Source: a virus (lineage: Duplodnaviria > Caudoviricetes). From it: 64,000 nucleotides of DNA. The stretch spans positions 607-64,606 of IMG/VR virus record IMGVR_UViG_3300042562_000678; one strand, 5' to 3'. The notes below the pieces were generated by a model. That model was not told where the DNA came from, ran no database searches, and was given only the letters and a program-made list of their open reading frames with translations. A program made the translations under genes and the position numbers. Positions within the stretch are counted from its first letter, which is position 1, and each line of letters starts with the position of its first letter. Shown piece by piece: positions 1 through 64,000 of this stretch.

Positions 1-22
1 AATAGGCTCCCTCGTCTCGCAA

Positions 23-370
23 ATGGTTCGCAACAAAATGGTGAGCACCAACGAGGTGGGCAACCTCGAAGCAAAACGCGTTTACTACAAGCCCTTGGTC
101 AGCGGAACCAAGAGAAAAGAGATGAACAAGAAGCTGGGCATAGCCCGCGACAAGCCCAAAGCCACAAAGCCCAAGGCGCAAGGCATCGCCGCGCTGGCTC
201 CCGAGCCTACCCAGGATATAGACAAGGGCCGAGAAGCGCTGGATAGGGTGCTGGCCAAGCCTGTGCTTGAAGCGCGTGCTGTGTACGATGCGCTGTGCCT
301 GTTGCGTGGCCTGGATGTGGGGGACGCCCGCTATATGTACGCCGAGTTGCACAAACTGTTCGGGGGTTGA
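23..370 (+). CDS. hypothetical protein (may begin before the window)
   Basis: 115-aa ORF at the window edge, followed directly by tightly packed plus-strand ORFs. Confidence 0.6.
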   Translation: MVRNKMVSTNEVGNLEAKRVYYKPLVSGTKRKEMNKKLGIARDKPKATKPKAQGIAALAPEPTQDIDKGREALDRVLAKPVLEARAVYDALCLLRGLDVGDARYMYAELHKLFGG

Positions 371-493
371 ATGGAAACAATCGCAACAACAATTATCTTG
401 GGGTTCATAGGTGTGGTGGTTGCTGGCCTTGTGCTGGTAGCACTGATGCACCTGTGGTTCTGGATGGATGAGAACGAAAGGGGGGATAGATGA
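371..493 (+). CDS. small membrane protein
   Basis: Read manually: METIATTIILGFIGVVVAGLVLVALMHLWFWMDENERGDR, one hydrophobic helix, starts right after the previous stop. Confidence 0.5.
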   Translation: METIATTIILGFIGVVVAGLVLVALMHLWFWMDENERGDR

Positions 494-653
494 GAAAGAT
501 ATGGTTCACCACCGACGACTACGGCGATCTGATTCGGTTTGTTGTGACTGCCAGCGGTGTGCGCTTTTGGTATCCCGCAGTGGACAGGAAAACCCATGCG
601 CTGTTTGCGTCATGGGGTGATGTGGATGAATGGGGTTCACCCAAGGAGAGAAC

Positions 654-983
654 ATGAACATTGAAGAATTGAAGATGATTTTGGAGACGATCAACACCAC
701 CACGGGGTTGGCTAAAGACATGGGCACAACATGGGTTTGGTTGCACTACGGGTTCAAGGCGTTGGAGGGATTTGCTTGGCTTGTTGGCATTGCTATGGTT
801 ATATATAGCGTTTACCGGATGATGAGAATGATGAGCAACGCTGACATAGACACCGCATTCATGCGGTCATGCCGAGATAAGCTGGGCATTGGTAGCACTG
901 GAATTATGACGGAGGCAGAGCATTACGCAACGACCACCAAGATCATGGAGTTGATTGACCAACACAGGCGGGAGCAGAAATGA
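654..983 (+). CDS. hypothetical membrane protein
   Basis: GGAGAG SD before ATG654; hydrophobic segment FAWLVGIAMVIYSVY; ATGA overlap with the next gene. Confidence 0.6.
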   Translation: MNIEELKMILETINTTTGLAKDMGTTWVWLHYGFKALEGFAWLVGIAMVIYSVYRMMRMMSNADIDTAFMRSCRDKLGIGSTGIMTEAEHYATTTKIMELIDQHRREQK

Positions 984-1231
984 AAGACCCAGAAGACGAA
1001 GCATTTGAGAAGTTGGCCTTGAAGCAGGGCCAATGGGAACACACCAGCGGCTGGCGCAAGAAGCAGATCGCACACATGGATGTCCACTCACACCCCGCAG
1101 AGTTTGTACACCTGCACCGCAACGACACCATCGAAGAGGTAGCACAGCATCTGGAAACAAAATTCACAGGGCCGTTCGGTCGTGACACAGTGCAGTCGTT
1201 CGCAACATTTGTTAGGAGCATGAAGAAATGA
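980..1231 (+). CDS. hypothetical phage protein
   Basis: ATGA-coupled on both sides; RNDTIEEVA motif common in small phage proteins. Confidence 0.65.
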   Translation: MKDPEDEAFEKLALKQGQWEHTSGWRKKQIAHMDVHSHPAEFVHLHRNDTIEEVAQHLETKFTGPFGRDTVQSFATFVRSMKK

Positions 1232-1470
1232 ACAACCCACCAGCATTTCCAGGCAAACAAAAAGCACTGCTCATAAAGTCTGAACATTCAGACATTGCCA
1301 AAGAATATGAGATTGACCAAAACGGCATGACCCTGCGCGATTACTTTGCGGCAAAGGCGATGCAAGGACTGCTGTCAGACCCTGACTGGCGGCAGGACAT
1401 GGACTTTGAAGAAACGGCCCACGCCGCATACAAACAAGCAGACGCAATGCTGAAAGCGAGGGAAGCATGA
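1228..1470 (+). CDS. conserved phage protein (GMTLRDYFAAKAMQG family)
   Basis: Recognisable motif GMTLRDYFAAKAMQG...AYxxADAMLKAR. Confidence 0.75.
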   Translation: MNNPPAFPGKQKALLIKSEHSDIAKEYEIDQNGMTLRDYFAAKAMQGLLSDPDWRQDMDFEETAHAAYKQADAMLKAREA

Positions 1471-1691
1471 AATACAGAAAGAAACCAGTGGTCATTGAGG
1501 CCACCCAGTGGTTCAAGATGGGCGACCACCCTGCGGTCTTTATGGGGAGGCTTGGAATTCTTCCGCTTATCGAAACGCTTGAAGGTCTTCACACAGTCAC
1601 CCCCGGCGACTGGATCATCACTGGCGTGAAGGGCGAACACTACCCTTGCAAGCCCGACATTTTTGAGATGACTTATGAGGTGGCTGAATGA
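1467..1691 (+). CDS. conserved phage protein (KYRKKPVVIEA...PGDWII family)
   Basis: Motifs YRKKPVVIEA, TLEG, PGDWIITGVKGEHYPCKPDIF. Confidence 0.75.
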   Translation: MKYRKKPVVIEATQWFKMGDHPAVFMGRLGILPLIETLEGLHTVTPGDWIITGVKGEHYPCKPDIFEMTYEVAE

Positions 1692-2598
1692 CACCGCCCG
1701 TGAAAAACTATGTTCCTCTTGTGCCAGACCACAGACTGGTGGAAGTCATTCGAGGGTATATATCAGAGCGCTCAGACGAAACAACTCGGCCCGATCTCAA
1801 CAATGAACACAACTTATTGGAATTGGCAAGGCTTATCACCGATGAGTGCCAAGCAAGAATCCCATTGTGGGAATTGGAGAAAAACGCATGACCCCAACAC
1901 CACGACTGCGCTTTGTTGAGCGCGACAGTTATTCACGCAACGGTGAGCATTTTCGTGAGCCGCACAAAGTCCGCATCCTCCAGCAATGGTGGGAAGTCGG
2001 AAATATAAAGCTGGCAATTCATGTTACCGACAAAGACGGAAACACTTTGCCATCACCCAATCGTGGCGAATGGCGTGATGTACCACTGGAGAAAGAAGCA
2101 TGAGCAAAGAAGAAGCACTCGCCATAATCAAACTGTTGTCGGCATTGGAGTCATGGGCATTCAGTACAAAAACCATGCTCCCCGACTATTTGCACGATGA
2201 CCTTTGTGTGGCGGTAAAAAAACTTGAAAACATTGTTTTGGAGAAGAACACATGACCGATGAAAAACCAGCACCTCGCCCCTGCCAATCATGGTGGGATT
2301 GGTATTTGTCACCGCCAGAAAACTGGAATGAAAAATACGGGGATGCGTTTGTCTGGACGGCGCAAGAAAAAGCATTGATGCAACAACTCAAGGAAAACAA
2401 TAAATGAACGCAAAAGACGAACTTACCAAGCTACTCATGGAAAGCTATGACCGAGGGGTTAAAGACGGGCTTCAAACAATCCTGCAACTCATCAAGGAAC
2501 TGCGCCCTGCGATCAGCCCGATGGAGGGGCTGGGCAAGGCCAAGACCACACATGAGTGGTTCGACATTTTGGTTAAAGACATTGAGGAGAAAATATGA
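1688..2598 (+). CDS. run of about five small translationally coupled hypothetical genes (1688-1891, ~1888-2103, two ~50-aa ORFs at ~2100-2403, 2404-2598)
   Basis: ATGA/TAAATG-type couplings and SD-like sequences; no recognisable domains. Confidence 0.5.
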
Positions 2599-2743
2599 AA
2601 GCAAGACAAGTATTTCAAGCACTGATGTCCTCAAAGGGATACACCCATGCTGATTTACACATGACAGGCGACAAGTACACCAATCCAGCCATGCAGGGCA
2701 GGTGGAATTATTTCCTGGCAGGTTGGGAAATGAGAGGTGTACT

Positions 2744-3499
2744 GTGATTTTTCTATTCAAGAAACGCAAGCTGGTGATCGACATGCTCACCTGTCGGCAG
2801 ATGGTGTTCGATGCAGCCAAGCCCAAGGCAGCAGCCCACTTCTACCCGCAGTGGTGGAAGGATTTGAAGCTGGAGATACCCATCCAGAACAGTCTGTTTC
2901 CCACTGCCACCATGAAGCGGTGCATGGGTCTGGTCGATCACTACAAGCACGGCATCGTTCAACCGCTGTGGTCTGACTACACGCTGGAAGTGGGCGCTGT
3001 TGGTGACCCATTCTGGCAAGGTCAATTCTCTGACAGCACGAGCACCATGAGCCAGCACCCTGCGATACTGCGCGGTTCGTTTGCGCCCGAGTCCCACTAC
3101 TGCCACATGAAGTTCGACAACCCCTGGGTCACAAGCTGTAAAGAGGATGTTTACTTCAAGTGGGAGCAGCCGACATGGAGTATGCCAAGCCTGTCCAGCT
3201 ACATCTTGTTGCCAGGAACGACTGAGTTCAAGTACCAGTACTCCATGAATGTGAACGTGCTGTTCATCAAGGGGGCAACCAAGACCACGCACCGCTTGAA
3301 GTTTGGCCAGCCGTTGGTACACCTGACGCCGTTGACCGAGCGCCCGATTGATCTGCGGCATCACATGGTTACGAGGGAGGAGTACAACAAGTACATGCAA
3401 GGCGAGAAGCTGAGTAACGTCAACCGCTACCGCGATTACCGCAGGGTGCGCGAGTCCGAGGAAAGCAAATGCCCGTTTGGGTTTGGGGGAAAGACATGA
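2744..3499 (+). CDS. hypothetical protein, possible dUTPase-like beta-fold (TMKRC family)
   Basis: GAGAGG SD before GTG2744; motifs PQWWK, TMKRC, KFDNPW, ILLPG, GQPLVHLTP resemble a family seen in aquatic phages. Confidence 0.55.
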   Translation: MIFLFKKRKLVIDMLTCRQMVFDAAKPKAAAHFYPQWWKDLKLEIPIQNSLFPTATMKRCMGLVDHYKHGIVQPLWSDYTLEVGAVGDPFWQGQFSDSTSTMSQHPAILRGSFAPESHYCHMKFDNPWVTSCKEDVYFKWEQPTWSMPSLSSYILLPGTTEFKYQYSMNVNVLFIKGATKTTHRLKFGQPLVHLTPLTERPIDLRHHMVTREEYNKYMQGEKLSNVNRYRDYRRVRESEESKCPFGFGGKT

Positions 3500-3741
3500 G
3501 CAAATGGGATGACCACAAAGGCAAGGGCAATACCGCCTTCAATATGCTGGCGCAAGCCAGTGACGTTGCGAAGCTGACACGCGAGACCAACACCTGGATG
3601 CACAGCCGGGGAAAGATGTGCTGGAAATGCCAGAAACAGTCCGTGCCAGAAAAGGGGTGCATCGTAAATCTACAGATGGGGCTTCACAAATACGTGTGCA
3701 AGCCCTGCGTTGACGCACGCAAAGCAAAGGAAGCCACATGA
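3496..3741 (+). CDS. putative zinc-finger protein
   Basis: CWKC...CKPC pair. Confidence 0.6.
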   Translation: MSKWDDHKGKGNTAFNMLAQASDVAKLTRETNTWMHSRGKMCWKCQKQSVPEKGCIVNLQMGLHKYVCKPCVDARKAKEAT

Positions 3742-3959
3742 CAAAAGATGAAGAATTAAAAGCGCTGATTGAAGACCTGCGCTTAAACCACGAGTACTGC
3801 CCCAAAGAAGTTATCTTGCAAGCTGCCGATGAATTGGAAAGACTGCAACGGGGGGTTGAGTCTTTGTACGACAGGTACATGCAGGTGTGCCGACAGCGTG
3901 AGGAGTTGCTGGACACGCAAAGGTCTATGGTCGAGGCCATGAGGGGGAGAATTCAATGA
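3738..3959 (+). CDS. hypothetical coiled-coil protein
   Basis: ATGA-coupled; AADELERL motif. Confidence 0.6.
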   Translation: MTKDEELKALIEDLRLNHEYCPKEVILQAADELERLQRGVESLYDRYMQVCRQREELLDTQRSMVEAMRGRIQ

Positions 3960-4177
3960 AGGGCGGCGCAAGGCCGGGGAGTGGGCGCAAGCCCACACTG
4001 ATTGATGAGCGCCGAACACTGGTGCTGCACAGCCAGGGCGTGTCGATGCGTGAGATTGCCGAGCGATTTGGTGTTAGCCTTCAGGCCATCAAATACTTTT
4101 TCAAGAAACGAAGGAAGCAACATGGCCATGACCCCCGAAGCCAAAGTCAAGAAGGCAGTCAAGCGACTGCTCGATGA
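3956..4177 (+). CDS. HTH DNA-binding protein
   Basis: GGARPGSGRKP arm followed by GVSMREIAERFGVSLQAI helix-turn-helix. Confidence 0.7.
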   Translation: MKGGARPGSGRKPTLIDERRTLVLHSQGVSMREIAERFGVSLQAIKYFFKKRRKQHGHDPRSQSQEGSQATAR

Positions 4178-4421
4178 CAACGCGGTGTACCACTTCTCGC
4201 CTGTGCAAAACGGCATGGGCAGGGCTGGCATACCAGACATCATCTGCTGTTACTTTGGCACGTTCATCGCCATCGAGTGCAAGGCGGGCAACGGCAAGAC
4301 CACCGCGCTGCAAGACATGGAGCTGGCCAAGATACAGCAGGCCGGGGGGACGGCACTGGTTATCAACGAGGAGAACATTGAATTGGTAAAACAAACTTTA
4401 AAGGAACTGCTATGCGAATAA
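4122..4421 (+). CDS. VRR-NUC / Holliday junction resolvase-like nuclease
   Basis: TPEAKVK...GIPDII...AIECKA...LQ...AGG PD-(D/E)XK signature. Confidence 0.85.
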   Translation: MAMTPEAKVKKAVKRLLDDNAVYHFSPVQNGMGRAGIPDIICCYFGTFIAIECKAGNGKTTALQDMELAKIQQAGGTALVINEENIELVKQTLKELLCE

Positions 4422-4687
4422 CACAAGAGGACATAGAACGCCGAGTGGCATCTATGACCGATGCCCAAAAGGACCACTTCAAAACGCTGGTGTACGCACT
4501 GCTCCAGTGCTACGCTGAGGACAAGCACGCTGCTGTCATTGTGCTGGGCGACTTAACTGACGAGACCGCCAGCGTGGTCACGGTCAACTGCAACGAGATG
4601 GATGCCGCCACGCTGCTGCTGGCAGCAGACAACTTCTTTAACTACATCAACATGCGTGAAGCACCACCCAAAGAGGCCATGAATTGA
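4412..4687 (+). CDS. hypothetical protein
   Basis: 91-aa ORF overlapping both neighbours. Confidence 0.6.
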   Translation: MRITQEDIERRVASMTDAQKDHFKTLVYALLQCYAEDKHAAVIVLGDLTDETASVVTVNCNEMDAATLLLAADNFFNYINMREAPPKEAMN

Positions 4688-6660
4688 GTAAACCATTTGA
4701 ACGCGCCATCGTGCTGGACTTTGAAACTGCCTGGGGGCGCGGCGTGAAGCTGGGCTTTTCTTGCCAGACCATGGAGGAGTACATACGCGACCCCCGCTTC
4801 AAGGCGTGGGGACTGTCTTGGAAAGAGCTTGGCGGCGAAGCACCCGCAGTATGGGTGACACGCAAGGACTTGCCTGAGTTCTTCAAGTCAATCGACTGGA
4901 GCACCACCGCTGTCATGGCACAAAACGCAGGGTTCGACGTGTCGATCATGGAGTGGCACTACGACGCACACCCAGCGTTCATCATGGACACGCTGTCTAT
5001 GGGCCGGGCACTGCGCGGTGTGGAGGTGGGCAACAGCTTGGCCAAGCTGGCCAAAGACCTGGGCCTGCCACCCAAGGGGGACGGGCTGTCGCCATCCGAG
5101 AACATACTGGACGAGCTGCCTGCGGATGTGGAGAACACACTGGCCGAGTATTGCTGCCATGACACATGGCTGTGTGAACAGATTTTCTTTGGTCTTGGCG
5201 GCTGGGACTACCCGAGGAAAGAACTTCAACTCATCGACATGACGCTCAAGATGTACACACGCCCCGTGTTGCAGCTTGACCAGCAGATGTTGATACAAGC
5301 ATTGACAGAGGAAGGAAACATACGTGAAGCGCTACTACAACGTCTTAACATCGATGAGTCTGAGCTTGCGTCAAACCCTAAGTTTGCGCAGATTCTTACA
5401 AACCTTGGCGTTACACCCCCGACAAAAATCAGTAAGACCACAGGTAAGCAAACGCTTGCCCTGGCAAAAAACGATGCGCTCTTCCAAGCCCTCCTCAATG
5501 GTTCGAACGAAGATGTTGCGCTCCTTTGCGAAGCGCGTCTCAAAGTTAAATCCACCACCGAGCGCACAAGGGCTCAGAGATTCCTTGACATTAGTCAACG
5601 CGGCCCCTTACCAGTCCCTCTCTCCTACTACGGTGCGCAGACTGGCAGGTGGACAGCGGCCAAGGGCAGTGCCATCAACATGCAAAACCTCAAGCGCGGT
5701 TCGTTCTTACGTAAAGCAATTATGGCTCCCGAGGGGTATCAACTCGTCGTTGGCGACTTATCGCAGATTGAACCGCGAGTGCTTGCATGGCTATCAGATT
5801 ACACAGATATGCTCGACATCTTCCGCGCTGGGGGTGACCCTTATGCCGCGTTCGGCGCTCAAATGTTTAACATACCAGGGCTTACCAAAGAGTCTCATCC
5901 AGACCTGCGCCAATCTGCAAAGTCAGCGCTACTCGGGTGCGGCTATGGTCTGGGCTGGTCGTCGTTCGCGTCACAGCTTCTTACGGGATTCCTTGGGGCT
6001 CCCCCGGTTCGCTACGAGAGGGCGTTCTCTAAAGCGTTGAACGTCAACAAGGACATGGCCGAGCGGTTCTTGGAGTGGTCCGAAACCGAGATCAAGCTAC
6101 GGGATATCCCGCACACCTGTACCTACGCGGAGTTGGTGCACCACGCCATTGCAGCCAAGCGCATCATCGACATCTACCGTGCCACCGCGTCTCCTGTTGT
6201 CTCATTCTGGGACATGTGCTCCAGCCTGTTGGTGTCGGCCCTGGTCAACGGCAAAGAACACACGCACAAGTGCTTGACATTCAGGAAGGGTGAAATAGAA
6301 TTGCCAAACGGGATGTGCTTGCGCTACCCCGATCTGCGTGAAGTCAAAGATGAAAAAGGTAGGAGCCAGTGGGTATACGGGCCAGACGCTACCAAGTTGT
6401 ATGCTGGAAAGATAACGAACAATGTGACCCAAGCTTTGGCGCGGGTGGTGATGACAGACGGAATGCTGCGGGTTGGTAAAAGATACCCCGTGGTTGGAAC
6501 GGTGCATGATGAGCTGATTGCGCTCGTGCCCGACAGTGAAGTGGAAGAAGCCAAGACTTGGGTCTTGGAACAAATGACAATGGAGCCGCGCTACATGCCC
6601 GGTGTCCCATTGTCCGCTGACGGTGGTGCTCACCGTAGATATGGAGAAGCAAAGAACTAA
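4684..6660 (+). CDS. polA: DNA polymerase family A (3'-5' exonuclease + polymerase)
   Basis: Exo I DFET, motif A DLSQIEPR, motif B RQSAKSALLGCGYG, motif C VHDE. Confidence 0.95.
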   Translation: MSKPFERAIVLDFETAWGRGVKLGFSCQTMEEYIRDPRFKAWGLSWKELGGEAPAVWVTRKDLPEFFKSIDWSTTAVMAQNAGFDVSIMEWHYDAHPAFIMDTLSMGRALRGVEVGNSLAKLAKDLGLPPKGDGLSPSENILDELPADVENTLAEYCCHDTWLCEQIFFGLGGWDYPRKELQLIDMTLKMYTRPVLQLDQQMLIQALTEEGNIREALLQRLNIDESELASNPKFAQILTNLGVTPPTKISKTTGKQTLALAKNDALFQALLNGSNEDVALLCEARLKVKSTTERTRAQRFLDISQRGPLPVPLSYYGAQTGRWTAAKGSAINMQNLKRGSFLRKAIMAPEGYQLVVGDLSQIEPRVLAWLSDYTDMLDIFRAGGDPYAAFGAQMFNIPGLTKESHPDLRQSAKSALLGCGYGLGWSSFASQLLTGFLGAPPVRYERAFSKALNVNKDMAERFLEWSETEIKLRDIPHTCTYAELVHHAIAAKRIIDIYRATASPVVSFWDMCSSLLVSALVNGKEHTHKCLTFRKGEIELPNGMCLRYPDLREVKDEKGRSQWVYGPDATKLYAGKITNNVTQALARVVMTDGMLRVGKRYPVVGTVHDELIALVPDSEVEEAKTWVLEQMTMEPRYMPGVPLSADGGAHRRYGEAKN

Positions 6661-6969
6661 ATGGAAATAACACTACCAAAGAAAGTAAAGGTAGGGGACA
6701 AGTGGTACAGCGTTGAAGTTGTCGAGGCCATGAAGGACAAAGACGACATGGGGCGCGTTCACTACCCCGAACAGAAAATAAAGATTGGTTTGCGAAACAA
6801 CCGAACCGGGCGCAAATTCTCGTCCGAGTCGGTCAAAGAAACTTTTTGGCACGAGCTGGTGCACGCCATCCTTGAGGACATGCGTGAACACAAACTCAAC
6901 AACCGAGAAGACTTTGTAGAAGGTTTTGCTGCCCGCCTTGCCATAGCCATAGAGACTGCGAGATTCTGA
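6661..6969 (+). CDS. putative zincin metallopeptidase
   Basis: TFWHELVHAIL (HExxH) with downstream E (NREDFV). Confidence 0.7.
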   Translation: MEITLPKKVKVGDKWYSVEVVEAMKDKDDMGRVHYPEQKIKIGLRNNRTGRKFSSESVKETFWHELVHAILEDMREHKLNNREDFVEGFAARLAIAIETARF

Positions 6970-7634
6970 TGAAGCCTGTAACGTGGAGCCACAGCGCTCT
7001 TAAAAACTTTGAGGGATGCCCCCGCAGATACCACGAGGTAACCGTGCTCAACAACTTCCCATTTCAGGAGACTGAGGCAACACGCTACGGCACAAGCTTT
7101 CACACAGCGGCGGAAGTCTACATTCGGGACGGCACACCGTTGCCCCCTGAGTTTGATTACGCCAGGGGAGCGCTTGATGTATTGATGGCCATGCCGGGCA
7201 GGAAGCTGTGTGAGTATGAGATGGGCATCACCCCGGACTTGCAGCCGTGCTCCTTCAACGAACCCAAGCGGTGGGTCAGGGGCATTGCCGACTTGCTCAT
7301 CATTGATGACGACAACCTGACAGCGCGGGTGGTTGACTACAAAACAGGCAACAACAAGTACCCAGACCGAGACCAGCTAAAGCTCATGTCCCTCATGGTG
7401 TTCAAGCACTTCCCCCACATACGCAAGGTCAGTTCGGCGTTGTTATTTGTGGTGAAAAATGATATGGTCAAGCACAGCATGACCGTGGAAGAGGCCGATG
7501 CTGAGTGGTGGAATTACCGTGAGCGCGTAGCCAGACTTGAAGCGTGCTTCGCTTCAAATACCTGGAACCCCAAGTCCTCTGGCTTGTGCCCGTGGTGTCC
7601 TGTGAAATCTTGTGAATACAACCCGAAACATTGA
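6969..7634 (+). CDS. PD-(D/E)XK exonuclease (Cas4/RecB-like)
   Basis: CPRRY, GTSFH, GIADL, VVDYKTG, QL, C-terminal CPWCPVKSC. Confidence 0.85.
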   Translation: MKPVTWSHSALKNFEGCPRRYHEVTVLNNFPFQETEATRYGTSFHTAAEVYIRDGTPLPPEFDYARGALDVLMAMPGRKLCEYEMGITPDLQPCSFNEPKRWVRGIADLLIIDDDNLTARVVDYKTGNNKYPDRDQLKLMSLMVFKHFPHIRKVSSALLFVVKNDMVKHSMTVEEADAEWWNYRERVARLEACFASNTWNPKSSGLCPWCPVKSCEYNPKH

Positions 7635-7645
7635 AAGGAACATTC

Positions 7646-7906
7646 ATGCCTTACAAAAACCCAAAAGACCGCGACACCTATCCCGCGTATGCGCAAAAAC
7701 CAGCCGTCATTAAAAAGCGTGCCGAGCGAAACAAAGCCCGCGCCATGCTGATGAAAGAGGGTCTGGTGCACAAGGGCGATGGCATGGATGTCGATCACAA
7801 GAAGCCTGTAGATAAAGGCGGCAAGACGGTGCGCAGCAACCTCAGAGTTAAACCCGCATCTGCCAACCGCACTTTTGACAGGACAAAAAACCACTCAGTT
7901 AAATAA
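7646..7906 (+). CDS. HNH endonuclease-like protein
   Basis: DVDHKKP..KGG....NLR.....NR. Confidence 0.75.
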   Translation: MPYKNPKDRDTYPAYAQKPAVIKKRAERNKARAMLMKEGLVHKGDGMDVDHKKPVDKGGKTVRSNLRVKPASANRTFDRTKNHSVK

Positions 7907-7919
7907 CCGGGAGAAGCAA

Positions 7920-8030
7920 ATGACATTTGAGAAATGGTGGGAGACCCTCACAGTCGCAGAGCAAAAGCTCATAGGCTACAACGTAGCCCGATTCGTTTGG
8001 GAACAAGCCCTGGCGCTAGGAAAAAAATAA
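7920..8030 (+). CDS. small hypothetical protein (MTFEKWW...)
   Basis: 36 codons read manually, preceded by GGAGAAGCAAATG. Confidence 0.5.
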   Translation: MTFEKWWETLTVAEQKLIGYNVARFVWEQALALGKK

Positions 8031-8043
8031 ACTCGAGAAGCAA

Positions 8044-9603
8044 ATGCAAATCATAGAAGACAAAGCACTACTGTTCACTACCCGCAACCCCCAGAAGTAC
8101 AGCATCATCCCCAAGTCCAAAGTCATGCCCCGCGCTGATGGTGGCTTTGATGTTGCCGTCTACTGGGGGCTGGATGAAGCGCGTGTGTTGAAGAACCTTG
8201 GCGTCAAAGATGTACCCTCGCCCATCATGCGGCGCTACGCTTGGCCCGGTAGGTACAAGCCCATGGCGCACCAGAAAGAAACCGCCGCATTTCTGACCAT
8301 GCACCGCAAGGCGTTTGTGTTTTCCGAACCAGGCACAGGCAAGACGCTCTCCGCATTGTGGGCAGCAGACTACTTGATGCAGCGCGGAGACATTCGCCGG
8401 GTATTGGTGCTGTGCCCACTGTCGATCATGCAGTCCGCATGGCTGGCAGACTTGAACAGCAGCGTCATCCATCGCTCTGCCATCATCGCGCACCACGCGC
8501 AGGCTAGCCGCCGCATCGAGATGATTCAGCAAGACTACGAATTTGTAATTGCCAACTACGATGGGCTGAACCTGGTTGCGTCTGAGATCGTCAATGACGG
8601 GCGCTTTGATCTGGTGATCGTTGACGAAGCCAACGCATACAAGACCGTGACCACCAAGCGCTGGAAAGCGCTCAAGTCCATACTCAGGGCCGACACCCAT
8701 GTGTGGATGATGACAGGCACACCAGCGTCTCAGTCCCCTGCTGACGCGTATGGGCTGGCCAAGATCGTCAACCCCGATGGAATCCCCCGCCTGTACACAG
8801 GCTGGCGCGACATGGTAATGAACAAGATCACCATGTACAAGTGGGCGCCAAAAGCCAACGCCCCCGATCTGGTGCACGAAGCCCTGCAACCCGCCATCCG
8901 CTACACCAAAGCGCAGTGCCTGGACTTGCCGCCTGTACTAACCACCACACGGCAAGTACCGCTGACCCCACAACAAGCCAAGTACTACAACCTCCTCAAA
9001 GACCGCATGCTTGTGCAAGCCGCAGGCGAGACGATCACCGCAGTCAATGCGGCGGCAGCACTGAGCAAGCTGCTTCAAATCAGTTGCGGTGCGGCATACA
9101 CAGACGAGAAGGAAGTCATTGAGTTTGATTCAGCGCCGCGTCTGGGTGTGTTGGAGGAGATACTCGAAGAGACCGACCGCAAGGTGCTTATCTTTGCGCT
9201 GTTTCGCAGCACCATCGACACCATCCAAACACACTTGCTCAAGCGCCACATAACCGCTGAGTGCATCCACGGCTCAGTCACACCACCCAAACGCGCTGAC
9301 ATCATCCGCCGCTTTCAAAACGAGCCTGACCCCCGCGTGTTGGTTATGCAGCCGCAGGCTACGGCACATGGGATTACCCTGACCGCTGCCGACACTGTTG
9401 TGTTCTACGGCCCGTTGATGAGCGTTGAGCAATACATCCAGTGCATAGCCCGTGCGGACCGCAAGGGGCAGAACTCAGACAAGGTGACAGTCATCCACAT
9501 CGAGGGTAGTCCCATCGAGAAAAAGATGTTCAAAGCCTTGGAGGGCAAAGTAAGCGACAACTTACTTTTGACCCAGATGTTTGATGCAGAAATAAATTCT
9601 TGA
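8044..9603 (+). CDS. SNF2-family (SF2) helicase
   Basis: EPGTGKT, IVDEA, MTGTP, GITLT, QCIARADRKGQ. Confidence 0.92.
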   Translation: MQIIEDKALLFTTRNPQKYSIIPKSKVMPRADGGFDVAVYWGLDEARVLKNLGVKDVPSPIMRRYAWPGRYKPMAHQKETAAFLTMHRKAFVFSEPGTGKTLSALWAADYLMQRGDIRRVLVLCPLSIMQSAWLADLNSSVIHRSAIIAHHAQASRRIEMIQQDYEFVIANYDGLNLVASEIVNDGRFDLVIVDEANAYKTVTTKRWKALKSILRADTHVWMMTGTPASQSPADAYGLAKIVNPDGIPRLYTGWRDMVMNKITMYKWAPKANAPDLVHEALQPAIRYTKAQCLDLPPVLTTTRQVPLTPQQAKYYNLLKDRMLVQAAGETITAVNAAAALSKLLQISCGAAYTDEKEVIEFDSAPRLGVLEEILEETDRKVLIFALFRSTIDTIQTHLLKRHITAECIHGSVTPPKRADIIRRFQNEPDPRVLVMQPQATAHGITLTAADTVVFYGPLMSVEQYIQCIARADRKGQNSDKVTVIHIEGSPIEKKMFKALEGKVSDNLLLTQMFDAEINS

Positions 9604-9609
9604 AAGGAG

Positions 9610-9652
9610 TTGCAAAAGAAAAAATACTGTGTACCATGTCCAACCTTAGACA
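9610..9652 (+). promoter_or_regulatory. putative sigma70 promoter with TGTC-N8-GACA operator
   Basis: TTGCAA-16-TACCAT overlapping TGTCCAACCTTAGACA (9637-9652). Confidence 0.45.
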
Positions 9653-9670
9653 AAAAAACAGGAGAAACAA

Positions 9671-10075
9671 TTGAGCGAAACCGCTGTACCACTCGACAGG
9701 CTTACGAAAATCTACCGTAAGATAAAAGCTGAGATCGACACCATGACGCAAGAGTACGACACCAAATTGGAGACACTCAAAGCGCAACAGGACGAGATCA
9801 AGTTTGCAATCAAAGACCAGATGAAGGCGCTTGGCGTCTCCACGGTCAAAACCCCCTTCGGCACCGTGAGCATGCGTACTTCAACGCGCTACTCAACACA
9901 AGACTGGGCATCGTTCAAGGAATTCATCCTTGAGCACAGTGTCGTGGACTTGTTAGAGAAGCGCATTGCACAAGGCAACATGCGCACGTTTCTTGAAGAA
10001 AACCCTGGGGTAGTTCCCCCAGGCTTGAACTCAGTCTCTGAGTTTCAAGTTGTCATAACCAAACCAACCAACTGA
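9671..10075 (+). CDS. conserved phage protein (coiled coil, Gam-like placement)
   Basis: N-terminal coiled coil; DW..F..FI....DLLEKRI, PPGLN motifs typical of this replication module. Confidence 0.7.
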   Translation: MSETAVPLDRLTKIYRKIKAEIDTMTQEYDTKLETLKAQQDEIKFAIKDQMKALGVSTVKTPFGTVSMRTSTRYSTQDWASFKEFILEHSVVDLLEKRIAQGNMRTFLEENPGVVPPGLNSVSEFQVVITKPTN

Positions 10076-10080
10076 CCATC

Positions 10081-10992
10081 ATGAGCAATATCACGCTTTT
10101 TTCCCCCACAAATGTTCCTGCATTCGCCCGTAACAATGAGTTGTCCGACACCGCCAAAGCCCTCACGGGCGGCAACGTCTCCAGCGTTAAACGCATCTCC
10201 ATCAAAGGTGGTGTGTTCCGCTTGGTCGCAGGCGGCAAAGAGATTGCGTCAATTGATGAACGCCACATGAACGTCATCATTGTGAAAGCCGCCCCCAAGG
10301 TGAGCCGCATCTTCTACGCCAAGTCCTATGACGCCGACAACATCGCTGGGCCTGATTGCTGGAGCAATGATGGTGAGCGCCCCGACCCCACCGCCGCAAA
10401 CAAGCAGTCGGTGACTTGCATGAATTGCCCGCAGAATGCGGCTGGTTCTGGTCAAGGTAATACCCGCGCTTGCCGCTACCAACAGCGCCTTGCTGTTGTG
10501 CTTGAGAACAACCCCACGGGGGATGTGTTGCAGTTGACCCTGCCCGCCACTTCGGTGTTTGGTAAGGAAGACGGCGACAAGCGCCCATTGCAGGCATACG
10601 CCCGCTTCCTGGCCGTGCAGAACCCGCCTGTGAATCCCGAGCAGATCGTCACCGAGATGCGCTTCGATACTAAGGCCGAGGCTCCCAAGCTGCACTTCAA
10701 ACCTGTGCGCTGGTTGACTGAGGAAGAGTACGAGGTCATCAAGACCCAGGCTGACAGCCCCGATGCGCAACGCGCAATCGTGATGACCACGGCACAAAGC
10801 GATGGTGTGAAAGCCGCTCCTGCGCTAGCCATCCCCGGCAAGCCCCCTGCGGCTGAGAAGAAGCCCCAGGCCGAGCCTGTGGCGGAAGCTGACGAGGAAC
10901 CCGAGGTGCGTAGCACTGCGGCCAAGCCCTCGGCTGTGCCAGCCAAGAAGAGCAAGTTGGCGGACATTGTGTCTGACTGGGACGATGAGTGA
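10081..10992 (+). CDS. putative single-stranded DNA-binding protein
   Basis: RISIKGGVFR, PDCWS...C..C...ACR Cys cluster, Pro/Ala/Lys linker and acidic tail DWDDE. Confidence 0.6.
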   Translation: MSNITLFSPTNVPAFARNNELSDTAKALTGGNVSSVKRISIKGGVFRLVAGGKEIASIDERHMNVIIVKAAPKVSRIFYAKSYDADNIAGPDCWSNDGERPDPTAANKQSVTCMNCPQNAAGSGQGNTRACRYQQRLAVVLENNPTGDVLQLTLPATSVFGKEDGDKRPLQAYARFLAVQNPPVNPEQIVTEMRFDTKAEAPKLHFKPVRWLTEEEYEVIKTQADSPDAQRAIVMTTAQSDGVKAAPALAIPGKPPAAEKKPQAEPVAEADEEPEVRSTAAKPSAVPAKKSKLADIVSDWDDE

Positions 10993-10999
10993 GGCCAAC

Positions 11000-11227
11000 A
11001 TGAAAGACAACAAAGAAGAAACCTTCATGCAGACGGTGTATGTGCTTAACGGCATCACCTATGTGCCGCACTACCGCAACCCCTCGGTCTTTGTCGGCCC
11101 AGGCTACCCGCGCTTCACGCGCCAGCGTTACTCAGACACTGAACTGCGCAACGCAGGTGCGCAGCAAGGGGGCTTCCCGTTGTGGAAGCGCAGTGACTAT
11201 GGCGTTGTGACGGACCAGCAACCTTGA
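11000..11227 (+). CDS. hypothetical protein
   Basis: GAGG SD before ATG11000. Confidence 0.55.
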   Translation: MKDNKEETFMQTVYVLNGITYVPHYRNPSVFVGPGYPRFTRQRYSDTELRNAGAQQGGFPLWKRSDYGVVTDQQP

Positions 11228-11231
11228 ACCA

Positions 11232-11251
11232 GCGGGGGCTTCGGCCCCTGC
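11232..11251 (+). terminator. hairpin, possible terminator or processing site
   Basis: GCGGGGGC-TTCG-GCCCCTGC, stable cUUCGg loop but weak U-tract. Confidence 0.5.
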
Positions 11252-11258
11252 ATTAAAG

Positions 11259-11537
11259 ATGGCCTACTCCGAAAAAACAATCAACGCAATCATGCGTGCC
11301 CCCAAGACTCAAGGCAATCAGCTTGGGCGGTGGGCCGCGCATCACAACTTCTCGGTCGTGCGCATCTCCAAAGCTTTGGGTGTGTCCCGCCAGACTGTCT
11401 ACAACTGGTTTGAAGGTGGCGACATCTTCCCCGCATACGAGTATCGCGTCGAGACCATGTTGAAATTCCTACAAACCGCACACTCGGCTGACGATGCCTG
11501 GAGAAAAATATGCGCACACTACAACCTCGAACCTTGA
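11259..11537 (+). CDS. Cro/XRE-like HTH regulator
   Basis: SVVRISKALGVSRQTVYNWFEG. Confidence 0.8.
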   Translation: MAYSEKTINAIMRAPKTQGNQLGRWAAHHNFSVVRISKALGVSRQTVYNWFEGGDIFPAYEYRVETMLKFLQTAHSADDAWRKICAHYNLEP

Positions 11538-11695
11538 GTAACAGCGAATTTATCCGCATTGCGGCAGACGAACTGGACTCACACGACAACCTGCCCCGTC
11601 AATGGCAAGTTGAATTGCTGCGCCGCTTCATGGCGCTGGCACCCACTGACGAGCACCCGCTCAAAGACCCTCAGCAGCTCGACCTGTTTAAATAA
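11510..11695 (+). CDS. hypothetical protein with a possible beta-clamp motif
   Basis: C-terminal QLDLF matches the QL[SD]LF clamp-binding consensus. Confidence 0.55.
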   Translation: MRTLQPRTLSNSEFIRIAADELDSHDNLPRQWQVELLRRFMALAPTDEHPLKDPQQLDLFK

Positions 11696-11709
11696 TCCGA
11701 AGGACTTCC

Positions 11710-14604
11710 ATGACCCCGCTTGAATTTCTAGCGGTCGTTTTGCCGTCCCCGGACAACGGGCTGTACTGTGCGGCAGAGCTATCAACAAAAAAGAAGGAGC
11801 ATATCTATGTGCAATACACGGAGGAAATCACCCCCACCATAGACAAATGGGTTCGTCAACAAAAGGACGTGTACTTTGCGGTATCCACCTTTGAGAACAA
11901 GGGCAAGCGCACAGCGGACAACGCCCGCTTCATTCGCGCACTGTTCGTTGACATGGATGGGTACGCCACCAAGAAGGACGCAGCCACCGCGCTAAACGAG
12001 TTCTTGGCAAAGACAGGTATTGACCTGTTGGGTTCGCCCTACGTTGTCGGTTCTGGTGGTGGGTTGCACTGCTACTGGCCTTTCACACAGGATGTAGCAG
12101 TCGATGAGTGGAAGCCTGTGGCGGAGAACTTCAAGCGCTTGTGCAAGCAAGAAGCCTTGAGCATCGACATGACCGTGACAGCAGACGCCGCCCGAGTGTT
12201 GCGCGTGCCCGATACGTTCAATCACAAAGAGAAGTACGGCACACCGCGCAAGGTTCGCATACTGGCTGAAGGCGACACCTTTGACTTCCACACACTGGCC
12301 GAGCACATCCGCAGCCAACTGAAGGCGCTGCCCCCCATGCTGCCGCCCAAGGGCAAGACGGATTTGGCAATCCCTGGTGAGAGGCCTGTAGCCACGGTGT
12401 CTGCAACGACAGTGAAGTTGTTTGAGAACAGCGTTACCAAGTTCAAGAACATCCTGGTCAAGACCAAGGCTGGCAATGGGTGCGCTCAACTCCAGCACTA
12501 CGCGGAGAACGCCGAGGACGATGGCATGGAGCCGCTGTGGCGTGGGTGGTTGAGCATTGCGCAGAAGTGTGATGATGGCGACAAGGCCGCTGTGTGGCTG
12601 TCCAATCTGCACCCCTACGATGAAGACCGCATGCACAGGAAACTGGCGGAGATCAAAGGCCCGTATCCATGCGTGAAGTTTGATTCGGAGAATCCAGGCA
12701 TATGCAACGGGTGTCAGTTCTTTGGGAAGATCACCAACCCACTGATGCTTGGACGCGAGACCGCCGTATCCACCGCTGAAAAAGTTGTGGAAATCCAGTC
12801 AGCGGATGACACAGTAAAAAAAGTAGTACGCCCTGAACCGCCCAGGGGCTACGTGTACGGTGAACGGGGCGGCGTGTTTATCGAGAAGGAGGATGAGGAC
12901 GCGCAGGGGAATGTAAGCAAGCGCTACACCATGCTGTTGCCCTACGACTTCTTCCCGGTAGACATACTGAACAACCAGGGAGAACACATCGTGCACATGC
13001 TAGCCATGCGCCCATCACTTGTGCAAGAGATTACGTTTGCACAGAAAGCGGTTGCAGGCAAGGATGAGACGATCAAACATCTGATGGCGCAGAACATTGT
13101 GGCTGCGTTTGGTTCAGGGAACGACATAAATTTATACAACTACGTGAGGTCTTGTGTGGAGAAAATGAGCAGTGAAAAGAAACCGATTGATGTGCCAGCG
13201 CATTACGGCTGGCAAAAAGACGGAACCTATGTGTTCGCCGGGCGTATCTACGCCGCGCACAAGCCGCCTATTGAGGTGCCCATGCCTGGGCTTGAGAACA
13301 TCGTGATGAACACCCAGCCGACAGGCTCCCTGGAGACTTGGCGCAAGGTCATCAACCTGCTGGTGCGCCGCAAGCTGTGGGATCACTTGGCGATTATTCT
13401 CCTGGGTGCTGGCGCTCCACTCATGCGGTTCACGGGCCTGTACGGGTTGACTGTGCACTGCGCGTCCAGCGAATCGGGCACGGGTAAATCCTTGGCGCTT
13501 GATGGCGCGGCATCTATCTGGGGCCACCCAACGCACTACCGCACAGGGTCAGGCACCTCGCCTGTGGCTATGCAACAGCGTCTGGGTTTGCTACACAGCA
13601 ACCCGCTGATAACCGATGAGATCACGACCAACAACCGGGCTGACTTCGAGTGGTTCCCATCCACGCTGTTCAGTGTGAGCGAGGGTCGCGGCAAAGAGAG
13701 GATGGAGTCGGGCGCAAACAAAGAACGCTTGAACCTGTCCACTTGGCAGACCATTGCCATCATGTCGTCCAACATGCCAGCTATTGACTACATGACCAGC
13801 GTTCGCAAGCACTCATCCGAGGGCGAGTTGCGTAGGCTCATCGAGTACATCATGGACGAGAAGCTGGAGTGGAACGCCGATGAGATCGAGATCATCAAGT
13901 CGCTCCAAGACAACTACGCCGTGGCAGGGGATGCGCTGGTGCAGTACATGGTTGACAACCAAAACCTGCTCAAGACGTTGGTGCCCGAGACCGTGCGGCG
14001 CATGTACGAGGAGTACAAGGCTCCCAACGACGAGCGCTTCTGGATGGCGGGGGTAGGCTGCGCTATTGCCGCGGGTGTGATTATGAACAGCGAACACGCC
14101 AAGGTTGCCGAGTTCCCCCTGGCCGAGATACTGGAGAGCTACCGCCGCCAGATCACAAACCAGCGCCTGAGTATCAGCGGGGGCAAGCGCAGTGCCGAGG
14201 ATGTGCTCAACGCCTACACCCAGGAATACCAGGGCAAGTTTGTCATCGTCAAGTTTGGCGAGAAAGCTGGCCCCTTGGCGCATCTGGGGGACGGTACTGC
14301 GGTGGACAAGAACACCACCAGGGGCGAGGTCATGGGCCGCGTAGAGTGGGGCGTAACGCCCGACCACATAGACTTCTTCATTGAAGAGCGTCTACTCAAA
14401 GCATTCTGTTCAAACCGCAGCTTCAGCTACACCGCGCTCAAGCGCCAGCTTGAGAAGGACTTCACCGTGCAGTACTTAAAGAAGAAGGACTTGCTGGCCA
14501 GGACCAGTGGCCCTCCGCTTCGAGTCGCCGCCATGCACATCAGCCGCCGCATATCGGAAGTGGATGAAGAAATTAAGAATCAATTATCCCTGGGCGCGGC
14601 TTGA
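11710..14604 (+). CDS. primase-polymerase / DUF927 helicase fusion
   Basis: N-terminal FVDMD, SGGGLHCYW, ARVLRVPDTFN (RepB-like primase); Cys cluster CVKF..CNGC; Walker A SGTGKS, DE, GRGKER. Confidence 0.85.
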   Translation: MTPLEFLAVVLPSPDNGLYCAAELSTKKKEHIYVQYTEEITPTIDKWVRQQKDVYFAVSTFENKGKRTADNARFIRALFVDMDGYATKKDAATALNEFLAKTGIDLLGSPYVVGSGGGLHCYWPFTQDVAVDEWKPVAENFKRLCKQEALSIDMTVTADAARVLRVPDTFNHKEKYGTPRKVRILAEGDTFDFHTLAEHIRSQLKALPPMLPPKGKTDLAIPGERPVATVSATTVKLFENSVTKFKNILVKTKAGNGCAQLQHYAENAEDDGMEPLWRGWLSIAQKCDDGDKAAVWLSNLHPYDEDRMHRKLAEIKGPYPCVKFDSENPGICNGCQFFGKITNPLMLGRETAVSTAEKVVEIQSADDTVKKVVRPEPPRGYVYGERGGVFIEKEDEDAQGNVSKRYTMLLPYDFFPVDILNNQGEHIVHMLAMRPSLVQEITFAQKAVAGKDETIKHLMAQNIVAAFGSGNDINLYNYVRSCVEKMSSEKKPIDVPAHYGWQKDGTYVFAGRIYAAHKPPIEVPMPGLENIVMNTQPTGSLETWRKVINLLVRRKLWDHLAIILLGAGAPLMRFTGLYGLTVHCASSESGTGKSLALDGAASIWGHPTHYRTGSGTSPVAMQQRLGLLHSNPLITDEITTNNRADFEWFPSTLFSVSEGRGKERMESGANKERLNLSTWQTIAIMSSNMPAIDYMTSVRKHSSEGELRRLIEYIMDEKLEWNADEIEIIKSLQDNYAVAGDALVQYMVDNQNLLKTLVPETVRRMYEEYKAPNDERFWMAGVGCAIAAGVIMNSEHAKVAEFPLAEILESYRRQITNQRLSISGGKRSAEDVLNAYTQEYQGKFVIVKFGEKAGPLAHLGDGTAVDKNTTRGEVMGRVEWGVTPDHIDFFIEERLLKAFCSNRSFSYTALKRQLEKDFTVQYLKKKDLLARTSGPPLRVAAMHISRRISEVDEEIKNQLSLGAA

Positions 14605-14827
14605 GAAGGGGCAGGGGTTTTTTGTCCCCTGCCTTGATCTAGACGCTACCCGCGAAGAGGGCTTGCGCAAAGCCCTTCACTACCGCCTGTTTGATGCCCG
14701 TGCCGAACCCTGTGTTCGGGACGGGTTTACTGGCGTGTGGTTCTTTCGGATTGTTTATAAAACCGCTCCGCAATCTTGTTCTCAAAGCGCTTCAAGCGAT
14801 CCAGGCGCTCGTCCTTCTGAGCCGTAG
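14564..14827 (+). CDS. small conserved protein (YPW..L..G.GFFVPC)
   Basis: ATG14564; YPWARLEKGQGFFVPC...GVWFFR; 3' end overlaps the giant gene in antisense. Confidence 0.6.
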   Translation: MKKLRINYPWARLEKGQGFFVPCLDLDATREEGLRKALHYRLFDARAEPCVRDGFTGVWFFRIVYKTAPQSCSQSASSDPGARPSEP

Positions 14828-17800
14828 TCAACCGGGGGTTGTCGCGGATGGCGCGTTCTTCGGAGAACAGCTCCCCCATCTCCTGCCTAAACGCCCCTGC
14901 CTCGTCTTTCATGGCTATCAGATTGCTCTGGCGCTGGGCAAACGCCCGCGCCTCGGCTCTCTGACCTTTGTTCAGCAAGCCTTCGTAAGTGTTTGAGGCC
15001 TGCACAATATCATCCATGCGTTCGTAAGCGCGGTCAATCAAGAACCGGCCTTCGGCTGAGTGGAACAAGCCGCCAACAAACGGCTGCTTGCTTGCGGGGG
15101 TAGATGCCTTCTCGCCCCCCGCTCCCGTTGCAAACACAGGGTCAAGCATGTGCAACGCGGAAATCCCCAGCATGCTGGTGTAGCTCTTTACAAAGTGCTC
15201 CAGCATCAGCGGCGACACACCCACAACCCCAGTAAACGACCCCAAAGCCTTGGCCACCTCGGTAGTGCCTGGACGATAGCGCTCCGCTGGCGCAAGCATC
15301 TTCTCGCGTTGGCTCTCTATTGGCCCAAACGCGGTCTGTCCGTAGAAAGCCTCCAACCAAGGCTTTGCGCCCACAGGCACGACTCCAGGCGCGGACTGCC
15401 ACAACAGTTTGCCGATACCCTTGATCGCTTCCGATGCCTTTGTGTCGCGGATGGCTACGTCCACTATGGCTTGGGGAATGGCCATGAACAACACGCCGAT
15501 CTCATAGGGGATGGGGATTCGCAGCGGGTCTTTTACGCCAGGGATGTACACGAAGAAGTTGCCGTAGCGCTGTTCGGGCGTAGCCAACTTGTAGGCCTCG
15601 TCGTCTTGCATCATGATGGCGTAGGCCATAGCGCCAGCCATCAGCATCATCCCACGGGCCTTCAACTTGCGCTGAATCTCCATTTGCTGGGCAAACGGCA
15701 TCTTGCCGCGCAGGGTGCGGTACAGCACGTCCAGGCCTTGAATCTGGGCGTTGAAGAACGGAACCATCGTAGACAGCATCTGCATGCTGGGCGACAACCC
15801 CCTGCGCCCAAAGTTCTGCGACTCCATTGCCACAAACTGCGCCTGGGCCTTAGACAACCCCCGCTTCAAGGCTGACTCATACACCAGCGCCCTGGTGGCA
15901 ACGTCCGCCTGCAAAGCCGCGCTGTCAATCATCCCCATCATTTTTGTCCACTTGCCTTTGCCAGACTGGATGTCCTGCAAGAACTTCTCCATGTCTTTCT
16001 CGTTGCCCGTGTAGACGTTGCTGCTGACAACCAGACCGCGCATGAGTTCGTCCTGGGTCGTGTTCTGCCCATTGCGCATCTTGGCCAACTGCCGAATTGC
16101 GTTGAGCACAGGCACGCCGTCAGTACCCGACAGCAAAGCCGCGTTGATAGGGTCTCGAATAATCTGCCGCACGGCGTATGCGGGTGAGCGGGTAATGAAC
16201 TTGCGCAAGATGTCAGCAGGCACGCCCAGCATTTGCACGAGTTGCGGCAGCGTAGTCTTGATGCCCTCCATGCCCTTGACAATTAAGTGCGCTGGAATAC
16301 CAAACGTATCCGAGTCAATCGTTGCAAAGTATGGCTTGCCCTTGACTTTGAAGTGCACAGTGTCGGCGTTGGCGGGGCCTTGACCGGGGCCGTACTTGGA
16401 CGCAAACCCCGCCTTGTACATGGCGTTGGATGTTTCGTATGCTGCCTTATTGTCCAGGGCAGCGCGGGTCAGCATATACGTGTTCTGCACAGCACTGGTA
16501 AGGATCGGCATGATCTTGGTGTTGTCCCCAATCATGCGTTGCAAATCTGGGTTGTCCTTGATGTTGCCAATCCTGATGGGGCGCTCGTCTTCTACGAACA
16601 GTTTGACCACGCCATCTTCAACGCGGTAGTACGGAGCGTAGGGCACGCGCTTCAACCGGGTAGCTTCTTCGGGGGTCAGGAAGTCGCATTGCGCCGCAAA
16701 GTCCAAAAGACCTGCGTTGTACTGGCGGTACTCCGCTGCTGCCGCATCCATATACTGTTTGACTTTGGGGTTGGCGTTCAGATACGCCTTGTCCGCATCG
16801 TACTCAGCCTTGGCAGCTTTAGCGTCGCCAGTGTTCAAACGAATCCAGCCATTGGGTATAGCTTCGGCTCTTGCACCTGCGCTCAGCACTGTGAACATGC
16901 GCTCAATGTCGTCCGCACTGCGCCCGCTGGCTTTGGTGGCTTGCTCCAGGTGTTCGCTCACACGAAGCAGGTTGGCCCCCTCAACAGACTCATAGCGGTA
17001 CTCTGTCCCGGTGGTGCGCTTGTCGGCCACGATACGAACCGGGCCGCTAGTAACAAACTGCCCCGCCGCCTGGGTCACTTTGTCTGCCATGCGCATGAAG
17101 TACTGCGCCTGGAACGCTTCAACAGAAGTCAGTTTGTCTGCGCCTTCTGCGGCCACAATGGCCGCGTCCGCTGCGGCAAGCCTGTCAACAAGCTGTACCC
17201 GACCAGCCAGCCCGTAGAAATTGCCTTTGATTTTGGCCGTGGTTGTTGGCTCATAGCCAACAATGGTGGAGGTGGGCCGTGCAGCCGCAGCGCTTCTGCC
17301 AACGCCTTGGATTGAACGCGACGGCATGTAGATGGTTTCAATCAACTCTTGCGCCCGCGTCGTCATCAACTCTTGCGTATCAAAGCCAATCAAATTCAAG
17401 AAACGCCGTATTGCACGCACCAGCATGTTGCCACGGAACCAAGGCTTTTGCTCCATCTTTGTGCGCAGGTCGTCGTTGGACTGCGCTTCCGACACAAACT
17501 CTTTCAGGTCTGCGGTTGCATACTCGCCTTCAAACTTTTTATCGCCTTTGATGGCCTTGAGCATGGCCTCCAGTTCGCGCTTGGCTTGGCGCTGCAAGGG
17601 CGTCAGGTCTTTCTCCGGCATTTCGATCACGCGCATGGTGGCGGCGTGGGTAACTTCGTGCACAAGGTCTTCTTGTGTCATGCCTGCCTGGGTCAACAGC
17701 ACCGTGTTAGTAGCCGGGTCATACGCCGCAGGGTATTGCTTGCCGTCAATGGTGATGCTGCTGACAACCTGAACTTTGGTCTGTCGAACAAACTGCGCCA

Positions 17801-20800
17801 CTTTGGCTGCGTTCTCACGCAACAGCGGCGTTGCGCCGTTCTTGGCCACATCGTTTAGCGCGTAGATCAAACTGCCATCGTTGATTTCTTCAATGGCGCG
17901 GTCAGACAACTGCGTACCCAACGCAGTCTTGTACTGGGTAGGAGCCACATCGCCTTCGTCAAAGTAGAAATCGCCTACAGCTTTTTGGGAACGCGTAACT
18001 GGCGCGTTTTTATCAACGTCCTCTTCAACGGCGCTGTCGGCCTCTTGCTCCGCCGTTGCGCCTGTGCGGCGTTTTTGTTTGCTGGCTTGCTCCGCTTCCC
18101 GCATGCGGGAGATGCGTTTTTCCAGCATCTCTATGGTGTTGCTTGCCTGATCTAAAGCATCTTGCGCCACCATCACAGCGGGGCTATCCTTAACCCCGCT
18201 TTTCTCCGCAGCGGTTTCTGCTGCGTTAAGTTCGGTGCGGGCTTTATTCAAATCGGCAGTTGCTTGGCGCAAGTTTTCGCGTTGTGCAATCAGCGCCATG
18301 GACTCGTCGCTGCCAATCAAACGCTTGCCTTCTGCAAGCCGTTCCGCAATCTGCTCTTTGGTGAGCCCCTCAGTTTGCAGCGCGTACTGCGCTTGTAACT
18401 CGGCTTTGCGGTCGCCTTCTGCGGCTCTCACTTGCTTGTTCAGCGTAGCCAAACTGATTGCATTGGCCGCTTCAGGAGACAGGTCATAGCTGCGCAGTCG
18501 AACAGCTCCAGCCTGCCTTGGCGGATTCTGGCTTCCCTGCTTAACATCCAGCCCAGAACCTGTGAGCATCTGTCCTGGGGGCCTTTGGGCTTGGCGAACA
18601 AGCGGCCCCACTTTGCGTGCGCCAAGCCGCGTGCCTGCAACGACAGGTTGCGTGCCGGGCGTTCCAACCGCCGCCGCTTCTCCCACCGCAGTTGTAACGC
18701 GCTCCCCAGCAGGAAGTGCCTGGGCCAGTTCTTTCTCGTAGCGTTGAACATCGGCAGTTGCTTTTTGTACTGCGGCAACGTCATTTTTGGCAACGGCTTT
18801 TTCCAACGCCGCTTGCGACAAACCAAGCATGCGCTTGGCGTTGTTTTGCACGGCCTGTGCCAACTGCCCGGTGGTGTCCACTTCGATACGCGTGCCGGGC
18901 AGCGCGGCCAATTCGGCTGACGGGGCTTTTAAGAGTTGCTCTAAACGATCTTGACGTTCGTCGTCGGCTTTTTGTTCGGCAGTCCGATTGTCTGGCGCCG
19001 GGGTAGCGCGTTCTTTGGCCCTTGCTTTTTCCAAGTTGGCTTGGGATTTGGCCAGCCGCTCTTGCAGTTGTGCCAACACAGCGGCATTTGATTCGTTGCG
19101 TTTTGCAACCGCTGCCAACGCAGGGTCTTTTGCTTGGCGCTCAGTTTCCGCCTGTAACGCAGCCACGGCATCTGCGTACTGCTGTCGCACCCCTTTGCCC
19201 ATCTCGTACTGAAACATGAGCAAATCACGACGCGCCACTTTGTACAGCGCCACTGCTTTGGTGTGCGCAGCATCCACAGGCGTAGCTTTTTCGATAAGCT
19301 CAGCAAGTTTTGCCTCAACAACCACTGGGGCTTTTCTTGCGGTTTCGCCGTCAACCGTTGTTTCGTTTTTGGCAACCGTTTCAAACTCAGCTTTGATTTT
19401 GTCAAGGGACTTGCGCAACTCTGTAAGCTGGGAATCAACACGGTTTACCGCCAACTCATAGTCTTTGGCGGTTCTAGCCAGGGCAGCAGGTGTGTCTGCG
19501 CCCTTTGTCTGAATGAGTTTGGCCGTTGCTTCTGCTGCCTCTGCGCCCGAAAGCTGCTGCTCGGTTAATTTACCGCCGCGATAAACGTACTCGCCCAGTT
19601 CGGCTTGCAGTCGTTCCATCTCCAGCATAACGTCAACGGTCTTTTCGGGAGCAAATGTGCCGTTGGCCGCAGGGTCTAACGCTTTGACGGCGCTACTGAG
19701 CATGTCCAGTTTCTTTTGGGACTCAACAATAACGTTTGGAATAGAAGGCGTGCGTTTTATAGAGTCCGCCAATTGTTGCGCCAGTCGATTGCGCTCTCTT
19801 ACAGCGGGATTGTCTTTGTCCGTATCCCCCGCAGCCGCTTTTTGTGCACGGGCAAGCTGCTGCCGCAACTCATCAATGTCGTCAGCAACGGTAACATTTG
19901 TGGGTTTGGCTAACCGATCAGCCGCTTTGACCAAGTTTGCTGCACGGGCCATTTCTGCCGCAGCTTTGGCAACTTCCGAAGGCTTGGCTTCTTTTGTTTT
20001 GGGGACAGACTCGATTCCCCAACTTGCTTTTTTCGTGGGCTTTGTGCGTAACTTACCCGCAGCAGTGCGATACCCTGCGCCTGCCATCAAACGACCCGCT
20101 TCGCGCTGTCCAGGGGTTGCGCCAGTAATAACGTCTTGTTGTTGCTCGTATGCTCGTTGGCGCTTTTCCAACACATCCAGCTTTTCTTTAGCGCGGGTCT
20201 GTTCTTCCTGTGCTTTTTCCAGACGCACTTGCAGTTCTTTGGGGATGTTGCCCGTGGTCTTTTTAGCTGCCTGGGCCATGTTGGCCATGTTGAGCAGCTT
20301 TTTAACCTGTGCTGGAATTGCTTCGTAATAAGCCCGTTGACGATCGTTTGTGTAGGGTGCAGCCGCTTGTTTAAACCCTGCTGTAGCGCCGCCAAAAACC
20401 TGCGTTTTGTTTTCGTAAGTGGTTTGTAGCTTTGTGGCCAAGTCACGCAGCGCTTTACCACCGTCGCTGTCAGTGGCAGACAGCGCTTTGCGCAAACTCT
20501 CAATCAGGTTCTGCGTATCCACGTACTTGGTACGGGCTGCGTCCAACTCATCTTTTGGAACTTCTTGCTTGACTTTAACGTACTGCGCCAAGCCAAACTG
20601 CGGCAGTGTTCTCTGGTCAGGAACATCCGTGCCCGTGGTGTTCAGCGCATCATCGCGCTTTGCTCGGTTAGACCAGTAAAGATTCTGCAACTGGTCGTCG
20701 GTCATTAAAGACCCTTGCTTGCGCAAACGGTCAATGAACTGCTCCAATGTGGGCACGGACTCCTCGGTAGCATCCGCCACTCGCTCGGCCTCGCGTGCTT

Positions 20801-23800
20801 GCGCAAACGCGGCGTAGCGCTCATTCACACGCCCCTCGGTGCGGCCAAGTTGTTCAGCCAGGTCGTCTATCTGCTTGTCCAGTTCTTTAAGCCGCCCGGT
20901 TGGCAACTTAGAAAATTTATCCAGCAGTTCTTGCAACTGCGGGGTGCTGGCCGTTTGGTTTCTGCGGTTTTGTTCTGCAACCAACGCATCGCGCTCGTCC
21001 ATCAACCGTTGCAAACGCTTTTCTTGTGGGCCTAATTCTTTTCGCGCTTCTTCCAACGGGCCAAACAAATCCCCAGTAGTGGGTTCTTGTTCTTTGGCTT
21101 TGTACGCGGGTTGTTCCAACGACACCAAGCGGTCGTAGGCTTTGCGCAAATTGTCGTTTTCTTTTTGAAGAAAGCTGCGTTGCTCTTTGAGCGCATTCAG
21201 TGCGTTGAGTTTTTCGCCTTTGGGTTTGCCCGCCCGTTTGATTTGGTCGTTAAGTGACGCGAGCAACCGTTCGTTATCCCGCAGTTCTTGAGCGAGTCTT
21301 TGTGCCGACTCAATGGGAAGCTCTTTAGCTTTCTGCGCTTTTTGAAGTGTGGATTTGGGCGCCGCAATGCTTCTACGTTCGCCGTCAACAGTTTCAAAAC
21401 TTACTGTTCTGGTTTTGCCTTCTTCGGTCTTCAGTGCACCCGGCAATAAACGATCCAACAAGTCGGCAACGCGCTCGTCAGTTAAATCTTCCAGAGATTG
21501 TTCGGGAGCAGCACGGCGGCGCTTCTCACCAATGGCTATGCGCTTTTCTACATCTGCCAACGATTCCCTGGCCGTCTCCAACTCTTTGGCTACGTCAGAC
21601 TTAACGCGCATCCCCGGCGCGGCTTCGGGTGTGCTCTCTTCAATGAGCTTTGCAATCTCTGGCTCAGTCAGTCCTGCCGTCAGAATGTCGTACAGCTTCT
21701 TAATCTTGGCTTTCTTCTGCCCTTTGGCCGCGTCCAGTTGCTCTTGAATTTTGAGCAACGACTGGCCGTACACATTTTGTGGAAATTCTTTTTTGGGTAC
21801 CGCGCCAGCAGGCGTGGGGGGTGTTATTCCCAGTGCCCGGTTCTTGATAGCTCCAAGGTTGCTTAAAAACGCTTTGTCGTCGGCAACAATTGACAGATCA
21901 ACAGGCGCTTGTTCAAGCTCCGCTTCAAGTTCTCTGACACGTTTGCTGAGTTCGCGGTACTGCTTGTCCCTGTCATCCTGGTAGCGCAAGTTGTCAGGTT
22001 CTTTTTCAAGCTTGGCCCAGTCTTGCTCTTTTTTTGCAAAACTATCACGCAGCTTCTTTGCTTCTTCTAAGCGCAACTGTGCCAGTGCTTGCTGCGCAGG
22101 GCTTTGCCCACGCCGTTGTGTCATGCGTTCAAACGCTTGCAGCTCGGCTTCTACTTTTTTGCGGCCAGCAGCAGATTGCTCACGCCCCTGCGCCATGGCT
22201 TCAGCAAGTGCTTTGTCCACGGTAATTTCAGGATACTCAAAGCCAAACAAATCTGCTTGCTCGGGCTTGTATGAAACTTCACCTGCCTCAGTGACACGCT
22301 GCTTTTTAGCACCCTCAGTAAACAACTCAGGGCCAATACGCGATTCAAGGTCTCTTATCTGCGGGGCCAGCTTCAGCACGCGTTCAGCGTCCCCCAACTG
22401 GCGGGCAGCATCGAGGTCTGCTGTCAGCTTTTTAAGTTTGGCTTTGTCTTTATCCAGTCCCGCAGGAGCAGCTTCCACAAACGGCTCATAGGCTTGCAGT
22501 TGTTCCAACGCCGCCTTGTGCTGCATTACCGTGTTGGCATGGCGCTCAACGTCTTGTGTGCTGGTCGCGTTGACCATCTTGTCTTGCGCGTCTTTTAAGA
22601 AACGCTCAAGCCCTGTCTGGGCGCTGGTCAAATCCGCACGGCTGGGGAGCAACGGAGCCAAAGATTCCTGCAATTGATTACGCTGGTTGCCAAGTTCTGC
22701 AACTTGCTGCATGTTGCCTGTTTTTTGTGCAGCAGCAATCTGGGTGTCCAAAGCCTGGATGCGCGGCGCTAAAGCCTGAATCTGGGCCAAAGGCGACCGG
22801 TCTTTGACTTCGGGAGCTTCAAATAACTGGGCCTGGGCACCCTTGGTTTGCATGCCCTCACGGGTTTGCTGTTCAAGCTGGCGCTGCTCTTGCCGCGCTT
22901 GTAAGCGCTCACGTACTCCAGGCTGGCGGTACTCATCCACCAGTGCGCGGGTTTCATCAGAGTTGACCAGTTCTTTGCGTGCGGTACGCGCTTCTTCGTT
23001 GTCGGCCTGGGCAACCAGATCGCCTTTGGCTGGCTTGACTTTGAGCTTGTCGTCCAGCGTTTTCATCTGCGCAATGAATGTGCCGTAGCGCTGCTCAAGG
23101 GTGTCCAGGTACTCGTCAGTTTTGCGGTACTCCGTTTGTTCGGCTTCTTGCTGCGCTTTGACCTGCTCTTGCTGGGCCACGGCAGCGGCTTCTTCTGTGC
23201 GTTGGCGCTCGGCCACGATGTCTTTGGCCGCACCCTTCTCGTACAACCGCCCTGCGGCACCAAACGGGGCCAGTTTGGAGACCTGGAACGCCGTCTGCCC
23301 ATACTCAGTCAGTGCGTCTTGGTCAACCAAAGACAGCCCGGCCTGAGCGCGTTCGATCATTTGCTGCGCAACTTCGGTCGGGATTTCCGCCAATGCACCA
23401 ACTGCGGTGCCCTTGGCCAAACTCTTGACCAAACTTTCTTTGGCCAAGTTTTCCGCGCCTTTTTCTGCGCCTTTGGCCAGCATGCGCTCGACGTTTTTGC
23501 CAAATACTGCACCTGCCAACGACCGTCCCAAGGGGATGAAGGTGGCGGCTACATCCAACGCAGCGGCGGGGACTGCGGACAACGCCGCAGTTAAGCGGTT
23601 GACATCCACAGGTTCGCCACGGGCTTTTTGTTCTTCGGCTTGGCGCTCTAAGAAACCGCCGTACATCTGGGTAAAAGACGGGGCGACGGCACCAGTAATT
23701 GCTCCGGGTAGACCGCCAAATGCGCCGCCCACACGCGCTGCCCCAATGGTTGCTGCCATCTGGGGGGTTTGCTCTGCCAATGCAGCAGGGACTTGGCTGA

Positions 23801-24176
23801 TGTATTCGCCAATCGCGGGGAAGATACCGCGCTCTTCATACGCCTTCTTGACCTGTTCAAACCCAGGCTGCTCGGCGTACTTCTCACCCAGTTTTTCTCT
23901 GCGGCCAAGCCCCGCCTCAACGGCAGCGTTACCGCCAAGCAAAGACTCAAGGCCTGTGCGTACCGAGGAGATGGGGGCTTCGACCCCCATGCCTAAAGCG
24001 CCAGCAATACCACCAATGGGTGTTTGACGGGGGCCAGTCTTTAACCCCAGCTTGGCATCAAACTCTTTGCGAGAGATGTCGGAATAGAATTTTCCATATA
24101 GCGCATCCGCAAGCGCCGCATCAGACAGATCAGAGTACTGTGGATACTGCTCACGAATTTCAGCTAGTGTGGCCAT
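14727..24176 (-). CDS. giant internal virion / polyvalent protein (zincin motif, LPD38-like C-terminus)
   Basis: 3149 aa; N-terminal IREQYPQYSDLSD motif of DNA-transfer proteins; long coiled coil; LVHEVTHAAT; C-terminal PFFNAQIQG...RIPIPYEIG. Confidence 0.85.
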   Translation of the reverse strand: MATLAEIREQYPQYSDLSDAALADALYGKFYSDISRKEFDAKLGLKTGPRQTPIGGIAGALGMGVEAPISSVRTGLESLLGGNAAVEAGLGRREKLGEKYAEQPGFEQVKKAYEERGIFPAIGEYISQVPAALAEQTPQMAATIGAARVGGAFGGLPGAITGAVAPSFTQMYGGFLERQAEEQKARGEPVDVNRLTAALSAVPAAALDVAATFIPLGRSLAGAVFGKNVERMLAKGAEKGAENLAKESLVKSLAKGTAVGALAEIPTEVAQQMIERAQAGLSLVDQDALTEYGQTAFQVSKLAPFGAAGRLYEKGAAKDIVAERQRTEEAAAVAQQEQVKAQQEAEQTEYRKTDEYLDTLEQRYGTFIAQMKTLDDKLKVKPAKGDLVAQADNEEARTARKELVNSDETRALVDEYRQPGVRERLQARQEQRQLEQQTREGMQTKGAQAQLFEAPEVKDRSPLAQIQALAPRIQALDTQIAAAQKTGNMQQVAELGNQRNQLQESLAPLLPSRADLTSAQTGLERFLKDAQDKMVNATSTQDVERHANTVMQHKAALEQLQAYEPFVEAAPAGLDKDKAKLKKLTADLDAARQLGDAERVLKLAPQIRDLESRIGPELFTEGAKKQRVTEAGEVSYKPEQADLFGFEYPEITVDKALAEAMAQGREQSAAGRKKVEAELQAFERMTQRRGQSPAQQALAQLRLEEAKKLRDSFAKKEQDWAKLEKEPDNLRYQDDRDKQYRELSKRVRELEAELEQAPVDLSIVADDKAFLSNLGAIKNRALGITPPTPAGAVPKKEFPQNVYGQSLLKIQEQLDAAKGQKKAKIKKLYDILTAGLTEPEIAKLIEESTPEAAPGMRVKSDVAKELETARESLADVEKRIAIGEKRRRAAPEQSLEDLTDERVADLLDRLLPGALKTEEGKTRTVSFETVDGERRSIAAPKSTLQKAQKAKELPIESAQRLAQELRDNERLLASLNDQIKRAGKPKGEKLNALNALKEQRSFLQKENDNLRKAYDRLVSLEQPAYKAKEQEPTTGDLFGPLEEARKELGPQEKRLQRLMDERDALVAEQNRRNQTASTPQLQELLDKFSKLPTGRLKELDKQIDDLAEQLGRTEGRVNERYAAFAQAREAERVADATEESVPTLEQFIDRLRKQGSLMTDDQLQNLYWSNRAKRDDALNTTGTDVPDQRTLPQFGLAQYVKVKQEVPKDELDAARTKYVDTQNLIESLRKALSATDSDGGKALRDLATKLQTTYENKTQVFGGATAGFKQAAAPYTNDRQRAYYEAIPAQVKKLLNMANMAQAAKKTTGNIPKELQVRLEKAQEEQTRAKEKLDVLEKRQRAYEQQQDVITGATPGQREAGRLMAGAGYRTAAGKLRTKPTKKASWGIESVPKTKEAKPSEVAKAAAEMARAANLVKAADRLAKPTNVTVADDIDELRQQLARAQKAAAGDTDKDNPAVRERNRLAQQLADSIKRTPSIPNVIVESQKKLDMLSSAVKALDPAANGTFAPEKTVDVMLEMERLQAELGEYVYRGGKLTEQQLSGAEAAEATAKLIQTKGADTPAALARTAKDYELAVNRVDSQLTELRKSLDKIKAEFETVAKNETTVDGETARKAPVVVEAKLAELIEKATPVDAAHTKAVALYKVARRDLLMFQYEMGKGVRQQYADAVAALQAETERQAKDPALAAVAKRNESNAAVLAQLQERLAKSQANLEKARAKERATPAPDNRTAEQKADDERQDRLEQLLKAPSAELAALPGTRIEVDTTGQLAQAVQNNAKRMLGLSQAALEKAVAKNDVAAVQKATADVQRYEKELAQALPAGERVTTAVGEAAAVGTPGTQPVVAGTRLGARKVGPLVRQAQRPPGQMLTGSGLDVKQGSQNPPRQAGAVRLRSYDLSPEAANAISLATLNKQVRAAEGDRKAELQAQYALQTEGLTKEQIAERLAEGKRLIGSDESMALIAQRENLRQATADLNKARTELNAAETAAEKSGVKDSPAVMVAQDALDQASNTIEMLEKRISRMREAEQASKQKRRTGATAEQEADSAVEEDVDKNAPVTRSQKAVGDFYFDEGDVAPTQYKTALGTQLSDRAIEEINDGSLIYALNDVAKNGATPLLRENAAKVAQFVRQTKVQVVSSITIDGKQYPAAYDPATNTVLLTQAGMTQEDLVHEVTHAATMRVIEMPEKDLTPLQRQAKRELEAMLKAIKGDKKFEGEYATADLKEFVSEAQSNDDLRTKMEQKPWFRGNMLVRAIRRFLNLIGFDTQELMTTRAQELIETIYMPSRSIQGVGRSAAAARPTSTIVGYEPTTTAKIKGNFYGLAGRVQLVDRLAAADAAIVAAEGADKLTSVEAFQAQYFMRMADKVTQAAGQFVTSGPVRIVADKRTTGTEYRYESVEGANLLRVSEHLEQATKASGRSADDIERMFTVLSAGARAEAIPNGWIRLNTGDAKAAKAEYDADKAYLNANPKVKQYMDAAAAEYRQYNAGLLDFAAQCDFLTPEEATRLKRVPYAPYYRVEDGVVKLFVEDERPIRIGNIKDNPDLQRMIGDNTKIMPILTSAVQNTYMLTRAALDNKAAYETSNAMYKAGFASKYGPGQGPANADTVHFKVKGKPYFATIDSDTFGIPAHLIVKGMEGIKTTLPQLVQMLGVPADILRKFITRSPAYAVRQIIRDPINAALLSGTDGVPVLNAIRQLAKMRNGQNTTQDELMRGLVVSSNVYTGNEKDMEKFLQDIQSGKGKWTKMMGMIDSAALQADVATRALVYESALKRGLSKAQAQFVAMESQNFGRRGLSPSMQMLSTMVPFFNAQIQGLDVLYRTLRGKMPFAQQMEIQRKLKARGMMLMAGAMAYAIMMQDDEAYKLATPEQRYGNFFVYIPGVKDPLRIPIPYEIGVLFMAIPQAIVDVAIRDTKASEAIKGIGKLLWQSAPGVVPVGAKPWLEAFYGQTAFGPIESQREKMLAPAERYRPGTTEVAKALGSFTGVVGVSPLMLEHFVKSYTSMLGISALHMLDPVFATGAGGEKASTPASKQPFVGGLFHSAEGRFLIDRAYERMDDIVQASNTYEGLLNKGQRAEARAFAQRQSNLIAMKDEAGAFRQEMGELFSEERAIRDNPRLTTAQKDERLDRLKRFENKIAERFYKQSERTTRQ

Positions 24177-24178
24177 TG

Positions 24179-25888
<1,710 letters not shown>

Positions 25889-25897
25889 GAATGTTCC

Positions 25898-27526
25898 TTA
25901 CGCCATTTTGGAGAGTGCCAGCTCAGCCAGACCTGCCGGGCGCTTGTCGGCTTTAACTTTGCCGCCCTTTTTCATACCTGCCATTCTGGCCATACCGTAG
26001 CCCGCCATGCCCAGACCTGCTAACTGCGACACGTTGCTGGGGGCCGCTTGGTACATGTTGGTGCTGGTGGACTGCATCGGGAGGCCGCGCAGCATGTTGC
26101 TCATAAAGGCCAACTGCTGCTGAGGGTACTGCTGCGCCATGGCGTAGTTCTGAATCTGCTGGTTCAAGATGGCTTGCTGCTGAGCCTGCTGCTGAGCGCC
26201 CAACTGATTTTGCAAATTGATGTTGCCAACCTGTTGGCCGTACTGCGTCTGGCCCAACTGGCCCAACTGACCAGCGGCTTGCAGCCCTGTTTGCAACCCT
26301 TGCATGCCGTAGCCTGCGCCAAACTGGCGAGACTGCTCCCCGGCTTGCTGCCCAGCCAAACCGTACTGTGCTTTTAGTTGCGCAGCATTCATGCCTTGGC
26401 CCGCGCCAAACTGTCGGGACTGTTCACGCATCTGTTGCGCGTTCATGCCTTGCTGCTGGTTGGCCAGTTGTGCCTGGAGGTTTTGCCCAGAACCAAGCCC
26501 TTGGGTTTGCAGACGTGAAGCCAGATTTTGCTGGCCGACATTGAACCCCATGCCTTGATTGGCCAACTGCGCTTGCAAGTTCTGTCCCGCGCCCAATTGC
26601 TGTATGCCTAGTTGAGCGCCAAGATTTTGCTGACCCACAGTGAGACCTGCGCCTTGGTTGGCCAACTGTGCTTGCAGCCGTGCGTTTTGCTCAGCGTTGA
26701 ACTGCTGCTGCGCATTTTGGAACGCGGCGTTCTGCCCTTGTGCTTGGATGTCGCCTTTCTGGGTGGCCAAGTTACGAGCGGCTTCAGCTTCCATCAACCC
26801 TGCACGGGAGCCACCAAATGCGCCAGAACGAACGGCTTGGCCAGCACGCTGGGTGCCTGCAATATCGGCTTGGCGCTGGGCTTCGCGTTGCTGGATGTCC
26901 ACTACATTTTGCATGTAGGGGTTCATGTATTGGCTGGCAGTTCCCGGCTGGTTAAAGCTGTCCGCGCTGACACGCTCGGCAGGCCCCATCTGGTATTGCT
27001 GCAACTGAGGCGCGTTTACATCTGCCGGGCCTTGCATTTGCAGGTCTTGCAACTGGGGGGCACTGACTTGTTGCGCACCAAAGCTCCCTGTTTGGTACTC
27101 TTGAGGCGCTTGGAACTGATTATCAAACTGCCCTGCTTGGTAGTTTGCCCCCATGGCGCGCTGTCCGGCCAAGCCTGCCAGACCAGACGCCGTATCCAAT
27201 TGAGGCGAAGTGCCCATATTGGCCGCGCCCCTGAACGCCTGCTCCTGCATGGGGCTGAACCCTGCAACGTACTTGGACGGGTCTTCGCTGAACGGCGTGT
27301 AGCCTTTTAAGCTGCTGGCGTATTTCTGCCCCGTGGTCGGGTCTGTCTCGTAGTTGTACAACTGCTGCTGGGTTGTGCCAAGCATCGTCTCTACATACGG
27401 ACGCGCATATTCAGGGATGTTTGTGTTGGACACAGTGGTTTGCGTAGGCGGAGGAGCGCCACCACCCCCGCCCATATACAGGCGCGGGCCCATGAAAAAG
27501 TCGAGTATGTCGGTAAATTTGAACAT
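25898..27526 (-). CDS. putative DNA ejection/pilot protein (P22 gp7-like position)
   Basis: Leader MFKFTDILDFFMGPRLY then GGGGG; Gln/Gly/Ala-rich repeats QAQLANQ and EQSRQFGAG; GAFGGSR motif. Confidence 0.65.
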   Translation of the reverse strand: MFKFTDILDFFMGPRLYMGGGGGAPPPTQTTVSNTNIPEYARPYVETMLGTTQQQLYNYETDPTTGQKYASSLKGYTPFSEDPSKYVAGFSPMQEQAFRGAANMGTSPQLDTASGLAGLAGQRAMGANYQAGQFDNQFQAPQEYQTGSFGAQQVSAPQLQDLQMQGPADVNAPQLQQYQMGPAERVSADSFNQPGTASQYMNPYMQNVVDIQQREAQRQADIAGTQRAGQAVRSGAFGGSRAGLMEAEAARNLATQKGDIQAQGQNAAFQNAQQQFNAEQNARLQAQLANQGAGLTVGQQNLGAQLGIQQLGAGQNLQAQLANQGMGFNVGQQNLASRLQTQGLGSGQNLQAQLANQQQGMNAQQMREQSRQFGAGQGMNAAQLKAQYGLAGQQAGEQSRQFGAGYGMQGLQTGLQAAGQLGQLGQTQYGQQVGNINLQNQLGAQQQAQQQAILNQQIQNYAMAQQYPQQQLAFMSNMLRGLPMQSTSTNMYQAAPSNVSQLAGLGMAGYGMARMAGMKKGGKVKADKRPAGLAELALSKMA

Positions 27527-27536
27527 CACAATGCCC

Positions 27537-27950
27537 TCATATTTTTGTTTCAACCACGGTATAACGCCGTGTAAATCCCTGGCTCTCCAAGAGACGCACC
27601 ATTGCTGGACGCCCTCCGGCTTGGATTTTGGTAGCACCCATGCCGCGCAACACTGCTTTTAACTGGTCCAGTACTGGCTCGTTGACAATCCCGGTACCCC
27701 CGGCGCTGGTCACAAACGCCACCCGATCATTGGGGTAGTTTTGAAAAGCAATTGTCATCGCCCCGTTAACTTGACTGTCTTCGTCAGTGGCCACTAACAA
27801 AGTCCAGTGCCCCAGCGTGACGTACATCTTGATCTGCTCAAGCGAGTAGTCATCCCCGCCAAACTTTTCTGTTGCAGCGATGAATTTCTCCACCAGCGGC
27901 CAAGTCTGGGCAGCGTACTGTTGCGGAACATGCTGGACAGTGAGCGTCAT
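27537..27950 (-). CDS. GNAT-like virion assembly protein
   Basis: Size, position (like P22 gp14 or T7 gp13) and pattern GATKIQAGGR...GF. Confidence 0.55.
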   Translation of the reverse strand: MTLTVQHVPQQYAAQTWPLVEKFIAATEKFGGDDYSLEQIKMYVTLGHWTLLVATDEDSQVNGAMTIAFQNYPNDRVAFVTSAGGTGIVNEPVLDQLKAVLRGMGATKIQAGGRPAMVRLLESQGFTRRYTVVETKI

Positions 27951-29116
27951 GCTGGCATGTACTTGGTCGGGTTGATCTGCTTGGCTTGCGACTTTTTGCC
28001 TGTCCTGGCGGCGCGAACCCTGTCCATCATCTTGTACAACTGCTTGGCCCCAGCGTCCGATGAGCCGTTACCCAAGCCCGACACCACATCGGCGGGAACC
28101 ACAAACTCGTCGTTGGCCAACCGGGCGGGTTGCTTGCCTGCAATGGTGGCAGGAATGCTGTCACTCATACCGTCGCCTGGGCCTTTGAGCATGCGTCCGC
28201 CACGAGCGTAGTCCGCGTAACCGCCCAGATCGGCCAAGCCCCCGCCCGCCATACCGGGCCGGGCAACCATCTTCGTGCCAGCTTCAGCGTCATACCGATC
28301 GGGGTCGTAGCTCAAGGGGGGAGTTGCGTACTTATCTTGCTGCTGTCTGTTTAGCAGACGTTCTAAATCAGCACCAAAACCTTTACCAACTGCCCCTAAA
28401 AACCCGCCGTCCGCCATGTTGCGGTAGTCTTTGTACACCGGGGTGTAGGGGGTGGGGGGCTTGACTTCAAGCGGCTTGTAGCGGTCTGGGTCGTACTTTA
28501 GCTTGTTCAATGGGCCGTCATACGGTTCTTGGCCGGGATAAGGACTCTTGCGGTCTGCCAGCATTGCCGCAGCCGCCAGGGGAATGCCGTATTTTGCTAC
28601 GGGGTTGAGCCCGCCGTACCAGTTAGCGGCGGAGTTTGCCATGCCTGCAATACCACTAGGAGCGGCGGGAGCCGCCATACTGGGAACCATTGCAGCCTGC
28701 TGTCCCACATACGGGGTAGCTATTCCAGACCCAATGGCATCAACACCAGCAGCACCAGCGGCGGGAAGGGCGCTAGCCGCAGCGGCGGGAGCGGCGGGGG
28801 CCAAACTTGCAAGTCCCGCCAATTGAGACGCCTCAACTGATCCAGCAGCAGCGGCAGCAGCCTGAGCCGGTGTTAACGCAGAGGCAGCTAAATACGCGCT
28901 GTCGGCAGCAAGTGCTCCAGCCGCAGTCCCAGCACCAGCAGCCCCGGCTCCCGCGCCCGCCGTCCCTGCTCCAGCAAGCGTCTCCCCACCAAGAGTTCCG
29001 CCAGAAAAGTACAAGGCAGTCGCTGCCGCGATCAACGGTGCGTTCTTAGACAGACCTAAATCTTTGTCAAGGTTGGCAAGGTCTTTGCCGGGGTCGAATC
29101 CGCCACCACCGCTCAT
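27947..29116 (-). CDS. putative internal virion protein
   Basis: Ala/Gly-rich N-terminus; conserved GPGDGMSDSIPA...ARLANDEFVVPADVVS. Confidence 0.7.
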   Translation of the reverse strand: MSGGGGFDPGKDLANLDKDLGLSKNAPLIAAATALYFSGGTLGGETLAGAGTAGAGAGAAGAGTAAGALAADSAYLAASALTPAQAAAAAAGSVEASQLAGLASLAPAAPAAAASALPAAGAAGVDAIGSGIATPYVGQQAAMVPSMAAPAAPSGIAGMANSAANWYGGLNPVAKYGIPLAAAAMLADRKSPYPGQEPYDGPLNKLKYDPDRYKPLEVKPPTPYTPVYKDYRNMADGGFLGAVGKGFGADLERLLNRQQQDKYATPPLSYDPDRYDAEAGTKMVARPGMAGGGLADLGGYADYARGGRMLKGPGDGMSDSIPATIAGKQPARLANDEFVVPADVVSGLGNGSSDAGAKQLYKMMDRVRAARTGKKSQAKQINPTKYMPA

Positions 29117-29152
29117 AGCGCACTCCTGGTTAATTGTTCAAATGGTAGCATG

Positions 29153-29479
29153 TTAGGCCTTTATTCGCAAAGGGTAGCTGGTGGCTGCGCCGCCTGAAGT
29201 GTCGTAGTAAATGTCGCCTGAACGCAGGTTGGCAAAGTCAGCTTGAGTTGGTAAGCTGATGGTGAACTGCCCTGGCGTAGTGGGGCTTGGTTGAGCAAGC
29301 GTTAAACCTGATACCACGTTGGCAGTCCCGACCCCCGCAGAACCAAATATTGCAGGAACCGGGGCGTTAATCTGGTTGAAATACAGCCGCAAGATGTTCA
29401 TAAACTGCTCTTGGTACTGAGCACTGTACTCAGTCGGGGCCGATGGCAAGCGTGGGGGAGCGACGGTTTTAAATCCCAT
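29153..29479 (-). CDS. structural protein
   Basis: AGGAG SD before MGFKTVAPPRLPSAP..Y...LRLYFNQI. Confidence 0.65.
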   Translation of the reverse strand: MGFKTVAPPRLPSAPTEYSAQYQEQFMNILRLYFNQINAPVPAIFGSAGVGTANVVSGLTLAQPSPTTPGQFTISLPTQADFANLRSGDIYYDTSGGAATSYPLRIKA

Positions 29480-29480
29480 G

Positions 29481-31985
29481 TTATCTCCTGCCGTCCGGGC
29501 GAATGTCAATGCGCGGTGCGCCCAGTTGCCACTGCACCCCCAGGCCGTCCAAGGCCGAGCCAACGGTTCCAGAACTGACCTTGAACGCCATCTGCCGCCC
29601 ACGAATCCGCACATACACCTGTTGGGTGAACTGTTGCACGTTGTACGTGATCTGGTTCTGGTAGTTCTGGGCGCTGGTCACCCCTGGATTGTTTGAAGGC
29701 CCATAAGCCGCGCCGGGGAAAGTCCTGGGTATGGCCGTGAAATACGCAGTTGGTTGGTTCACATTGGACCCATCAAACGTCAGGTCAGGAATCAAGCGCC
29801 ACACAAAACCAAAGTTGTTGCCCTCTCCGATGTCAAAGTCGGATGACTGCACATTGGCCACAATCGGGACGGGCGGATTAACCGTGCCGTCATCTACACC
29901 GTCTTCGTGATAAACCAACAAACCATTGTCACTTCCGCCAGCAGCACCGTAAGTAGCCGCCATGGGAAACGCACGAAGTGAGCTGTCCAACCAAGCGGTT
30001 CGTCCTTGATTTACGTTGTTGTAGTTCGACCAGTCGCCGTAGTACCAGACGTTATCCAAGTAGTTGTATATGACGTATCGGTCGATGACGTTGGAATTGG
30101 CAGAACAGTACTGCCACCAGACCTCGTTGTAGCCTTCGTTTGTGCCAGACACAAACTGAAACGATTGCGTTTTGTTGATGTCGGTAAACACATACTCGCG
30201 CAGCGTAGACGGCAGCGTTTCCACCCGGCCTGAGTACATGTAGAACTTATCCAGCCCCATCCAGTATGTAATGTTGCTGGCTGTCGCTACCACGTTGGGG
30301 CCAGCAATGGATATGTTGTCCCCCAGAATTTGGAAGCTCCACACATAGGGCGGGCCAAGATATTGCATAGAGTAAATGGCGGAATCCGTAAACACCAAAA
30401 TTTCTTGTCGAGCCTGCTGGGCTGTAATGATGGCCGATCCGTGGCTGAGCCTGTAATCCCCGGCTTGGTTGGTAGTGAGCGGAGTCCAAGTCCAGATGCT
30501 TTCTTGATCTGACCAACGAATCTGCATTGGGTCAAGCGCAGCAGTGGCGTACACACCAGTCGGGTCATTTGTGCCAAACGCAATTACAAACCGGGATGCG
30601 TCTGATACAGCCACAAAATTTACAACGGATGGGCAAGTGGAATCTACTACCAACCCGTTAATAGTCGCCCCCGCCGCAATGACAATACCCCGATCAAAAA
30701 TAGTTGGGTTTGCATTAACGTCCCAGTAGTAAAGCGGCCCACCCCGAGGGTTGAATACGAGGTTCTCGCCAAAGTTTGACTGGCTCCAAGTGCGCAGTTG
30801 CAAGCCAATACCAAAGCCTGCGGGGGCAGCAGAACCCCAGCCTGTAGCCGCGCTTGTCCCGGTCGTAGCGTACTGAGCAACAGCCGCACCGTTTGAATGC
30901 GCAGTCACATACCCCGCGTACCCGCGCACGCATCCCGTAAACGAAGTGCCTGTTTTGCCGGAGTAAGAAATGATCTCGCCATCAACGGCAAACACGCCTG
31001 TCGCGGTAAAAGTGGCCGCAGAAGTCACGTTGATGGTTGATGTGGCGTATTGAATTACTCCAGTAGAAACGACGTGTGCAGCGGCGGTAGACCCACTTGC
31101 TGCACGGGTGCAACCAGTCAAAGTCGTGGCCGTTACGCCTGAATAGGAGATGATCTCGCCGTCAATTAAGACGCTGCCAGACGCAGCAAGAGGGGCGGTG
31201 CTGGCAACGCTGATGGTTGTTACTGCGCTGTCGATGGCGGCTGACAGTGTAGTGTTGGCGACAGTGGCCAAAGCGCCGTTCAAAGTGGTTGTGGCTAACG
31301 GTCCCGTAGAACCGCCCCAGCCCCCTGCGCCCCAGCCTGCGCCAACGGTGTACACGTCGCCGCCAGTAGAAATTTGATAGGCCGCTACGACTGATGCACC
31401 GCCGTTACCTGAGTCGCTGGCGTTTGCTGCAACAGACGTTGTGATGCTGTATGTGCTTGACGAGATGTATGTGATCTGAAACTCAGCGTTGAGAATGGTG
31501 GCAGTGATATTGCCGCCAAGGCTTGCGGCCCCGCTAAAAGTTACAAAGTCTCCTGTCTGGCCACCATACCCGGAATCAGTTACTACGACCGTTGTTGAAC
31601 CGGTGGTAGCGGCAAACGTAGCGCCCCCTGCCGTTGTGGTTTCCCGAAGTGGGGTTACGTCATAGAAATTGCCGTCCGTGCCGTTTTGAATGTAGTACTT
31701 GAGGTTGGTGCCCAAGCTCAACAGGTTGTATCCAGACAGTGTGACCCAGTTCCACAGAGCGCGGCACACCCCCCACAACGTGCCAGATGCGGGGTAAATG
31801 ATACTGGTGGTCACGCCAGAAACGTCAGGAGACAGAGCGCCCTCATCTTTTACCCAGCCGCCAATCTTTTCGGGTAGACCAGAACGAAAGCGCACCTTGT
31901 TGGTTTGATACCAGCCGCCTTCATTGCCGTAGTTGGTGCTCTCTCGGTTTGTGCCGGGTCTGAATGCAAGTTTCTGTAAGGGCAT
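29481..31985 (-). CDS. tail nozzle / packaged-DNA stabilisation protein (P22 gp10 / tubular B-like)
   Basis: 834 aa; VRFRSGLPEKIGGW, IRWSDQE beta-propeller-like motifs, C-terminal RGRQ...GAPRIDIRPDGRR. Confidence 0.75.
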   Translation of the reverse strand: MPLQKLAFRPGTNRESTNYGNEGGWYQTNKVRFRSGLPEKIGGWVKDEGALSPDVSGVTTSIIYPASGTLWGVCRALWNWVTLSGYNLLSLGTNLKYYIQNGTDGNFYDVTPLRETTTAGGATFAATTGSTTVVVTDSGYGGQTGDFVTFSGAASLGGNITATILNAEFQITYISSSTYSITTSVAANASDSGNGGASVVAAYQISTGGDVYTVGAGWGAGGWGGSTGPLATTTLNGALATVANTTLSAAIDSAVTTISVASTAPLAASGSVLIDGEIISYSGVTATTLTGCTRAASGSTAAAHVVSTGVIQYATSTINVTSAATFTATGVFAVDGEIISYSGKTGTSFTGCVRGYAGYVTAHSNGAAVAQYATTGTSAATGWGSAAPAGFGIGLQLRTWSQSNFGENLVFNPRGGPLYYWDVNANPTIFDRGIVIAAGATINGLVVDSTCPSVVNFVAVSDASRFVIAFGTNDPTGVYATAALDPMQIRWSDQESIWTWTPLTTNQAGDYRLSHGSAIITAQQARQEILVFTDSAIYSMQYLGPPYVWSFQILGDNISIAGPNVVATASNITYWMGLDKFYMYSGRVETLPSTLREYVFTDINKTQSFQFVSGTNEGYNEVWWQYCSANSNVIDRYVIYNYLDNVWYYGDWSNYNNVNQGRTAWLDSSLRAFPMAATYGAAGGSDNGLLVYHEDGVDDGTVNPPVPIVANVQSSDFDIGEGNNFGFVWRLIPDLTFDGSNVNQPTAYFTAIPRTFPGAAYGPSNNPGVTSAQNYQNQITYNVQQFTQQVYVRIRGRQMAFKVSSGTVGSALDGLGVQWQLGAPRIDIRPDGRR

Positions 31986-31993
31986 TTCGATTC

Positions 31994-32470
31994 CTATGAC
32001 AAGAACATGGCGCGTTCGTCAATCCGACGGTTTTGCAGCCCTTTGAGTATTTTCCCACCAGCCATGCAATACTTCAAGAGTTCTTCCGCAGCACCCGCTT
32101 TATCGCCCCGAAGCAGCTTTTGACGAAGCGTTGAACGCTGGAGTGTTCCAAGACCGACATTAAAACTAAAGCTAACAAGGCTATCATACATGCCTTGTGT
32201 AAGGGGAACGGGGCAGAACTGAGCCACTCCACGCTCAAACCTTGCAAGATCGCTTCTGAGAATCCCATCTACTTCATCCTTTGAAAATGTGCGGCTATCT
32301 TCTGGGCGAAGCGGGTAAGCTCCTCTTTGATCCATTGGTATCTTAGCTTGGTCTGGGTAAAGTACATGTCCGACTCCTATTGTCCAAAGCAGGGCTGGGC
32401 ACCGATACGGCTTGTATCGAATGCCCTCGTGGTGGCAGATGACCTTGATGGCCTCTGGGCTGAGATTCAT
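31994..32470 (-). CDS. endolysin, GH24 phage lysozyme
   Basis: HEG....Y.CPA..WTIGVGH catalytic region; SFSFNVG; GLQNRR..E. Confidence 0.92.
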   Translation of the reverse strand: MNLSPEAIKVICHHEGIRYKPYRCPALLWTIGVGHVLYPDQAKIPMDQRGAYPLRPEDSRTFSKDEVDGILRSDLARFERGVAQFCPVPLTQGMYDSLVSFSFNVGLGTLQRSTLRQKLLRGDKAGAAEELLKYCMAGGKILKGLQNRRIDERAMFLS

Positions 32471-32970
32471 TTCTTGAACGCCTGACCGCCAAACCAGAAC
32501 GACACGATACAAGCCCAGATGATCTGGGTCTCATCGTCCCACAGGCTGTCCAACGCCACGGTGAATTCAACGTTTGTGTGCCATGCGTAGTAGAAGCCAA
32601 AGATTTCCACAAACATAAACATGGCAAACATGCCGTAGGTGATGACGCTGCGGGTGGCGGCACGCATGTTGATGACCCAGGTACTTGCACCTTGCCCAAG
32701 GGCTATATCGTGCGCATACAGGGCTTGGCGCTCCTGCATTGCCGTCTGGGCGTTGGTGACCTCTGCGTTGATCTGAATTTGCTCAGTCTGGATGTGTTCA
32801 ATCCGTTCCTGCGCCTCCAGGCCAGCTTTCTTCAAAGTCAGTTCCCGTTCGGTCTGCATGGCGGCAAGTGCCAACTCATGCTTTTTGTCGGCCCGGTCTT
32901 GAAAGAATTCCAGAATCTTGGGCAAACCGCCCATGAGGAAGCTGATGAGGGATGAGAATAAAGTGAGCAT
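32467..32970 (-). CDS. putative holin (3TM-like)
   Basis: Three hydrophobic segments, R.VITY and SFWFG motifs, adjacent to the lysozyme. Confidence 0.6.
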   Translation of the reverse strand: MLTLFSSLISFLMGGLPKILEFFQDRADKKHELALAAMQTERELTLKKAGLEAQERIEHIQTEQIQINAEVTNAQTAMQERQALYAHDIALGQGASTWVINMRAATRSVITYGMFAMFMFVEIFGFYYAWHTNVEFTVALDSLWDDETQIIWACIVSFWFGGQAFKK

Positions 32971-32973
32971 TGT

Positions 32974-33429
32974 TTAACCTTTCAAATCAAAACTTAAATT
33001 GGGGTGGCGTGGATACTGCACAACGCGCTCCCCTTCAGGACACTTGTATTTGATGGTCGCCAGCAAGGTTGCCTTGCCGCTGGCAATCTTCTCTTTTTGC
33101 ACCATCGTCAACTGGTACGTAAATGTATCAATCTCTGGGCCTGCTGGGCCGCTGAATCTGCTTGCGGTGGTGGTCGCTTCATGCACCATACCCGATGCGT
33201 CCCGAATGCTTGGGGTAAAACTTTCAACGGAGCAGTCATCGCGCTTCTTAATCCGTGCGACAGTTACGTTTATTGGCTGTCCAGCCTCTGCCACGATCTT
33301 GAAGTTCTCAGGCGACCACTCAATGATTGCGCGGTCAAACCAGCCAAACTTGTCGGCCAGCGTGTAACTGCCACCCAGTGCGGCAACGCTTGCGGCAACT
33401 GCTCCAATGGCCTTGGTAAGGTCAATCAT
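32974..33429 (-). CDS. membrane-anchored hypothetical protein
   Basis: N-terminal hydrophobic helix, two Cys. Confidence 0.6.
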   Translation of the reverse strand: MIDLTKAIGAVAASVAALGGSYTLADKFGWFDRAIIEWSPENFKIVAEAGQPINVTVARIKKRDDCSVESFTPSIRDASGMVHEATTTASRFSGPAGPEIDTFTYQLTMVQKEKIASGKATLLATIKYKCPEGERVVQYPRHPNLSFDLKG

Positions 33430-33725
33430 TTTTCTTCCTTCTTTTGAGCTTCTTCAATCTGCTTGCGCAGTTTTTCCGTTTTTTCCATTTGTGCTCGGGC
33501 CTCCCGTTTCACCACCATCGTATCCACATACAGCATCCCAACCAAGGGGATGACCAGCACAAAGACCAACGCAAACAGGACTAAGACAAAAAGGTATCCA
33601 AACGACCCCGATGATGAAGACTGATTATCCACAGTAGGCATATCAGGTATCCGATTACGAAAACCACCACCGCCGTTTCCAAAACCCTGTCCAGAATCAG
33701 ATTTTTTAACCTTTGTCGCTGCCAT
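33426..33725 (-). CDS. single-TM coiled-coil protein (possible spanin-like)
   Basis: TM segment FGYLFVLVLFALVFVLVIPLVGMLYV followed by a charged coiled coil. Confidence 0.55.
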   Translation of the reverse strand: MAATKVKKSDSGQGFGNGGGGFRNRIPDMPTVDNQSSSSGSFGYLFVLVLFALVFVLVIPLVGMLYVDTMVVKREARAQMEKTEKLRKQIEEAQKKEEK

Positions 33726-34150
33726 GCTTTCACCCGCTTTTCGTGCAACTCCCGTGCCGCTTGCTCCGATTTCTGGTCCAACAGCTTTTGATACTCTTCA
33801 ACGATCTCCCGCCAAAGATCAGGTTGACCCATCTCCCAGCGCACCATTCTCTCAAGATCGGCATAAAACTGCTTGGTCTGCCGCAGATACATCACATTGT
33901 CGATGGCTTGTGTGGCAAGGTCGTCTTTAATCCCCTTCTTCTGATTCTCTTCACGTTGGTACTGCGCCTTCTCGTGGCTGGCCTCCAACTCCGCGTGTCC
34001 TTTGAAAAACTTTGAGAGCGCTCCGCTGACTTCCCCTGTGATCTTTGTCAGATCGTTGCCTGTTTTCTTCAGGTCTTGATAGACGGCAATGCACCCCTTT
34101 ATGCCTTCATAGGCTCCCTTGCAGAGTGCGAATGCCGTGATCGGGTCAAT
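33581..34150 (-). CDS. membrane protein, probable ATT start
   Basis: Frame open from ATT34150 (IDPITAFALCKGAYEGIKG...) to the stop at 33581; C-terminal TM segment. Confidence 0.6.
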   Translation of the reverse strand: MDPITAFALCKGAYEGIKGCIAVYQDLKKTGNDLTKITGEVSGALSKFFKGHAELEASHEKAQYQREENQKKGIKDDLATQAIDNVMYLRQTKQFYADLERMVRWEMGQPDLWREIVEEYQKLLDQKSEQAARELHEKRVKAWQRQRLKNLILDRVLETAVVVFVIGYLICLLWIISLHHRGRLDTFLS

Positions 34151-34153
34151 TTG

Positions 34154-35950
34154 TTACTCGTACAAAATGTTGATTGAACCCGCGTCAAAAGCGTCTGTGC
34201 CATTGCTGGTGGTGAGACGCACGCGATCAAGAGTACCTGACAGCGTGACATCTCCTCCAACATACGACACAGAAGCAATGCCATTCTTAAACGACCCGGA
34301 CGCAACCCAAACATTTGACCCGAGGCTCGTTAGTATGACTGCACCTGACGTTGTAGAACCCGAAGACCCTGCGCCCCCGATTCCAAACCCAGACGCATCA
34401 TTTCCAGTACCTGCTGTCACTCCGTTTATCACCCCAAAACTAGATGTATAGCCAGTCGTCTGAACAGACCCCGCGCCAATTTGAAGCCTTAAATTTGCCG
34501 ACCCATTTGTGCTTACGCCGTTAAACATCGCAGTGACCCGCAGCACCCCTGAAGGAATGCCCGTAAAGTCAATTGACGTACCGCTGGTAGAGTTTTGTGC
34601 TGTTGCTGACCTGATTAGTGCCGAACTTGCTTGAGTGGCAAGCGTTGCAAGCGTTGCGGTAGTAGCCAAGGTAGCCAGAGTAGCCGTAGTGGCCAGCGTA
34701 GCCAGAGTGGCCGTAGTGGCCAAAGTGGCCAAAGTTGCGGTTGTAGCAAACCCGGCTGATCCCGCCGAAGTAGCAAGCCCCGCGCTGGTGGCGGTATCTG
34801 CGTTGGTAGCAAACCCCGCACTGGTCGCCAGAGTGGCCAGAGTGGCCGTGGTGGCAAGAGTAGCCAGAGTAGCCGTAGTGGCAAGAGTGGCCAGAGTAGC
34901 CGTGGTGGCAAGAGTAGCCAGAGTAGCCAAAGAGGCATTGGTGGCAGACCCCGCAGCGATGCTTGACTGATTAAGCCATGTCGGAGCCGCAGCGCCATTG
35001 GACTGCAACACTTGGCCCAAAGTGCCCGCCGAAGAATATGCGTGCGCAGTGCCTGTGCCATACCCAACCCCACCGTTTGTTGGCGTTGCCGTTGAGTTTG
35101 TACCGCCATTTGCAATTGGTAAAGTGCCCGACACTTCCGTCCCCAAAGCCACGGACCCCCATGTAGGGGCACCAGAAGCGTTGCCGTGCAAAACTTGGGA
35201 GGAAGTACCCGCCAGCGTGGTGGCCATAGCGGTGGTGGTTGAGCCGTAGATAACACCGTATTGGGTCAGGGCAGTTGTCTGTCCAGTACCGCCGTTGGAA
35301 ACGGGCAAAGTGCCGCTCACATGGGTAGCCAAACCAACCTTACCCCAACTTGGTGCGGTTGCCACACCACCAGAAATTAACGCATTGCCCACGGCTATGT
35401 CGGCAAGCTTTGCCAAGGTAGTGGTAGTGTCTGCGTAAAGCAAATCGCCAACAGCGTAAGCGGATTGCCCCGTTCCTCCATTGACAGCAGGGAGCACGCC
35501 AGCAAAACTTGCCGACTGGAGATCGTAAAAACTGGTTGCGTCCGACCAGACCAACACCTTAGTGTTTGCCGCAATTGTCAATGCCACGTTGCCTGCTTTT
35601 GCTGTTGTGGAACCAATGACATCACTTACTCGCAAGGACATTGCAAAATTGGAAGCGTTCCAAATGATGTAGACCTTGGAGACGGGCGGGGCATAAACGG
35701 TGAAAGCTGCGCCTGTTGACGTGGTGAACTGCAACAGTGCGTACACCGCTTGATTATTTGCCGCCGTAGACGCGGGGCCATTGGTGTATGACAGTGCGTA
35801 TGGGCTGCTCGATATGGCTACCGTCTGGTACCCAGTAACCGCAGACTCTAGGATATAAGCCAGATTATTATTGGTTGTGTCTCCCCAAACACCTGCTTGG
35901 GTGCCGTTGGTGGGCAGTTCAATTCGAAGATTTGATGAATACGTGCTCAT
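34154..35950 (-). CDS. tail fibre-like protein 2
   Basis: STYSSNLRIEL...WGDTTNNN N-terminus; GTLPVxNGGTG repeats; ATL/ATT tripeptide repeats; C-terminal FDAGSINILYE. Confidence 0.75.
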   Translation of the reverse strand: MSTYSSNLRIELPTNGTQAGVWGDTTNNNLAYILESAVTGYQTVAISSSPYALSYTNGPASTAANNQAVYALLQFTTSTGAAFTVYAPPVSKVYIIWNASNFAMSLRVSDVIGSTTAKAGNVALTIAANTKVLVWSDATSFYDLQSASFAGVLPAVNGGTGQSAYAVGDLLYADTTTTLAKLADIAVGNALISGGVATAPSWGKVGLATHVSGTLPVSNGGTGQTTALTQYGVIYGSTTTAMATTLAGTSSQVLHGNASGAPTWGSVALGTEVSGTLPIANGGTNSTATPTNGGVGYGTGTAHAYSSAGTLGQVLQSNGAAAPTWLNQSSIAAGSATNASLATLATLATTATLATLATTATLATLATTATLATLATSAGFATNADTATSAGLATSAGSAGFATTATLATLATTATLATLATTATLATLATTATLATLATQASSALIRSATAQNSTSGTSIDFTGIPSGVLRVTAMFNGVSTNGSANLRLQIGAGSVQTTGYTSSFGVINGVTAGTGNDASGFGIGGAGSSGSTTSGAVILTSLGSNVWVASGSFKNGIASVSYVGGDVTLSGTLDRVRLTTSNGTDAFDAGSINILYE

Positions 35951-35974
35951 GGTGTATTTCCTTTAAACGGCAGT

Positions 35975-36385
35975 TTAGGGGCTCAAAGCCCGCAACTCAG
36001 CAAGGGTGGCGCAGTTATCGGCCAGAAGAGGGAGGTCGCGCAGTCTTTGTTTTTCGGCCACGATTGCAGCAGTATCCGCGCCAGATTCTAGTGCCCGCTG
36101 AAACGCCACATCCTGCGTCTCAAGCAAAGCGGTTCTTTCATATCGAAGGCGGTCTTTGGTGAGCAGCTTTGCTTTGTTGAAGTTCACTGTCACAACGCCA
36201 TCAATGTGCTCCCATGCGTTAAAAAAATCGTTGTCGTCATTGGGAAGCGTATCCCCGTCAACAATAAAACTCTGTACGCCAGCGGGAATGTCTTTGGCTT
36301 GTACTTGTTCAATTGGAATGTCCCCTGTAGGAACACAAACGGACACACCGCCCTGCGCATTGGTATAGATAATTACATTTGCCAT
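35975..36385 (-). CDS. tail fibre assembly chaperone-like protein
   Basis: FFNAW...LR.ER..LL...D...KQRLRDLP; located directly after a fibre gene. Confidence 0.65.
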   Translation of the reverse strand: MANVIIYTNAQGGVSVCVPTGDIPIEQVQAKDIPAGVQSFIVDGDTLPNDDNDFFNAWEHIDGVVTVNFNKAKLLTKDRLRYERTALLETQDVAFQRALESGADTAAIVAEKQRLRDLPLLADNCATLAELRALSP

Positions 36386-36409
36386 TTTGAATACACCACT
36401 GGTTGTCGG

Positions 36410-39400
36410 TTATCTGAAACAAGCTACGTTCATACGAGCGCTGTTAAATAAACCCGCGCCCCCTACACTCAGCATCTGTACCGCAGACGCCGTTTGCGTG
36501 CCCCCTGCTGCAACCCAGGTATAGCTGTTGTTAAAAGTCGTATTTTCGCCAGTAATCACACACGCATAGTTTGCGTCCGCCAATGCGCTAGAAAAATTAA
36601 CTGTGTAATCACCTGTGCCATTGCGCGTCACACTGCTTACGTTAAATTGTGCGCGGATGGTTCCAGGTGATGTGGTGCCGTTAAAGTTAACCCATGCTTT
36701 AGCTGCGTTGGTTGCAGTCGTGGCCAAGGTTGCCAAGGTTGCGTTGGTGGCTGAAGACGCAAAGGTTGCGTTGGTGGCTGAACTTGCTGATGAAGCAAAA
36801 GTTGCGTTGGTGGCTGAAGACGCAAAGGTTGCGTTGGTGGCTGAAGACGCAAAGGTTGCGTTGGTGGCAAAACCTGCGTTGGTGGCGGAAGCAGCCGAGC
36901 CTGAAATGCTGATACCCCAAGTGCCAGAGTTGTAAACAACTTGGTTTCCGCCAACTACATACAGGTTGCCAGCAAAATACCCGCGACCATTGTCGGAGTC
37001 CAAGAACCATCGTGCCGTGCCGCCGGATGCGCCATACAGACCCCAAAGATCAGATGGCGCTCCTGCGGGGTTTCCAACTGCGCGCCCCGAACCGGTATAG
37101 GTATACCCAATGCCATACATATTTCCAAGAGTTGTCGTGCCTGGGACGTAAGCGCCGCCAATTGAATAAATTGCTCCAGAGGTTGAGACGGTTTCAATGC
37201 CAGAACTGTATTGCCCGTTCAAATACCCCGCGCCTGCGGCGGAACGATAGATTGGGCTGCTTGTGTTTAAGTATGTTGCGTTTGTTGCGTTGGTTGAAGT
37301 GGTTGCAAAAGTTGCATTGGTGGCAAACCCTGCGTTGGTGGCTGCGCTGGCATTGGTAGCGGACGAAGCAAAAGTTGCGTTGGTGGCTGATGAAGCAAAA
37401 GTTGCATTGGTGGCTGAAGATGCGCTGTCGGCAACGCGTGCAGAGTCCACACGAATCCCATATGTATTAGCGCCGTTCCACCCCATTAAAGTGGGATGAG
37501 TGCCTGACCAAGGATAAGTGGCGTTAGTGTTACTTACCGCCGTACCGCTCGGACTTGTGCTGTTGGAAGCGTCAAAGATAACGTGGTTATTTCCGTAGTT
37601 CTTCCACGCCAACTGACCGACAACCGCTGAGACTGTTCCGTTTGTGGCCCAGTTACTTTGGGTTGATGTTAGGTTTGTTGCGTTAGTGGCAAAGCCTGCG
37701 TTGGTGGCTGCGCTGGCGTTGGTGGCTGAACCTGCCGATGTGGCAAAAGTTGCGTTGGTAGCCGCGCCTGCGTTGGTAGCCGATCCTGCACTGGTAGCAA
37801 AAGTGGCGTTGGTGGCAAAACCTGCATTGGTGGCTGCGCCTGCATTGGTGGCCGTAGTGGCCAGGGTAGCAAGCGTCGCCAGAGTCGCAAGCGTAGCCGT
37901 AGTGGCCAATGTCGCGTTGGTAGCAGAGCTTGCGAAAGTTGCATTGGTTGCGGACGAAGCAAAAGTGGCGTTGGTAGCCGAACCTGCTGCAATGCTGGAC
38001 TGGGCAAGCCAAGTGGGGGCTGCTGCCCCGTTGCTTTGCAAAACCTGCCCGGAGGTGCCCGCCACTGAGTACGCATGGGCCGTACCCGTACCGTATCCAA
38101 CACCCCCGTTTGTCGCCGTCGCCGTGGAGTTTGTGCCGCCGTTGGCAATTGGGAGGGTGCCGCTTACTGCCGTGGCCAGACCAACCTTGCCCCAGCTTGG
38201 GGCTGCGCCCACGCCACCAGAGATCAAGGCATTGCCAACTGCTACGTCTGCGAGTTTGGCCAGAGAAGACGTTGTATCCGCATACAACAAATCTCCCACA
38301 GCGTAGGATGTCTGTCCAGTGCCGCCCAGAGGAGCAGACACTGCCGTAAAACCTGTAGCCAATGAACCCGCAGCAAGCGCTCCGGTTCCAGTAATTCCCG
38401 TGTAAGAACCGCTGAGTCTCGAAGTTCCCAACGTGCCAGATGAGATGTTGCTTGCGTTGGTCGTGTCCGTAGTGGCTGAAGCTGCAAGACCCGACACCGC
38501 CCCAGCAGCGATGGCAATGGCTGTGTTGGTGGCCGTAGTGACTTGGCCCTGGGCGTTGATCGCCATGACCGGGACAGAACTTGCCGTGCCGTAGGTAGCC
38601 GCTGTAACACCTGTGGTGGCAATGTTGAACGTGTAGGTGGGGGATTCAGACAGCCCCGTCCCTGCGGTGTAAGTGATGGGCGCAGAAAACTGCTGGAAAA
38701 CAATCGCGGTTGTGCCAACAACTATAGGGGGCGCGGTCTGTTGTACCCAAGCGGTGTTAACATTTGCTGTGCCGCTGGTTACCAAGAAAAAGTCACCCTC
38801 GTCGATCTGGTCAACTCCGGTTCCAACGGTATCAAAGTCGGTTGCCCGAGTCAGAATGTATGGTGCTCCCGCAGAGCCAACCTGCGTGACCGTGTACACA
38901 CCGTTGTTTGCTTGCGCGGCTTCGTTCTTCACCAATATCCGGTTTGAAACAACTGTGAGGGTTGAGTCCACAGACAAAGCGCCATTGGCGTTTGCCGTGA
39001 GCGTTGCCCCCACCCCAGATGCGCCGTTGTTGTATGTGTTTGCTGGTAGCGCTGTGGTAGTCGCCAAATCCACAGCTTCGTGGAAGTGGATGCCAGACGC
39101 AATGGCGTCGGCGTACTGTTTGTTGACAATGTCTGTGTTGTTAACCGGGGTTGTAGAAACTGTTCCCGCAGTGATGTTGGCCGTGCTGATGTTGGCCGTG
39201 CTGGTGCCCAGTGTGCCGATGTCGAGAACGTCAACAGCCAGCCCAGCCGCGCTCAAATAAACCGACCGCGAAGATGGGTAGGTTACAAAGACATTCTTTG
39301 TGCCAACGCCAAAGGAAACCAACGAACCTGCATTGCTGGAGGACAGCACTGTGGTACGGGACAGGCTTGGGCCTGCCGAAGTGTACGTACCAATACCAAC

Positions 39401-39565
39401 TTCCCAGTCACCTGCGGTCAGGTCAACAATGGTGTAGTACGTGGTGTTACCGTTGCCAATGGTGGAAAACGACTGGTACCCAAGAACCGCCCCATTAAGC
39501 GTAACAGTACCCGTCCCAGTGGTTCCCGTTATTTCCTGTACCCTGTCTTTTACTACAAGTGCCAT
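36410..39565 (-). CDS. tail fibre protein 1
   Basis: 1051 aa; MALVVKDRVQE N-terminus; RILVKNE...NGVY...LTRATD; ATNATFASS repeats; C-terminal AKAWVNFNG...NVSSVT..GTGDY. Confidence 0.8.
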   Translation of the reverse strand: MALVVKDRVQEITGTTGTGTVTLNGAVLGYQSFSTIGNGNTTYYTIVDLTAGDWEVGIGTYTSAGPSLSRTTVLSSSNAGSLVSFGVGTKNVFVTYPSSRSVYLSAAGLAVDVLDIGTLGTSTANISTANITAGTVSTTPVNNTDIVNKQYADAIASGIHFHEAVDLATTTALPANTYNNGASGVGATLTANANGALSVDSTLTVVSNRILVKNEAAQANNGVYTVTQVGSAGAPYILTRATDFDTVGTGVDQIDEGDFFLVTSGTANVNTAWVQQTAPPIVVGTTAIVFQQFSAPITYTAGTGLSESPTYTFNIATTGVTAATYGTASSVPVMAINAQGQVTTATNTAIAIAAGAVSGLAASATTDTTNASNISSGTLGTSRLSGSYTGITGTGALAAGSLATGFTAVSAPLGGTGQTSYAVGDLLYADTTSSLAKLADVAVGNALISGGVGAAPSWGKVGLATAVSGTLPIANGGTNSTATATNGGVGYGTGTAHAYSVAGTSGQVLQSNGAAAPTWLAQSSIAAGSATNATFASSATNATFASSATNATLATTATLATLATLATLATTATNAGAATNAGFATNATFATSAGSATNAGAATNATFATSAGSATNASAATNAGFATNATNLTSTQSNWATNGTVSAVVGQLAWKNYGNNHVIFDASNSTSPSGTAVSNTNATYPWSGTHPTLMGWNGANTYGIRVDSARVADSASSATNATFASSATNATFASSATNASAATNAGFATNATFATTSTNATNATYLNTSSPIYRSAAGAGYLNGQYSSGIETVSTSGAIYSIGGAYVPGTTTLGNMYGIGYTYTGSGRAVGNPAGAPSDLWGLYGASGGTARWFLDSDNGRGYFAGNLYVVGGNQVVYNSGTWGISISGSAASATNAGFATNATFASSATNATFASSATNATFASSASSATNATFASSATNATLATLATTATNAAKAWVNFNGTTSPGTIRAQFNVSSVTRNGTGDYTVNFSSALADANYACVITGENTTFNNSYTWVAAGGTQTASAVQMLSVGGAGLFNSARMNVACFR

Positions 39566-39574
39566 TTGTGCCTC

Positions 39575-40432
39575 TTACGGTTGGGTTTTAACAGTCTGCC
39601 AAGTGGTTGACTGCGCGGTATTCACTTCTGCCCAGCCTGCTGTCTGTGCTGCGTTGATTGTCCCCCAACCCGCCGTTTGCGCATCGTTGATGATTTCCCA
39701 CAAGAATCGGGCGAGGATTACATCTGCCCCCACTGCGCTTTCTTGTATGGTAGCAAGAAAGACGGCTGAAGCCAAGAGTGAATCCAAGGCGGCGGCGGTT
39801 TCGTTAACCTCCGCACCAAAGGTAGATGGTGCCACCAATACGCTGTCAGCCCCTGCGGCTGTTTCAGCTACCGCCACCCCAAACCCAGCAGCGGCGGCAA
39901 TGGAGTTCAAAGCTGTGGCTGTTTCATCCAACGTTGAAAACAAGACGCCATTGGCGCTGACAGTATCCAAAGCCGCTGCCAACTCTTGAATGAACACGGT
40001 GTACTCAAGGCCCGCAATCAGCAAATCCGCTGCTGTGGCCGTTTCGGGGGTTGCCGCTACAAAATTTGCTTGGGCTGAATACAGGTCAGACACACTGACA
40101 GTATCTGCATACACCCCCTCAAAAGTTGCCGCAGCAGCCGCCACATCCGAAGCAGTTGCTGCATCCTCAAAGTACGCCGGGAACACCACCAAAGCTGAAG
40201 GCGTATCCAATGCAGTGGTGGTCTCTGCTATAGCTGCGCTGAAGTCAGACTCTGCAACAACAAGGTTCTCTCCGACGGCGATTTCTTCCAAAATCAAAGG
40301 CGCAAACAACGCCACCGCACTGACCGCTGTGTCTGATGCCGTTACCGCCTCATCAACTGCGCTATCGTAAATAGCGCCAGCCCCCGCTAGAGCAGCAAAG
40401 GGTGCGGCGGCAAATGCGGAAGTGCCGAACAC
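39575..40432 (-). CDS. acidic Ala-rich virion-associated protein
   Basis: MFGTSAFAAAPFA start, ~21-aa E-T-A-x-A-x-D repeats, C-terminal Q.AGW repeats. Confidence 0.65.
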   Translation of the reverse strand: MFGTSAFAAAPFAALAGAGAIYDSAVDEAVTASDTAVSAVALFAPLILEEIAVGENLVVAESDFSAAIAETTTALDTPSALVVFPAYFEDAATASDVAAAAATFEGVYADTVSVSDLYSAQANFVAATPETATAADLLIAGLEYTVFIQELAAALDTVSANGVLFSTLDETATALNSIAAAAGFGVAVAETAAGADSVLVAPSTFGAEVNETAAALDSLLASAVFLATIQESAVGADVILARFLWEIINDAQTAGWGTINAAQTAGWAEVNTAQSTTWQTVKTQP

Positions 40433-40438
40433 AAAGGA

Positions 40439-41014
40439 TTACGCAGCGTCAAGGCTGAACGTGTAGGTCACATTCAACGTGTCGCCGCTCACCACGGTAC
40501 GGTCGCCAGGAGACTGGAAATCGGCTTCAGAGAACAAAACCCCCGAAGTGCCGCTGCTCACAGTGCACAGGAACGCGCCTGCGACAACACCACCAGAGCT
40601 TGTGATACTGAACGAAGAAGGCGAAGCAGAGTTGCTGATGACGGACGGATCGGCAGTTGTGGCCGTACCAAAAGTCACAGCCTTACGGGAGCCACTGTAG
40701 TTGGTGAACTCCGTCCATGCTTTAGACGCCAAGGTGTCAGTGGCTGCGTATGTCGTGCCAGAACCGGGGCCGGTTACCAACCCCAGGAAGAACGCCGCAG
40801 TGTAGGTGCTGCCTTTGAAGTACTGGGTGTTCATGTCTTGCAGCCCCTCGTTGACCACGAGGTTGTGCATCTTGTCTTCCCACTTCACGTTGCCGTCTTT
40901 GTCCAAGCACTGAACGTGGAACACACCGCCGCCACGAGCGCCGTTTTGCAAGGCCGTGCCAGCAACCAGACCCGCAGTTACGGTATCGGTAGATTGAGCT
41001 TTTTCGTTGAACAT
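40439..41014 (-). CDS. structural protein
   Basis: AAGGAG SD; KWED..HNLVVNEG, GDTLNVTYTF. Confidence 0.7.
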   Translation of the reverse strand: MFNEKAQSTDTVTAGLVAGTALQNGARGGGVFHVQCLDKDGNVKWEDKMHNLVVNEGLQDMNTQYFKGSTYTAAFFLGLVTGPGSGTTYAATDTLASKAWTEFTNYSGSRKAVTFGTATTADPSVISNSASPSSFSITSSGGVVAGAFLCTVSSGTSGVLFSEADFQSPGDRTVVSGDTLNVTYTFSLDAA

Positions 41015-41024
41015 AGGGTGCTCC

Positions 41025-41447
41025 TTAAACAAGTCGAATGAGTGCCGATGTGCTTGTGTTTGCAGGCATCGTCACGGTGAAAGTGTTGACAGACGTTTTG
41101 TTACTGCCGAAGTCCAAAACGCACACAGCGCCGTTGGCCCCTGCCTTGTAAATCAAAGCGCCCCTGGCAGTGATTACGCCCGTCCAAGACGGCGAAGAAA
41201 AGTTGATGAACACAATGCTGCCAGAAGACGCCAACTCAGTGCCAATCGTTGCAGTAACCACGGACCCCGTTGGCGAGTAATTGCCCCCAGATGATTCACC
41301 GTCCGTAGTGTACGCGGTGGTATTCTGGTCAAGTGTGGCGGCATTGGTATACAGCGCCAGACGAAACGTGTCTGTCGCAAAATTGATCGTGCCGTTTGCC
41401 AGCCCCGAACGAAGCGTGTTGCAACTGTAGTTGCCCGTGAACGCCAT
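41025..41447 (-). CDS. structural protein
   Basis: TFRLALYT...TARGALIY...VLDFG. Confidence 0.7.
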   Translation of the reverse strand: MAFTGNYSCNTLRSGLANGTINFATDTFRLALYTNAATLDQNTTAYTTDGESSGGNYSPTGSVVTATIGTELASSGSIVFINFSSPSWTGVITARGALIYKAGANGAVCVLDFGSNKTSVNTFTVTMPANTSTSALIRLV

Positions 41448-42193
41448 CAGCGAACCCCACTATTCTGGGGCAGAGGCGACTGGCGATACTGCCCACTGCG
41501 GTACGCATCGCTGCGCTCCAGCCCATCGCCCAGACGCTGTGCCAATGCAAGTGCTTCCTTGTATTTGCCGTCATACAAAGCGATCAAGTCTTGCTCACCC
41601 TTCATGAAGGTGTACGCCTCAACCAAAGACCCATACAACAGCACACTGTCAAAGTTGTCACCAAGCCACGTTTGGCCAGAAGCCGCCGTGGTGATGGAAG
41701 TTGGGTAGTAGTAATAGTGCAACTCAACGTCATATACCGCATCTGGCGTGGGGCCGAGGATAAATGACAACTCGTTGGTGATTACAGGAGACGCCTCGTT
41801 TGTGGTTGTTGGTCCAAACAATGCGTAGTACTTGGGGGTTGCTGTGTCGGTGGCTTTGGGGTACGCCTGCCGGATGAAGTTCACGTCCTTGTTGAGCAAA
41901 AACTCTTGCCCATCAGCGGTTATGACCGCCAACGAAAACGTGGAAAGAAAGTCTATCGGGCACGACAAATACTTGTTGCCCGTGGACGTTAACCCCGTCA
42001 CGTTTTTACGCAGTGATGGGAATTGAACCGAGTTGTATATACGCTGTTCCGCTTGCGTGATGAAAGTGTTAATCTGTGTCGTTGCAGACACAGTACTCCC
42101 CACCGTTGCCGGAGGTACAGGGGCCAGATATACATCGGGAAACTGGTTCTCCGTGTACGTCTGAATTGTGTTATACAACTCGGTGTAGTTCAT
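41447..42193 (-). CDS. head-tail adaptor / tubular protein A-like
   Basis: FITQAEQRIY, PKYYA, GPTPD..Y.VELHY, LLYGSLVEA. Confidence 0.7.
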   Translation of the reverse strand: MNYTELYNTIQTYTENQFPDVYLAPVPPATVGSTVSATTQINTFITQAEQRIYNSVQFPSLRKNVTGLTSTGNKYLSCPIDFLSTFSLAVITADGQEFLLNKDVNFIRQAYPKATDTATPKYYALFGPTTTNEASPVITNELSFILGPTPDAVYDVELHYYYYPTSITTAASGQTWLGDNFDSVLLYGSLVEAYTFMKGEQDLIALYDGKYKEALALAQRLGDGLERSDAYRSGQYRQSPLPQNSGVR

Positions 42194-42390
42194 GCCATCG
42201 GGCCTCTGGCCATCTTGCCTTTGGTCTGCGCTTTACCGCCACGCACCACAATACCAGAGGTCTTCATGGGCGGGTAGTCCTGGCTGCGCGTGTTGGCCAC
42301 AGCCACGTTTGCTTTGCGCATCGTCTCTTTGGCTGGCTCTTCGCCAACAATCACGTTGGCCACTTTTTTGGGTACCTTGTACGTTGCCAT
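42190..42390 (-). CDS. small basic protein
   Basis: GGAGG SD; KTSGIVVRGGKAQTKGKMARGPMA. Confidence 0.6.
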   Translation of the reverse strand: MATYKVPKKVANVIVGEEPAKETMRKANVAVANTRSQDYPPMKTSGIVVRGGKAQTKGKMARGPMA

Positions 42391-42391
42391 A

Positions 42392-42583
42392 TCAGCCTCC
42401 ACGGCCAGGGCTGCGCTGGTTCATGACCTTGGCCATGTTGCGCCCGTATTTGAGCATGTCGCCGTTGGTCTTGCCGCCAGCCTTAAGCTTGGTCATTGGC
42501 TTGCCAGGGTGCATCTTTTTCTCATGCTTATGCACCGCGCCTGCGATCATCTTCTTGTCTTGTGCCAAGTCTTTCTTGTCCAT
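42392..42583 (-). CDS. small basic protein
   Basis: AAGGAG SD; HKHEKKMH, LKAGGK. Confidence 0.6.
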   Translation of the reverse strand: MDKKDLAQDKKMIAGAVHKHEKKMHPGKPMTKLKAGGKTNGDMLKYGRNMAKVMNQRSPGRGG

Positions 42584-42593
42584 CTTCGACTCC

Positions 42594-43022
42594 TTATGTC
42601 GTTGCTACCGTAACTGTACCCAATTGCACGTTCAAAACCAAGTTATTTGGTGTCAAAGCGGCATCAAAAAATTCTGAACCCCCGACAGGTGTCCAGCCCC
42701 ACTGAAAAATCCTGCTGCCCCCGCTGAGAATCCCCTGCGCATCAGCCGCCGAACTGTTGGTCAACACGATCTGCAAACCTGTTCGGCCAGACACTTTGTA
42801 GCTGATGTCGGGCCGGGGGTCTCTAATCCCTTGCGGGTCATCCACCGGGTACATGCCCAGTTGCAACTGCGGCTGATCCGGGTCCCAACACTGGGGGCAC
42901 ACCTTGAGATCATATACCTTGGTCTTGACAACTTCTTTGCGCAGCGTGGTTAATTTGAAGCGAAACCCGCAACGGTCGCACTCCGCAATTGAATTCTTGC
43001 CAGACGCAAACCTGTTACCCAT
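42594..43022 (-). CDS. Zn-finger-containing conserved protein
   Basis: ASGK...CDRCG...CPQCWDPDQPQ. Confidence 0.7.
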   Translation of the reverse strand: MGNRFASGKNSIAECDRCGFRFKLTTLRKEVVKTKVYDLKVCPQCWDPDQPQLQLGMYPVDDPQGIRDPRPDISYKVSGRTGLQIVLTNSSAADAQGILSGGSRIFQWGWTPVGGSEFFDAALTPNNLVLNVQLGTVTVATT

Positions 43023-43963
43023 TAAGTGCCGCCCCCAATGAACATCTGCCTGGGCACAAGCCGCAGCGCTGCACGTTCTTGGTCTTCATCCGCAGCCGTC
43101 ATCCAGGCTTCGTCGTACTGTTGTTTGAGCACGCCCAGGCGCTCCATGCCACCGGGCACTTTGAGCGCAATGTAGTAGGCCAGACCTGCTGCCATGCAAG
43201 GAACAAACCGGAAGGGCACATCCATGACGTTCACGCCACCGCCAGCATCCTGCACCCGGCGCATGCGCCAATACACAAACTGGTAGGTCTGAGAGCCGTC
43301 AGGTGTGGGCCACACAGTGACACGGGGGGCGTTGTTGACACGGATGGGGTTGCCCGCCGCAGGGGTCTGCTGGGTCGTGCCGATCTGTGCACGAAACACG
43401 TTACTAAGGGTATTCCCCGAGATGTAGTTGTAAAACACCGTCTCGGTGCCGCCAGCAGTCACGATGTCCACATAGCCAATGGCGGGGAGCCCGACAACGG
43501 AGCTCAACGTGATCGTTGCCGCAGTCAAATCTTGGGACACAAACGTCGAAGCGGTGGTGGCCACCTGCCCGTCCAAGCGCTGATACCAGACCTGGATGGG
43601 CCGAGCTTGGTTAAGTTTGTTGGGGATGGTTGCGTAGGTGGACACGCTGATGCGTGTGATGGTCAAGTCCGCTTGGTTGGACAGGATGTTGGCATTGGTG
43701 CGGATTACATGGTCGAGCAAATCCACGGTGTCGTTTGGTACGGCGTAGGTGTTCAGCCCTTGTGTCAGGGTGATCGTCCCCTGCTCAAACGTCCACATGT
43801 TGACGCCGCGGTTGGCCCAGTCAGCAAACAGTAAGTTCAGGGATCGACGCGCTGTTCGCAGGTCATACCCCGTGCGCATCTCTGAACCCGCACGTTCAAA
43901 TGCCTCCTCGACCAACTCGGTGAGGTCGAGGTTAAAGCCTGATTGTCCAGAGGTGACTGCCAT
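43022..43963 (-). CDS. tail/neck adaptor protein
   Basis: EEAFERAG, ARRSLNLLFADWANRG.N.WT, VWPTPD, PFRFVPCM.AGLAYY. Confidence 0.7.
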   Translation of the reverse strand: MAVTSGQSGFNLDLTELVEEAFERAGSEMRTGYDLRTARRSLNLLFADWANRGVNMWTFEQGTITLTQGLNTYAVPNDTVDLLDHVIRTNANILSNQADLTITRISVSTYATIPNKLNQARPIQVWYQRLDGQVATTASTFVSQDLTAATITLSSVVGLPAIGYVDIVTAGGTETVFYNYISGNTLSNVFRAQIGTTQQTPAAGNPIRVNNAPRVTVWPTPDGSQTYQFVYWRMRRVQDAGGGVNVMDVPFRFVPCMAAGLAYYIALKVPGGMERLGVLKQQYDEAWMTAADEDQERAALRLVPRQMFIGGGT

Positions 43964-43964
43964 A

Positions 43965-45017
43965 TCAGTAGAACTCGTCCATCATTTGGGGAACAGCTTG
44001 CTGCCCACCAAACCCTCCACGCCGCCCTTGCAACATCGACGCCAAGCCTTGCAGCCCCATTTGCCCACCGTAGCCACCGCCCATGCGGCCACCATAACCG
44101 CCGCCGTAGCCACCACGACCGCCGCCGTAGCCACCGCCACCACCGTATCCGCCACGACCGCCGCCGTATCCGCCACGACCGCCAAAATCAGGCATGCCCA
44201 TCCTGTTGTCTATGCGGGGGCCGGGAAGCTGCCGTTGCATAAAGTCACCAATACCGATTTCTGAAGCCACCTGCTCTGAGCCGGGTTGCTGTGGCATTAC
44301 CGCAGCCCGCATGTCACCTTGGGTAGCTTGGTCTCGCTGCATCTGGTACATGTCCTGTTGGGTAGCCTGCTCGTACATCCGCTGTTGCCGAGCTTGGTCT
44401 TGCATGTTCCGCTGTTGCTGCATCTGGTCAATGTTGCCGTATGGGTTTTGCCCCATCTGTCCTTGTTGTCCTTGCGGCTGTTGGAACCCGCGCAGCTTGC
44501 CCTGCAAGTCTTGCAACTGCTGGTACATGGGCGCTTTCTGCATGTACTCGTTCATCTGACGACCAAGGTCTTGCTCCTGCTTCTGGTACGCCTGGAAGTC
44601 CGGGTTGTTCATGTACGAGGGCTGCTGGCCCATTGGTTGCGGCATCTGGTTGGGAGCGCCAAGTTGTCCCATTTGCTCCCCGACCTCGCGCCCCATTGAG
44701 CGATAGTCTTGCTGTTGCCCCATTTGTTGCTGCTGCTGAAACTGATTCATCCCATAGCCGGGACTGGACAGGGCCCCCATCCCACCAAACGGGTTTTGCA
44801 TCTGTTGCATGCCATACGGCTGTTGTTGCTGCATGCCAAACGGCTGGGGCTGCGCAGACGCGTTGCCCATACCCCCGCCTTGGTTCTGAGAACCAAAGTT
44901 GGACATGTACGGTTGCGCGTAGGAGGGGACACCCCCGCCCGGCTGCGCCGATGCGTTGCCCATGGGTTGTTGCCCCATGCCGCCTGAACCGCCTACACTT
45001 CCTGCTCCGCCTGCCAT
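43965..45017 (-). CDS. Gln/Met/Gly-rich low-complexity protein with RGG/YGG tail
   Basis: 350-aa ORF that fits exactly between its neighbours (TAATG coupling). Confidence 0.7.
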   Translation of the reverse strand: MAGGAGSVGGSGGMGQQPMGNASAQPGGGVPSYAQPYMSNFGSQNQGGGMGNASAQPQPFGMQQQQPYGMQQMQNPFGGMGALSSPGYGMNQFQQQQQMGQQQDYRSMGREVGEQMGQLGAPNQMPQPMGQQPSYMNNPDFQAYQKQEQDLGRQMNEYMQKAPMYQQLQDLQGKLRGFQQPQGQQGQMGQNPYGNIDQMQQQRNMQDQARQQRMYEQATQQDMYQMQRDQATQGDMRAAVMPQQPGSEQVASEIGIGDFMQRQLPGPRIDNRMGMPDFGGRGGYGGGRGGYGGGGGYGGGRGGYGGGYGGRMGGGYGGQMGLQGLASMLQGRRGGFGGQQAVPQMMDEFY

Positions 45018-45250
45018 TATCGGTACCCCGCTGTTTTCTTCGCAATGCTTTTGGGTTGCGCCACAAACTGTTTACCTGCCGCTTTACCCGCCCGCTTGGC
45101 CTTGGTAGTGGCAGCGTACTCAGAAGGACTGAGCGCCTTGATTGCCGCTTCTGGCAAATACCGCTCCCCCGTCTTTGACGAAGGCTTCCCCGACTTGGTG
45201 CGCCACTTCTGATCGCCCCAGTTTTTAAGGGAAGTCTGCGGTGCTTTCAT
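45017..45250 (-). CDS. DUF5872-like protein, C-terminal half
   Basis: SLKNW..QKWRTK...ERYLP...KQFV. Confidence 0.6.
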   Translation of the reverse strand: MKAPQTSLKNWGDQKWRTKSGKPSSKTGERYLPEAAIKALSPSEYAATTKAKRAGKAAGKQFVAQPKSIAKKTAGYR

Positions 45251-45372
45251 TCAAAGTCTTCAGCGGTCAAACCAGCATCTTCAAGTGCCAACTCTTCTAA
45301 AATTTCGTCCGTGCCACAAGTGCAAGGGCCATCTTCCATCACGGCGCAATCGTCCATATGTCTTTTAATCAC
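45247..45372 (-). CDS. small Cys/His acidic protein
   Basis: GGAGGAGG SD before GTG; HMDDC...CTCG. Confidence 0.5.
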   Translation of the reverse strand: MIKRHMDDCAVMEDGPCTCGTDEILEELALEDAGLTAEDFE

Positions 45373-45640
45373 GATAACCTCCTCCAGCCGCCTTGTATTT
45401 CTTGGCGACAAGTTGTGCTTTACGGGCTGACCATTGCCCCGCGCCCGTGCCATGAGTTGCTGCGGCTTTTACCTGAGACACAATTCGCTTGCGCAAACTG
45501 GGCTTGGTGTAATTGCCAGCGGCATTGACTTTCCCGCCTTCTTTGTACTGCTTGAAGTCGGTGTCGTCACGGCGTTCTTTTCGAACGCCCTTGGGCATTT
45601 TGGATGGGCTGATGTCGCCCATCCCGCGTGAGGCCATCAT
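45365..45640 (-). CDS. DUF5872-like protein, N-terminal half
   Basis: NYTKPSLRKRI...GQWSARKAQLVAKKYKAAGGGY. Confidence 0.6.
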   Translation of the reverse strand: MMASRGMGDISPSKMPKGVRKERRDDTDFKQYKEGGKVNAAGNYTKPSLRKRIVSQVKAAATHGTGAGQWSARKAQLVAKKYKAAGGGYRD

Positions 45641-45641
45641 C

Positions 45642-46007
45642 TCAGCACTTGCCGCCAGACTTCATGCCCAGGGGCTTGGAGCCAGCCATCTTGACCATGG
45701 TGCCCTTGGTCTTGCCTTTGGTGGCAATGCCGTCACGGCTGGGTGCGCCAGTCTTGACGCTGCCCATTTTGGCGGTGGTGATGCCACCAGACGCCATTTT
45801 CTTCGTGCTCATTGCTTTTTTCTTAGCAATCATTTCCATGAAAGGGTTCGCTTTAGCCATATCACCACCTCTTTTAAAAGACTTGCCTTTGTCGGCGTTG
45901 CTGAAATCTTTGCCCACAGACTGCGGGACTCCTACCTTCTTGGCAAACGATGGGTTGTTGGCCACCGCAGCCATGAAATTGTGCTGTTTCTTACTTGTTG
46001 ACGGCAT
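45642..46007 (-). CDS. small basic protein
   Basis: MPSTSKKQHNFMAAVA...; DGIATKGKTKG; three xxGG motifs. Confidence 0.65.
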   Translation of the reverse strand: MPSTSKKQHNFMAAVANNPSFAKKVGVPQSVGKDFSNADKGKSFKRGGDMAKANPFMEMIAKKKAMSTKKMASGGITTAKMGSVKTGAPSRDGIATKGKTKGTMVKMAGSKPLGMKSGGKC

Positions 46008-46179
46008 CTTTATACGCCCACCGTTGTACGGTATCCGTTTCCCAGATGCGGATAACCATCCATACGATGGTCAACACGCCGCCAATAAGCGTTACCACGG
46101 GCGTCATCCACCCTAAGAAACCCCCAAGGCCCATTACTACGGCAGCGCCGTCAGCCATTGTTTTTACGTCATGGTTCAT
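45991..46179 (-). CDS. small membrane protein (holin-like)
   Basis: Two hydrophobic stretches then IRIWETDTV. Confidence 0.6.
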   Translation of the reverse strand: MNHDVKTMADGAAVVMGLGGFLGWMTPVVTLIGGVLTIVWMVIRIWETDTVQRWAYKDAVNK

Positions 46180-46180
46180 G

Positions 46181-46435
46181 TCAACACTTCCAAGCCCGCA
46201 GGCTCTTGTTAATCCGACTGTTTGGGTCTTTGGCTGTTTTTTCGGATGTGAGTTTTTTCTTCATCCCAGTCATCCTTGCACAGAAAGAGTCGCGCCTGCT
46301 GCCGCCCTCTGGCTGCGGTGCTTTCAACCCCGGCTTGCCGGGATTGGCCTTGTTGTAGGAAGCCCGACCCTTGGCGTTCAAGCCGCCCTTCTCGGATTTG
46401 CCTTCCTTGCGTTGCCATGCTGGAGATTTAGCCAT
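46181..46435 (-). CDS. small basic protein (DUF6321-like)
   Basis: AWQRKEGK..GGLNAKGR...SFCARM...SLRAWKC. Confidence 0.65.
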   Translation of the reverse strand: MAKSPAWQRKEGKSEKGGLNAKGRASYNKANPGKPGLKAPQPEGGSRRDSFCARMTGMKKKLTSEKTAKDPNSRINKSLRAWKC

Positions 46436-46709
46436 AGAAAATTGTAATTTTTGCCGTTGCAGGCAGGGTTACGTGTATGTCGGAGTAGAACAAAATGCCT
46501 TCTCCGGGGATTGGCAAACCAAACGCTACCAAATTGGTAGAAATATTGAACTGCAACCGAATAGTTCCCGATGCGCCACCATCCCTGATGATTACATCGC
46601 CTGCCGTGCCGCCAGAAAGACACTGGTAGCCTTTAAGACGGGTGCGCTGCGACACCAGCGTGCCTGTTGCTTCCGTGTGCGCTGCTTTTACGTCTGTTTG
46701 CATCGTCAT
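46428..46709 (-). CDS. structural hypothetical protein
   Basis: MQTDVKA...IPGEGILF...TIFYG. Confidence 0.65.
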   Translation of the reverse strand: MTMQTDVKAAHTEATGTLVSQRTRLKGYQCLSGGTAGDVIIRDGGASGTIRLQFNISTNLVAFGLPIPGEGILFYSDIHVTLPATAKITIFYG

Positions 46710-46710
46710 G

Positions 46711-46863
46711 TTATTGCTCCGGTTCTGGTGCGTCTAACCTGTTTATAAGCATCTTGTACGCTTGGATTGTGGCTTGAGATTGAATCAAAAAGGTTTGGGC
46801 TTTTTGGGCTTCAGTCTCAAGGTCACGAATCTCAATCTCCAAGAATTCCTTGGTGATCTGCAT
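46711..46863 (-). CDS. small coiled-coil protein
   Basis: Read manually: MQITKEFLEIEIRDLETEAQKAQ...; fills the gap exactly. Confidence 0.55.
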   Translation of the reverse strand: MQITKEFLEIEIRDLETEAQKAQTFLIQSQATIQAYKMLINRLDAPEPEQ

Positions 46864-46864
46864 A

Positions 46865-47443
46865 TTAGCTGTTTGTTGTAGTCAACATGATGTAATACGC
46901 AGTACCAGCGCTGTCCACAATCTTCAATGAGTTTGTAGCTGCGCCCTGTGTATTGGCAGTAATCATGCCAGATGGAACGTTAAACAAGTTGGCCACTGTG
47001 CCAGTGCCGCTGTTTGTGAAGCGGATGAAAGAAGCATTTGTCCAAGTGCCACCAGAGGCAAAGTTAGAGTCAGCTTGAATAGCTGCAATCGTACCGCCGG
47101 GGTTTGTGGATGTGCCGCCCAAAGTAGCGCGAAGAGCGTTACCTGCACCGGAGATAGTGCCAGAGCCGTTGATGCTCAAGCTGATGTGAGCACCGTTAAC
47201 AGTACCGCCAGTAGCTGCGCCAACGCCTGTGACTTGAGTCAAAGCACGGTAAGTTTCACCAGAGCCAGTTGATGTAAAAGCCAAACGCTGATAAGACAGA
47301 CGTGTATCGCCAGTAGTGGCAGATGTGGTGACGTAAGACTCAGATACATTAGTAGCGGTAGTCTCAACGATGGGGGAAGAAGCTGTTCCGGTAATGAAGC
47401 CATTGTTAGATATGACTGGGCCGGAGAACGTGGTATTTGCCAT
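46865..47443 (-). CDS. putative capsid decoration / fibre protein
   Basis: MANTTFSGPV N-terminus; Thr/Gly/Ser-rich; directly after the capsid gene. Confidence 0.65.
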   Translation of the reverse strand: MANTTFSGPVISNNGFITGTASSPIVETTATNVSESYVTTSATTGDTRLSYQRLAFTSTGSGETYRALTQVTGVGAATGGTVNGAHISLSINGSGTISGAGNALRATLGGTSTNPGGTIAAIQADSNFASGGTWTNASFIRFTNSGTGTVANLFNVPSGMITANTQGAATNSLKIVDSAGTAYYIMLTTTNS

Positions 47444-47449
47444 GATATG

Positions 47450-47524
47450 TCCTTACATGCAAGTGGGGCGTATCTGTCTGCATGTCGTCAGCCGGGACTG
47501 TCAGATACACCGGGAACCCCGGAA
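47450..47524 (-). ncRNA. structured pseudoknotted 5' leader (cis-regulatory candidate)
   Basis: 9-bp stem GUGUAUCUG/CAGAUACGC plus 7-bp pseudoknot ACAUGCA/UGCAUGU abutting the AAGGA SD. Confidence 0.55.
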
Positions 47525-47531
47525 TAGTTGC

Positions 47532-47560
47532 AATATACACCAAAAGAAAAAGGGGCACAA
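47532..47560 (-). promoter_or_regulatory. putative sigma70 promoter embedded in the terminator
   Basis: TTGTGC-17-TATATT on the minus strand. Confidence 0.5.
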
Positions 47561-47571
47561 GGCCCCTTTTT
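47542..47571 (-). terminator. intrinsic terminator after the major capsid gene (bidirectional type)
   Basis: Minus strand AAAAAGGGGC-CTTGT-GCCCCTTTTTCTTTT. Confidence 0.85.
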
Positions 47572-47581
47572 CATAGACACA

Positions 47582-48511
47582 TTAAGCGCCTGCGGAACCC
47601 CACATGCCGAGGGGATCAGACCAGCCGAAGCTGTAACGCTCACGAGCCTTGTAACGGACGTTGCCGGTATCAAAGTCGCCGTCCATCGAGTTAGCCAGGG
47701 GCATACGCTCGAAATGCTTCATGCCGTTGGGAACGTCGGTAATCAAATACCAGCCATTCGAATCGGTCAAGAAGTGGTTGACGCAGTAGCCTTCAGGAAT
47801 CGCACCCATCTGCTTGATAGCGTTGATGTCGTTATCAGCAGTAGAGACGCGCAGTTCAGTGTCAAGCAAACGCTTGGCAACGAACATCAGCGCTGGGGGG
47901 ATGACCATCTTGCGGGGCTTGGCAGCGATCAACAGACCACGCTCATCGGTCCATGCAGCGATTTGAATCACGGCATTTTCCAAGGAGGTCTCGTTCAAGT
48001 CCACGCCAGTGGTGGGGCTGTTGAAGTTAACAGCGCCATTAACCAAGGGGTGGCCAACACGAGTGCTGGAGCTGTTGTTACCGAACAAGGTCACGCCGTC
48101 ACCACCCAAGTACGAACCGTTGAAACCGTTGTTGATAACGGAGGCGGCTTTAACTTGCTTGGTGTAGGACATCGCACGGGCCAGGGCTTTGGTGTAACGA
48201 GCAGACAAGGAGTCATACAAGTTATCTTCCACAGCTTCCTCGGTGATCGAGAAGCCCAGGGCGATGGTTTCGTGGTTGTAACGGGCGGTGAACGCTTCTT
48301 GTGCGTTGTCATACGCGATGGCGGAGCCCTCGTTCTTGACAGGAGCAGCACCGAAACCAGCAAGCTTGGTCTCTTCTTCGAAGCTACGCTCTGATTTCTC
48401 AGTTTCGTAGATTTCTTTGTGCTCTTCGCCGTAACGAGCGTATTCCAAACCGAACAAAGCGTTCAGACCAGGGAGCAACTCTTTAAGTAGTTGTGCGCGT
48501 GAAATTGCCAT
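47582..48511 (-). CDS. major capsid protein
   Basis: MAISRAQLLKELLPGLNALFG...GDFDTGNVRYKARERYSFGWSD; followed by a strong terminator; highly biased codon use. Confidence 0.88.
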   Translation of the reverse strand: MAISRAQLLKELLPGLNALFGLEYARYGEEHKEIYETEKSERSFEEETKLAGFGAAPVKNEGSAIAYDNAQEAFTARYNHETIALGFSITEEAVEDNLYDSLSARYTKALARAMSYTKQVKAASVINNGFNGSYLGGDGVTLFGNNSSSTRVGHPLVNGAVNFNSPTTGVDLNETSLENAVIQIAAWTDERGLLIAAKPRKMVIPPALMFVAKRLLDTELRVSTADNDINAIKQMGAIPEGYCVNHFLTDSNGWYLITDVPNGMKHFERMPLANSMDGDFDTGNVRYKARERYSFGWSDPLGMWGSAGA

Positions 48512-48524
48512 TTTGAGTTACTCC

Positions 48525-49151
48525 TTACAGACCAACTGCGTTGGTGAATGTGTGATAGCCGGGGTTGATCTTGACCAGGATGTCGGTGTAAGCGTCGCCC
48601 ACAACCGAGAAACCTTGCATGTTCACAAACCCAACAACACGGAATGCTGCGGTGGTGGTCACAGCCGAGGCACCTGCCACGACAGAAGCCGTAGAGTTAC
48701 CAGTGGATGTGCTGCCAGTTGCCACAGCGCCAGTTGAGAAAAACACGTTTGCGCCCACGGCAGCTTGCGTCACAGTGCCAGCGGACTGGACTTGGAACAC
48801 AACACCGGGATCATCCACAACGTAAGCGTTGACCACACCAGTCGTACCCGTGGGGTAGTACTGAGCATAGATCACTTGGCCTTGTGCGTTGACGTAAGAA
48901 CAGCCAACAAACACGCCCACGATGCCGGTGTTAGTGGTACCGACAGGAAAGCCGTTGGTGGTCGCATCAGCGCCAGTTGCGGTGGCCACAGCCAGATAGC
49001 CAGACGAATTCACGTACACGGGCGAACCGTTGTAAATGTTCGCGGCAGTGCCTGCGGGGTCGATGAGATACGAACGGGTTGCACCTGCATATGGTGTGCC
49101 GCCCAGTTCATTCACGGGTTTTAGCCCGTATGGGGATGCTACTGATGCCAT
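48525..49151 (-). CDS. capsid-associated protein
   Basis: PYGLKP...GVFVGCSY...VVDDP; located directly before the major capsid gene. Confidence 0.7.
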   Translation of the reverse strand: MASVASPYGLKPVNELGGTPYAGATRSYLIDPAGTAANIYNGSPVYVNSSGYLAVATATGADATTNGFPVGTTNTGIVGVFVGCSYVNAQGQVIYAQYYPTGTTGVVNAYVVDDPGVVFQVQSAGTVTQAAVGANVFFSTGAVATGSTSTGNSTASVVAGASAVTTTAAFRVVGFVNMQGFSVVGDAYTDILVKINPGYHTFTNAVGL

Positions 49152-49166
49152 TTAAGGACTCCTTGT

Positions 49167-49619
49167 TTACTTAGAACCTGAACCAAACCCTCTGCCGCCG
49201 CTGACTGTGGACTTGCGGTCCGCAAACAAAGGCATACGAGGATCATTGTTTCGCATGAAGTGGTTGTCCACCGATTCCATCTGGTTTTGTGCTTGTCGGT
49301 CGTAGTACTCGTCCCGAGCGCGTGCTCGTTCCGCCACCATCTTGCAAAGCATGAGCCCGCCAATCTCGACGTTCCCCGTCTTTGCGTTACCTTCAATCAT
49401 CAATTCTGGATGATCTTCTGCCTTGACAGGCTCCCAGCCGTCGCGCATCTTTCGAGACACGTTGGTGGGTTCAGCTTGCCCTAATACGTGGGTGGCCACC
49501 CAGCGGTACACATACCCTGGCTCCGGGGTCGGATCAGGCAGTGCCGAGGAAGGCGTATACACATAACGGGTTTGCTTGTCGCGTGACACAAGGTCACGGG
49601 GGGTACGGTTTTCAGCCAT
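49167..49619 (-). CDS. conserved head-module protein
   Basis: LP.P.PEPG..YRWV...RDGWEPV...IGGLMLCK. Confidence 0.7.
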   Translation of the reverse strand: MAENRTPRDLVSRDKQTRYVYTPSSALPDPTPEPGYVYRWVATHVLGQAEPTNVSRKMRDGWEPVKAEDHPELMIEGNAKTGNVEIGGLMLCKMVAERARARDEYYDRQAQNQMESVDNHFMRNNDPRMPLFADRKSTVSGGRGFGSGSK

Positions 49620-50571
49620 TTTGACTCTCCAATTTTGCTACTTGAGCAGCGTACTGCTGCGGGGTTAATCCAAATTTCTTTGCCAGTGCGACCTGGGTCT
49701 GAGTGAGTTGGACTTTCTTGGCTCCCGACGAACGGGTCGCGGGGGCTGCAACGGCAGCAGGTCGTCTTGGGGAATCACCCGACCTTGGCTTGTCTTCTGT
49801 ACCACCGAAAACTTCGGGGAACTTCGACTTCACGCGATCATTTATTTGATCGAAATACTCATCAGTGCGGGGATCGACCCCGTTGTTGACTAGTTTTTGA
49901 TGCAGCCCTAGTGCGTAGCTGGTGACTTCTTCGAACCCGTTTGCGCCAAACCACTGGTTTTTTGCCTGCCAGCGCAGGGTTTTTTCGTCTGGTTGCGCCT
50001 GTTCGGGTGCGCTTTGACGCGTTTGTACATCATATTCTTCAGTTTGTAAAGGGGGTGGGCGAAAACTTTTCGCTTGCTCCAACTTCCACTTGGCGTCAGT
50101 CATTGCTTCCTGGGCTGCAATGATGGCGTCAGTGTCAAACGCTTCCTGGGCATCCTTGTACTGGCGGCGGGCTTTCTCCAGCTCGGCTTCCGCCGCGTTT
50201 TTGGCCATGTGCCCGTACTGCTCTGTCCCAGTTGAAACATATTGTTTCAACTTCTTGTTCTCATCAATGAGCTGCTGTGCGAGACGCTCGAGTTCTTGCT
50301 TCTCGCGCATGGTGGCTTCTTTGGCCCGGCGCTCGTCGTGGCGTGCGTGGGTCAACTCCTTGATGCGCCCTTTGACTTTATCGGAGTAGTTCTCGATTTC
50401 GTCGTCCGTGGGGTCTTCCACCTCCCGGTCCAGGGGCTTGCGGCCTCTGTCTTGGATGGGGGTATCGTCAACGACTTCGACTTCTACGTCGCCGTCGTCC
50501 CCCACGGATACATTGACCTGGGAGGTCTTTTCGTCATCCAGTTCGTCTGGGAACTTGTATTGTTCAGCCAT
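49612..50571 (-). CDS. putative scaffolding protein
   Basis: Acidic N-terminus, coiled coil, W..KNQWFG, C-terminal LT..Q..LAKKFGLT..QYA. Confidence 0.7.
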   Translation of the reverse strand: MAEQYKFPDELDDEKTSQVNVSVGDDGDVEVEVVDDTPIQDRGRKPLDREVEDPTDDEIENYSDKVKGRIKELTHARHDERRAKEATMREKQELERLAQQLIDENKKLKQYVSTGTEQYGHMAKNAAEAELEKARRQYKDAQEAFDTDAIIAAQEAMTDAKWKLEQAKSFRPPPLQTEEYDVQTRQSAPEQAQPDEKTLRWQAKNQWFGANGFEEVTSYALGLHQKLVNNGVDPRTDEYFDQINDRVKSKFPEVFGGTEDKPRSGDSPRRPAAVAAPATRSSGAKKVQLTQTQVALAKKFGLTPQQYAAQVAKLESQNG

Positions 50572-50581
50572 GTCTACTCCA

Positions 50582-51019
50582 TCAAGCGCGGGTTAACCCG
50601 CGAGGGTCTTGCACAACAGCATCGACTTGATCGTCGTTAATCAAGCGAAACTCTTTACCGAAAATTTTGAAGCGCGTACCCGAGTAGGTACGTACCAGTA
50701 CAAAGTCGCCTGCCTTGCACCACGCGCCTGCGGGGAACTTGGTGGAGTCTTTGTATGCGTCAGGGCCGACCTTGAGCACAAACAGAACAGTTGTGGCGTG
50801 TTCTTCTTGGCGCATGACGGATGATGCTTTCACCAGATCAAGCTCAGTACCGTCAATCTTTTCAGATATGTCTGGCACCGCACACAGCAGCTTCCAGCCT
50901 GTTGGCTCTGGCAGCATGGTTGCTTTCTCATCGTTGTTTGCGTCTTCTGCCGGGGCATCGACGGGCTGGATTGCTTCAGGCGGGGCAAACTGCCCTGGTT
51001 CAAGTGCGAGTTCACTCAT
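50582..51019 (-). CDS. GroES-like co-chaperonin
   Basis: PTGWKLL...VLKVGPDAY...GDFVL..YSGT......EFRLINDD.V.AVV. Confidence 0.8.
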   Translation of the reverse strand: MSELALEPGQFAPPEAIQPVDAPAEDANNDEKATMLPEPTGWKLLCAVPDISEKIDGTELDLVKASSVMRQEEHATTVLFVLKVGPDAYKDSTKFPAGAWCKAGDFVLVRTYSGTRFKIFGKEFRLINDDQVDAVVQDPRGLTRA

Positions 51020-51206
51020 CGGATTTTTCAACTTTCTCTGCAAGGTCAATGATGTAACGCTCTGCGATGGCCAGACCCTGGATGACCCCGCAAAGTTTTT
51101 GGTACTCTTCAAAAGTGCGGCACGAACCCCCCGCGCAGTCATCTGCGTAGTTGTTCATGTCGGTGCGTATTTGTTCGCGCAATACGCGTGCGAAATCTTG
51201 AATCAT
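51012..51206 (-). CDS. small conserved protein after the portal gene
   Basis: FEEYQKLCGVIQGL motif; coupled to the portal gene. Confidence 0.65.
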   Translation of the reverse strand: MIQDFARVLREQIRTDMNNYADDCAGGSCRTFEEYQKLCGVIQGLAIAERYIIDLAEKVEKSDE

Positions 51207-53716
51207 GCTTTAGGGTTTTCCTTTCGTGGTCGGTTTTCTCTGCGCTTAGCCAACTGTTCGTCAACCCGCAGCAGGGCATCCCCCATCCTTTGCTGGTTGT
51301 TGAACTGTTGTTCTTTTTGGGACATCTGGAACTTGCCCGCGTTTTCTGCCGCTTGGAGTGCCTGATCTTCTTTGTCCATTCTGTACTTGCCGACCTTGGC
51401 CATGGCGTCCATTTGCAGTTTCTTTTCCTCGATGGCCAGCTTGCCGGTAACTTCCTTGTCCTTGATCTGCGTTTCTTGCTGCTTGATCTGCACTTCTTGC
51501 TGGCGAATTTGCAAATCTTGCTGCTGCATCTTTAGCACGGGGTCTTGCGCTTGCTGCTGGGCTTGCTGCTGCTGGGCTTGCTGTTGGTTTTGCTGGAGCA
51601 CTTGCTGTGCAGCTTGCGCCATCATCCCTGACAGAGCCACCTCGATCTGCGGGGGCAGCTTCTCGTCTGCCGGGGGCAGGGGCATACCAAGCTGCTGCTC
51701 GATCTTCTGGCGATAACCAAACCCGACGTGCTCAGCGATGTGCGCCTGCATGGCCGCTTGAATCTGCGGTGCCTTGGGGTTTTGGCCAATCAACTGCATG
51801 ACGATGGGGTCTTGCATGGCCATCGTGTGCACCTTGATGTGGGACTCGTGGTCTTGGTAGAAGAACGCCTTGAGCGGCTCCAACTTAAGCGCGGCCATGT
51901 TCTCAGACACGGGGTCTTTGGGCTTTTGGTCGTCAGGCAGGGGCACGAGCTTGTCTGCGTCCTTGATGCCCAACACCTCCAGCATCTGGCGGTGCAACTG
52001 GGGCAAGTCGTAGATGTCCGGGGCCATCTGTGCCATCTGGATGACTGCTTGGTACTGCACAACCCGCTGGCTCATGGTGGCCGCGTTGGGGTCGCTCACC
52101 GGGATGATGTCAACGTGGTTGTAGTCCTCTTGCTTGGCGCGTCGTGTGGACTTGTCTGGGTCATAGTCGTACTCGGGGTCTGTGTAGTCCCGAATCAGCC
52201 CGGCCAGCAGTTGCAACTCTTGCTTGAAGCTGTAGTGCAACCGGGCCTGAACCGCGGACATCACCTTCAACTGACGCTCCAGCAGGGCCAGCGTGGTGCC
52301 CACAGGCGCTTGTGCGCTCATGTCTGACACCTTCATATCCGCTGTGGCGGCAAACCGTCTGCCTTCCTCCACGATGGTGCCCAGCAACTGGTACAAAACG
52401 CCGCTTGGCTCCTTGTACGGCAGGGGCAGGATGTTGTCGCGCAGCGCCCCAGAGCCAATGTCTACGTCCCTGAACTCGCCGGGTTGAATCGGTGTGTCAT
52501 CACCCTTAATGCGAAGTCCACGAGATTTGAGGCCTCCTGGGAGGTTCGACAGCGTTCCTGCATCGACAAGCTGACGCATGATGCTGGTGGCTGACTTGGC
52601 AAACCCGCCGATGAGGTGGAAGAGGCCAAAGCCGTAAGCCCCAAAGCCTGGGATGTATTGGTAGTGGACAAAGTGCTGTCGCTTGAGTCGGAGTTCATCG
52701 TCTTCCTTCCAGTTGCGGCGGATGGCCAACACCTCGTTGGTCCCTTTTATTAGGGTAACTACGTATGGCAGAGCAATGCCAGTTTCTTCTCCGTCACCGT
52801 CTTTGTCTTCGTAGCCGTTCAAGTCCAGGTCAACGTGGCACTCAAAGATGATGTAGCGCTCGTCGTTCAGGTCACTGAACCCGGTCTCCTTGTCCTTGGC
52901 TTTCTGGATGTTGGTCTGCTCCCTGGACGCATCAGGCAACTCAACGTCACGATAGAACCCAGCTTTCTGGAGCTTGACAATCTCGTTCTTGGTCTTGCGC
53001 ATCACATGGGTGACGCGGTAGCAGGTGTCCAAGTCCGTGGCCCCGTAGGGCAGGATGATGTCTTCTGCGGGGATGAACATCGACACCTGACGCCCCAGGC
53101 TGGGGTCGTAGTACACCTTCTTGAACGCGCTACCAGTAGCGGGCAGGCTCCACAGCATGCGCTCATGCTCAGGCCGGAACTCACGCATCACTTCTGTCAG
53201 CTCGTAGTTCATGTCGAACTCGACACGCATAGCGGCTTCTTGTTTCTGCGGGGTCTGCTTGCCCAGAATTTTGGTACGCACCGGGCCTTGGGCCGGGAAG
53301 GTCTCCGTGATCGTCTCAGACTGGAAGCGCACAACCGCCTCGGTAATCATCGGGTGGAACACGCCAGACGCGCCGTTCCAAGGTTCTGTGCGCTCCTCGT
53401 ACTGGAGGCCCAGCAGCTTCAGCCCTTCTGTGTAGGCTTTCTCCCAGTCCTTGCGGGAGTTCTTGTCGTTCTCGATGTCTCCTGCCAAGTCCCCGGCCAG
53501 GGTCTCCAAGGCAGACTGGTCCATCTCCTCGGCCAAGTTGTCATTGAATGTGTCGTCTTCTTCGTCGCCTGGGCGGATGGACACCTCCAAGTCCCCGGCG
53601 TGGATGTTGACTTCCTCGGGGTCGATGATCTCAATCTCGATCGGCTCTTCTTGCTCTCCCAGTTCGTCGATGCCCTGGGGCTGTTGGTAAAGCGCTTTGT
53701 CGATATTGGTTGCCAT
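51203..53716 (-). CDS. portal protein (P22-like, long C-terminal barrel)
   Basis: 837 aa after TerL; GSAFKKVYYD, LVDAGTLSN, Gln-rich coiled-coil C-terminus. Confidence 0.88.
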   Translation of the reverse strand: MATNIDKALYQQPQGIDELGEQEEPIEIEIIDPEEVNIHAGDLEVSIRPGDEEDDTFNDNLAEEMDQSALETLAGDLAGDIENDKNSRKDWEKAYTEGLKLLGLQYEERTEPWNGASGVFHPMITEAVVRFQSETITETFPAQGPVRTKILGKQTPQKQEAAMRVEFDMNYELTEVMREFRPEHERMLWSLPATGSAFKKVYYDPSLGRQVSMFIPAEDIILPYGATDLDTCYRVTHVMRKTKNEIVKLQKAGFYRDVELPDASREQTNIQKAKDKETGFSDLNDERYIIFECHVDLDLNGYEDKDGDGEETGIALPYVVTLIKGTNEVLAIRRNWKEDDELRLKRQHFVHYQYIPGFGAYGFGLFHLIGGFAKSATSIMRQLVDAGTLSNLPGGLKSRGLRIKGDDTPIQPGEFRDVDIGSGALRDNILPLPYKEPSGVLYQLLGTIVEEGRRFAATADMKVSDMSAQAPVGTTLALLERQLKVMSAVQARLHYSFKQELQLLAGLIRDYTDPEYDYDPDKSTRRAKQEDYNHVDIIPVSDPNAATMSQRVVQYQAVIQMAQMAPDIYDLPQLHRQMLEVLGIKDADKLVPLPDDQKPKDPVSENMAALKLEPLKAFFYQDHESHIKVHTMAMQDPIVMQLIGQNPKAPQIQAAMQAHIAEHVGFGYRQKIEQQLGMPLPPADEKLPPQIEVALSGMMAQAAQQVLQQNQQQAQQQQAQQQAQDPVLKMQQQDLQIRQQEVQIKQQETQIKDKEVTGKLAIEEKKLQMDAMAKVGKYRMDKEDQALQAAENAGKFQMSQKEQQFNNQQRMGDALLRVDEQLAKRRENRPRKENPKA

Positions 53717-53724
53717 GTCTGTCC

Positions 53725-55260
53725 TTAGTAATACGCCGCCTTACGGCGGAAGTAGATGGGGTCGTCTTTCTCGTCGGTGTCCAAACTGATGAACCCGCCT
53801 TGGCGAAACCGCAGCAACGCTTGGGAGGTCGTGTCCACGTAGTCGTCATTCTCGCCGTTGGGGAAGGATGCCACCTCCTCGATGACCTCCCTGGCCCAGC
53901 GTGTGTCTGGTGCCCAGACTGTACCTGAAGTGAACAAATCCGCAACCGCGTTCAGACGCACGATCTTGTCGTTGCCCCTGGAGGGGTTGGTCTCTTGCAC
54001 AGGTATGCCCATCCTGCGCAGCTCTTGTATCAACGGCGCTCCTGCGGCCTTCTTCTCCACGATGAACGCATCTGGCTCCCATTCCTTGTAGTGCTTGAGC
54101 GCAGTGGCCTTCAACTCAGGAAACTGCATCCGGTCTTTGAACGCATCCAGCAGTATGACCTGCGCGGCATCGTGCTCTTCCTCGTTGTAGAACACCCCCC
54201 AGGTTGTGCACGCCGAATAGTCAGCGCTGGTCTTGGCTTCAAACGCAGTGTCCCAGGACTGGATGATGTACTCACAGGAGGGCGGCTCTTCGCCCTCCCA
54301 GATGCGCCAGTTCTTTCTGGAGATGATGGCCGCGTTGTCGCTGGTGGGCTGCTGCATGTACTGCGCGTTCCAATACTGGGGGTCGATCGACGCTTTGGCC
54401 GACTTCAACGCAGCCAGGGGCCACTGCTCTGGCCACAGGGACTTCTCGTCGTCCGTGCCTTCGTTCAGTATGGCGGGCAGCTCCACGATCTCCCAGGGCG
54501 GCGCTTCGGGGTTCTTGGTCTGGTAGTCGATCAGCCGCCCGGTCAGGTCCAATTTGCCCCAGCGGGTCATCACCACAATGATTCCGCCCCCTGGCATCAA
54601 GCGCTGGAGGGGTCCGGTCTGGAACCAACTCCACGCCGTGTCAAACGCTAGACGACTGTTGGCTTTTACGTCTTGTTCCGAGTGAGGGTCATCAATAACG
54701 AACAGATCGGCACCACGGCCAGCCAGAGCACCACCGACACCAGCAGCGTAATACTGACCCCCAGCGCCAGTACCCCATTTTCCAGCAGCTTTTTGGTCAT
54801 CGGCAACAACAGTGTGGGGGAAAAGCTCACGGTAATCCTCGCTTGCGATCAAGTTGCGGACCTTGCGGCCAAAGTCTTCGGACAAAGACGCGGTGTGCGT
54901 CCCCATGATGATCTTCTTATTAGGGTATTTACCTAGAAAGTACGCTGGGAACAGGTAAGAACTGAATTCTGACTTGCCCATACGGGGGGCAATGTTGATG
55001 ATGACCCGGTTTTTGCGCCCCTCGATCACATCGGTGAAGATTTTGGCCAGTTTCCTGTGGTGTGGACCTACTTTAAACCCCGGATAGACCCGCTGGGCGA
55101 ACGGAATCATGTCTTGGCGTGCTGCGGCCACCCCATAGCGCTTCTCGCGCTCCTCCAGCATGTCAAACAGCTCCATCTTCTCCTTGATAGAAAGAGTCGG
55201 GAGCGCCTTTTGAATGGCGGCAACCTCAGTTGGGGAGAGCGTCAGGTCGTTGAGCTTCAT
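53725..55260 (-). CDS. terL: terminase large subunit
   Basis: APRMGKSE Walker A, IDDPH, MTRW, SWDTA, EKKAAG, DDYVD. Confidence 0.95.
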   Translation of the reverse strand: MKLNDLTLSPTEVAAIQKALPTLSIKEKMELFDMLEEREKRYGVAAARQDMIPFAQRVYPGFKVGPHHRKLAKIFTDVIEGRKNRVIINIAPRMGKSEFSSYLFPAYFLGKYPNKKIIMGTHTASLSEDFGRKVRNLIASEDYRELFPHTVVADDQKAAGKWGTGAGGQYYAAGVGGALAGRGADLFVIDDPHSEQDVKANSRLAFDTAWSWFQTGPLQRLMPGGGIIVVMTRWGKLDLTGRLIDYQTKNPEAPPWEIVELPAILNEGTDDEKSLWPEQWPLAALKSAKASIDPQYWNAQYMQQPTSDNAAIISRKNWRIWEGEEPPSCEYIIQSWDTAFEAKTSADYSACTTWGVFYNEEEHDAAQVILLDAFKDRMQFPELKATALKHYKEWEPDAFIVEKKAAGAPLIQELRRMGIPVQETNPSRGNDKIVRLNAVADLFTSGTVWAPDTRWAREVIEEVASFPNGENDDYVDTTSQALLRFRQGGFISLDTDEKDDPIYFRRKAAYY

Positions 55261-55846
55261 CAGCCGTATGTGTGTGAGTGCTAACTTCTATGTCTTCGAT
55301 CACAGCAGCGTCTGCGACGCCCATGAACCTGTTGAGCTTGTCCTTGATCTTCTGGTCGATCTCGTCGTCGCTCAGAGACTCCTTCTTGACCTCGATCTTG
55401 TCGGTGAACAGGCCCACTTCCGTGATTTTTCCCAAAAGACCGAGCGCCTTCAGGCGGATGTTGGCGTTGGGGTTCTCTGCTTCTTCCAACAGTTTGGCCA
55501 CGGTGTAGCCCCGAATCTCTTTGGCGCGTTCCACAAACTCCCAGTCGTATGCAGACAACATCCCAACCAGATGCTGCACCGCCGCGGGGGTTTTTATCTG
55601 TGCCAAATGTTTGTGGGTGATCTCTGCTGGAGCCGCAGTAATCATGCCGTTGAAAGACGCCCTGGCTGCGTCAATCTCTGCCTGCGCCACAGCCGCATCG
55701 GTATCCACCGCCCCCAAACCTTTGAGCCAGTCTGTGGTTTTTATTTTGGCGTCCACCAAATCTGCCGGGGACAGTTTGTTTACGGCAACAGTCTTCCCTT
55801 GGTGAGTACTCACCTCGGGGGAGAAATCTATTAAATGATCCAGCAT
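55226..55846 (-). CDS. putative terminase small subunit
   Basis: Directly upstream of TerL; RLKALGLLGK...GLFTDKIEV motif; start at MLDHL chosen by inference. Confidence 0.65.
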   Translation of the reverse strand: MLDHLIDFSPEVSTHQGKTVAVNKLSPADLVDAKIKTTDWLKGLGAVDTDAAVAQAEIDAARASFNGMITAAPAEITHKHLAQIKTPAAVQHLVGMLSAYDWEFVERAKEIRGYTVAKLLEEAENPNANIRLKALGLLGKITEVGLFTDKIEVKKESLSDDEIDQKIKDKLNRFMGVADAAVIEDIEVSTHTHTADEAQRPDALPN

Positions 55847-55860
55847 ACGCGCATAAGCCC

Positions 55861-55889
55861 TTGAACCTGCGATGGGGCTAATGTACACT
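55861..55889 (+). promoter_or_regulatory. sigma70 promoter for the candidate sRNA
   Basis: TTGAAC-17 bp-TACACT. Confidence 0.6.
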
Positions 55890-55895
55890 CAATCC

Positions 55896-56024
55896 CGGTA
55901 AGTGTGCAAGCAGTTGCCGGTTGGCCTTCGGCCAGCAAGCAAAAATGCTCATTTGCTTCTCCTCCGGGGGTTTGTGATTATCCCCCTCTTCAACCCCTGA
56001 CTGGCAACGGTCAGGGGCTTTTTT
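55896..56024 (+). ncRNA. candidate trans-acting small RNA with anti-RBS seed
   Basis: Promoter, 5' hairpin (55909-55949), seed CATTTGCTTCTCCTCC (55950-55965), hairpin (55966-55986), terminator. Confidence 0.6.
55994..56024 (+). terminator. intrinsic terminator
   Basis: CCCCTGACTG-GCAA-CGGTCAGGGG-CTTTTTT. Confidence 0.85.
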
Positions 56025-56124
56025 CATTTGGGGGGTGTTGGCTGGTAGTTCCCCTTTTCCACTTGCGTGTGCCTACACGGCTCCTCATTTAAACCAAGCC
56101 TCTCTATTGGTCACCAACATGCGC

Positions 56125-56153
56125 AGTATACCCCCCTGTCAATCGTTGGACAA
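56125..56153 (-). promoter_or_regulatory. putative late (packaging/structural) promoter with operator
   Basis: Minus strand TTGTCC-17-TATACT, overlapped by TGTCCAACGATTGACA. Confidence 0.55.
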
Positions 56154-56395
56154 GGGTTTTGTAGAATTTTTTAAAAAATTTATGGGGGTAGTGGGTAAGT
56201 ATTACAAAAGATTGGTTTATGGCTGGGGAATAGTGTTCTGGCTGGCTAGTATGGCTTGTTTATATATGGGTTGGTGGGGGTAGGGTGGGGTTCAGGGGGT
56301 GGCTCCAGACCATGTTTTAAACCCCGTCATGTGATACTGAAAGTGTCCGAGGGGGAAACCCTGGAGACATTCCTTAACTTAACTGGAGAAGCAAC

Positions 56396-56851
56396 ATGAA
56401 CCAATCGAAAGTAACTATGGCTGTGTTCAGCCAACGCCTTGCCGCCAAGCAGAAGGGTGAGGATCGTCTGTTGGAGGAAGCCACACGCCCCTTCCACAAG
56501 CACTACCAAAAGCTTAACGCCGAGGGGCAGACAGCCTACCGCACCGAGTGGATGCTCAACGCATTCATCGGGGCGTTGAAGGTGTCGGAGAAGAAAGCCG
56601 GAGAGATTCTCTCCCAGAGCAGGGATGACCGCACCAAAGACCAGCAGGCTGTGTACTACCGAGCAAGCAACTCATTCAAGTACCACATCGTTCGGGCGGA
56701 GTCCACCCAGGCGCCAGAGTCTCCCAGCCACGCTCGTGTGGCTGTGCCCAAGGTCAAGGTTGAGCAGGCGGTCAAGTTGTTTGCGGGGATGACCCGTGAG
56801 CAGATCAACGCCTTGGTTGATCGCGCCTTGTCTCAGATCACCTTCGAGTAA
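56396..56851 (+). CDS. first early gene, hypothetical
   Basis: 151 aa, GGAGAAGCAACATG start. Confidence 0.75.
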   Translation: MNQSKVTMAVFSQRLAAKQKGEDRLLEEATRPFHKHYQKLNAEGQTAYRTEWMLNAFIGALKVSEKKAGEILSQSRDDRTKDQQAVYYRASNSFKYHIVRAESTQAPESPSHARVAVPKVKVEQAVKLFAGMTREQINALVDRALSQITFE

Positions 56852-56985
56852 TCCGGAGAGATTCTCTCCCAAGCGACAACGGCGTCCTGCGCCGTTGTTT
56901 CTTTTCCTGTCCAACGGGAATTCTTACAGCGCATCCCACAAGGGTGTGCTGTGGGGACTATCCTGTCCGCTACTTGGAGAATCAA

Positions 56986-57129
56986 ATGCCCCTGTACAAA
57001 AACAACCCCTACCTGTGCGTCCTCGAGACGCACGACACCTTCTTTGATGCGGCACACGAACAAGCCCTCGATGGCGAATTCGTGGACAGCGACACCCTCC
57101 TTGCCTTCCTCGCAGGTGGAGAACTGTAG
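56986..57129 (+). CDS. small acidic protein
   Basis: GGAGAATCAAATG start. Confidence 0.5.
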   Translation: MPLYKNNPYLCVLETHDTFFDAAHEQALDGEFVDSDTLLAFLAGGEL

Positions 57130-57223
57130 GAACCTCCGCAAGCACAGCGTGCTGTGCTTGCTGGGCAACCCTGCGCCTTGCAGAACCCTGGGAGAGATTC
57201 TCTCCCGCAACTGGAGAAGCAAC

Positions 57224-57439
57224 ATGAAAAAGCACACCAACCTGACCATCAACGGAGTGGTCATCAAGTCCTACATCCCCTGCCTTGAGCGGGGCGGCAA
57301 ACGCTGGCGCGAAGTCCAGATGTGGGAGACCTGCGTAGGGCGTGAAGCACGCCTTCACACAAGCGCAGAAGTCTGCGCCAACTACCTCGAATCCATCGGA
57401 GTACCCATTCCGCACCAACTTAGTGCACAAACTGCCTAG
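57224..57439 (+). CDS. hypothetical protein
   Basis: GGAGAAGCAACATG start. Confidence 0.6.
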   Translation: MKKHTNLTINGVVIKSYIPCLERGGKRWREVQMWETCVGREARLHTSAEVCANYLESIGVPIPHQLSAQTA

Positions 57440-57458
57440 TTTTTAAGCAAAAAATAGC

Positions 57459-57778
57459 TATCCCAGATTAGATGCACTTTCCCCCCGCGTGGACAAGCGT
57501 AAGTGCTTGATTCATATACAGCGTGGGCACACACTGTCCTATCTATCTATCTATATTTATATAGATATAGATATAGAGATGTGTACTCGTGCGCGTTCAG
57601 AATTGCCGGATTTATCAGCTTGAGAAACCTGGCATGAGTTAGCGGGAAAGACTCTCTCCCATTTGCTATAGTGCACTTCCCAAACAGATAGATAGAGTGG
57701 ACAGTACAGCGCATACCCGCGTACAATCAAGCACTTGCAACTGTCCAAACGGGGGGAAAGTTGCTCTAATCATGGATA
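57459..57778. repeat. long imperfect inverted repeat (arms ~94 bp)
   Basis: 57459-57552 aligns with the reverse complement of 57686-57778. Confidence 0.85.
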
Positions 57779-57803
57779 CTTACAGACCGAAAAAGGACAC
57801 ATC

Positions 57804-58463
57804 ATGCCAAAAGGACTATCGAGCTACACCCAAATGAGTGAGCGCGACTTGCACAACGCACTGAGCAAGCGGTACGACTCGCCCGAAGCGGTCGAGCTGG
57901 TGAAAGAGCAAGTGCGTGAAATGCGGAAAAATCTCAAGGCACAACGCGCACACAAGCGCCAGCTTGACCACACCTGGGGGGAATTCATTGCGCCGCTCAT
58001 GCACGAGCGCAAGGTCGTGCGCTCCATGCTGGGCTACAAAGCGGCAAAATCTGGGGATGCCCGCACGCTTGCCTTGCAAGCCTACATCCAGGTGCTCGAC
58101 ACACTGCGCGGCAAGCTTGAGTTACTCAAGAGGGAAAAATCTCAAACACCCATGCAGTTGAACCCCGAGCGCACGCACTGGTGCGACCATGTGCCGTCTC
58201 ACATCAGGGAACGCGTGATTGCCTTGTTCGATGCCATACCGCCTGTAGTACGAGCAAAGCGCAAGCGCCCATTTGAGCGGACAGTGCCCGCCATCCTGCA
58301 CAACAAGCAAAGGGACAGGCTACTCAGGCGCACGACCAAAGACCTGGAGCGGGCGCAGACCGAGGGGGACAAAGACCGCATAGAGCAAATCAGTCAAGCG
58401 CTTGACACCATCAAGCGTCTGCCCATGGGCGAACCTGTGCCAACAACATGGCATGGACTGTGA
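57804..58463 (+). CDS. basic helical hypothetical protein
   Basis: AAGGA SD before ATG57804; HWCDHVP motif. Confidence 0.7.
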   Translation: MPKGLSSYTQMSERDLHNALSKRYDSPEAVELVKEQVREMRKNLKAQRAHKRQLDHTWGEFIAPLMHERKVVRSMLGYKAAKSGDARTLALQAYIQVLDTLRGKLELLKREKSQTPMQLNPERTHWCDHVPSHIRERVIALFDAIPPVVRAKRKRPFERTVPAILHNKQRDRLLRRTTKDLERAQTEGDKDRIEQISQALDTIKRLPMGEPVPTTWHGL

Positions 58464-58572
58464 CCTTGACGGGTGTCAGGGGAAACATTCACGGGAGAGA
58501 TTCTCTCCCACGCTGTACTCGGCATTGGGCTACGCCGCGCACAGCTTTCACCATAGCCTGGAGGAAAAGCAA

Positions 58573-60230
58573 ATGATAGTAAATGTTCGTGGACATTGGT
58601 TGGACTTACCCACCATCGAGTATTCGGTGCTTGTTTCGCTTGGCTCATGGGATGGGCAAGAGACAGAAGAAGACCGAAACATCTTCTACTACACCGACGG
58701 CGAGCCGCTGAGTCTGGGCGATGTAATCGCTGGCGACTTTCGTGTGACTGAAATTTATTGAAAGGGGAAACGAAATGAAAGCGAAAGTTATCTGTATTGA
58801 GGGCTATTGGAAAGACGACCACAAGCGGTTTGAGCGCCGCTGTGTGGTCATGCCCAACGCTGCCACGGACTCGATGGCAACAGACATATTGGAAGGTGTC
58901 AAGGGCAGCTTGGGGTTCCACAACGACATCTTCTATGTGTTCGGAGAAGACGAGCGCATCGTGGGCGAACACCGCGAGTTCGTGGTCGAGTTCTGCAACC
59001 CCATCTATGAGGTTGATGTGGGAGAACTGCAATGAAAACGAAAGAAGAAATGGTCGCCTTCGCCGAGGGCTACCTGCGATGCGCTCTGTATGACGAACAC
59101 ACAGGCGAGTCCATCAAGGGTGTTGATGAGTGGGTGTCTTGGGATGAGTACGACTTCAACTTCGTTGGGTCTGACCACGCCGAGGATGTCCCCGAGTATG
59201 CCCTCATGGTGCTGGTGTACCCAGAGTGGAAAGAGGTGCTGCCCGCACCAGTAGACACATTCATTGTTCAACAGTAAGGAGAAAGCAAATGAAAGTAAGA
59301 AAGCTAAAGCAGCATCACCTAGCGTTGATGAAACACCATGAATTCAGGCGTAAGTGTGCGAGATACAGAGCGGCAGCAAGACTGCGCAGAGCACAACAGC
59401 TTGCGACTGAATTGGTTGAATTGCCAGTAGAGGGTTTGTTTGTGCACGAGCCGTGTAACTTTTGAAGGAGAAGTGAAATGAATCGATACACAGTACAGGT
59501 GCGCTTGTCGTACTACGCCGATGTGGAAGTCGAGGCAGATGACGAACACAGCGCCAAACAGCAGGCAATACGCCAAGCGCACAGAGCGATGGAGAAGGGG
59601 CAAGGGTGCTGGGGCGAAGAACCCAGCGTGACACACATAACCAGTGAAGGAGAAAGCAAATGAAATCTTGTAGAAACTGCGCCCACTCTCGACAAAGTGG
59701 GGCTCATCGTGTCGAACTTGTCTGTCCAGTAAATGGCAGGCGGGTAGCACCAACACCATCCATGAATACGGAAGAAAACATCAAAGCAGACCGGGATTGC
59801 CGAGACATTGCCGCACGCTGCCACGCATATGAACCCGAAGGAGAAAGCAAATGAAGAACCCGATACCAAAGACAGGCTTTGTAGCCACGCCCGATTCACT
59901 CGATGAATTAATGGCGTACTGCGAGCGATTCAGCGGGTCAGAGAAAGCCATCGCCATGTTGGTGGCTACGATGACGCTGAACCTAGCACACAAGCTGGTT
60001 AACGAAGCAACACAAGGAGAGACAACATGAAAGGACTAGACGCACACCACTACGCGGTCATGGACGCGTACCAAGACCTGATCGACAGAGAAGACGCGCA
60101 GTCAGCCCTGGCTGACGCTGAACGCGCACGCTTGCTCGACTTAGTTATCCAGGTGCAGGGCGCACTGGTGCTGAACCAGCAAGACATTGCTATGTGTATT
60201 TTGAATGAAATTGAAAATCACTTGCAGTAA
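58573..60230 (+). CDS. array of eight small early genes (58573-58761, 58775-59035, 59032-59277, 59289-59465, 59478-59663, 59660-59854, 59851-60030, 60027-60230)
   Basis: Each has a GGAG-type SD, mostly the shared GGAGAA(A)GCAAATG motif, and several are ATGA-coupled. Confidence 0.65.
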
Positions 60231-60300
60231 TCGGGAGAGACTCTCTCCCACAAACCGCCGCCTGTCGGGTACAGGCACACAACCATAACTGGAGAATGCA

Positions 60301-62172
60301 ATGAGAATCTATCACGCAACATTTACTTTCGTTAACGATGATCTTGACGCAACAAACGTCAACCACATCAAGCACCGCCATGTGTTCGTAGCCGAAGCTT
60401 TCAACACTCGTGTGTGGCTTGCCATCAAGGGCGTATCCAACGCCTGTCTGTTCAACAACCCGAACACCTGCTTCGTTGAAGCAACGCGCAGTGCAGGCAT
60501 TGAGTCCCCGTGGCTCAGTCGCTCTTACTCTGATATGAATTCAGTCTTGTCACTCACCAGCATAGACGAGGCTATGCAGTCCATGATCGACAACAACACA
60601 TGGAGCGTTGCGTTTGACGAGGCGTCATATGTCGTGGAGCCGCTGACTGGGGCTGAGCGTGCATGGTTCAACTACGAGGGGTATGCGGTGCAACAAAGAC
60701 TGCTTGGCTTGCTGGACTCTCCGTTCTACGGACGCAAGTCCGCGCTGATTGGCGCACGACTAGATCGCATCAGACGCAACGCACGCATCAAGCTGGGGCT
60801 AGATCGTGCACGGGAAACCACGGCGTACTACAAGGGTGTGCGCATTGACGCGCAAAGATTCGTGTATATGCGTAGCACTTTCAAGCAGTTGGGCGCTAAG
60901 GTGCGCGAAGCAATCAAAGACCAGGATGCTGGCGATTTCGATGATTGGTTTGCAGACACCGTCACGGGCTACCACATGGAGCGCATGATTGAAGCGTTTC
61001 CTGCTATTGAGTCAGCGCTGAGTGACGCAGGTGTCATGACCAACCTGGAGCAAACCTACTGCGATCATGTGGTGCCCGCGCACGAGACTGTTGAGGTGCG
61101 CGATGGTGGGCGTATGCGTACATGGTGTGCGGCGTGCCGTGACGACCGCGCAGTATGGGTCGAAGACCAGGAAGAGTACTGGCAGTCAGACGATGCTATG
61201 TGGTCTGAGCGTGAGGACGCGTACTACTCATACGACCGCGACTCCGAGTTGGCAGAGAACGATGATGACGATGACGACTACACCGCTGCGGAGGAACCCA
61301 ATCGCTTGATGAGCTACATGACTGTGGTCACAGACTTTGTGGCAAGGGACACGAGCTTCACGCCGTCTCCGTTCGGTGACCTACTCATAGGCATCGAGCT
61401 TGAGATGGCAACATCGGGGAGCGTAGGCTCAGCGGTTGAGCTTGTGCGCGGCGCACTGGGCGAAGACTACTGCGTATGCAAGTCCGATGGTTCGCTGCCC
61501 CCTGGCGGCTTCGAGGTCGTGACTGCACCACGCAAACTAGACGAGCACATCACGCGCTTTAGCAACTGGTTCGGCGAAGGCATACCAGCGCAGTTTTCTG
61601 CCTGGGATATAGGTTCTTGCGGTATGCACATCCACATCGACTCTCGTGCCTTCACGGCAATGACGCTGGGCAAATTCCTCATGCTCATCAACTCCAACAC
61701 CAATGTGGACTTCATTCGCCGTATCGCTGGTCGCCACCCCTCTGTGGACAAGCAAGCGCGTGAGTACTGCGCGGCAGAAGAGCAAGACATCCTCGACAAC
61801 CCCAAGCACGCTATCAAGAGCAAGAGCACACGCCGCTACCGCATGGTCAACACGACCTGCTTGAAGCGTTCCGAGGCTGACCGCTTGGGTGTGCAGTATG
61901 TCGGTGAGCGCAGCTTCAACACCATCGAGCTTCGCATCTTCCGCTCGTCTCTCAAGCGTGAGCGCATATTGGCGCAGATCGAGTTCACCCATGCCGCTGT
62001 CATGTTCTGCCGTGTCGCAAGCTACCGCGACCTTGACTACTCGAGCTTCATCAAGTGGTTGCGTACCACCAACAACACCTATCCCAACCTTGCCGACTGG
62101 TATGGCGTGCGCCGCCGTGCTACCGCCAAGAATTCAGCACCCGCTGAGTTGCTGTGTGTTGACCGCGTTTAA
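60301..62172 (+). CDS. putative amidoligase (glutamine synthetase-like COOH-NH2 ligase)
   Basis: IGIELE, KSDGSL, GFEVVT, CGMHIH, RY..VN, TIELRIF. Confidence 0.85.
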   Translation: MRIYHATFTFVNDDLDATNVNHIKHRHVFVAEAFNTRVWLAIKGVSNACLFNNPNTCFVEATRSAGIESPWLSRSYSDMNSVLSLTSIDEAMQSMIDNNTWSVAFDEASYVVEPLTGAERAWFNYEGYAVQQRLLGLLDSPFYGRKSALIGARLDRIRRNARIKLGLDRARETTAYYKGVRIDAQRFVYMRSTFKQLGAKVREAIKDQDAGDFDDWFADTVTGYHMERMIEAFPAIESALSDAGVMTNLEQTYCDHVVPAHETVEVRDGGRMRTWCAACRDDRAVWVEDQEEYWQSDDAMWSEREDAYYSYDRDSELAENDDDDDDYTAAEEPNRLMSYMTVVTDFVARDTSFTPSPFGDLLIGIELEMATSGSVGSAVELVRGALGEDYCVCKSDGSLPPGGFEVVTAPRKLDEHITRFSNWFGEGIPAQFSAWDIGSCGMHIHIDSRAFTAMTLGKFLMLINSNTNVDFIRRIAGRHPSVDKQAREYCAAEEQDILDNPKHAIKSKSTRRYRMVNTTCLKRSEADRLGVQYVGERSFNTIELRIFRSSLKRERILAQIEFTHAAVMFCRVASYRDLDYSSFIKWLRTTNNTYPNLADWYGVRRRATAKNSAPAELLCVDRV

Positions 62173-62199
62173 TCAAATAACAATCAAGGAAAAATCACT

Positions 62200-63306
62200 A
62201 TGTGTCTCATCATCACTGGCAAGTCTGCCAAAATCCGCTCGACCCTGCTCGACACCAACGGCCTCATCGCTGACATCTACGCATCGAACCCCGATGGTAT
62301 CGGCATCATGTACTCAACAACCAAGGGGTTGAAGGTCGTCAAGGTTCTGCCCAAGAGCCAAGCCGATGCGACTGCGTTCATCACCAAGCTGCCCAACGAT
62401 GACCGCGAGTTGGCAATCCACTTCCGCTGGACTACGCATGGCGACACTGACCTCATCAACTGCCACCCCTACGATGTTGTCCCTGGCTATGTTGCCATGA
62501 TGCACAACGGCGTGTTGAAGACAGGCAATGCCGCTGACACCACCAAGTCTGACACTTGGCACTTCATCAAGACCTACCTTGCTGACCCTGTGCATGACCA
62601 TCCTGCGCTTATCCACAACGAAGCGTTCTTGACCATGGTTGCTGACTACATCGGCGACAACCGCTTTGTGTTCATGGACGGCGAGGGGCGTATGTCCCAT
62701 GTCAACTACGACCAAGGCATCGAGCATGATGGGCTGTGGTTCAGCAACACCTACGCATGGAGACCCACACGCCTGATACCCACATACTACTCGTCTAGCA
62801 AGCACGCCAGCCGGTATTCCAACTACGGCAAGTATGGCGGCTGGGGCAGCGATGACATCTATGACGATATGTACATGGGGGAGGTCGCACCACGCAAGGC
62901 GTCTGTATCAGCGCACGACCCCAAGTTCAACGAGGACGACTACGAGTGGGTCGATGATGAGATGATTGACGCTGAGTCCATGACCCTGGAGGACATCGAG
63001 CTGCTTGGTGAGTATCTGTTTGACGCAGATGTGGAGGCGGTCGAGGCGTGTCTCGAGGCCATGCCCATGGCTACCATTGATACCATCTTCGACAACTGGG
63101 TGCCAAGCATCACGACCTTCACGCGTGAGCAAGACCTGTCCTCGTATGAGCAAGACATCTACAAAGCCGCGCTCGACCGCGATATTGCCGCGATGCACGA
63201 CTTCGTGCGCAATGGCAAGTCTGCCAGTACGATTGCCGAGGTGCTCTGCTACTACCTCAATTGGTCTCATGTGCGTGCCCAACCCCTGCCCGCCTTGCTT
63301 GCCTGA
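62200..63306 (+). CDS. class II (Ntn) glutamine amidotransferase
   Basis: N-terminal MC, NPDGIG, HFRWTTHG, NCHPY, MHNG, SDT. Confidence 0.9.
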   Translation: MCLIITGKSAKIRSTLLDTNGLIADIYASNPDGIGIMYSTTKGLKVVKVLPKSQADATAFITKLPNDDRELAIHFRWTTHGDTDLINCHPYDVVPGYVAMMHNGVLKTGNAADTTKSDTWHFIKTYLADPVHDHPALIHNEAFLTMVADYIGDNRFVFMDGEGRMSHVNYDQGIEHDGLWFSNTYAWRPTRLIPTYYSSSKHASRYSNYGKYGGWGSDDIYDDMYMGEVAPRKASVSAHDPKFNEDDYEWVDDEMIDAESMTLEDIELLGEYLFDADVEAVEACLEAMPMATIDTIFDNWVPSITTFTREQDLSSYEQDIYKAALDRDIAAMHDFVRNGKSASTIAEVLCYYLNWSHVRAQPLPALLA

Positions 63307-63319
63307 CGGGTGTCAATGT

Positions 63320-63345
63320 CCCCAGGGAATTCCCTGGGGGCTTTT
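63320..63345 (+). terminator. perfect 20-bp palindrome followed by a short T run
   Basis: CCCCAGGGAATTCCCTGGGG then GCTTTT, after the GATase stop. Confidence 0.5.
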
Positions 63346-63498
63346 AATCAAAAGGAACATTCATGTTTGAAGAACTTTATTGCGTTTACTGCGTGACCCC
63401 CAAAGGGGACAGCTACTCTTGTTGCCAAGAGAACCATTTCGTGCCGTTCGATGATCTTTATCCCGAAGATCAGGCGGCTTTACTAGAGGAGATGAAAG

Positions 63499-63783
63499 AT
63501 GACTGACAAGACCTACAACGGCTGGACGAACTACGCCACATGGCGTGTGAACCTGGAGATACTCGATGACGCGGACAAAGCCGAACTGTTCGACCTATCC
63601 TTGCCTGTTGAACAACTGCGCCATGTGCTGCAAGATTATGTGGAGGGGCACATCTATGAAGCAGGCGGGGGCGAAGGCAATATTGCTGTGGACTACGCGT
63701 TGGCATTTCTGTCGGATGTGAACTGGTACGAGATCGCCAAGCACATGATTGACGATGCACAACTGGAGAAGTCTGATGAATAA
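63499..63783 (+). CDS. conserved phage protein (YNGWTNYATW family)
   Basis: YNGWTNYATWRVNL...VNWYEIA. Confidence 0.75.
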   Translation: MTDKTYNGWTNYATWRVNLEILDDADKAELFDLSLPVEQLRHVLQDYVEGHIYEAGGGEGNIAVDYALAFLSDVNWYEIAKHMIDDAQLEKSDE

Positions 63784-63883
63784 CTACACCATGTCCGAGC
63801 GCATTCAGCGCGTTGTTGTTCTGGTCGCACTGATTGTGCTGGCCTTGGATTTATTTATATGGAGGGCGTAGCAACCACTAACT

Positions 63884-63922
63884 TGTCCAACACTTGACAG
63901 AAGTTTATTTGCGAGGTACATT
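63884..63922 (+). promoter_or_regulatory. sigma70 promoter with overlapping operator
   Basis: TTGACA(63894)-17-TACATT(63917); TGTCCAACACTTGACA covers the -35. Confidence 0.7.
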
Positions 63923-64000
63923 TTCAAAAACGGAGAAGCACAAATGCACTACCACACACCGCCCTACGACACGGGCAAAGTAAAGATCGGTCTGCTGTAC

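Follow-up and report, generated by a model that had tools for sequence, protein, structure and literature searches.

A predicted disordered Gly/Gln-rich protein with a conserved helical core in the late module of an uncultured lake-water podophage

Genomic setting of the open reading frame

The window analyzed here is a stretch of 64,000 nucleotides (positions 607 to 64,606) of the IMG/VR virus record IMGVR_UViG_3300042562_000678, and the genome is a single contig of 64,606 bp whose minus strand bears a typical podophage late module. In order of transcription, the module opens with the genes for the large terminase (53725-55260) and the portal (51203-53716), and continues with a GroES-like gene and three unnamed genes that precede the gene for the major capsid protein (47582-48511). 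After the capsid gene, which has a terminator-like hairpin on its 3' side (47546-47572), come a gene for a 192-aa protein and then an island of small genes, including a DUF6321 gene and the genes for Lys-rich proteins of 121, 91, and 77 aa. The ORF studied here, P0001 (43965-45017, 350 codons and a stop), comes next. Its upstream neighbor is the 77-aa Lys-rich gene (phrog_14910; 45017-45250), whose TAA stop codon overlaps the ATG of P0001, and its downstream neighbor is a SU10_adaptor-like gene encoding 313 aa (43022-43963), whose ATG lies one base past the TGA of P0001. A second SU10_adaptor-like gene is found at 41447-42193, with small Lys-rich genes between the two adaptor-like genes. All of these features are on the minus strand; the strand of P0001 is missing from the preliminary description of the locus. 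Beyond the adaptor-like genes follow, in order, the fiber genes and an endolysin gene, large unannotated proteins (29116-24179), and a 3149-aa protein that carries a LPD38 polyvalent-protein domain.

The preliminary description had placed the ORF in a phage morphogenesis operon beside small Lys-rich proteins, and this setting is borne out by the terminase, portal, capsid, and two SU10_adaptor-like genes, and by the Lys content of the small proteins adjoining P0001 (13-21%). Two ORFs before the capsid gene, the module also encodes a charged 319-aa protein (E, Q, K, and D at 9-10% each, K plus R 15%, D plus E 19%), which is a candidate for the typical scaffold of the module.

Among cultured phages, those with the most similar capsid proteins are Planktothrix phage Pag-Yong1 (with near-identical records), phage DSL-LC04, and the HMO-2011-type pelagiphages, and no relative of P0001 was found in any of them. 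At the equivalent position, Pag-Yong1 encodes a different low-complexity protein of 308 aa, rich in A, P, R, and G, together with an 83-aa K/G-rich protein. Each of 14 DNA sequencing runs from lake water contains 86% or more of the words sampled from the region, and ten of these runs may represent the source sample. The source of the window is an uncultured short-tailed phage of lake water, and P0001 is a genuine late gene of this phage. Metatranscriptome contigs from four runs (at least 88% likeness) cover the capsid gene and the Lys-rich genes. On P0001, the same contigs match the G/R/Y repeat tract only (43937-44203), with loose ends like those of cross-matches, and are uninformative on its transcription.

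The Lys-rich proteins of the island have homologs with 74-78% identity in the marine phages HMO-2011 and HTVC033P, and are thus better conserved than the capsid protein. In both marine phages, the homologous genes adjoin lysis genes and lie outside the structural operons. Their position beside lysis genes suggests that the island may be mobile cargo rather than a set of particle parts, and their location outside the structural operons weakens those arguments on P0001 that are based on its neighborhood.

Composition, repeats, and predicted structure

The 350 residues of P0001 include 79 Gly (22.6%), 73 Gln (20.9%), 35 Met (10.0%), and 23 Pro (6.6%), with 19 Tyr, 10 Phe, 18 Arg, 3 Lys, 13 Asp, and 8 Glu, about 4% Ser, and no Cys, Trp, or His. 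These counts agree with the initial impression of a 350-aa protein dominated by Gln, Met, Gly, and Pro with spaced Tyr and Phe. The net charge of the protein is zero. The first charged residue is at position 104, and the preceding 103-residue run is charge-free and G/Q-rich, with spaced Tyr and Phe. The sequence entropy of P0001 (3.46 bits) is the lowest among the module proteins of at least 100 aa.

Several segments can be distinguished along the minus-strand coding sequence. The N-terminal arm (aa 1-130; 44628-45017) is variable between relatives and rich in G, Q, M, and P with spaced Y and F; it has a pLDDT of about 40, and contains the two copies of MGNASAQP that had been reported as an internal duplication, which start at aa 19 and aa 50 (44940-44963 and 44847-44870). 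It is followed by the conserved core (aa 131-177; 44487-44627), supported by alignment, AlphaFold2 prediction, and pN/pS, and consisting of a predicted helix, an invariant Ala-Pro-Met, and a second predicted helix. A Q/D/R-rich segment predicted to form a long helix (aa 196-238; 44304-44432) is absent from several of the 21 aligned relatives. The RGG/YGG tract (aa 279-318; 44064-44183), which varies in length and presence between relatives, has four RGG and six YGG within aa 281-318; both this tail and the 40-residue G/R/Y string quoted for it in the preliminary description were found as claimed. The G/R/Y tract is coded by degenerate tandem DNA repeats of 9-24 nt at 44056-44184, and would be prone to slippage. 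The protein ends with a conserved C-terminal motif (aa 320-350; 43968-44060), made up of a short helix GLQGLASMLQG, the element RRGGF, and a tip with the end MMDEFY.

P0001 is predicted to be mostly disordered. The AlphaFold2 model, built from the alignment of 21 sequences, has a mean pLDDT of 49, with 233 of 350 residues below 50. Helices are predicted at 134-161 and 164-176 (pLDDT 76-83), 196-238 (66-83), and 323-328. The short helical centre claimed earlier from the sequence corresponds to the first two of these, and the string quoted for it is present in the protein. Folded alone, the core gave a mean pLDDT of 76 and again two helices, split at the invariant Ala-Pro-Met.

No known fold or domain was recognized in these segments. 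Pfam (E ≤ 0.01) and PHROGs assigned no family to the whole protein, and for the core and the Q-rich helix Pfam returned sub-threshold noise only. In comparisons of the core with PDB sequences, the single sequence found nothing and the profile gave one chance-level match (E 0.65). The ESM Atlas yielded no usable feature match, and its structural rows had a TM of at most 0.30. Foldseek found a best E of 0.05 for the full model against BFVD, with TM ≤ 0.15, and no match for the core model against the PDB. VIA-align of the core against 48,161 chains gave a best Z of 4.5, and all of the best matches were generic long helices or coiled coils from oligomeric complexes; the core, which may be a hairpin or a kinked helix, is therefore not called a hairpin here.

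Family spread and modular conservation

A word-indexed protein search recovered 81 proteins at E ≤ 1e-3, with no informative names among them. Searching 1.84 billion representatives with a profile of the core yielded 62 clusters; 49 had E ≤ 1e-10, and at least two of the weak ones are TPR false positives. About 100 unique relatives of 191-461 aa were gathered, all of them metagenomic or uncultured-viral, and the core motif Y-[MV]-[QK]-K-A-P-M is present in 100 unique sequences. No match was obtained by tblastn of the whole protein and of a 50-aa core against 50,697 phage records with the low-complexity filter on. When 185,579 prokaryotic species, each represented by a single genome, were scanned with the core patterns, 45 candidates came up, none of which was confirmed; no prophage copy or host clue emerged. 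P0001 apparently founds an unannotated and undescribed family confined to one phage lineage.

The syntenic homologs that the preliminary description had proposed to look for do exist. In IMG/VR, 32 loci encode a relative, and an ORF bearing the core is present in all 32. Both neighbors, the 77-aa Lys-rich gene upstream and the adaptor-like gene downstream, accompany it in 27 of the 32. Four of the other five loci are cut by a contig end, and the fifth, L013, lacks the upstream gene. Counted separately, the adaptor-like gene lies no more than 29 nt downstream in all 31 loci with room for it, and the 77-aa gene precedes in 27 of 28.

Comparison with nine loci gave a dN/dS of 0.19-0.39 for P0001 and of 0.01-0.21 for the flanking genes. 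The alignments with these loci have 75-141 gap columns, every one of them in frame. Where the identity of the adaptor-like protein is as high as 95-98%, that of P0001 is 63-84% over the aligned columns. P0001 is thus the fastest-changing gene of its neighborhood, chiefly through repeat indels. The 81 matches, the frame that stays open through the gaps, and the dN/dS together take the ORF beyond chance. It is very improbable that the ORF is spurious, whether open by chance or mis-called in repetitive G+C-rich DNA. The long overlapping ORFs at 44428-45066 (minus strand) and 44441-45178 (plus strand) would lend some color to that view, but the frame is kept across about 100 relatives (191-461 aa) despite many indels, selection is purifying, and the gene junctions are tight.

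Conservation within the family is modular: the core and short C-terminal motifs are kept, and the low-complexity arms alter mainly by in-frame indels. All 19 invariant columns in the alignment of 21 of 82 sequences fall within aa 133-177, and a second conserved element is the C-terminal motif GLQGL-x-SMLQGRRGG. Among 27 unique ORFs, the core has a non-synonymous divergence of 0-0.21 and a synonymous divergence of 0.13-1.1; the low non-synonymous values beside freely varying synonymous sites indicate a constraint on the protein. A RNA or DNA element as the cause of core conservation is ruled out by the same free variation of synonymous sites. As judged from these alignments, the strongest selection is on the helical core and the short C-terminal motifs, which the preliminary description had treated as minor.

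The C-terminal tails of 100 unique relatives fall into a small number of classes: RRGGPFGGY; RRGGF; MMDEFY; a Pro-rich tail with the end GF, NF, or PF; MK[KN]GGKV; and two others. The MMDEFY tail occurs in 9 of the 100, the window protein among them, and MK[KN]GGKV in 16; the terminal residue is F or Y in 58.

Composition is kept as well. Over 100 relatives, the family contains 19.2 ± 4.0% Gly, 18.5 ± 2.7% Gln, 8.4 ± 1.3% Met, and 9.3 ± 2.2% Pro, with 4.7% Tyr, 4.4% Phe, 4.8% Arg, and 1.3% Lys. The aromatic residues are spaced more evenly than in shuffled sequences (z = -2.7 for P0001; mean -2.5 over 91 relatives of at least 250 aa), with the caveats that the relatives are non-independent and that repeats by themselves yield regular spacing. 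In the same 91 relatives, 0.49 adjacent aromatic pairs were observed versus 2.85 expected. Even spacing of this kind is the pattern expected for a sticker-and-spacer sequence. At least three RGG/GGR are found in just 46 of 100 relatives, and therefore the RGG tract is not a trait of the family.

Relation to the presumed ejection block and possible functions

A possible link between P0001 and other late proteins came from fusions of its core. The 389-aa ORF P0133 (27947-29116, minus strand) has an orthologue that carries the inserted core in two metagenome loci. The fusion protein P0109 (784 aa; a cluster of three members, each on one contig) has the core mid-protein, and its last 90-105 residues (approximately) are 56-63% identical to the C-terminus of the 389-aa protein. 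In the metagenome loci L114 and L115, a fusion of this type takes the slot of the 389-aa ORF, after a homolog of the 153-aa gene (p153) and before one of the 137-aa (p137) or 579-aa (p579) gene. In a second fusion, P0132, the domains are in another order, and the C-terminal 90 aa match the 389-aa protein at 69% identity. Fusion is rare: among the fetched loci, 141 ORFs have the p389-type motif at the C-terminus and two of them contain the core, so physical contact between the two proteins need not follow from it. No core-bearing ORF was present in the 75 viral loci retrieved by means of the fusion protein, and the fused form was recovered by the metagenome scan alone.

The C-terminal domain of the 389-aa protein is also present in the Pag-Yong1 gene right after the needle-head gene, and in the Caulobacter phage GB2A gene upstream of a 'lytic tail protein'. 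Genes near the needle-head or lytic tail protein occupy the usual place of ejection proteins in short-tailed phages. The ORFs at 24179-29116, for which Pfam and PHROGs gave no match, are presumed from their position and composition to encode ejection proteins. They include a 579-aa Q/A/G-rich repeat protein (25898-27637, minus strand) with a Gly-rich tail and MKKGGKV near its C-terminus. The motif KxGGK is found at four places among the module proteins of the window (in p121K, p91K, p63K, and p579) against 0.33 expected and a maximum of three in 200 shuffles, and the looser motif [YFML][AKR]xGGx[VLMI] occurs seven times against 0.9 expected, with matches that include the 389-, 569-, and 579-aa proteins. 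A motif of the KxGGK type ends the 16 relatives of P0001 with the KGGKV tail.

Our preferred reading, which we hold tentatively and at somewhat less than an even chance, is that P0001 is associated with the virion as a disordered protein, docks there by means of its conserved core, and probably belongs with the internal or ejected cargo. Selection is concentrated in a small helical core and in short tails, which suggests that the protein binds a phage partner. In such a tethered polymer, the core and the C-terminal motif would dock on a conserved phage partner in the head interior, in the portal-neck region, or among the ejection proteins. A flexible, self-cohesive, and nucleic-acid-sticky mass, packaged with the DNA, would be formed by the low-complexity arms, and the polymer could exit through the tail channel because it is unfolded. 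In this reading, the virion location, docking, co-ejection, and cohesive or condensate behavior are inferred. The reading is favored by the fusion of the core into a protein of the presumed ejection block, the KGGKV-type tail common to that block and some relatives, the structural-operon synteny, and the combination of predicted disorder with a small docking element modeled at higher confidence. Against this reading, some 15 kb separate P0001, which lies between the capsid-side and adaptor genes, from the presumed ejection block (14727-29116), and its place between head and neck genes is not the canonical slot of an ejection protein. The core fusion is rare, the window protein itself ends in MMDEFY and has no KGGKV tail, and the ejection identity of 24179-29116 is itself drawn from context.

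Precedent for unfolded and compositionally odd head cargo is provided by gp20-24 of phage SU10, which are described as present in the virion, lost upon genome release, and unresolved in the map (PMC9509320). Like P0001, they are encoded by structural-module genes, and gp21 and gp22, translated here, are Q/N-rich with Gly-rich tails; the 579-aa protein of the window resembles these two in composition only. P0001 differs in the position of its gene, between head and neck genes, and has no sequence similarity to gp20-22: phmmer of gp20, gp21, and gp22 against the module proteins of the window gave no match at E ≤ 10. The phiRIO-1 paper, in the part drawn on here, provides the framework of internal virion proteins and does not treat low-complexity proteins (PMC4819975). 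Tetz and Tetz (2017; PMC5694896) predicted prion-like domains in 5040 (1.35%) of the 370,617 phage proteins that they surveyed, chiefly in those that serve attachment, penetration, or ejection. P0001 shares the prion-like composition of the screened proteins, and differs from those described there in belonging to an unannotated family with no cultured member, and in being of low complexity nearly throughout rather than in one domain on a folded protein.

Bacterial SSB offers a functional analogy. In SSB, a Gly/Gln/Pro-rich disordered linker leads to a short tip of acidic and aromatic residues, through which partners are bound. P0001 similarly has a long G/Q/P-rich disordered stretch and the short tip MMDEFY, and aromatic ends prevail among its relatives as noted above; unlike SSB, it has no OB fold or any Pfam domain.

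The preliminary description had seen in P0001 a FUS/TAF15-like grammar, and this view stands in part. As in the FET proteins (FUS, EWS, and TAF15), an uncharged low-complexity region of the G/Q/Y type is combined with RGG/YGG repeats, aromatic and Arg 'stickers' are spread between G/Q spacers, and the aromatic spacing is conserved. The likeness to the S/Y/G/Q-rich N-terminal low-complexity domain of FET proteins is at most partial, with Ser at 4% and Met at 10%. P0001 is not homologous to FUS/TAF15, as it has no RRM (no Pfam family at E ≤ 0.01), no RanBP2-type zinc finger, and no Cys. Moreover, P0001 is Met- and Pro-rich and Ser-poor, its helix-Pro-helix core is absent from FET proteins, and the RGG tract is dispensable in its family. 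The condensate, amyloid, and nucleic-acid-packing roles proposed there are suggested by the composition, and condensate behavior is plausible.

In its cytoplasmic form, this idea makes P0001 a scaffold of condensates or an assembly factor, produced late and left unpackaged, with a core that would oligomerize and Y/F/R arms that would phase-separate and so concentrate capsid, neck, or DNA parts. The layout of a small helical element with long disordered arms fits such a role, as do the sticker-and-spacer composition kept despite sequence turnover, the even aromatics, and the closest core folds, which are coiled-coil helices of oligomeric complexes (Z ≤ 4.5); phase separation in phage infection is also starting to be reported (PMC13401047, PMC11077065). 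However, about half of the relatives have a short RGG tract or none, repeats by themselves can yield even spacing, the relatives are non-independent, and the module already has a typical scaffold candidate in the 319-aa charged protein, so that we regard this role as unlikely. Rather more doubtful is a version in which P0001 acts as a FUS-like condensate scaffold in the building of the particle. The helical hub would then multimerize or dock, and the arms, tuned in their aromatic and Arg content, would join the genome or packaged Lys-rich proteins in a cohesive phase, which might be sited in the capsid interior or at the portal, or might serve as an assembly compartment in the cell; selection in that reading would act on composition and sticker spacing, not on sequence.

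Two further explanations look outward from the particle or into the host, and we give each of them a low probability, comparable to that of the particle-building scaffold. P0001 could form an external brush or whisker at the neck or head, with the core bound to the adjoining adaptor-like protein and the variable arms facing the environment or host surface. The translational coupling to the adaptor-like gene, a divergence far above that of the flanks and comparable with that of the fiber genes, and the discrete, interchangeable classes of C-terminal tails are consistent with this, but the overall dN/dS below 0.4 gives no sign of diversifying selection, the turnover consists mainly of repeat indels, and no fold or motif typical of fibers or whiskers was found in the Pfam, PHROGs, or Foldseek searches. 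Alternatively, P0001 could be a host-directed factor of the small mobile Lys-rich gene island (46435-45017), acting on the nucleic-acid machinery of the host, whether injected or not. It is the last gene of this island of basic proteins, whose homologs recur in HMO-2011 and HTVC033P, and RGG/YGG tracts bind nucleic acids in other systems. Unlike the small island genes, however, the P0001 family is seen in one synteny only and has no relative in the cultured phages or prokaryotic species genomes searched, and its window member has a net charge of zero.

Phase separation and prion-like behavior of phage proteins are barely explored in the literature cited here, where the domains are known from composition screens (PMC5694896) and condensates from few infections (PMC13401047, PMC11077065). 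The approximately 100 natural variants of P0001 constitute a natural experiment, in which the composition, the aromatic spacing, a 47-residue helical core, and a few tails are kept while the rest is reshuffled. If P0001 is packaged, it would show how a polymer that is unfolded and uncharged is used by a phage within a pressurized capsid or at its mouth; an unpackaged P0001 would be a candidate condensate scaffold of a phage, and a FUS-like scaffold would be a bacterial-virus counterpart of the eukaryotic low-complexity condensate proteins. In either case, the conserved core offers a handle for finding the partner. The searches also flagged a wider set of unannotated low-complexity and Lys-rich proteins of lake and marine podophages that have short tail motifs in common.

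A recurrent GGK-type motif in the late module

One short motif is repeated in the late module among low-complexity or Lys-rich proteins that are otherwise unrelated. The KxGGK sequence or its looser form, [YFML][AKR]xGGx[VLMI], is found in proteins encoded at window 25898-27637, 27947-29116, 24179-25888, 45365-46007, and 42392-42583. The late module contains four occurrences of KxGGK versus 0.33 expected, and seven of the looser pattern versus 0.9 expected. Among the 100 collected relatives of the target, the 350-aa low-complexity protein, 16 have a C-terminal tail that is a KxGGK-type motif, which is also present in the low-complexity proteins of Planktothrix phage Pag-Yong1 that are syntenic with the target. 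The KxGGK-type motif may serve as a portable tag for docking or loading.

Genes surrounding the target in the head and neck region

In Pag-Yong1, a cultured phage with similar head genes, the position equivalent to that of the target (locus L001, 7061-8475) is occupied by different disordered proteins, namely a 308-aa A/P/R/G-rich protein, a 78-aa Pro/Lys-rich protein, and an 83-aa K/G-rich protein. What occupies the slot between the head and neck genes seems to be "some disordered protein" rather than a particular family.

Upstream of the target, the minus strand at window 45017-46435 forms an island of small basic proteins. These comprise an 84-aa DUF6321 protein, which also matches far larger PHROG families at their C-terminal ends, a 121-aa protein with an N-terminus matching PHROGs that carry a virion structural protein annotation, and two proteins of 91 aa (phrog_17747) and 77 aa (phrog_14910). 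The island proteins share 74-78% identity with their homologs in two marine phages, HMO-2011 and HTVC033P (61-62% for the 91-aa protein), which is much higher than the identity of the capsid genes to the same phages. In both HMO-2011 and HTVC033P, the homologs of the island genes adjoin lysis genes.

On the other side of the target, two SU10_adaptor-like paralogs are encoded on the minus strand at window 43022-43963 (E 3e-7) and 41447-42193 (E 1e-19). They are separated by one gene for a 142-aa protein and two small Lys-rich genes, a layout that is kept in related loci. A strong terminator-like hairpin with an 11-bp stem and a T-run is located directly 3' of the major capsid gene (window 47546-47572, minus strand). 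A terminator just past the capsid gene is the usual device for keeping capsid mRNA more abundant than the mRNA of the genes that follow.

Large late proteins and the early or replication side

The 389-aa Ala/Gly-rich protein encoded on the minus strand at window 27947-29116 carries at its C-terminus a strongly conserved domain of approximately 90 residues, and the protein has no family match in Pfam or PHROG. Scans were seeded with a related fusion protein, the 784-aa metagenome protein P0109, using patterns drawn from the N-terminal, core, and C-terminal parts of P0109; the relatives confirmed in this way number 326 in IMG/VR and 537 in metagenomes. The counterparts of the 389-aa protein in cultured phages are annotated as "extracellular solute-binding protein," "calcium-binding protein," and "tail length tape measure protein," annotations that look unrelated.

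Past the presumed ejection block, the late module closes with an ORF of 3149 aa (window 14727-24176, minus strand). It has no match in PHROG and carries close to its C-terminus an LPD38 domain (E 1e-27), a large polyvalent protein associated domain.

Plus-strand regions at window 60301-62172 and 11710-14604, which belong to the genome's early or replication side, encode a 623-aa protein bearing an Amidoligase_2 domain and a DUF927 protein of 964 aa. Beside them are genes for a family A DNA polymerase, a PD-(D/E)XK nuclease, and an SNF2 helicase.

Follow-up and report, generated by a model that had tools for sequence, protein, structure and literature searches.

Introduction

In Escherichia coli the pseudoknots of the rpsO (S15) and alpha-operon (S4) messages contain or border the Shine-Dalgarno (SD) sequence or the start region, and from their seat on the 30S platform they gate initiation; in the alpha operon the leader forms a double pseudoknot. 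Riboswitches of the preQ1-I/II and SAM-II classes are H-type pseudoknots whose 3' strand overlaps or adjoins the SD. In phage T4, gp32 nucleates at a leader pseudoknot and spreads over the unstructured region of the ribosome binding site (RBS). This gene 32 leader has been described as a phage 5'-leader pseudoknot upstream of the RBS that serves in translational control (PMC10690425), and S1 and the rpsO pseudoknot are treated in PMC7038950. PMC10690425 also presents a catalogue of 10,006 viral structured RNAs from IMG/VR, with candidates that lie upstream of GP20, GP32, terminase and a major capsid protein.

Here we describe a leader of about 82 nt that follows the major capsid protein (MCP) gene of an uncultured phage and ends at the AAGGA SD of the gene at 47443..46865. 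Coordinates refer to the window, i.e. the whole stretch of 64,000 nt that was analyzed, and all features of the locus lie on its minus strand. The leader resembles that of T4 gene 32 as a phage leader pseudoknot upstream of an RBS, but in T4 gp32 is the effector, whereas here a double pseudoknot touches the SD directly. With rpsO and the alpha operon it shares a pseudoknot at the SD, and with the alpha operon also the double pseudoknot; however, the sequences are unrelated, and those systems have ribosomal-protein effectors and concern cellular instead of phage genes. The 3' pseudoknot strand at the SD is likewise found in preQ1-I/II and SAM-II, yet the leader has neither a covariance-model match nor a metabolic gene context, and it contains an extra helix between the 5' strand and a hairpin loop. 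Finally, Mu-gpT-DE (RF03012) is a conserved RNA at the 3' end of Mu-gpT-like major head genes in phage and metagenome DNA, a location that the leader shares. The RF03012 model has 53 positions, whereas the leader is about 82 nt long, is led by a promoter, forms a double pseudoknot and ends at the SD.

Results

The initial annotation recognized no named Rfam family in the leader, and our searches agree with it. Rfam 15 returned no match at the gathering score, neither in 46800-48000 nor in 20 related loci (112,387 bases); nine matches at E values up to 10 in the former region were all far below gathering and lay on the terminator or inside the MCP gene. The RF03012 model had no match in 46800-48000 at E up to 10, and its best match in the whole 64.6-kb genome reached 7.2 bits (E 5), elsewhere, against a cut-off of 49. 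The topologies of the HDV-like, twister and pistol ribozymes were compared by reasoning and rejected, as their helix order differs and no Rfam match was found. In the literature we found no description of the leader motif, although the supplements of PMC10690425 could hold one. The candidates named in the text of that study do not fit this leader. Since the leader comes from the same IMG/VR source and is abundant there, it may be one of the catalogued clusters. By these comparisons the leader is a new RNA family that is not in Rfam.

The MCP gene upstream of the leader (47582..48511, 309 aa) matched the PHROG family phrog_371, major head protein (E 5.1e-17), as well as the Pfam families Phage_capsid_4 (E 2.2e-11) and Mu-like_gpT (E 4.5e-5). 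Just after its stop codon (47584-47582) lies an intrinsic terminator (47546..47572), a G+C-rich hairpin followed by TTTT. Its core GGGGC-CUUGU-GCCCC, in which GGGGC (47566-47562) pairs with GCCCC (47556-47552), is extended by A/U pairs and continues in a U-tract to 47542; the terminator scan reported 11 pairs, six of them G-C, a loop of 5 and the tail TTTTGGTGTA. The leader begins about 57 nt past the MCP stop codon. Downstream of it the first post-capsid gene (46865..47443, 192 aa) starts with an ATG at 47443-47441, and the next open reading frame begins 1 nt after this gene with no hairpin between the two.

All elements that had been proposed for a leader of about 80 nt are present in the window at the positions given for them. 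Strand a (CCGGGG, 47517..47522) is the 5' arm of the pseudoknot a/a' or, alternatively, of a local 5' hairpin in which CCGGG (47522-47518) pairs with CCCGG (47514-47510); the latter stretch is strand b (47510..47514), the proximal alternative partner of a. Helix P1 joins 47510-47502 to 47476-47468 and can be extended to 10 bp by G47511-C47467, so that its arms are GGUGUAUCUG (47502..47511) and CAGAUACGCC (47467..47476). A47501, which is invariant in alignment A1, is followed by the inner hairpin h (together 47489..47501), composed of CAG (47500-47498), the loop UCCCGG (47497-47492, strand a') and CUG (47491-47489). Between h and the pseudoknot strand stands the junction A-C-G (47486..47488), with AC in 82 of 84 leaders and C47487 invariant in A1. 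The 5' arm of the pseudoknot PK, ACAUGCA (47479..47485), lies within the P1 loop and pairs with UGCAUGU (47455..47461), while the G-A junction ahead of the P1 3' arm (47477..47478) is invariant in A1 and reads GA in 80 of 84 leaders. The SD (AAGGA, 47450..47454) begins at the base adjoining PK. The inner hairpin had been drawn with four pairs, CAGU-CCCG-GCUG. Only three of these are supported. The loop UCCCGG pairs with the 5' CCGGG(G), which makes the fold a double pseudoknot and, as judged from the aligned sequences, more complex than first proposed, with a second pseudoknot that links the 5' strand to the h loop. The topology is unusual, since the two tails that flank a hairpin both return to its loop.

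Folding of the single sequence gave a nested minimum free energy of -24.3 kcal/mol (z = 0.29; 120 of 200 shuffles were at least as stable), and this nested structure selects the PK helix in place of P1. As the single-sequence fold is ordinary and the promoter of the window scores only 8/12, the support beyond chance is comparative. We used three alignments, A1, A2 and A4; A2 was fitted only to P1 and h, A4 only to a/a' and PK, and these two comprise 73-86 sequences. In A1 89.1% of the cells were paired, compared with 24.6-42.3% when the partners were slid, and double changes occurred in 20 of 24 pairs. The corresponding values were 91.6% versus 20.7-44.1% with 22 of 24 pairs in A2, and 89.5% versus 25.5-40.4% with 23 of 23 pairs in A4. 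Since the sequences are related, shuffling makes the pairing look more significant than it is, and more weight belongs to the slid controls and to the variety of pair types. Helix a/a' was paired in 88.3% (A1), 95.5% (A2) and 99.5% (A4), with double changes in 4-5 of 5 pairs and CG, UA, GC and AU among the pair types; the A2 value is a cross-check, as this alignment was fitted only to P1 and h. P1 was paired in 94.7-98.8% where it had been fitted (A1, A2), with double changes in all nine counted pairs. Conversely, A4, fitted only to a/a' and PK, cross-checks P1 (93.3%) and h (100%). The latter was fully paired in A1 and A2 as well, and its middle pair occurs in A4 as AU (39), UA (35), GC (7) and CG (3). 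Double changes were found in 6 of 6 pairs of the PK core (A2, A4), and the 84 leaders contain 29 distinct PK 5' arms, every one of which is matched by its 3' arm over 5-9 bp. RNAalifold predicted P1 and h independently. Covariation in P1 and PK, to which the initial annotation had pointed as a check, was thus present in all three alignments, and in the compared sequences the four helices a/a', P1, h and PK are supported by it. Moreover, one P1 position has U-G pairs (24 of 86 in A4), which read C-A on the other strand; hence the minus-strand RNA is the folded molecule.

The leader recurs at the equivalent position in 72 of 81 related loci, in 86 of 100 sources with a second model and in 20 of 36 contigs from metagenome-assembled genomes (MAGs). 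One narrow core pattern detected it in at least 120 IMG/VR stretches, and there is one copy per genome. It runs up to the ATG of the first gene behind the MCP gene in 72/81 loci and in 75/76 assessable further loci. Together with the covariation, this recurrence bears out the earlier proposal of a leader with a pseudoknot that reaches to the SD, and shows that it is conserved.

The SD overlaps the 3' end of PK or lies at most 1 nt away in 76 of 84 leaders: the overlap is at least 3 nt in nine and 1-2 nt in 41, and the two are 0-1 nt apart in 26. In the other eight leaders the gap is 2-5 nt. From the end of PK to the AUG there are 9-14 nt in 71/84 leaders. In one clade PK consists of CCUCAA/UUGAGG and the SD is fully paired. 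The shortened variant L105 also pairs its SD, as does the more distant relative Pag-Yong1 (L001), which has a different leader; both pairings were seen by eye from the sequence. In the proposed fold of the window the SD itself is unpaired, so that the folded state may still allow or even favor initiation. Two marks of an operator or riboswitch architecture are present here, namely covarying helices that include crossing ones and a structured strand at the SD.

Behind the terminator, the -35-like hexamer TTGTGC (47555..47560, in the terminator loop and 3' stem) and the -10 hexamer TATATT (47532..47537) are separated by 17 nt. From this promoter geometry, transcription is predicted to start 7 nt after the -10 at A47525, which is conserved in at least 90% (position A12 of alignment A1). 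The promoter of the window scores 8/12 and is absent from the consensus-scan list. At the homologous place a score of 8/12 or more is reached by 71 of 84 distinct upstream regions, compared with 4.2% of 4200 random places; the hexamers lie at a fixed distance from the leader, and their spacing falls within the 16-18 nt of sigma-70-type promoters. The -10 at this distance is TATATT in 45 and TATAAA in 11 of the 84 regions. Most relatives also have a terminator hairpin ahead of the promoter. TTGTGC at a 17-nt spacing occurs in 19/84 regions, and other relatives have TTGACA (14/84) or TTGCAN at the same spacing, outside any terminator. Of the promoter hidden in the capsid terminator, as initially annotated, the promoter-like element behind the MCP terminator stands, but the placement of the -35 in the loop is not conserved. 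By this comparison it is a local compaction in this phage and its nearer relatives and not a defining feature. Where a homing-endonuclease gene splits the leader from the MCP terminator, the promoter keeps with the leader. The promoter word TGTATATTG, considered as one that other genes of the phage might share, had six matches with one mismatch, which equals the chance expectation. Contigs from four RNA-library runs cover the MCP gene and the leader; such contigs show neither start, strand nor level. The downstream gene is covered in one RNA-library run (record X15, 1851 nt, on 46687-47496). As a side observation without evidential weight, none of the RNA-library pieces listed spans from the MCP gene to the leader.

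The 5' hairpin CCGG...CCGG of the initial annotation is present in the window, but among relatives a proximal helix of at least 4 bp exists in only 65 of 84 leaders, and it competes with a/a'. Since both use strand a, the two pairings are alternatives. The helix of a with b was paired in 84.3%, with double changes in 3 of 5 pairs, and a, b and a' change together, as in CCGAG/UCGG/CUCGG and CCAGG/CCUGG/CCUGG. Nevertheless, a proximal partner of at least 4 bp is missing in 19/84 leaders and the variant L088 lacks the a/a' helix, so that switching is not universal. The U-rich linker between a and b was also considered as an anti-SD element and dropped, as it is weak in the window and cannot covary against an almost invariant SD.

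Discussion

The leader probably controls the amount of post-capsid protein that is made. Because the last strand of PK abuts or overlaps the SD in 76/84 leaders, we favor a cis-acting translational operator of the first post-capsid gene, a reading to which we give an even chance. In such a scheme, a host sigma-70-type promoter directly behind the MCP terminator would start a new transcript at about A47525, whose first ~82 nt would fold into a compact double pseudoknot. P1 (10 bp) would enclose h and a single strand; the h loop would pair with the extreme 5' strand (a/a') and the single strand with the 3' tail (PK), bringing the last base of PK into contact with the SD of the first post-capsid gene. 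The folded domain would then lie within the 30S landing site, and in some relatives the SD itself would be sequestered, so that the fold may set or gate initiation on this gene. In most relatives the 5' strand has b as a mutually exclusive second partner, which would allow two states. A trans-acting factor, possibly a phage protein, the ribosome or S1, or a small ligand, or else the folding pathway could select between them. Where transcription starts, how the fold affects translation and whether and which effector acts are all inferences in this scheme. The initial annotation had suggested that the leader may set the stoichiometry of the post-capsid genes, a role that is hypothetical here, as is that of a riboswitch or operator. 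The proteins encoded downstream are very different and one set lacks the N-terminal motif, which argues against autoregulation by the encoded protein.

A simpler explanation, possible but rather unlikely in our view, is a constitutive leader that stabilizes the 5' end and promotes translation, with neither switching nor an effector: a buried 5' end would resist 5'-end-dependent decay and the SD would be free beyond a rigid domain. The placement of strand a about 3 nt after the predicted start, with a conserved distance from the -10, is in line with it, as are the unpaired SD in the window fold and the 19/84 leaders that lack b. The start right behind the terminator would also leave the transcript with a new, exposed 5' end. 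However, a simple 5' hairpin suffices in known stabilizers such as the ompA leader, and stabilization would leave unexplained the four covarying helices, the invariant junction bases, the three-way covariation of a, b and a' and the full SD pairing in the CCUCAA/UUGAGG clade.

The competition of b and a' for the 5' strand raises the idea of a new class of effector-sensing RNA switch that reads a late-infection signal, for example a small ligand or a phage protein such as free capsid protein. We regard this as unlikely at present. If it were true, a very abundant group of freshwater phages would couple capsid assembly to the production of a virion surface protein that evolves fast. A small-molecule riboswitch, in which a metabolite or ion would stabilize the double pseudoknot and change SD access, appears distinctly doubtful. 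The PK 3' strand at or over the SD is typical of the preQ1 and SAM-II translational classes, and the invariant junction nucleotides and the alternative pairing also suit a riboswitch, but none of the riboswitch models in Rfam matches, an entire helix is missing from the variant L088 and the regulated gene is a variable virion-type gene without metabolic link. Moreover, the conserved unpaired nucleotides are few (A47501, A47488-C47487 and G47478-A47477, i.e. only about five bases), which makes a weak case for a small-molecule pocket.

Processive antitermination of the HK022 put kind, where the nascent leader would modify its RNA polymerase to read through terminators of the late operon, is very improbable. 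The leader does stand directly behind a promoter, where a long block of late genes on the minus strand begins, and in many relatives the variable gene is followed at once by a terminator-like hairpin. In the window, however, the 192-aa gene has no terminator behind it, and downstream within 44000-47440 the minus strand contains only one weak terminator-like site (46540-46526); furthermore, the strict adjacency of PK and SD has no role in antitermination, and put RNAs are two plain stem-loops, compared with a double pseudoknot here. Complementarity by chance, or a signal at the DNA level such as inverted repeats bound by protein, in line with the unremarkable single-sequence folding energy, is already contradicted by compensatory changes in 22-23 pairs across 73-86 sequences, by crossing helices, by G-U pairs that are valid only on the minus-strand RNA and by 29 distinct PK arms with matching partners, and can practically be dismissed.

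The first post-capsid gene, which the favored operator would control, encodes a protein with a conserved N-terminus of about 16 aa and a variable remainder. At its place the relatives have proteins of at least ten clusters that share only the N-terminus, and one set of them is without this motif. For the 192-aa protein, PHROG and Pfam searches and tblastn against phages returned no match, and its best PDB matches had E values of 0.37 or worse. AlphaFold2 with a 10-sequence alignment reached a mean pLDDT of 42.6. In the ESM Atlas it fell only into viral clusters of 'hypothetical protein', with one sub-threshold lead to Phage_cement_2 (score 0.78, on 46% of one cluster). Our reading as a putative head-surface or decoration protein is drawn only from gene position and from the contrast between a conserved N-terminus and a variable remainder.

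In phages without a cultured host, the leader shows where the post-capsid transcription unit begins and therefore offers a handle on their late-gene control. Promoter, leader and start codon together form an annotation marker for a gene family with otherwise unrecognizable products, and the leader is a compact test case for pseudoknot folding beside an SD. The family is abundant and strongly conserved among a large group of uncultured phages from lakes, and its fold includes an alternative pairing. A host assignment from the MAG labels of the MCP relatives was rejected: among genome contigs these relatives lie on MAG contigs whose labels span many phyla, probably because phage DNA was mis-binned. 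The phage has no tRNA genes. Near-identical DNA of this phage occurs in 14 metagenome runs from lakes or fresh water, which belong to 14 study codes; one of them is possibly the source sample.

Genome context and elements of the leader

The IMG/VR virus genome is complete (64,606 nt), and the window spans nearly the whole of it. It encodes a large terminase, a family-A DNA polymerase and a 3149-aa polyvalent protein; tRNA genes are absent. The late block ends with the 3149-aa ORF (14727-24176, minus strand), which encodes a giant virion-type protein of several domains, with an LPD38 'large polyvalent protein' domain at its C-terminus (E 1.1e-27). The gene of the major capsid protein (MCP; 48511..47582, minus strand, 309 aa) matches the PHROG major head protein (E 5.1e-17) as well as Pfam Phage_capsid_4 and Mu-like_gpT, and the terminator scan placed an intrinsic terminator of textbook form behind it (47572-47546, minus strand). 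The initial annotation had described a promoter and a folded leader before the first post-capsid gene, and each claimed element, including Shine-Dalgarno sequence (SD) and ATG, was located in the window sequence on the minus strand. The -35 TTGTGC (47560-47555) stands 17 nt before the -10 TATATT (47537-47532). These are followed by a 5' hairpin CCGGG/CCCGG of strands a (47517-47522) and b (47510-47514), helix P1 (47510-47502 with 47476-47468, extendable to 10 bp), an inner hairpin h (CAG/CUG) within P1, and the 7-bp complement ACAUGCA/UGCAUGU (47485-47479 with 47461-47455) of the pseudoknot PK. An AAGGA SD directly follows PK, and the ATG lies at 47443. Taken singly, the window leader is unremarkable (nested MFE z = 0.29 versus shuffles), and its promoter agrees with the consensus at only 8 of 12 positions, so weak a match that the consensus scan did not report it.

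Distribution of the leader

An IMG/VR search with the MCP yielded 80 loci (MCP identity 80-96%). In the DNA behind the MCP stops the same leader recurs with visible compensating changes, and 65 distinct leaders formed alignment A1. Two models were built, R1 from P1 and h only and R2 from the two crossing helices only. R1 found exactly one copy in the window (99.5 bits; next match 12.3 bits, E 2) and one copy each in 72 of 81 loci. Among the nine misses, five contigs are too short beyond the MCP, or beyond the point where an inserted gene begins, two (loci L035 and L037) were detected by R2, and one is Pag-Yong1 (L001), a distant record from a cultured phage; in locus L041 a different gene lies behind the MCP and no leader match was found. 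R1 also matched 20 of 36 MCP-bearing MAG contigs at E <=1 (17 of these below 0.001), and R2 matched 86 of 100 sources. At least 120 IMG/VR stretches contain a narrow core pattern. Among the core-pattern matches listed, 79 loci were checked, 11 of them contigs already in the locus set: a relative of the MCP ends <200 nt upstream of the leader in 60 and 200-1600 nt upstream in 15, and the upstream DNA is too short in 3. The one remaining leader (L150:2900-3005, plus strand) has no recognisable MCP before it; a 599-aa ORF without PHROG match lies upstream, no terminator precedes the leader, and the downstream protein is of the GFATHLGPW type (MTFASRLGAW...).

MAGs labelled as many different phyla (L083-L118) also contain nearly complete genomes of the phage group, on contigs of 50-64 kb; the labels include Methylopumilus, Microbacteriaceae, Nanopelagicales, Bacteroidota, Caulobacteraceae and Cyanobium. 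Mixed labels are most simply explained by mis-binned phage DNA, and therefore the MAG labels are unreliable as host calls.

Fold and covariation

The leader is strongly supported as a real structured RNA by covariation. In alignments A1, A2 (fitted only to P1 and h) and A4 (fitted only to a/a' and PK), 89.1%, 91.6% and 89.5% of the cells are paired, compared with 24.6-42.3%, 20.7-44.1% and 25.5-40.4% when the partners were slid. Double changes occur in 20/24, 22/24 and 23/23 pairs, respectively, and the pair counts agree across all three alignments. The proposed P1 and pseudoknot both held in the covariation check, with double changes in all nine counted P1 pairs and all six core PK pairs. On the alignments PK is only 70.6-84.4% paired because its register moves by 1-2 nt between clades; parsed sequence by sequence, a PK of 5-9 bp is present in 84 of 84 leaders (shuffled tails: mean 4.3 bp). 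Its 5' arm takes 29 distinct sequences in these leaders, e.g. ACAUGC, ACAUAC, UCAUGC, ACGUAC, ACAAGC, AUGCAA, UAGUAG and CCUCAA. The inner hairpin is likewise present, but with three supported pairs instead of the four claimed (CAGU/GCUG); its middle pair is AU 39, UA 35, GC 7 and CG 3 times (A4).

Absent from the initial annotation was helix a/a', in which the 5' CCGGG(G) (47522-47517) pairs with the loop of h, (U)CCCGG (47497-47492). Its variants comprise CUCGG/CCGAG, CCAGG/CCUGG, CCAAG/CUUGG, CCUAG/CUAGG, CUAGG/CCUAG and CUGGG/CCCAG. In A2, which was not fitted to it, a/a' is 95.5% paired, and in A4, fitted to a/a' and PK only, P1 and h are 93.3% and 100% paired; RNAalifold alone predicts P1 and h. 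At one P1 position 24 of 86 pairs are U-G (A4). Since these would be C-A on the opposite strand, the folded molecule is the minus-strand RNA. Only a few unpaired positions are conserved, namely A47501, A47488-C47487 (AC in 82/84 leaders) and G47478-A47477 (GA in 80/84). The linkers are short (a to P1 5-8 nt in 73/84 leaders, P1 to PK 4-7 nt in 71/84), which fits a compact body with both tails along P1, pairing at its top. Altogether, the leader folds as a double pseudoknot whose 5' strand has a second possible partner.

This alternative is the 5' hairpin a-b. It is 84.3% paired with some double changes, but it shares strand a with a/a' and is not a fixed element as first described. Changes in a go with changes in both b and a' (CCGAG/UCGG/CUCGG; CCAGG/CCUGG/CCUGG), and a proximal partner of at least 4 bp is missing in 19 of 84 leaders, with a' kept in all. 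Nearest-neighbour estimates, ignoring tertiary and loop costs, are -6.9 kcal/mol for the a-b hairpin and -9.7 kcal/mol for the a/a' duplex. Such a pattern is expected of two exclusive states, representing perhaps an intermediate of folding, perhaps a switch.

Promoter and capsid terminator

Upstream DNA of 86 leaders was aligned, giving 84 distinct regions. A -10 stands at a fixed distance (TATATT in 45, TATAAA in 11 regions) with a TTG-type -35 16-18 nt further upstream, and 71 regions score at least 8/12, compared with 4.2% of 4200 places drawn at random from these loci. The putative promoter is thus supported by conservation. Its proposed concealment in the capsid terminator is a local matter: the -35 is TTGTGC in the terminator loop in 19 of 84 regions, the window included, and elsewhere it is TTGACA (14) or TTGCAN, with the terminator more distant or a gene inserted between MCP and leader. 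The overlap is a local compaction. Promoter, leader and start codon travel as a unit, as they are kept where the terminator is distant or a gene is inserted. A predicted transcription start at A47525, 7 nt after the -10 and at least 90% conserved (A1), would leave ~3 unpaired nt before strand a; the RNA-library runs available for the region consist of contigs.

The terminator loop CUUGU(G) (window 47557-47561, minus strand) is conserved in relatives where it doubles as -35, and relatives with the -35 elsewhere mostly have UUCG-type loops, which suggests selection on the loop for promoter function. Moreover, many relatives carry a gene exactly between MCP terminator and leader promoter (L007:3982-4809, plus strand; L003, L008, L009, L016, L027, L061, L064; and 15 of the 79 checked core-pattern loci). 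The inserted gene of L007 is a homing endonuclease (GIY-YIG and NUMOD3; Pfam E 3.1e-10 and 1.4e-6), and L003 has a 202-aa ORF without Pfam match at the same position. The site looks like an insertion hot spot for homing endonucleases.

Downstream gene and translation start

Throughout, the leader ends at the ATG of the first post-MCP gene, which is very variable. Its 69 full-length products are 75-331 aa long and form at least 10 clusters that look unrelated to one another. Those of L002-L110 and the window share only ~16 N-terminal residues (types TTFxGPVxSxNGF, GFATHLGPWLLGT and STFEGPILSG), and one set, LSTTQSIWRSGGG, lacks even these. For the 192-aa window protein (46865-47443, minus strand) no recognisable family and no confident fold were found in PHROG, Pfam, PDB, tblastn, AlphaFold2 or ESM Atlas. 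Virion proteins that combine a conserved anchor with an exposed, rapidly changing part typically show such a fixed N-terminus and variable rest. The next ORF in the window begins 1 nt after this gene with no terminator between, and therefore the unit continues into the following late genes. In many relatives (e.g. L006, L010, L014, L021, L031, L032) the variable gene is directly followed by a conserved GGGGCTTCGGCCCC hairpin, a T-rich stretch and AGGAGATTGATTATG, with which the next gene (MTMQTDV...) begins; the window has a 50-aa ORF in place of the hairpin.

Of 84 leaders, 9 have an SD-like element that shares at least 3 nt with the PK 3' end, and 41 have one that shares 1-2 nt with it; in 26 the two are separated by 0-1 nt and in 8 by 2-5 nt. 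From PK end to AUG the distance is 9-14 nt in 71 of 84 leaders. In one clade PK is CCUCAA/UUGAGG, a full SD/anti-SD-like pairing. Structure on or beside the SD is the recurring property of the leader variants.

Known families and proposed regulatory role

As the initial annotation held, the leader belongs to no named family, since no Rfam 15 family matches it: the window region gave only terminator-like noise at E <=10, and 20 related loci gave 0 matches at gathering score. The one Rfam family with the gene neighbourhood of the leader is the Mu-gpT-DE motif (RF03012; PMC7657543), but its model reached 7.2 bits against a cut-off of 49, and not at the leader, which is therefore not a member. A 2023 catalogue (PMC10690425) comprises 10,006 candidate structured RNAs from IMG/VR, among which the leader may perhaps be an unnamed cluster; the literature covered held no description of the motif. 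The leader is a new RNA family, and a cis-acting leader at the SD is an already known sort of element.

Pseudoknot operators adjoining the SD are known from T4 gene 32, rpsO and the alpha operon. The leader is a member of none of them, but bears a functional likeness to the T4 gene 32 operator as well as to those of rpsO and the alpha operon in its pseudoknot beside the SD. We infer a regulatory role and an effector, and the leader may well be a cis-acting translational operator. The folded double pseudoknot in the 30S landing zone would set or gate initiation, and the competition between a-b and a-a' could be the point of action for a factor or the folding pathway. Given how diverse the downstream products are, the encoded protein is unlikely to regulate its own synthesis; the invariant junction is in better accord with a factor common to the group (the conserved MCP, another late protein, S1/30S or a ligand).

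A constitutive 5' stabiliser or enhancer would accord with the 5' end buried in the fold and the SD free in the window, yet we consider it rather unlikely. Pseudoknot riboswitches are a known comparison class with a functional likeness to the leader, which is not a member, and a small-molecule riboswitch seems improbable. That the leader acts as a put-like antiterminator is very doubtful, as the window has no terminator to override. Chance or a DNA-level signal has next to no probability as the source of the pattern.

Deviating forms of the leader were read in the ~130 nt that follow the MCP stop. Locus L088 keeps P1, PK and SD, but h is capped by a UAAC tetraloop and a/a' is absent, and locus L105 has a short 4-bp P1 whose 3' arm overlaps AGGAG; both are sequence readings without covariation support. 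Read in the same way, Pag-Yong1 (L001, OL906435.1) has an unrelated GC-rich hairpin whose loop CCGUCUCC is the exact 8-nt complement of its SD GGAGACGG.

Follow-up and report, generated by a model that had tools for sequence, protein, structure and literature searches.

A predicted phage small RNA family with one co-variation-supported target, the start region of a helicase gene

The locus and the predicted sRNA gene

The DNA analysed here (the window) is a stretch of 64,000 nucleotides that corresponds to bases 607-64606 of one 64,606-bp virus record. The two ends of the record overlap by ~170-260 nt and its completeness is rated at 100%. The early genes form a plus-strand block that runs from 56396 across the record ends to 14604 and encodes a DNA polymerase, a primase/helicase, an SNF2-type helicase and an amidoligase. 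The late genes form a minus-strand block that runs from ~55846 down to 14727 and encodes a terS-like protein, terL, the portal, structural proteins and a 3149-aa ORF. The sRNA unit that is the subject of this report sits in the divergent gap separating these two blocks (Table 1), and its -35 box lies 15-20 bp upstream of the start of the terS-like gene.

A PHROG search and a tblastn search of 50,697 phage records gave no match for the terS-like protein. In a search for cultured relatives the best identity of terL was 53% and DNA matches spanned at most 3% of the query, so that none of these searches returned a close cultured relative. Relatives of the terS-like protein are numerous in IMG/VR (458), many of them aligning from residue 12-14 on only, and they also occur on two MAG contigs. 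The sRNA was additionally found on a short contig (1.7 kb) that binning assigned to a Limnohabitans MAG, although the binning of such a contig is weak evidence for a host. No integrase or resolvase match was found in this genome, which is rated as complete. The lineage apparently consists of uncultured, lytic phages of freshwater (lakes).

The unit contains all of the parts that the initial annotation had listed on the plus strand, namely the promoter TTGAAC-17-TACACT, a 5' hairpin, a second hairpin and a capped terminator. The promoter agrees with the sigma-70 consensus at 8 of 12 positions and was not listed by a simple consensus scan because that scan requires 9 of 12. The predicted RNA (55896-56024) folds with a minimum free energy of -58.2 kcal/mol (z = -5.1), and none of 200 shuffled sequences folds as well. 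In the terminator hairpin (55994-56017) 7 of the 10 pairs are G-C, and the GCAA loop and stem are followed by the tail CTTTTTTCAT. The seed had been described as apparently unpaired over its full length (55950-55965), and in the predicted fold this holds for its 3' part only: CUCCUCC is open, whereas the 5' part, CAUUUGCUU (55950-55958), pairs inside the 5' domain as the 3' arm of SL1. According to this fold, the part that is paired in SL1 must be opened for target pairing.

Table 1. Coordinates of the sRNA unit, the adjacent late gene and start regions complementary to the seed
Feature	Position	Strand	Description
Predicted sRNA promoter	55861..55889	+	-35 TTGAAC 55861-55866, 17-nt spacer, -10 TACACT 55884-55889; read from sequence
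Predicted sRNA, ~129 nt	55896..56024	+	Ends deduced from the -10 box (5') and the U-tract (3')
5' domain (SL1)	55896..55958	+	Includes GGCC-UUCG-GGCC hairpin 55920-55936; predicted fold
Seed CAUUUGCUUCUCCUCC	55950..55965	+	55959-55965 (CUCCUCC) unpaired in predicted fold
SL2 hairpin	55966..55986	+	GGGGG...CCCCC; predicted fold
Intrinsic terminator	55994..56024	+	10-bp stem, GCAA loop, U-tract 56019-56024; terminator scan and fold
terS-like gene	55226..55846	-	Conserved ATG at 55846 (MLDHLIDF) as probable start
36-codon ORF start region	7910..7922	+	13/13 complementary to seed
SNF2-like helicase start region GAGAAGCAAATG	8035..8046	+	Gene 8044-9603; 12/12 complementary to seed; predicted main target, conserved
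First early gene (56396-56851) start region GGAGAAGCAACATG	56385..56398	+	-16.8 kcal/mol
71-codon early ORF start region GGAGAAGCAACATG	57213..57226	+	-18.2 kcal/mol
62-codon ORF start region GGAGGAAAAGCAAATG	58560..58575	+	15/16 positions of seed complement; -16.9 kcal/mol
Three start regions with GGAGAAAGCAAATG	59278..59853	+	Small ORFs starting at 59289, 59660 and 59851

Conservation of the unit among relatives

The best 80 of the 458 IMG/VR loci with a relative of the terS-like gene were sampled. Eight loci with little upstream DNA were set aside before counting, which left 72 with at least ~250 nt upstream of terS. The plus-strand unit is present upstream of the terS-like gene in 72/72 of these loci, in addition to the window, and consists of a -35 box starting with TTG, a spacer of 17-18 nt, a TAYACT or TATAAT -10 box, an RNA of 79-141 nt and a T-run. 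The units comprise 54 unique sequences. The -35 box starts with TTG in all 54, the -10 box is TACACT in 35, TATACT in 18 and TATAAT in one, and the spacer measures 17 nt in 52 and 18 nt in 2.

A covariance model (R1) was built from 19 short forms of the unit. In the window the covariance model has a single strong match (55937-56024, 40.5 bits, E = 5.9e-8). R1 also matches at the same place, antisense to terS, in 74 of the 80 loci; three of these matches fall in loci that had been set aside earlier. One of the six loci without a match, L079, is diverged and its unit was found by pattern, and the other five are contigs that end less than ~130 nt upstream of terS. An additional weak match (23.8 bits) was seen in L026, and R1 matches one further MAG contig. 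Thus the annotated plus-strand gene is kept across relatives with its promoter, seed and terminator, and the unit at 55861-56024 is confirmed as real.

The order of SL1, open CU-rich linker, SL2 and terminator was recovered in 53 of the 54 minimum free energy folds, and the CUCC-containing linker is likewise unpaired in 53/54; across the units its open part reads CUCCU(C/U). The stems vary: across the 54 units SL2 occurs in 24 different sequence versions and the terminator hairpin in 30, while every T-run lies on the sRNA strand. Changes on both sides were seen in 5 of the 6 pairs of the SL2 helix. In the 19-sequence alignment 89.1% of cells pair, compared with 81.2% in shuffled alignments and 40-54% with slid partners, and 14 pairs have changed on both sides versus 7.3 in shuffles (0/500 shuffles reach 14). 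In the outer stem of SL1 only the 5' arm changes among relatives (GU to AU, UG to CG), with pairing kept and the 3' arm invariant. UUGCUUCUCCU is nearly invariant while the stems co-vary. No columns of the 54-sequence alignment are more conserved than those of the seed, and the TTGCTTCTCCT columns are at least 90% invariant. The unit lacks a conserved ORF and has the make-up of a short non-coding transcript bounded by its own promoter and intrinsic terminator.

Eight public RNA runs were found, each with at most 0.10 of the sampled words and all in the form of contigs. Four of the runs were compared with the window and consist of unstranded contigs of relatives at 88-95% likeness. One RNA-run contig is a structural variant that joins 56040 to 56137 without the intervening 96 nt.

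A comparison with Rfam gave no family at the gathering thresholds, for the unit or for the window. Sub-threshold matches at the unit were obtained for the window and for 7 of 9 relatives (L033 and L079 had none), and all of them lie on the sRNA strand. The families are ar15/AbcR, Betaproteobacteria toxic sRNA, anti-hemB, mmgR, PsrR1 and NsiR1. RF02278 (Betaproteobacteria_toxic_sRNA) scored 16.3 bits in the window, 26.8 in L059 and 25.2 in L072, far below its gathering cut-off of 50; RF02837 (anti-hemB) scored 15.9 to 23.9 bits against a cut-off of 49.5; and RF02345 (ar15, AbcR) scored 19.6 bits (E = 0.04-0.07), below its cut-off of 40. The best-scoring of these sub-threshold families are described as CU-rich anti-RBS sRNAs. 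The C4 family had no match at the unit up to E = 10, nor at gathering.

Complementarity of the seed to early start regions

The initial annotation held that the seed is complementary to an RBS/start motif shared by early genes, and the counts in the window bear this out. GGAGAAGCAAATG, with up to two mismatches, occurs 8 times versus 1.85 expected, and none of 100 shuffles reaches 8. GAGAAGCAA occurs 7 times versus 0.67 expected. Five of these matches are at plus-strand early starts (6644, 7911, 8035, 56386 and 57214); the remaining ones are the sRNA locus itself and a site inside one late gene (50296, minus strand). GGAGAAAGCAA has 3 matches versus 0.03 expected, each of them at the start of an early gene (59289, 59660 and 59851). 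The motif was found at none of the late-gene starts in the window. These exact-match counts, together with the start-region sets described below, replaced a genome-wide RNAduplex scan (20-mer at -15 kcal/mol), which returned hundreds of looped matches on both strands and was discarded because it was too permissive.

An early, same-strand bias was also found when start regions of plus- and minus-strand genes were compared. With hand-curated starts, the 16-nt seed forms a duplex of -14 kcal/mol or better with 16 of 42 early starts and with 0 of 35 late starts, in line with the annotated lack of the motif in the late structural genes that had been checked, and the medians are -11.8 (early) versus -7.9 (late; p = 1.5e-5). 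With a 16S-like anti-SD sequence as control the two sets differ only weakly (early -6.4 versus late -5.8, p = 0.012), and SD sequences are thus somewhat stronger in the early genes in any case. The whole RNA was also cofolded with each start region, with the cost of opening SL1 charged. The median cofold gain is -9.2 for early and -5.2 for late starts (Mann-Whitney p = 5e-5), and 15 of the best 16 start regions are early. The best gain of all start regions, -20.6 kcal/mol, is that of 7910..7922, where 13/13 positions are complementary; the helicase start at 8035 is complementary at 12/12. The three GGAGAAAGCAAATG regions pair with the seed via a one-base bulge at -13.8, -16.0 and -18.2 kcal/mol (59289, 59660 and 59851, respectively).

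Automated gene calling was applied to three genomes, each from a different seed class. Here 9/41, 10/47 and 13/50 same-strand starts are predicted targets, compared with 0/44, 0/45 and 1/40 opposite-strand starts; the target bias is weaker than with curated starts and its direction is unchanged. The specificity of the flank depends on the gene calls. The UUUG flank of the window is tied for first among the 256 4-mers with curated starts and ranks 20th of 256, with 15 ties, with automated calls, for which the flanks of the other two genomes rank 7th and 11th.

Early regions of relatives, taken as the first 4 kb or less, contain a contiguous match of at least 9 nt at a candidate start in 29 of 46 distinct cases, and only 17 of the 46 do better than core-kept shuffles (P <= 0.05). 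When the genome's own seed was ranked among foreign seeds on the same early DNA, the outcome was no more than mildly positive, with a mean rank of 5.8 of 16 and with the L072 and L028 clades last. Thus co-variation beyond the helicase is weak. The 62-codon ORF at 58573 had no usable orthologues in the relatives' early regions examined, and the best target of the L051 clade, a 483-aa gene, is without a relative in the genome studied here.

The helicase gene (8044-9603), which matches phrog_62 DNA helicase with E = 7e-107, lies ~16.6 kb from the sRNA gene. Co-variation was examined in 13 genomes, the window and 12 further records that have both helicase and sRNA. The helicase match was absent in nine of 20 records (those without it among the records listed being G002, G004, G008, G009, G010, G012, G014, G015, G017 and G018), in 3/5 and 5/5 records of two later searches, and in the early DNA (4 kb or less) of the first loci examined. 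In 13/13 genomes the helicase start region is complementary to the seed of its own genome, across five seed variants. Twelve of them have 10-12 contiguous Watson-Crick pairs, and the remaining one has 12 pairs including a G-U.

In the six genomes with the seed of the window type, the helicase start is GAGAAGCAAATG (12 nt), except for one genome in which it is GAGAAGCGAATG, the variant that retains the G-U pair. The GAUGC class has three genomes with GGAGAAGCATCT (12, 12 and 10 nt) and the GUUGC class has two with GGAGAAGCAAC (11 nt). The Extra-U class and the strongly diverged L072 class are each represented by one genome, with GGAGAAAGCA (10 nt) and GAGAGAGAAACA (12 nt), respectively. Matches within the own class extend over 10-12 nt versus 5-10 nt with foreign classes, and the helicase start follows the seed at positions outside the SD core too. 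The true class assignment is the single best of 120 permutations, where the 13 genomes amount to only five independent seed classes, two of them with one genome each, and the L058, L073 and L079 seed classes are left out. Co-variation of seed and target, which would be expected if the annotated pairing is real, is therefore positive for the start of the SNF2-like helicase, and complementarity to this target is kept by compensatory change. Since the seed and the helicase site change together although they are unlinked and oppositely oriented, selection for RNA-RNA pairing is the simplest explanation. As the seed has changed in step with the helicase start, the RNA probably lowers the translation of the early genes whose ribosome-binding sites it mirrors.

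Proposed role and relation to known systems

We read the conserved anatomy of the gene, the conservation of the seed, the bias of its targets and the co-variation with the helicase start as probably reflecting an sRNA that acts in trans against ribosome sites and has the helicase mRNA and further early mRNAs as the messages it represses. We infer that the sRNA is transcribed and that it represses by pairing, and likewise infer the time at which it acts. Host RNA polymerase would transcribe the sRNA rightward from its own sigma-70-type promoter and the intrinsic terminator would end it, at ~129 nt here and at 79-141 nt in relatives. The RNA is predicted to fold into the 5' stem-loop, the open CU-rich linker (CUCCUCC), the second hairpin and the terminator. 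The open linker may start the duplex, which would then extend into the 3' arm of SL1 (CAUUUGCUU) and cover the stretch from the SD to the start codon of the SNF2-like helicase mRNA. About twelve further early mRNAs in which GGAGAA(A)GCAA recurs may also pair with the sRNA. With the ribosome-binding site covered, translation would be repressed and the mRNA perhaps exposed to decay. The action of the sRNA would then be an RNA counterpart of protein-based early shut-off; repression of the early mRNAs is suggested by analogy with CU-rich anti-RBS sRNAs.

Other readings of the locus were weighed against this one. It is unlikely that the unit encodes a real sRNA whose main job is on host mRNAs, as a generic anti-SD RNA that shuts off the host or as a mimic of one of the host's CU-rich sRNAs, with the phage match being incidental. 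The open part, CUCCU(C/U), is near the generic anti-SD core, the Rfam families matched below threshold are host sRNAs acting on many RBSs, and co-variation with most early genes is weak. However, the helicase start tracks the seed in all five variants, also at positions beyond the SD core, and the late phage genes are spared (0/35).

The shared motif could instead be a protein site, bound by a RegA-like translational repressor or a DNA-binding regulator, with the minus strand of 55950-55962 as one more site and the sites shifting with the specificity of the protein. The motif does occur in the same sense at numerous start regions and at one place upstream of terS, and co-variation among sites alone cannot tell RNA pairing from a shared protein. 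We consider this reading distinctly improbable, as the copy near terS is embedded in a unit whose plus-strand promoter and terminator are conserved, is without a start codon in 25 of 54 units, is 60-100 nt from the terS start and has no conserved leftward promoter to transcribe it. Additionally, one helicase variant that differs from the seed complement by A-to-G retains a G-U pair, which fits RNA pairing.

The sRNA had also been annotated as cis-antisense to the late leader of terS. A regulator of this kind would pair with the leftward leader of the late operon or interfere with late transcription by promoter overlap. The window has a leftward TTGTCC-17-TATACT promoter at 56153-56125, which in a consensus scan is the only sigma-70-like leftward promoter upstream of terS, and the sRNA -35 box is as close as 15-20 bp to the terS start. 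The -10 box of this leader promoter, however, depends on a 96-nt insertion that is limited to the window and L024 and is missing from L001 and the other clades. The -10 region of the sRNA is near-palindromic (AATGTACACT) and a leftward -10 box could overlap it; a late promoter placed there is speculation only, its -35 box not being conserved in the clades without the GCAAGCAGTTGC hairpin. A cis-antisense role would leave the helicase co-variation unexplained and is very improbable as the function of the unit.

That the element is only the RBS of a 24-codon minus-strand ORF (55952-55878) encoding a terS leader peptide, an alternative raised by the initial annotation because the minus strand of the window reads GGAGGAGAAGCAAATG followed by 24 codons, is contradicted to the point of being hardly credible: in 25 of the 54 unique units the SD-like motif is not followed by a start codon, a TAG cuts the ORF to 8 codons in the close relatives L007, L014, L024, L030, L047 and L054 (several of the relatives with the cut ORF being 92-97% alike), and the ORFs of other clades range from 6 to more than 24 codons with unrelated peptides. 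An RNA-based immunity of the P1 c4 or P4 CI kind, which had been put forward as one possible function, is unlikely because no integrase or resolvase was found in a genome rated 100% complete.

The 55861-56024 unit is best described as representing a new, well-delimited family of predicted phage sRNAs in which co-variation supports one target. An extension of the trans-acting repressor that we advance tentatively, and would not yet rank as probable, is that of a lineage-wide timer. One dedicated sRNA would accumulate and close the RBSs of the helicase and of the barcode-marked early mRNAs as an RNA-only counterpart of T4 RegA/RegB, and its promoter, interlocked with the start of the packaging operon, would couple early shut-off to late onset.

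To our knowledge, few phage-encoded trans-acting sRNAs are known. Passages of a review (PMC12197685) deal mainly with temperate phages and host targets. A full-text search of the literature found no paper on a lytic-phage sRNA that represses the phage's own early mRNAs via a shared ribosome-site tag. In the present case comparative evidence by itself was enough to delimit an sRNA gene, its seed and one target in phages that are not yet cultivable, and the sRNA and the helicase start make up a directly testable pair with five natural compensatory variants.

Several known systems resemble the predicted sRNA. As described in two sources (PMC5688073; bioRxiv 10.1101/2024.11.19.624354), RF02278 comprises B. 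cenocepacia ncS03/05/27/62 and B. pertussis S17S, which have many predicted or shown start-region targets and an intrinsic terminator, and the unpaired CU-rich stretches of the toxic/double-hairpin RNAs and of S17S pair with many RBSs. RF02278 and RF02837 are among the best sub-threshold Rfam matches at the phage unit, on the sRNA strand. They differ from it in being bacterial-chromosomal and aimed at transporter and metabolic genes, whereas the phage RNA would be aimed at the phage's own early genes; the likeness does not amount to shown homology. By analogy, the phage sRNA would work like the toxic/double-hairpin RNAs, but it falls outside their families.

The alpha-r15/AbcR sRNAs (RF02345) repress many mRNAs at their SD. 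In the cmscan alignment they have the same order of parts as the phage unit, namely a stem-loop, an open UUCCCCUCU-like stretch, a stem-loop and a terminator. They are alphaproteobacterial chromosomal genes, however, and the likeness may reflect a shared design alone.

Nearest in action among the phage RNAs is c4 of P1/P7, which, according to the review (PMC12197685), is phage-encoded and blocks translation by pairing around the RBS of a phage mRNA. While c4 serves temperate-phage immunity and acts on the ant operon, the unit described here has its own promoter, a seed that matches many unlinked genes and a genome with no integrase or resolvase match. In T4, RegA is a translational repressor of early mRNAs and RegB is an endoribonuclease that cuts GGAG in early SD sequences. 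Both are phage-made factors that shut off the phage's own early mRNAs at start regions, as is proposed for the sRNA. RegA and RegB differ from it in being proteins, to which the sRNA has no sequence relation, and here the specificity would instead come from RNA-RNA pairing.

Intergenic region surrounding the sRNA

The predicted sRNA contains, within its 5' domain (SL1), a small hairpin of the form GGCC-YNYG-GGCC, which is also found in SL1 of several relatives (L018, L026, L029, L038, and L051-L060). The loop of this hairpin is UUCG, UGCG, UACG or UUUG, its position within SL1 varies among several clades, and two copies are present in SL1 of L029. Its appearance suggests a stabilising module that may also be mobile.

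Between the sRNA terminator and a palindrome conserved across clades there is a 96-nt insertion that is common to the window and the related locus L024. The insertion is absent from L001, the terS of which is 99% identical, as well as from the other clades, and one contig from an RNA run (n = 1) spans this gap without it. Only one sigma-70-like promoter in the gap points leftward, and its -10 box (TATACT) comes from the insertion. Downstream of the sRNA, several blocks are kept across clades; they may serve as operators, as an origin or as packaging signals, or may form a G-quadruplex. The features and their positions are collected in the table.

Features of the window, with positions
Feature	Position	Strand	Remark
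3149-aa ORF	14727-24176	minus	structural block
GGCC-YNYG-GGCC hairpin	55920-55936		within SL1
96-nt insertion	56041-56136
Segment with conserved blocks	56137-56300		downstream of sRNA
Palindrome TGTCAATCGTTGGACA	56137-56152		conserved across clades
AT-rich stretch TTTTTTAAAAAATTT	within 56137-56300		conserved across clades
AATAGTGTTC block	within 56137-56300		conserved across clades
G-rich block GGGTTGGTGGGGGTAGGGTGGGG	about 56268-56292		four G-runs; conserved across clades
17-bp palindrome GGGAGAGAnTCTCTCCC	57190-57206		just ahead of the RBS that serves the ORF at 57224

Record ends, structural block and possible host

The ends of the full 64,606-bp record (G000) share a repeat of ~170-260 nt (window 63735-64000 and the 606 bases preceding the window) in which a GGAGAAGCACAAATG start is found as well as a strong promoter, TTGACA-17-TACATT. 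One of the two copies carries an extra 96 nt. The genome therefore has either terminal redundancy or circular permutation, and a length variant of it exists. Among PHROG families, none matched the 3149-aa ORF of the structural block at E <= 0.001.

Two relatives lie on contigs assigned to bacterial MAGs. On L082, a contig of 1.7 kb from a Limnohabitans MAG, the sRNA accompanies a terS relative of 76% identity, weakly hinting at a Burkholderiales host. The terS of a 2.8-kb contig of a Lysinibacter MAG (L081) is 51% identical; here TATACT, the GCAAGCAGTTGC hairpin and a terminator are all retained and the CU-rich stretch differs (GUCCCUUCG).

Start sites and proteins of the early region

In a transcript of the palindrome GGGAGAGAnTCTCTCCC, one arm, resembling an SD, would pair with the other, which resembles an anti-SD. 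In relatives of the GAUGC and GUUGC seed classes (L083, L086, L087, L138, and L139) the SNF2-like helicase gene starts with TTG, not ATG, and its SD-to-start spacer remains short. Additionally, an acidic, Cys-rich protein of 450-483 aa is encoded in the early regions of L051, L052, L059-L061, L064, L072, L079, L050, and L026; no relative of it was found in the window genome. With 14 contiguous nt, the gene for this protein gives the best match to the seed within the L051 clade, and among its orthologues the 5' flanks of the start regions (CCGAGG, CTGAGG, AAGG) track the local seed's 3' flank.
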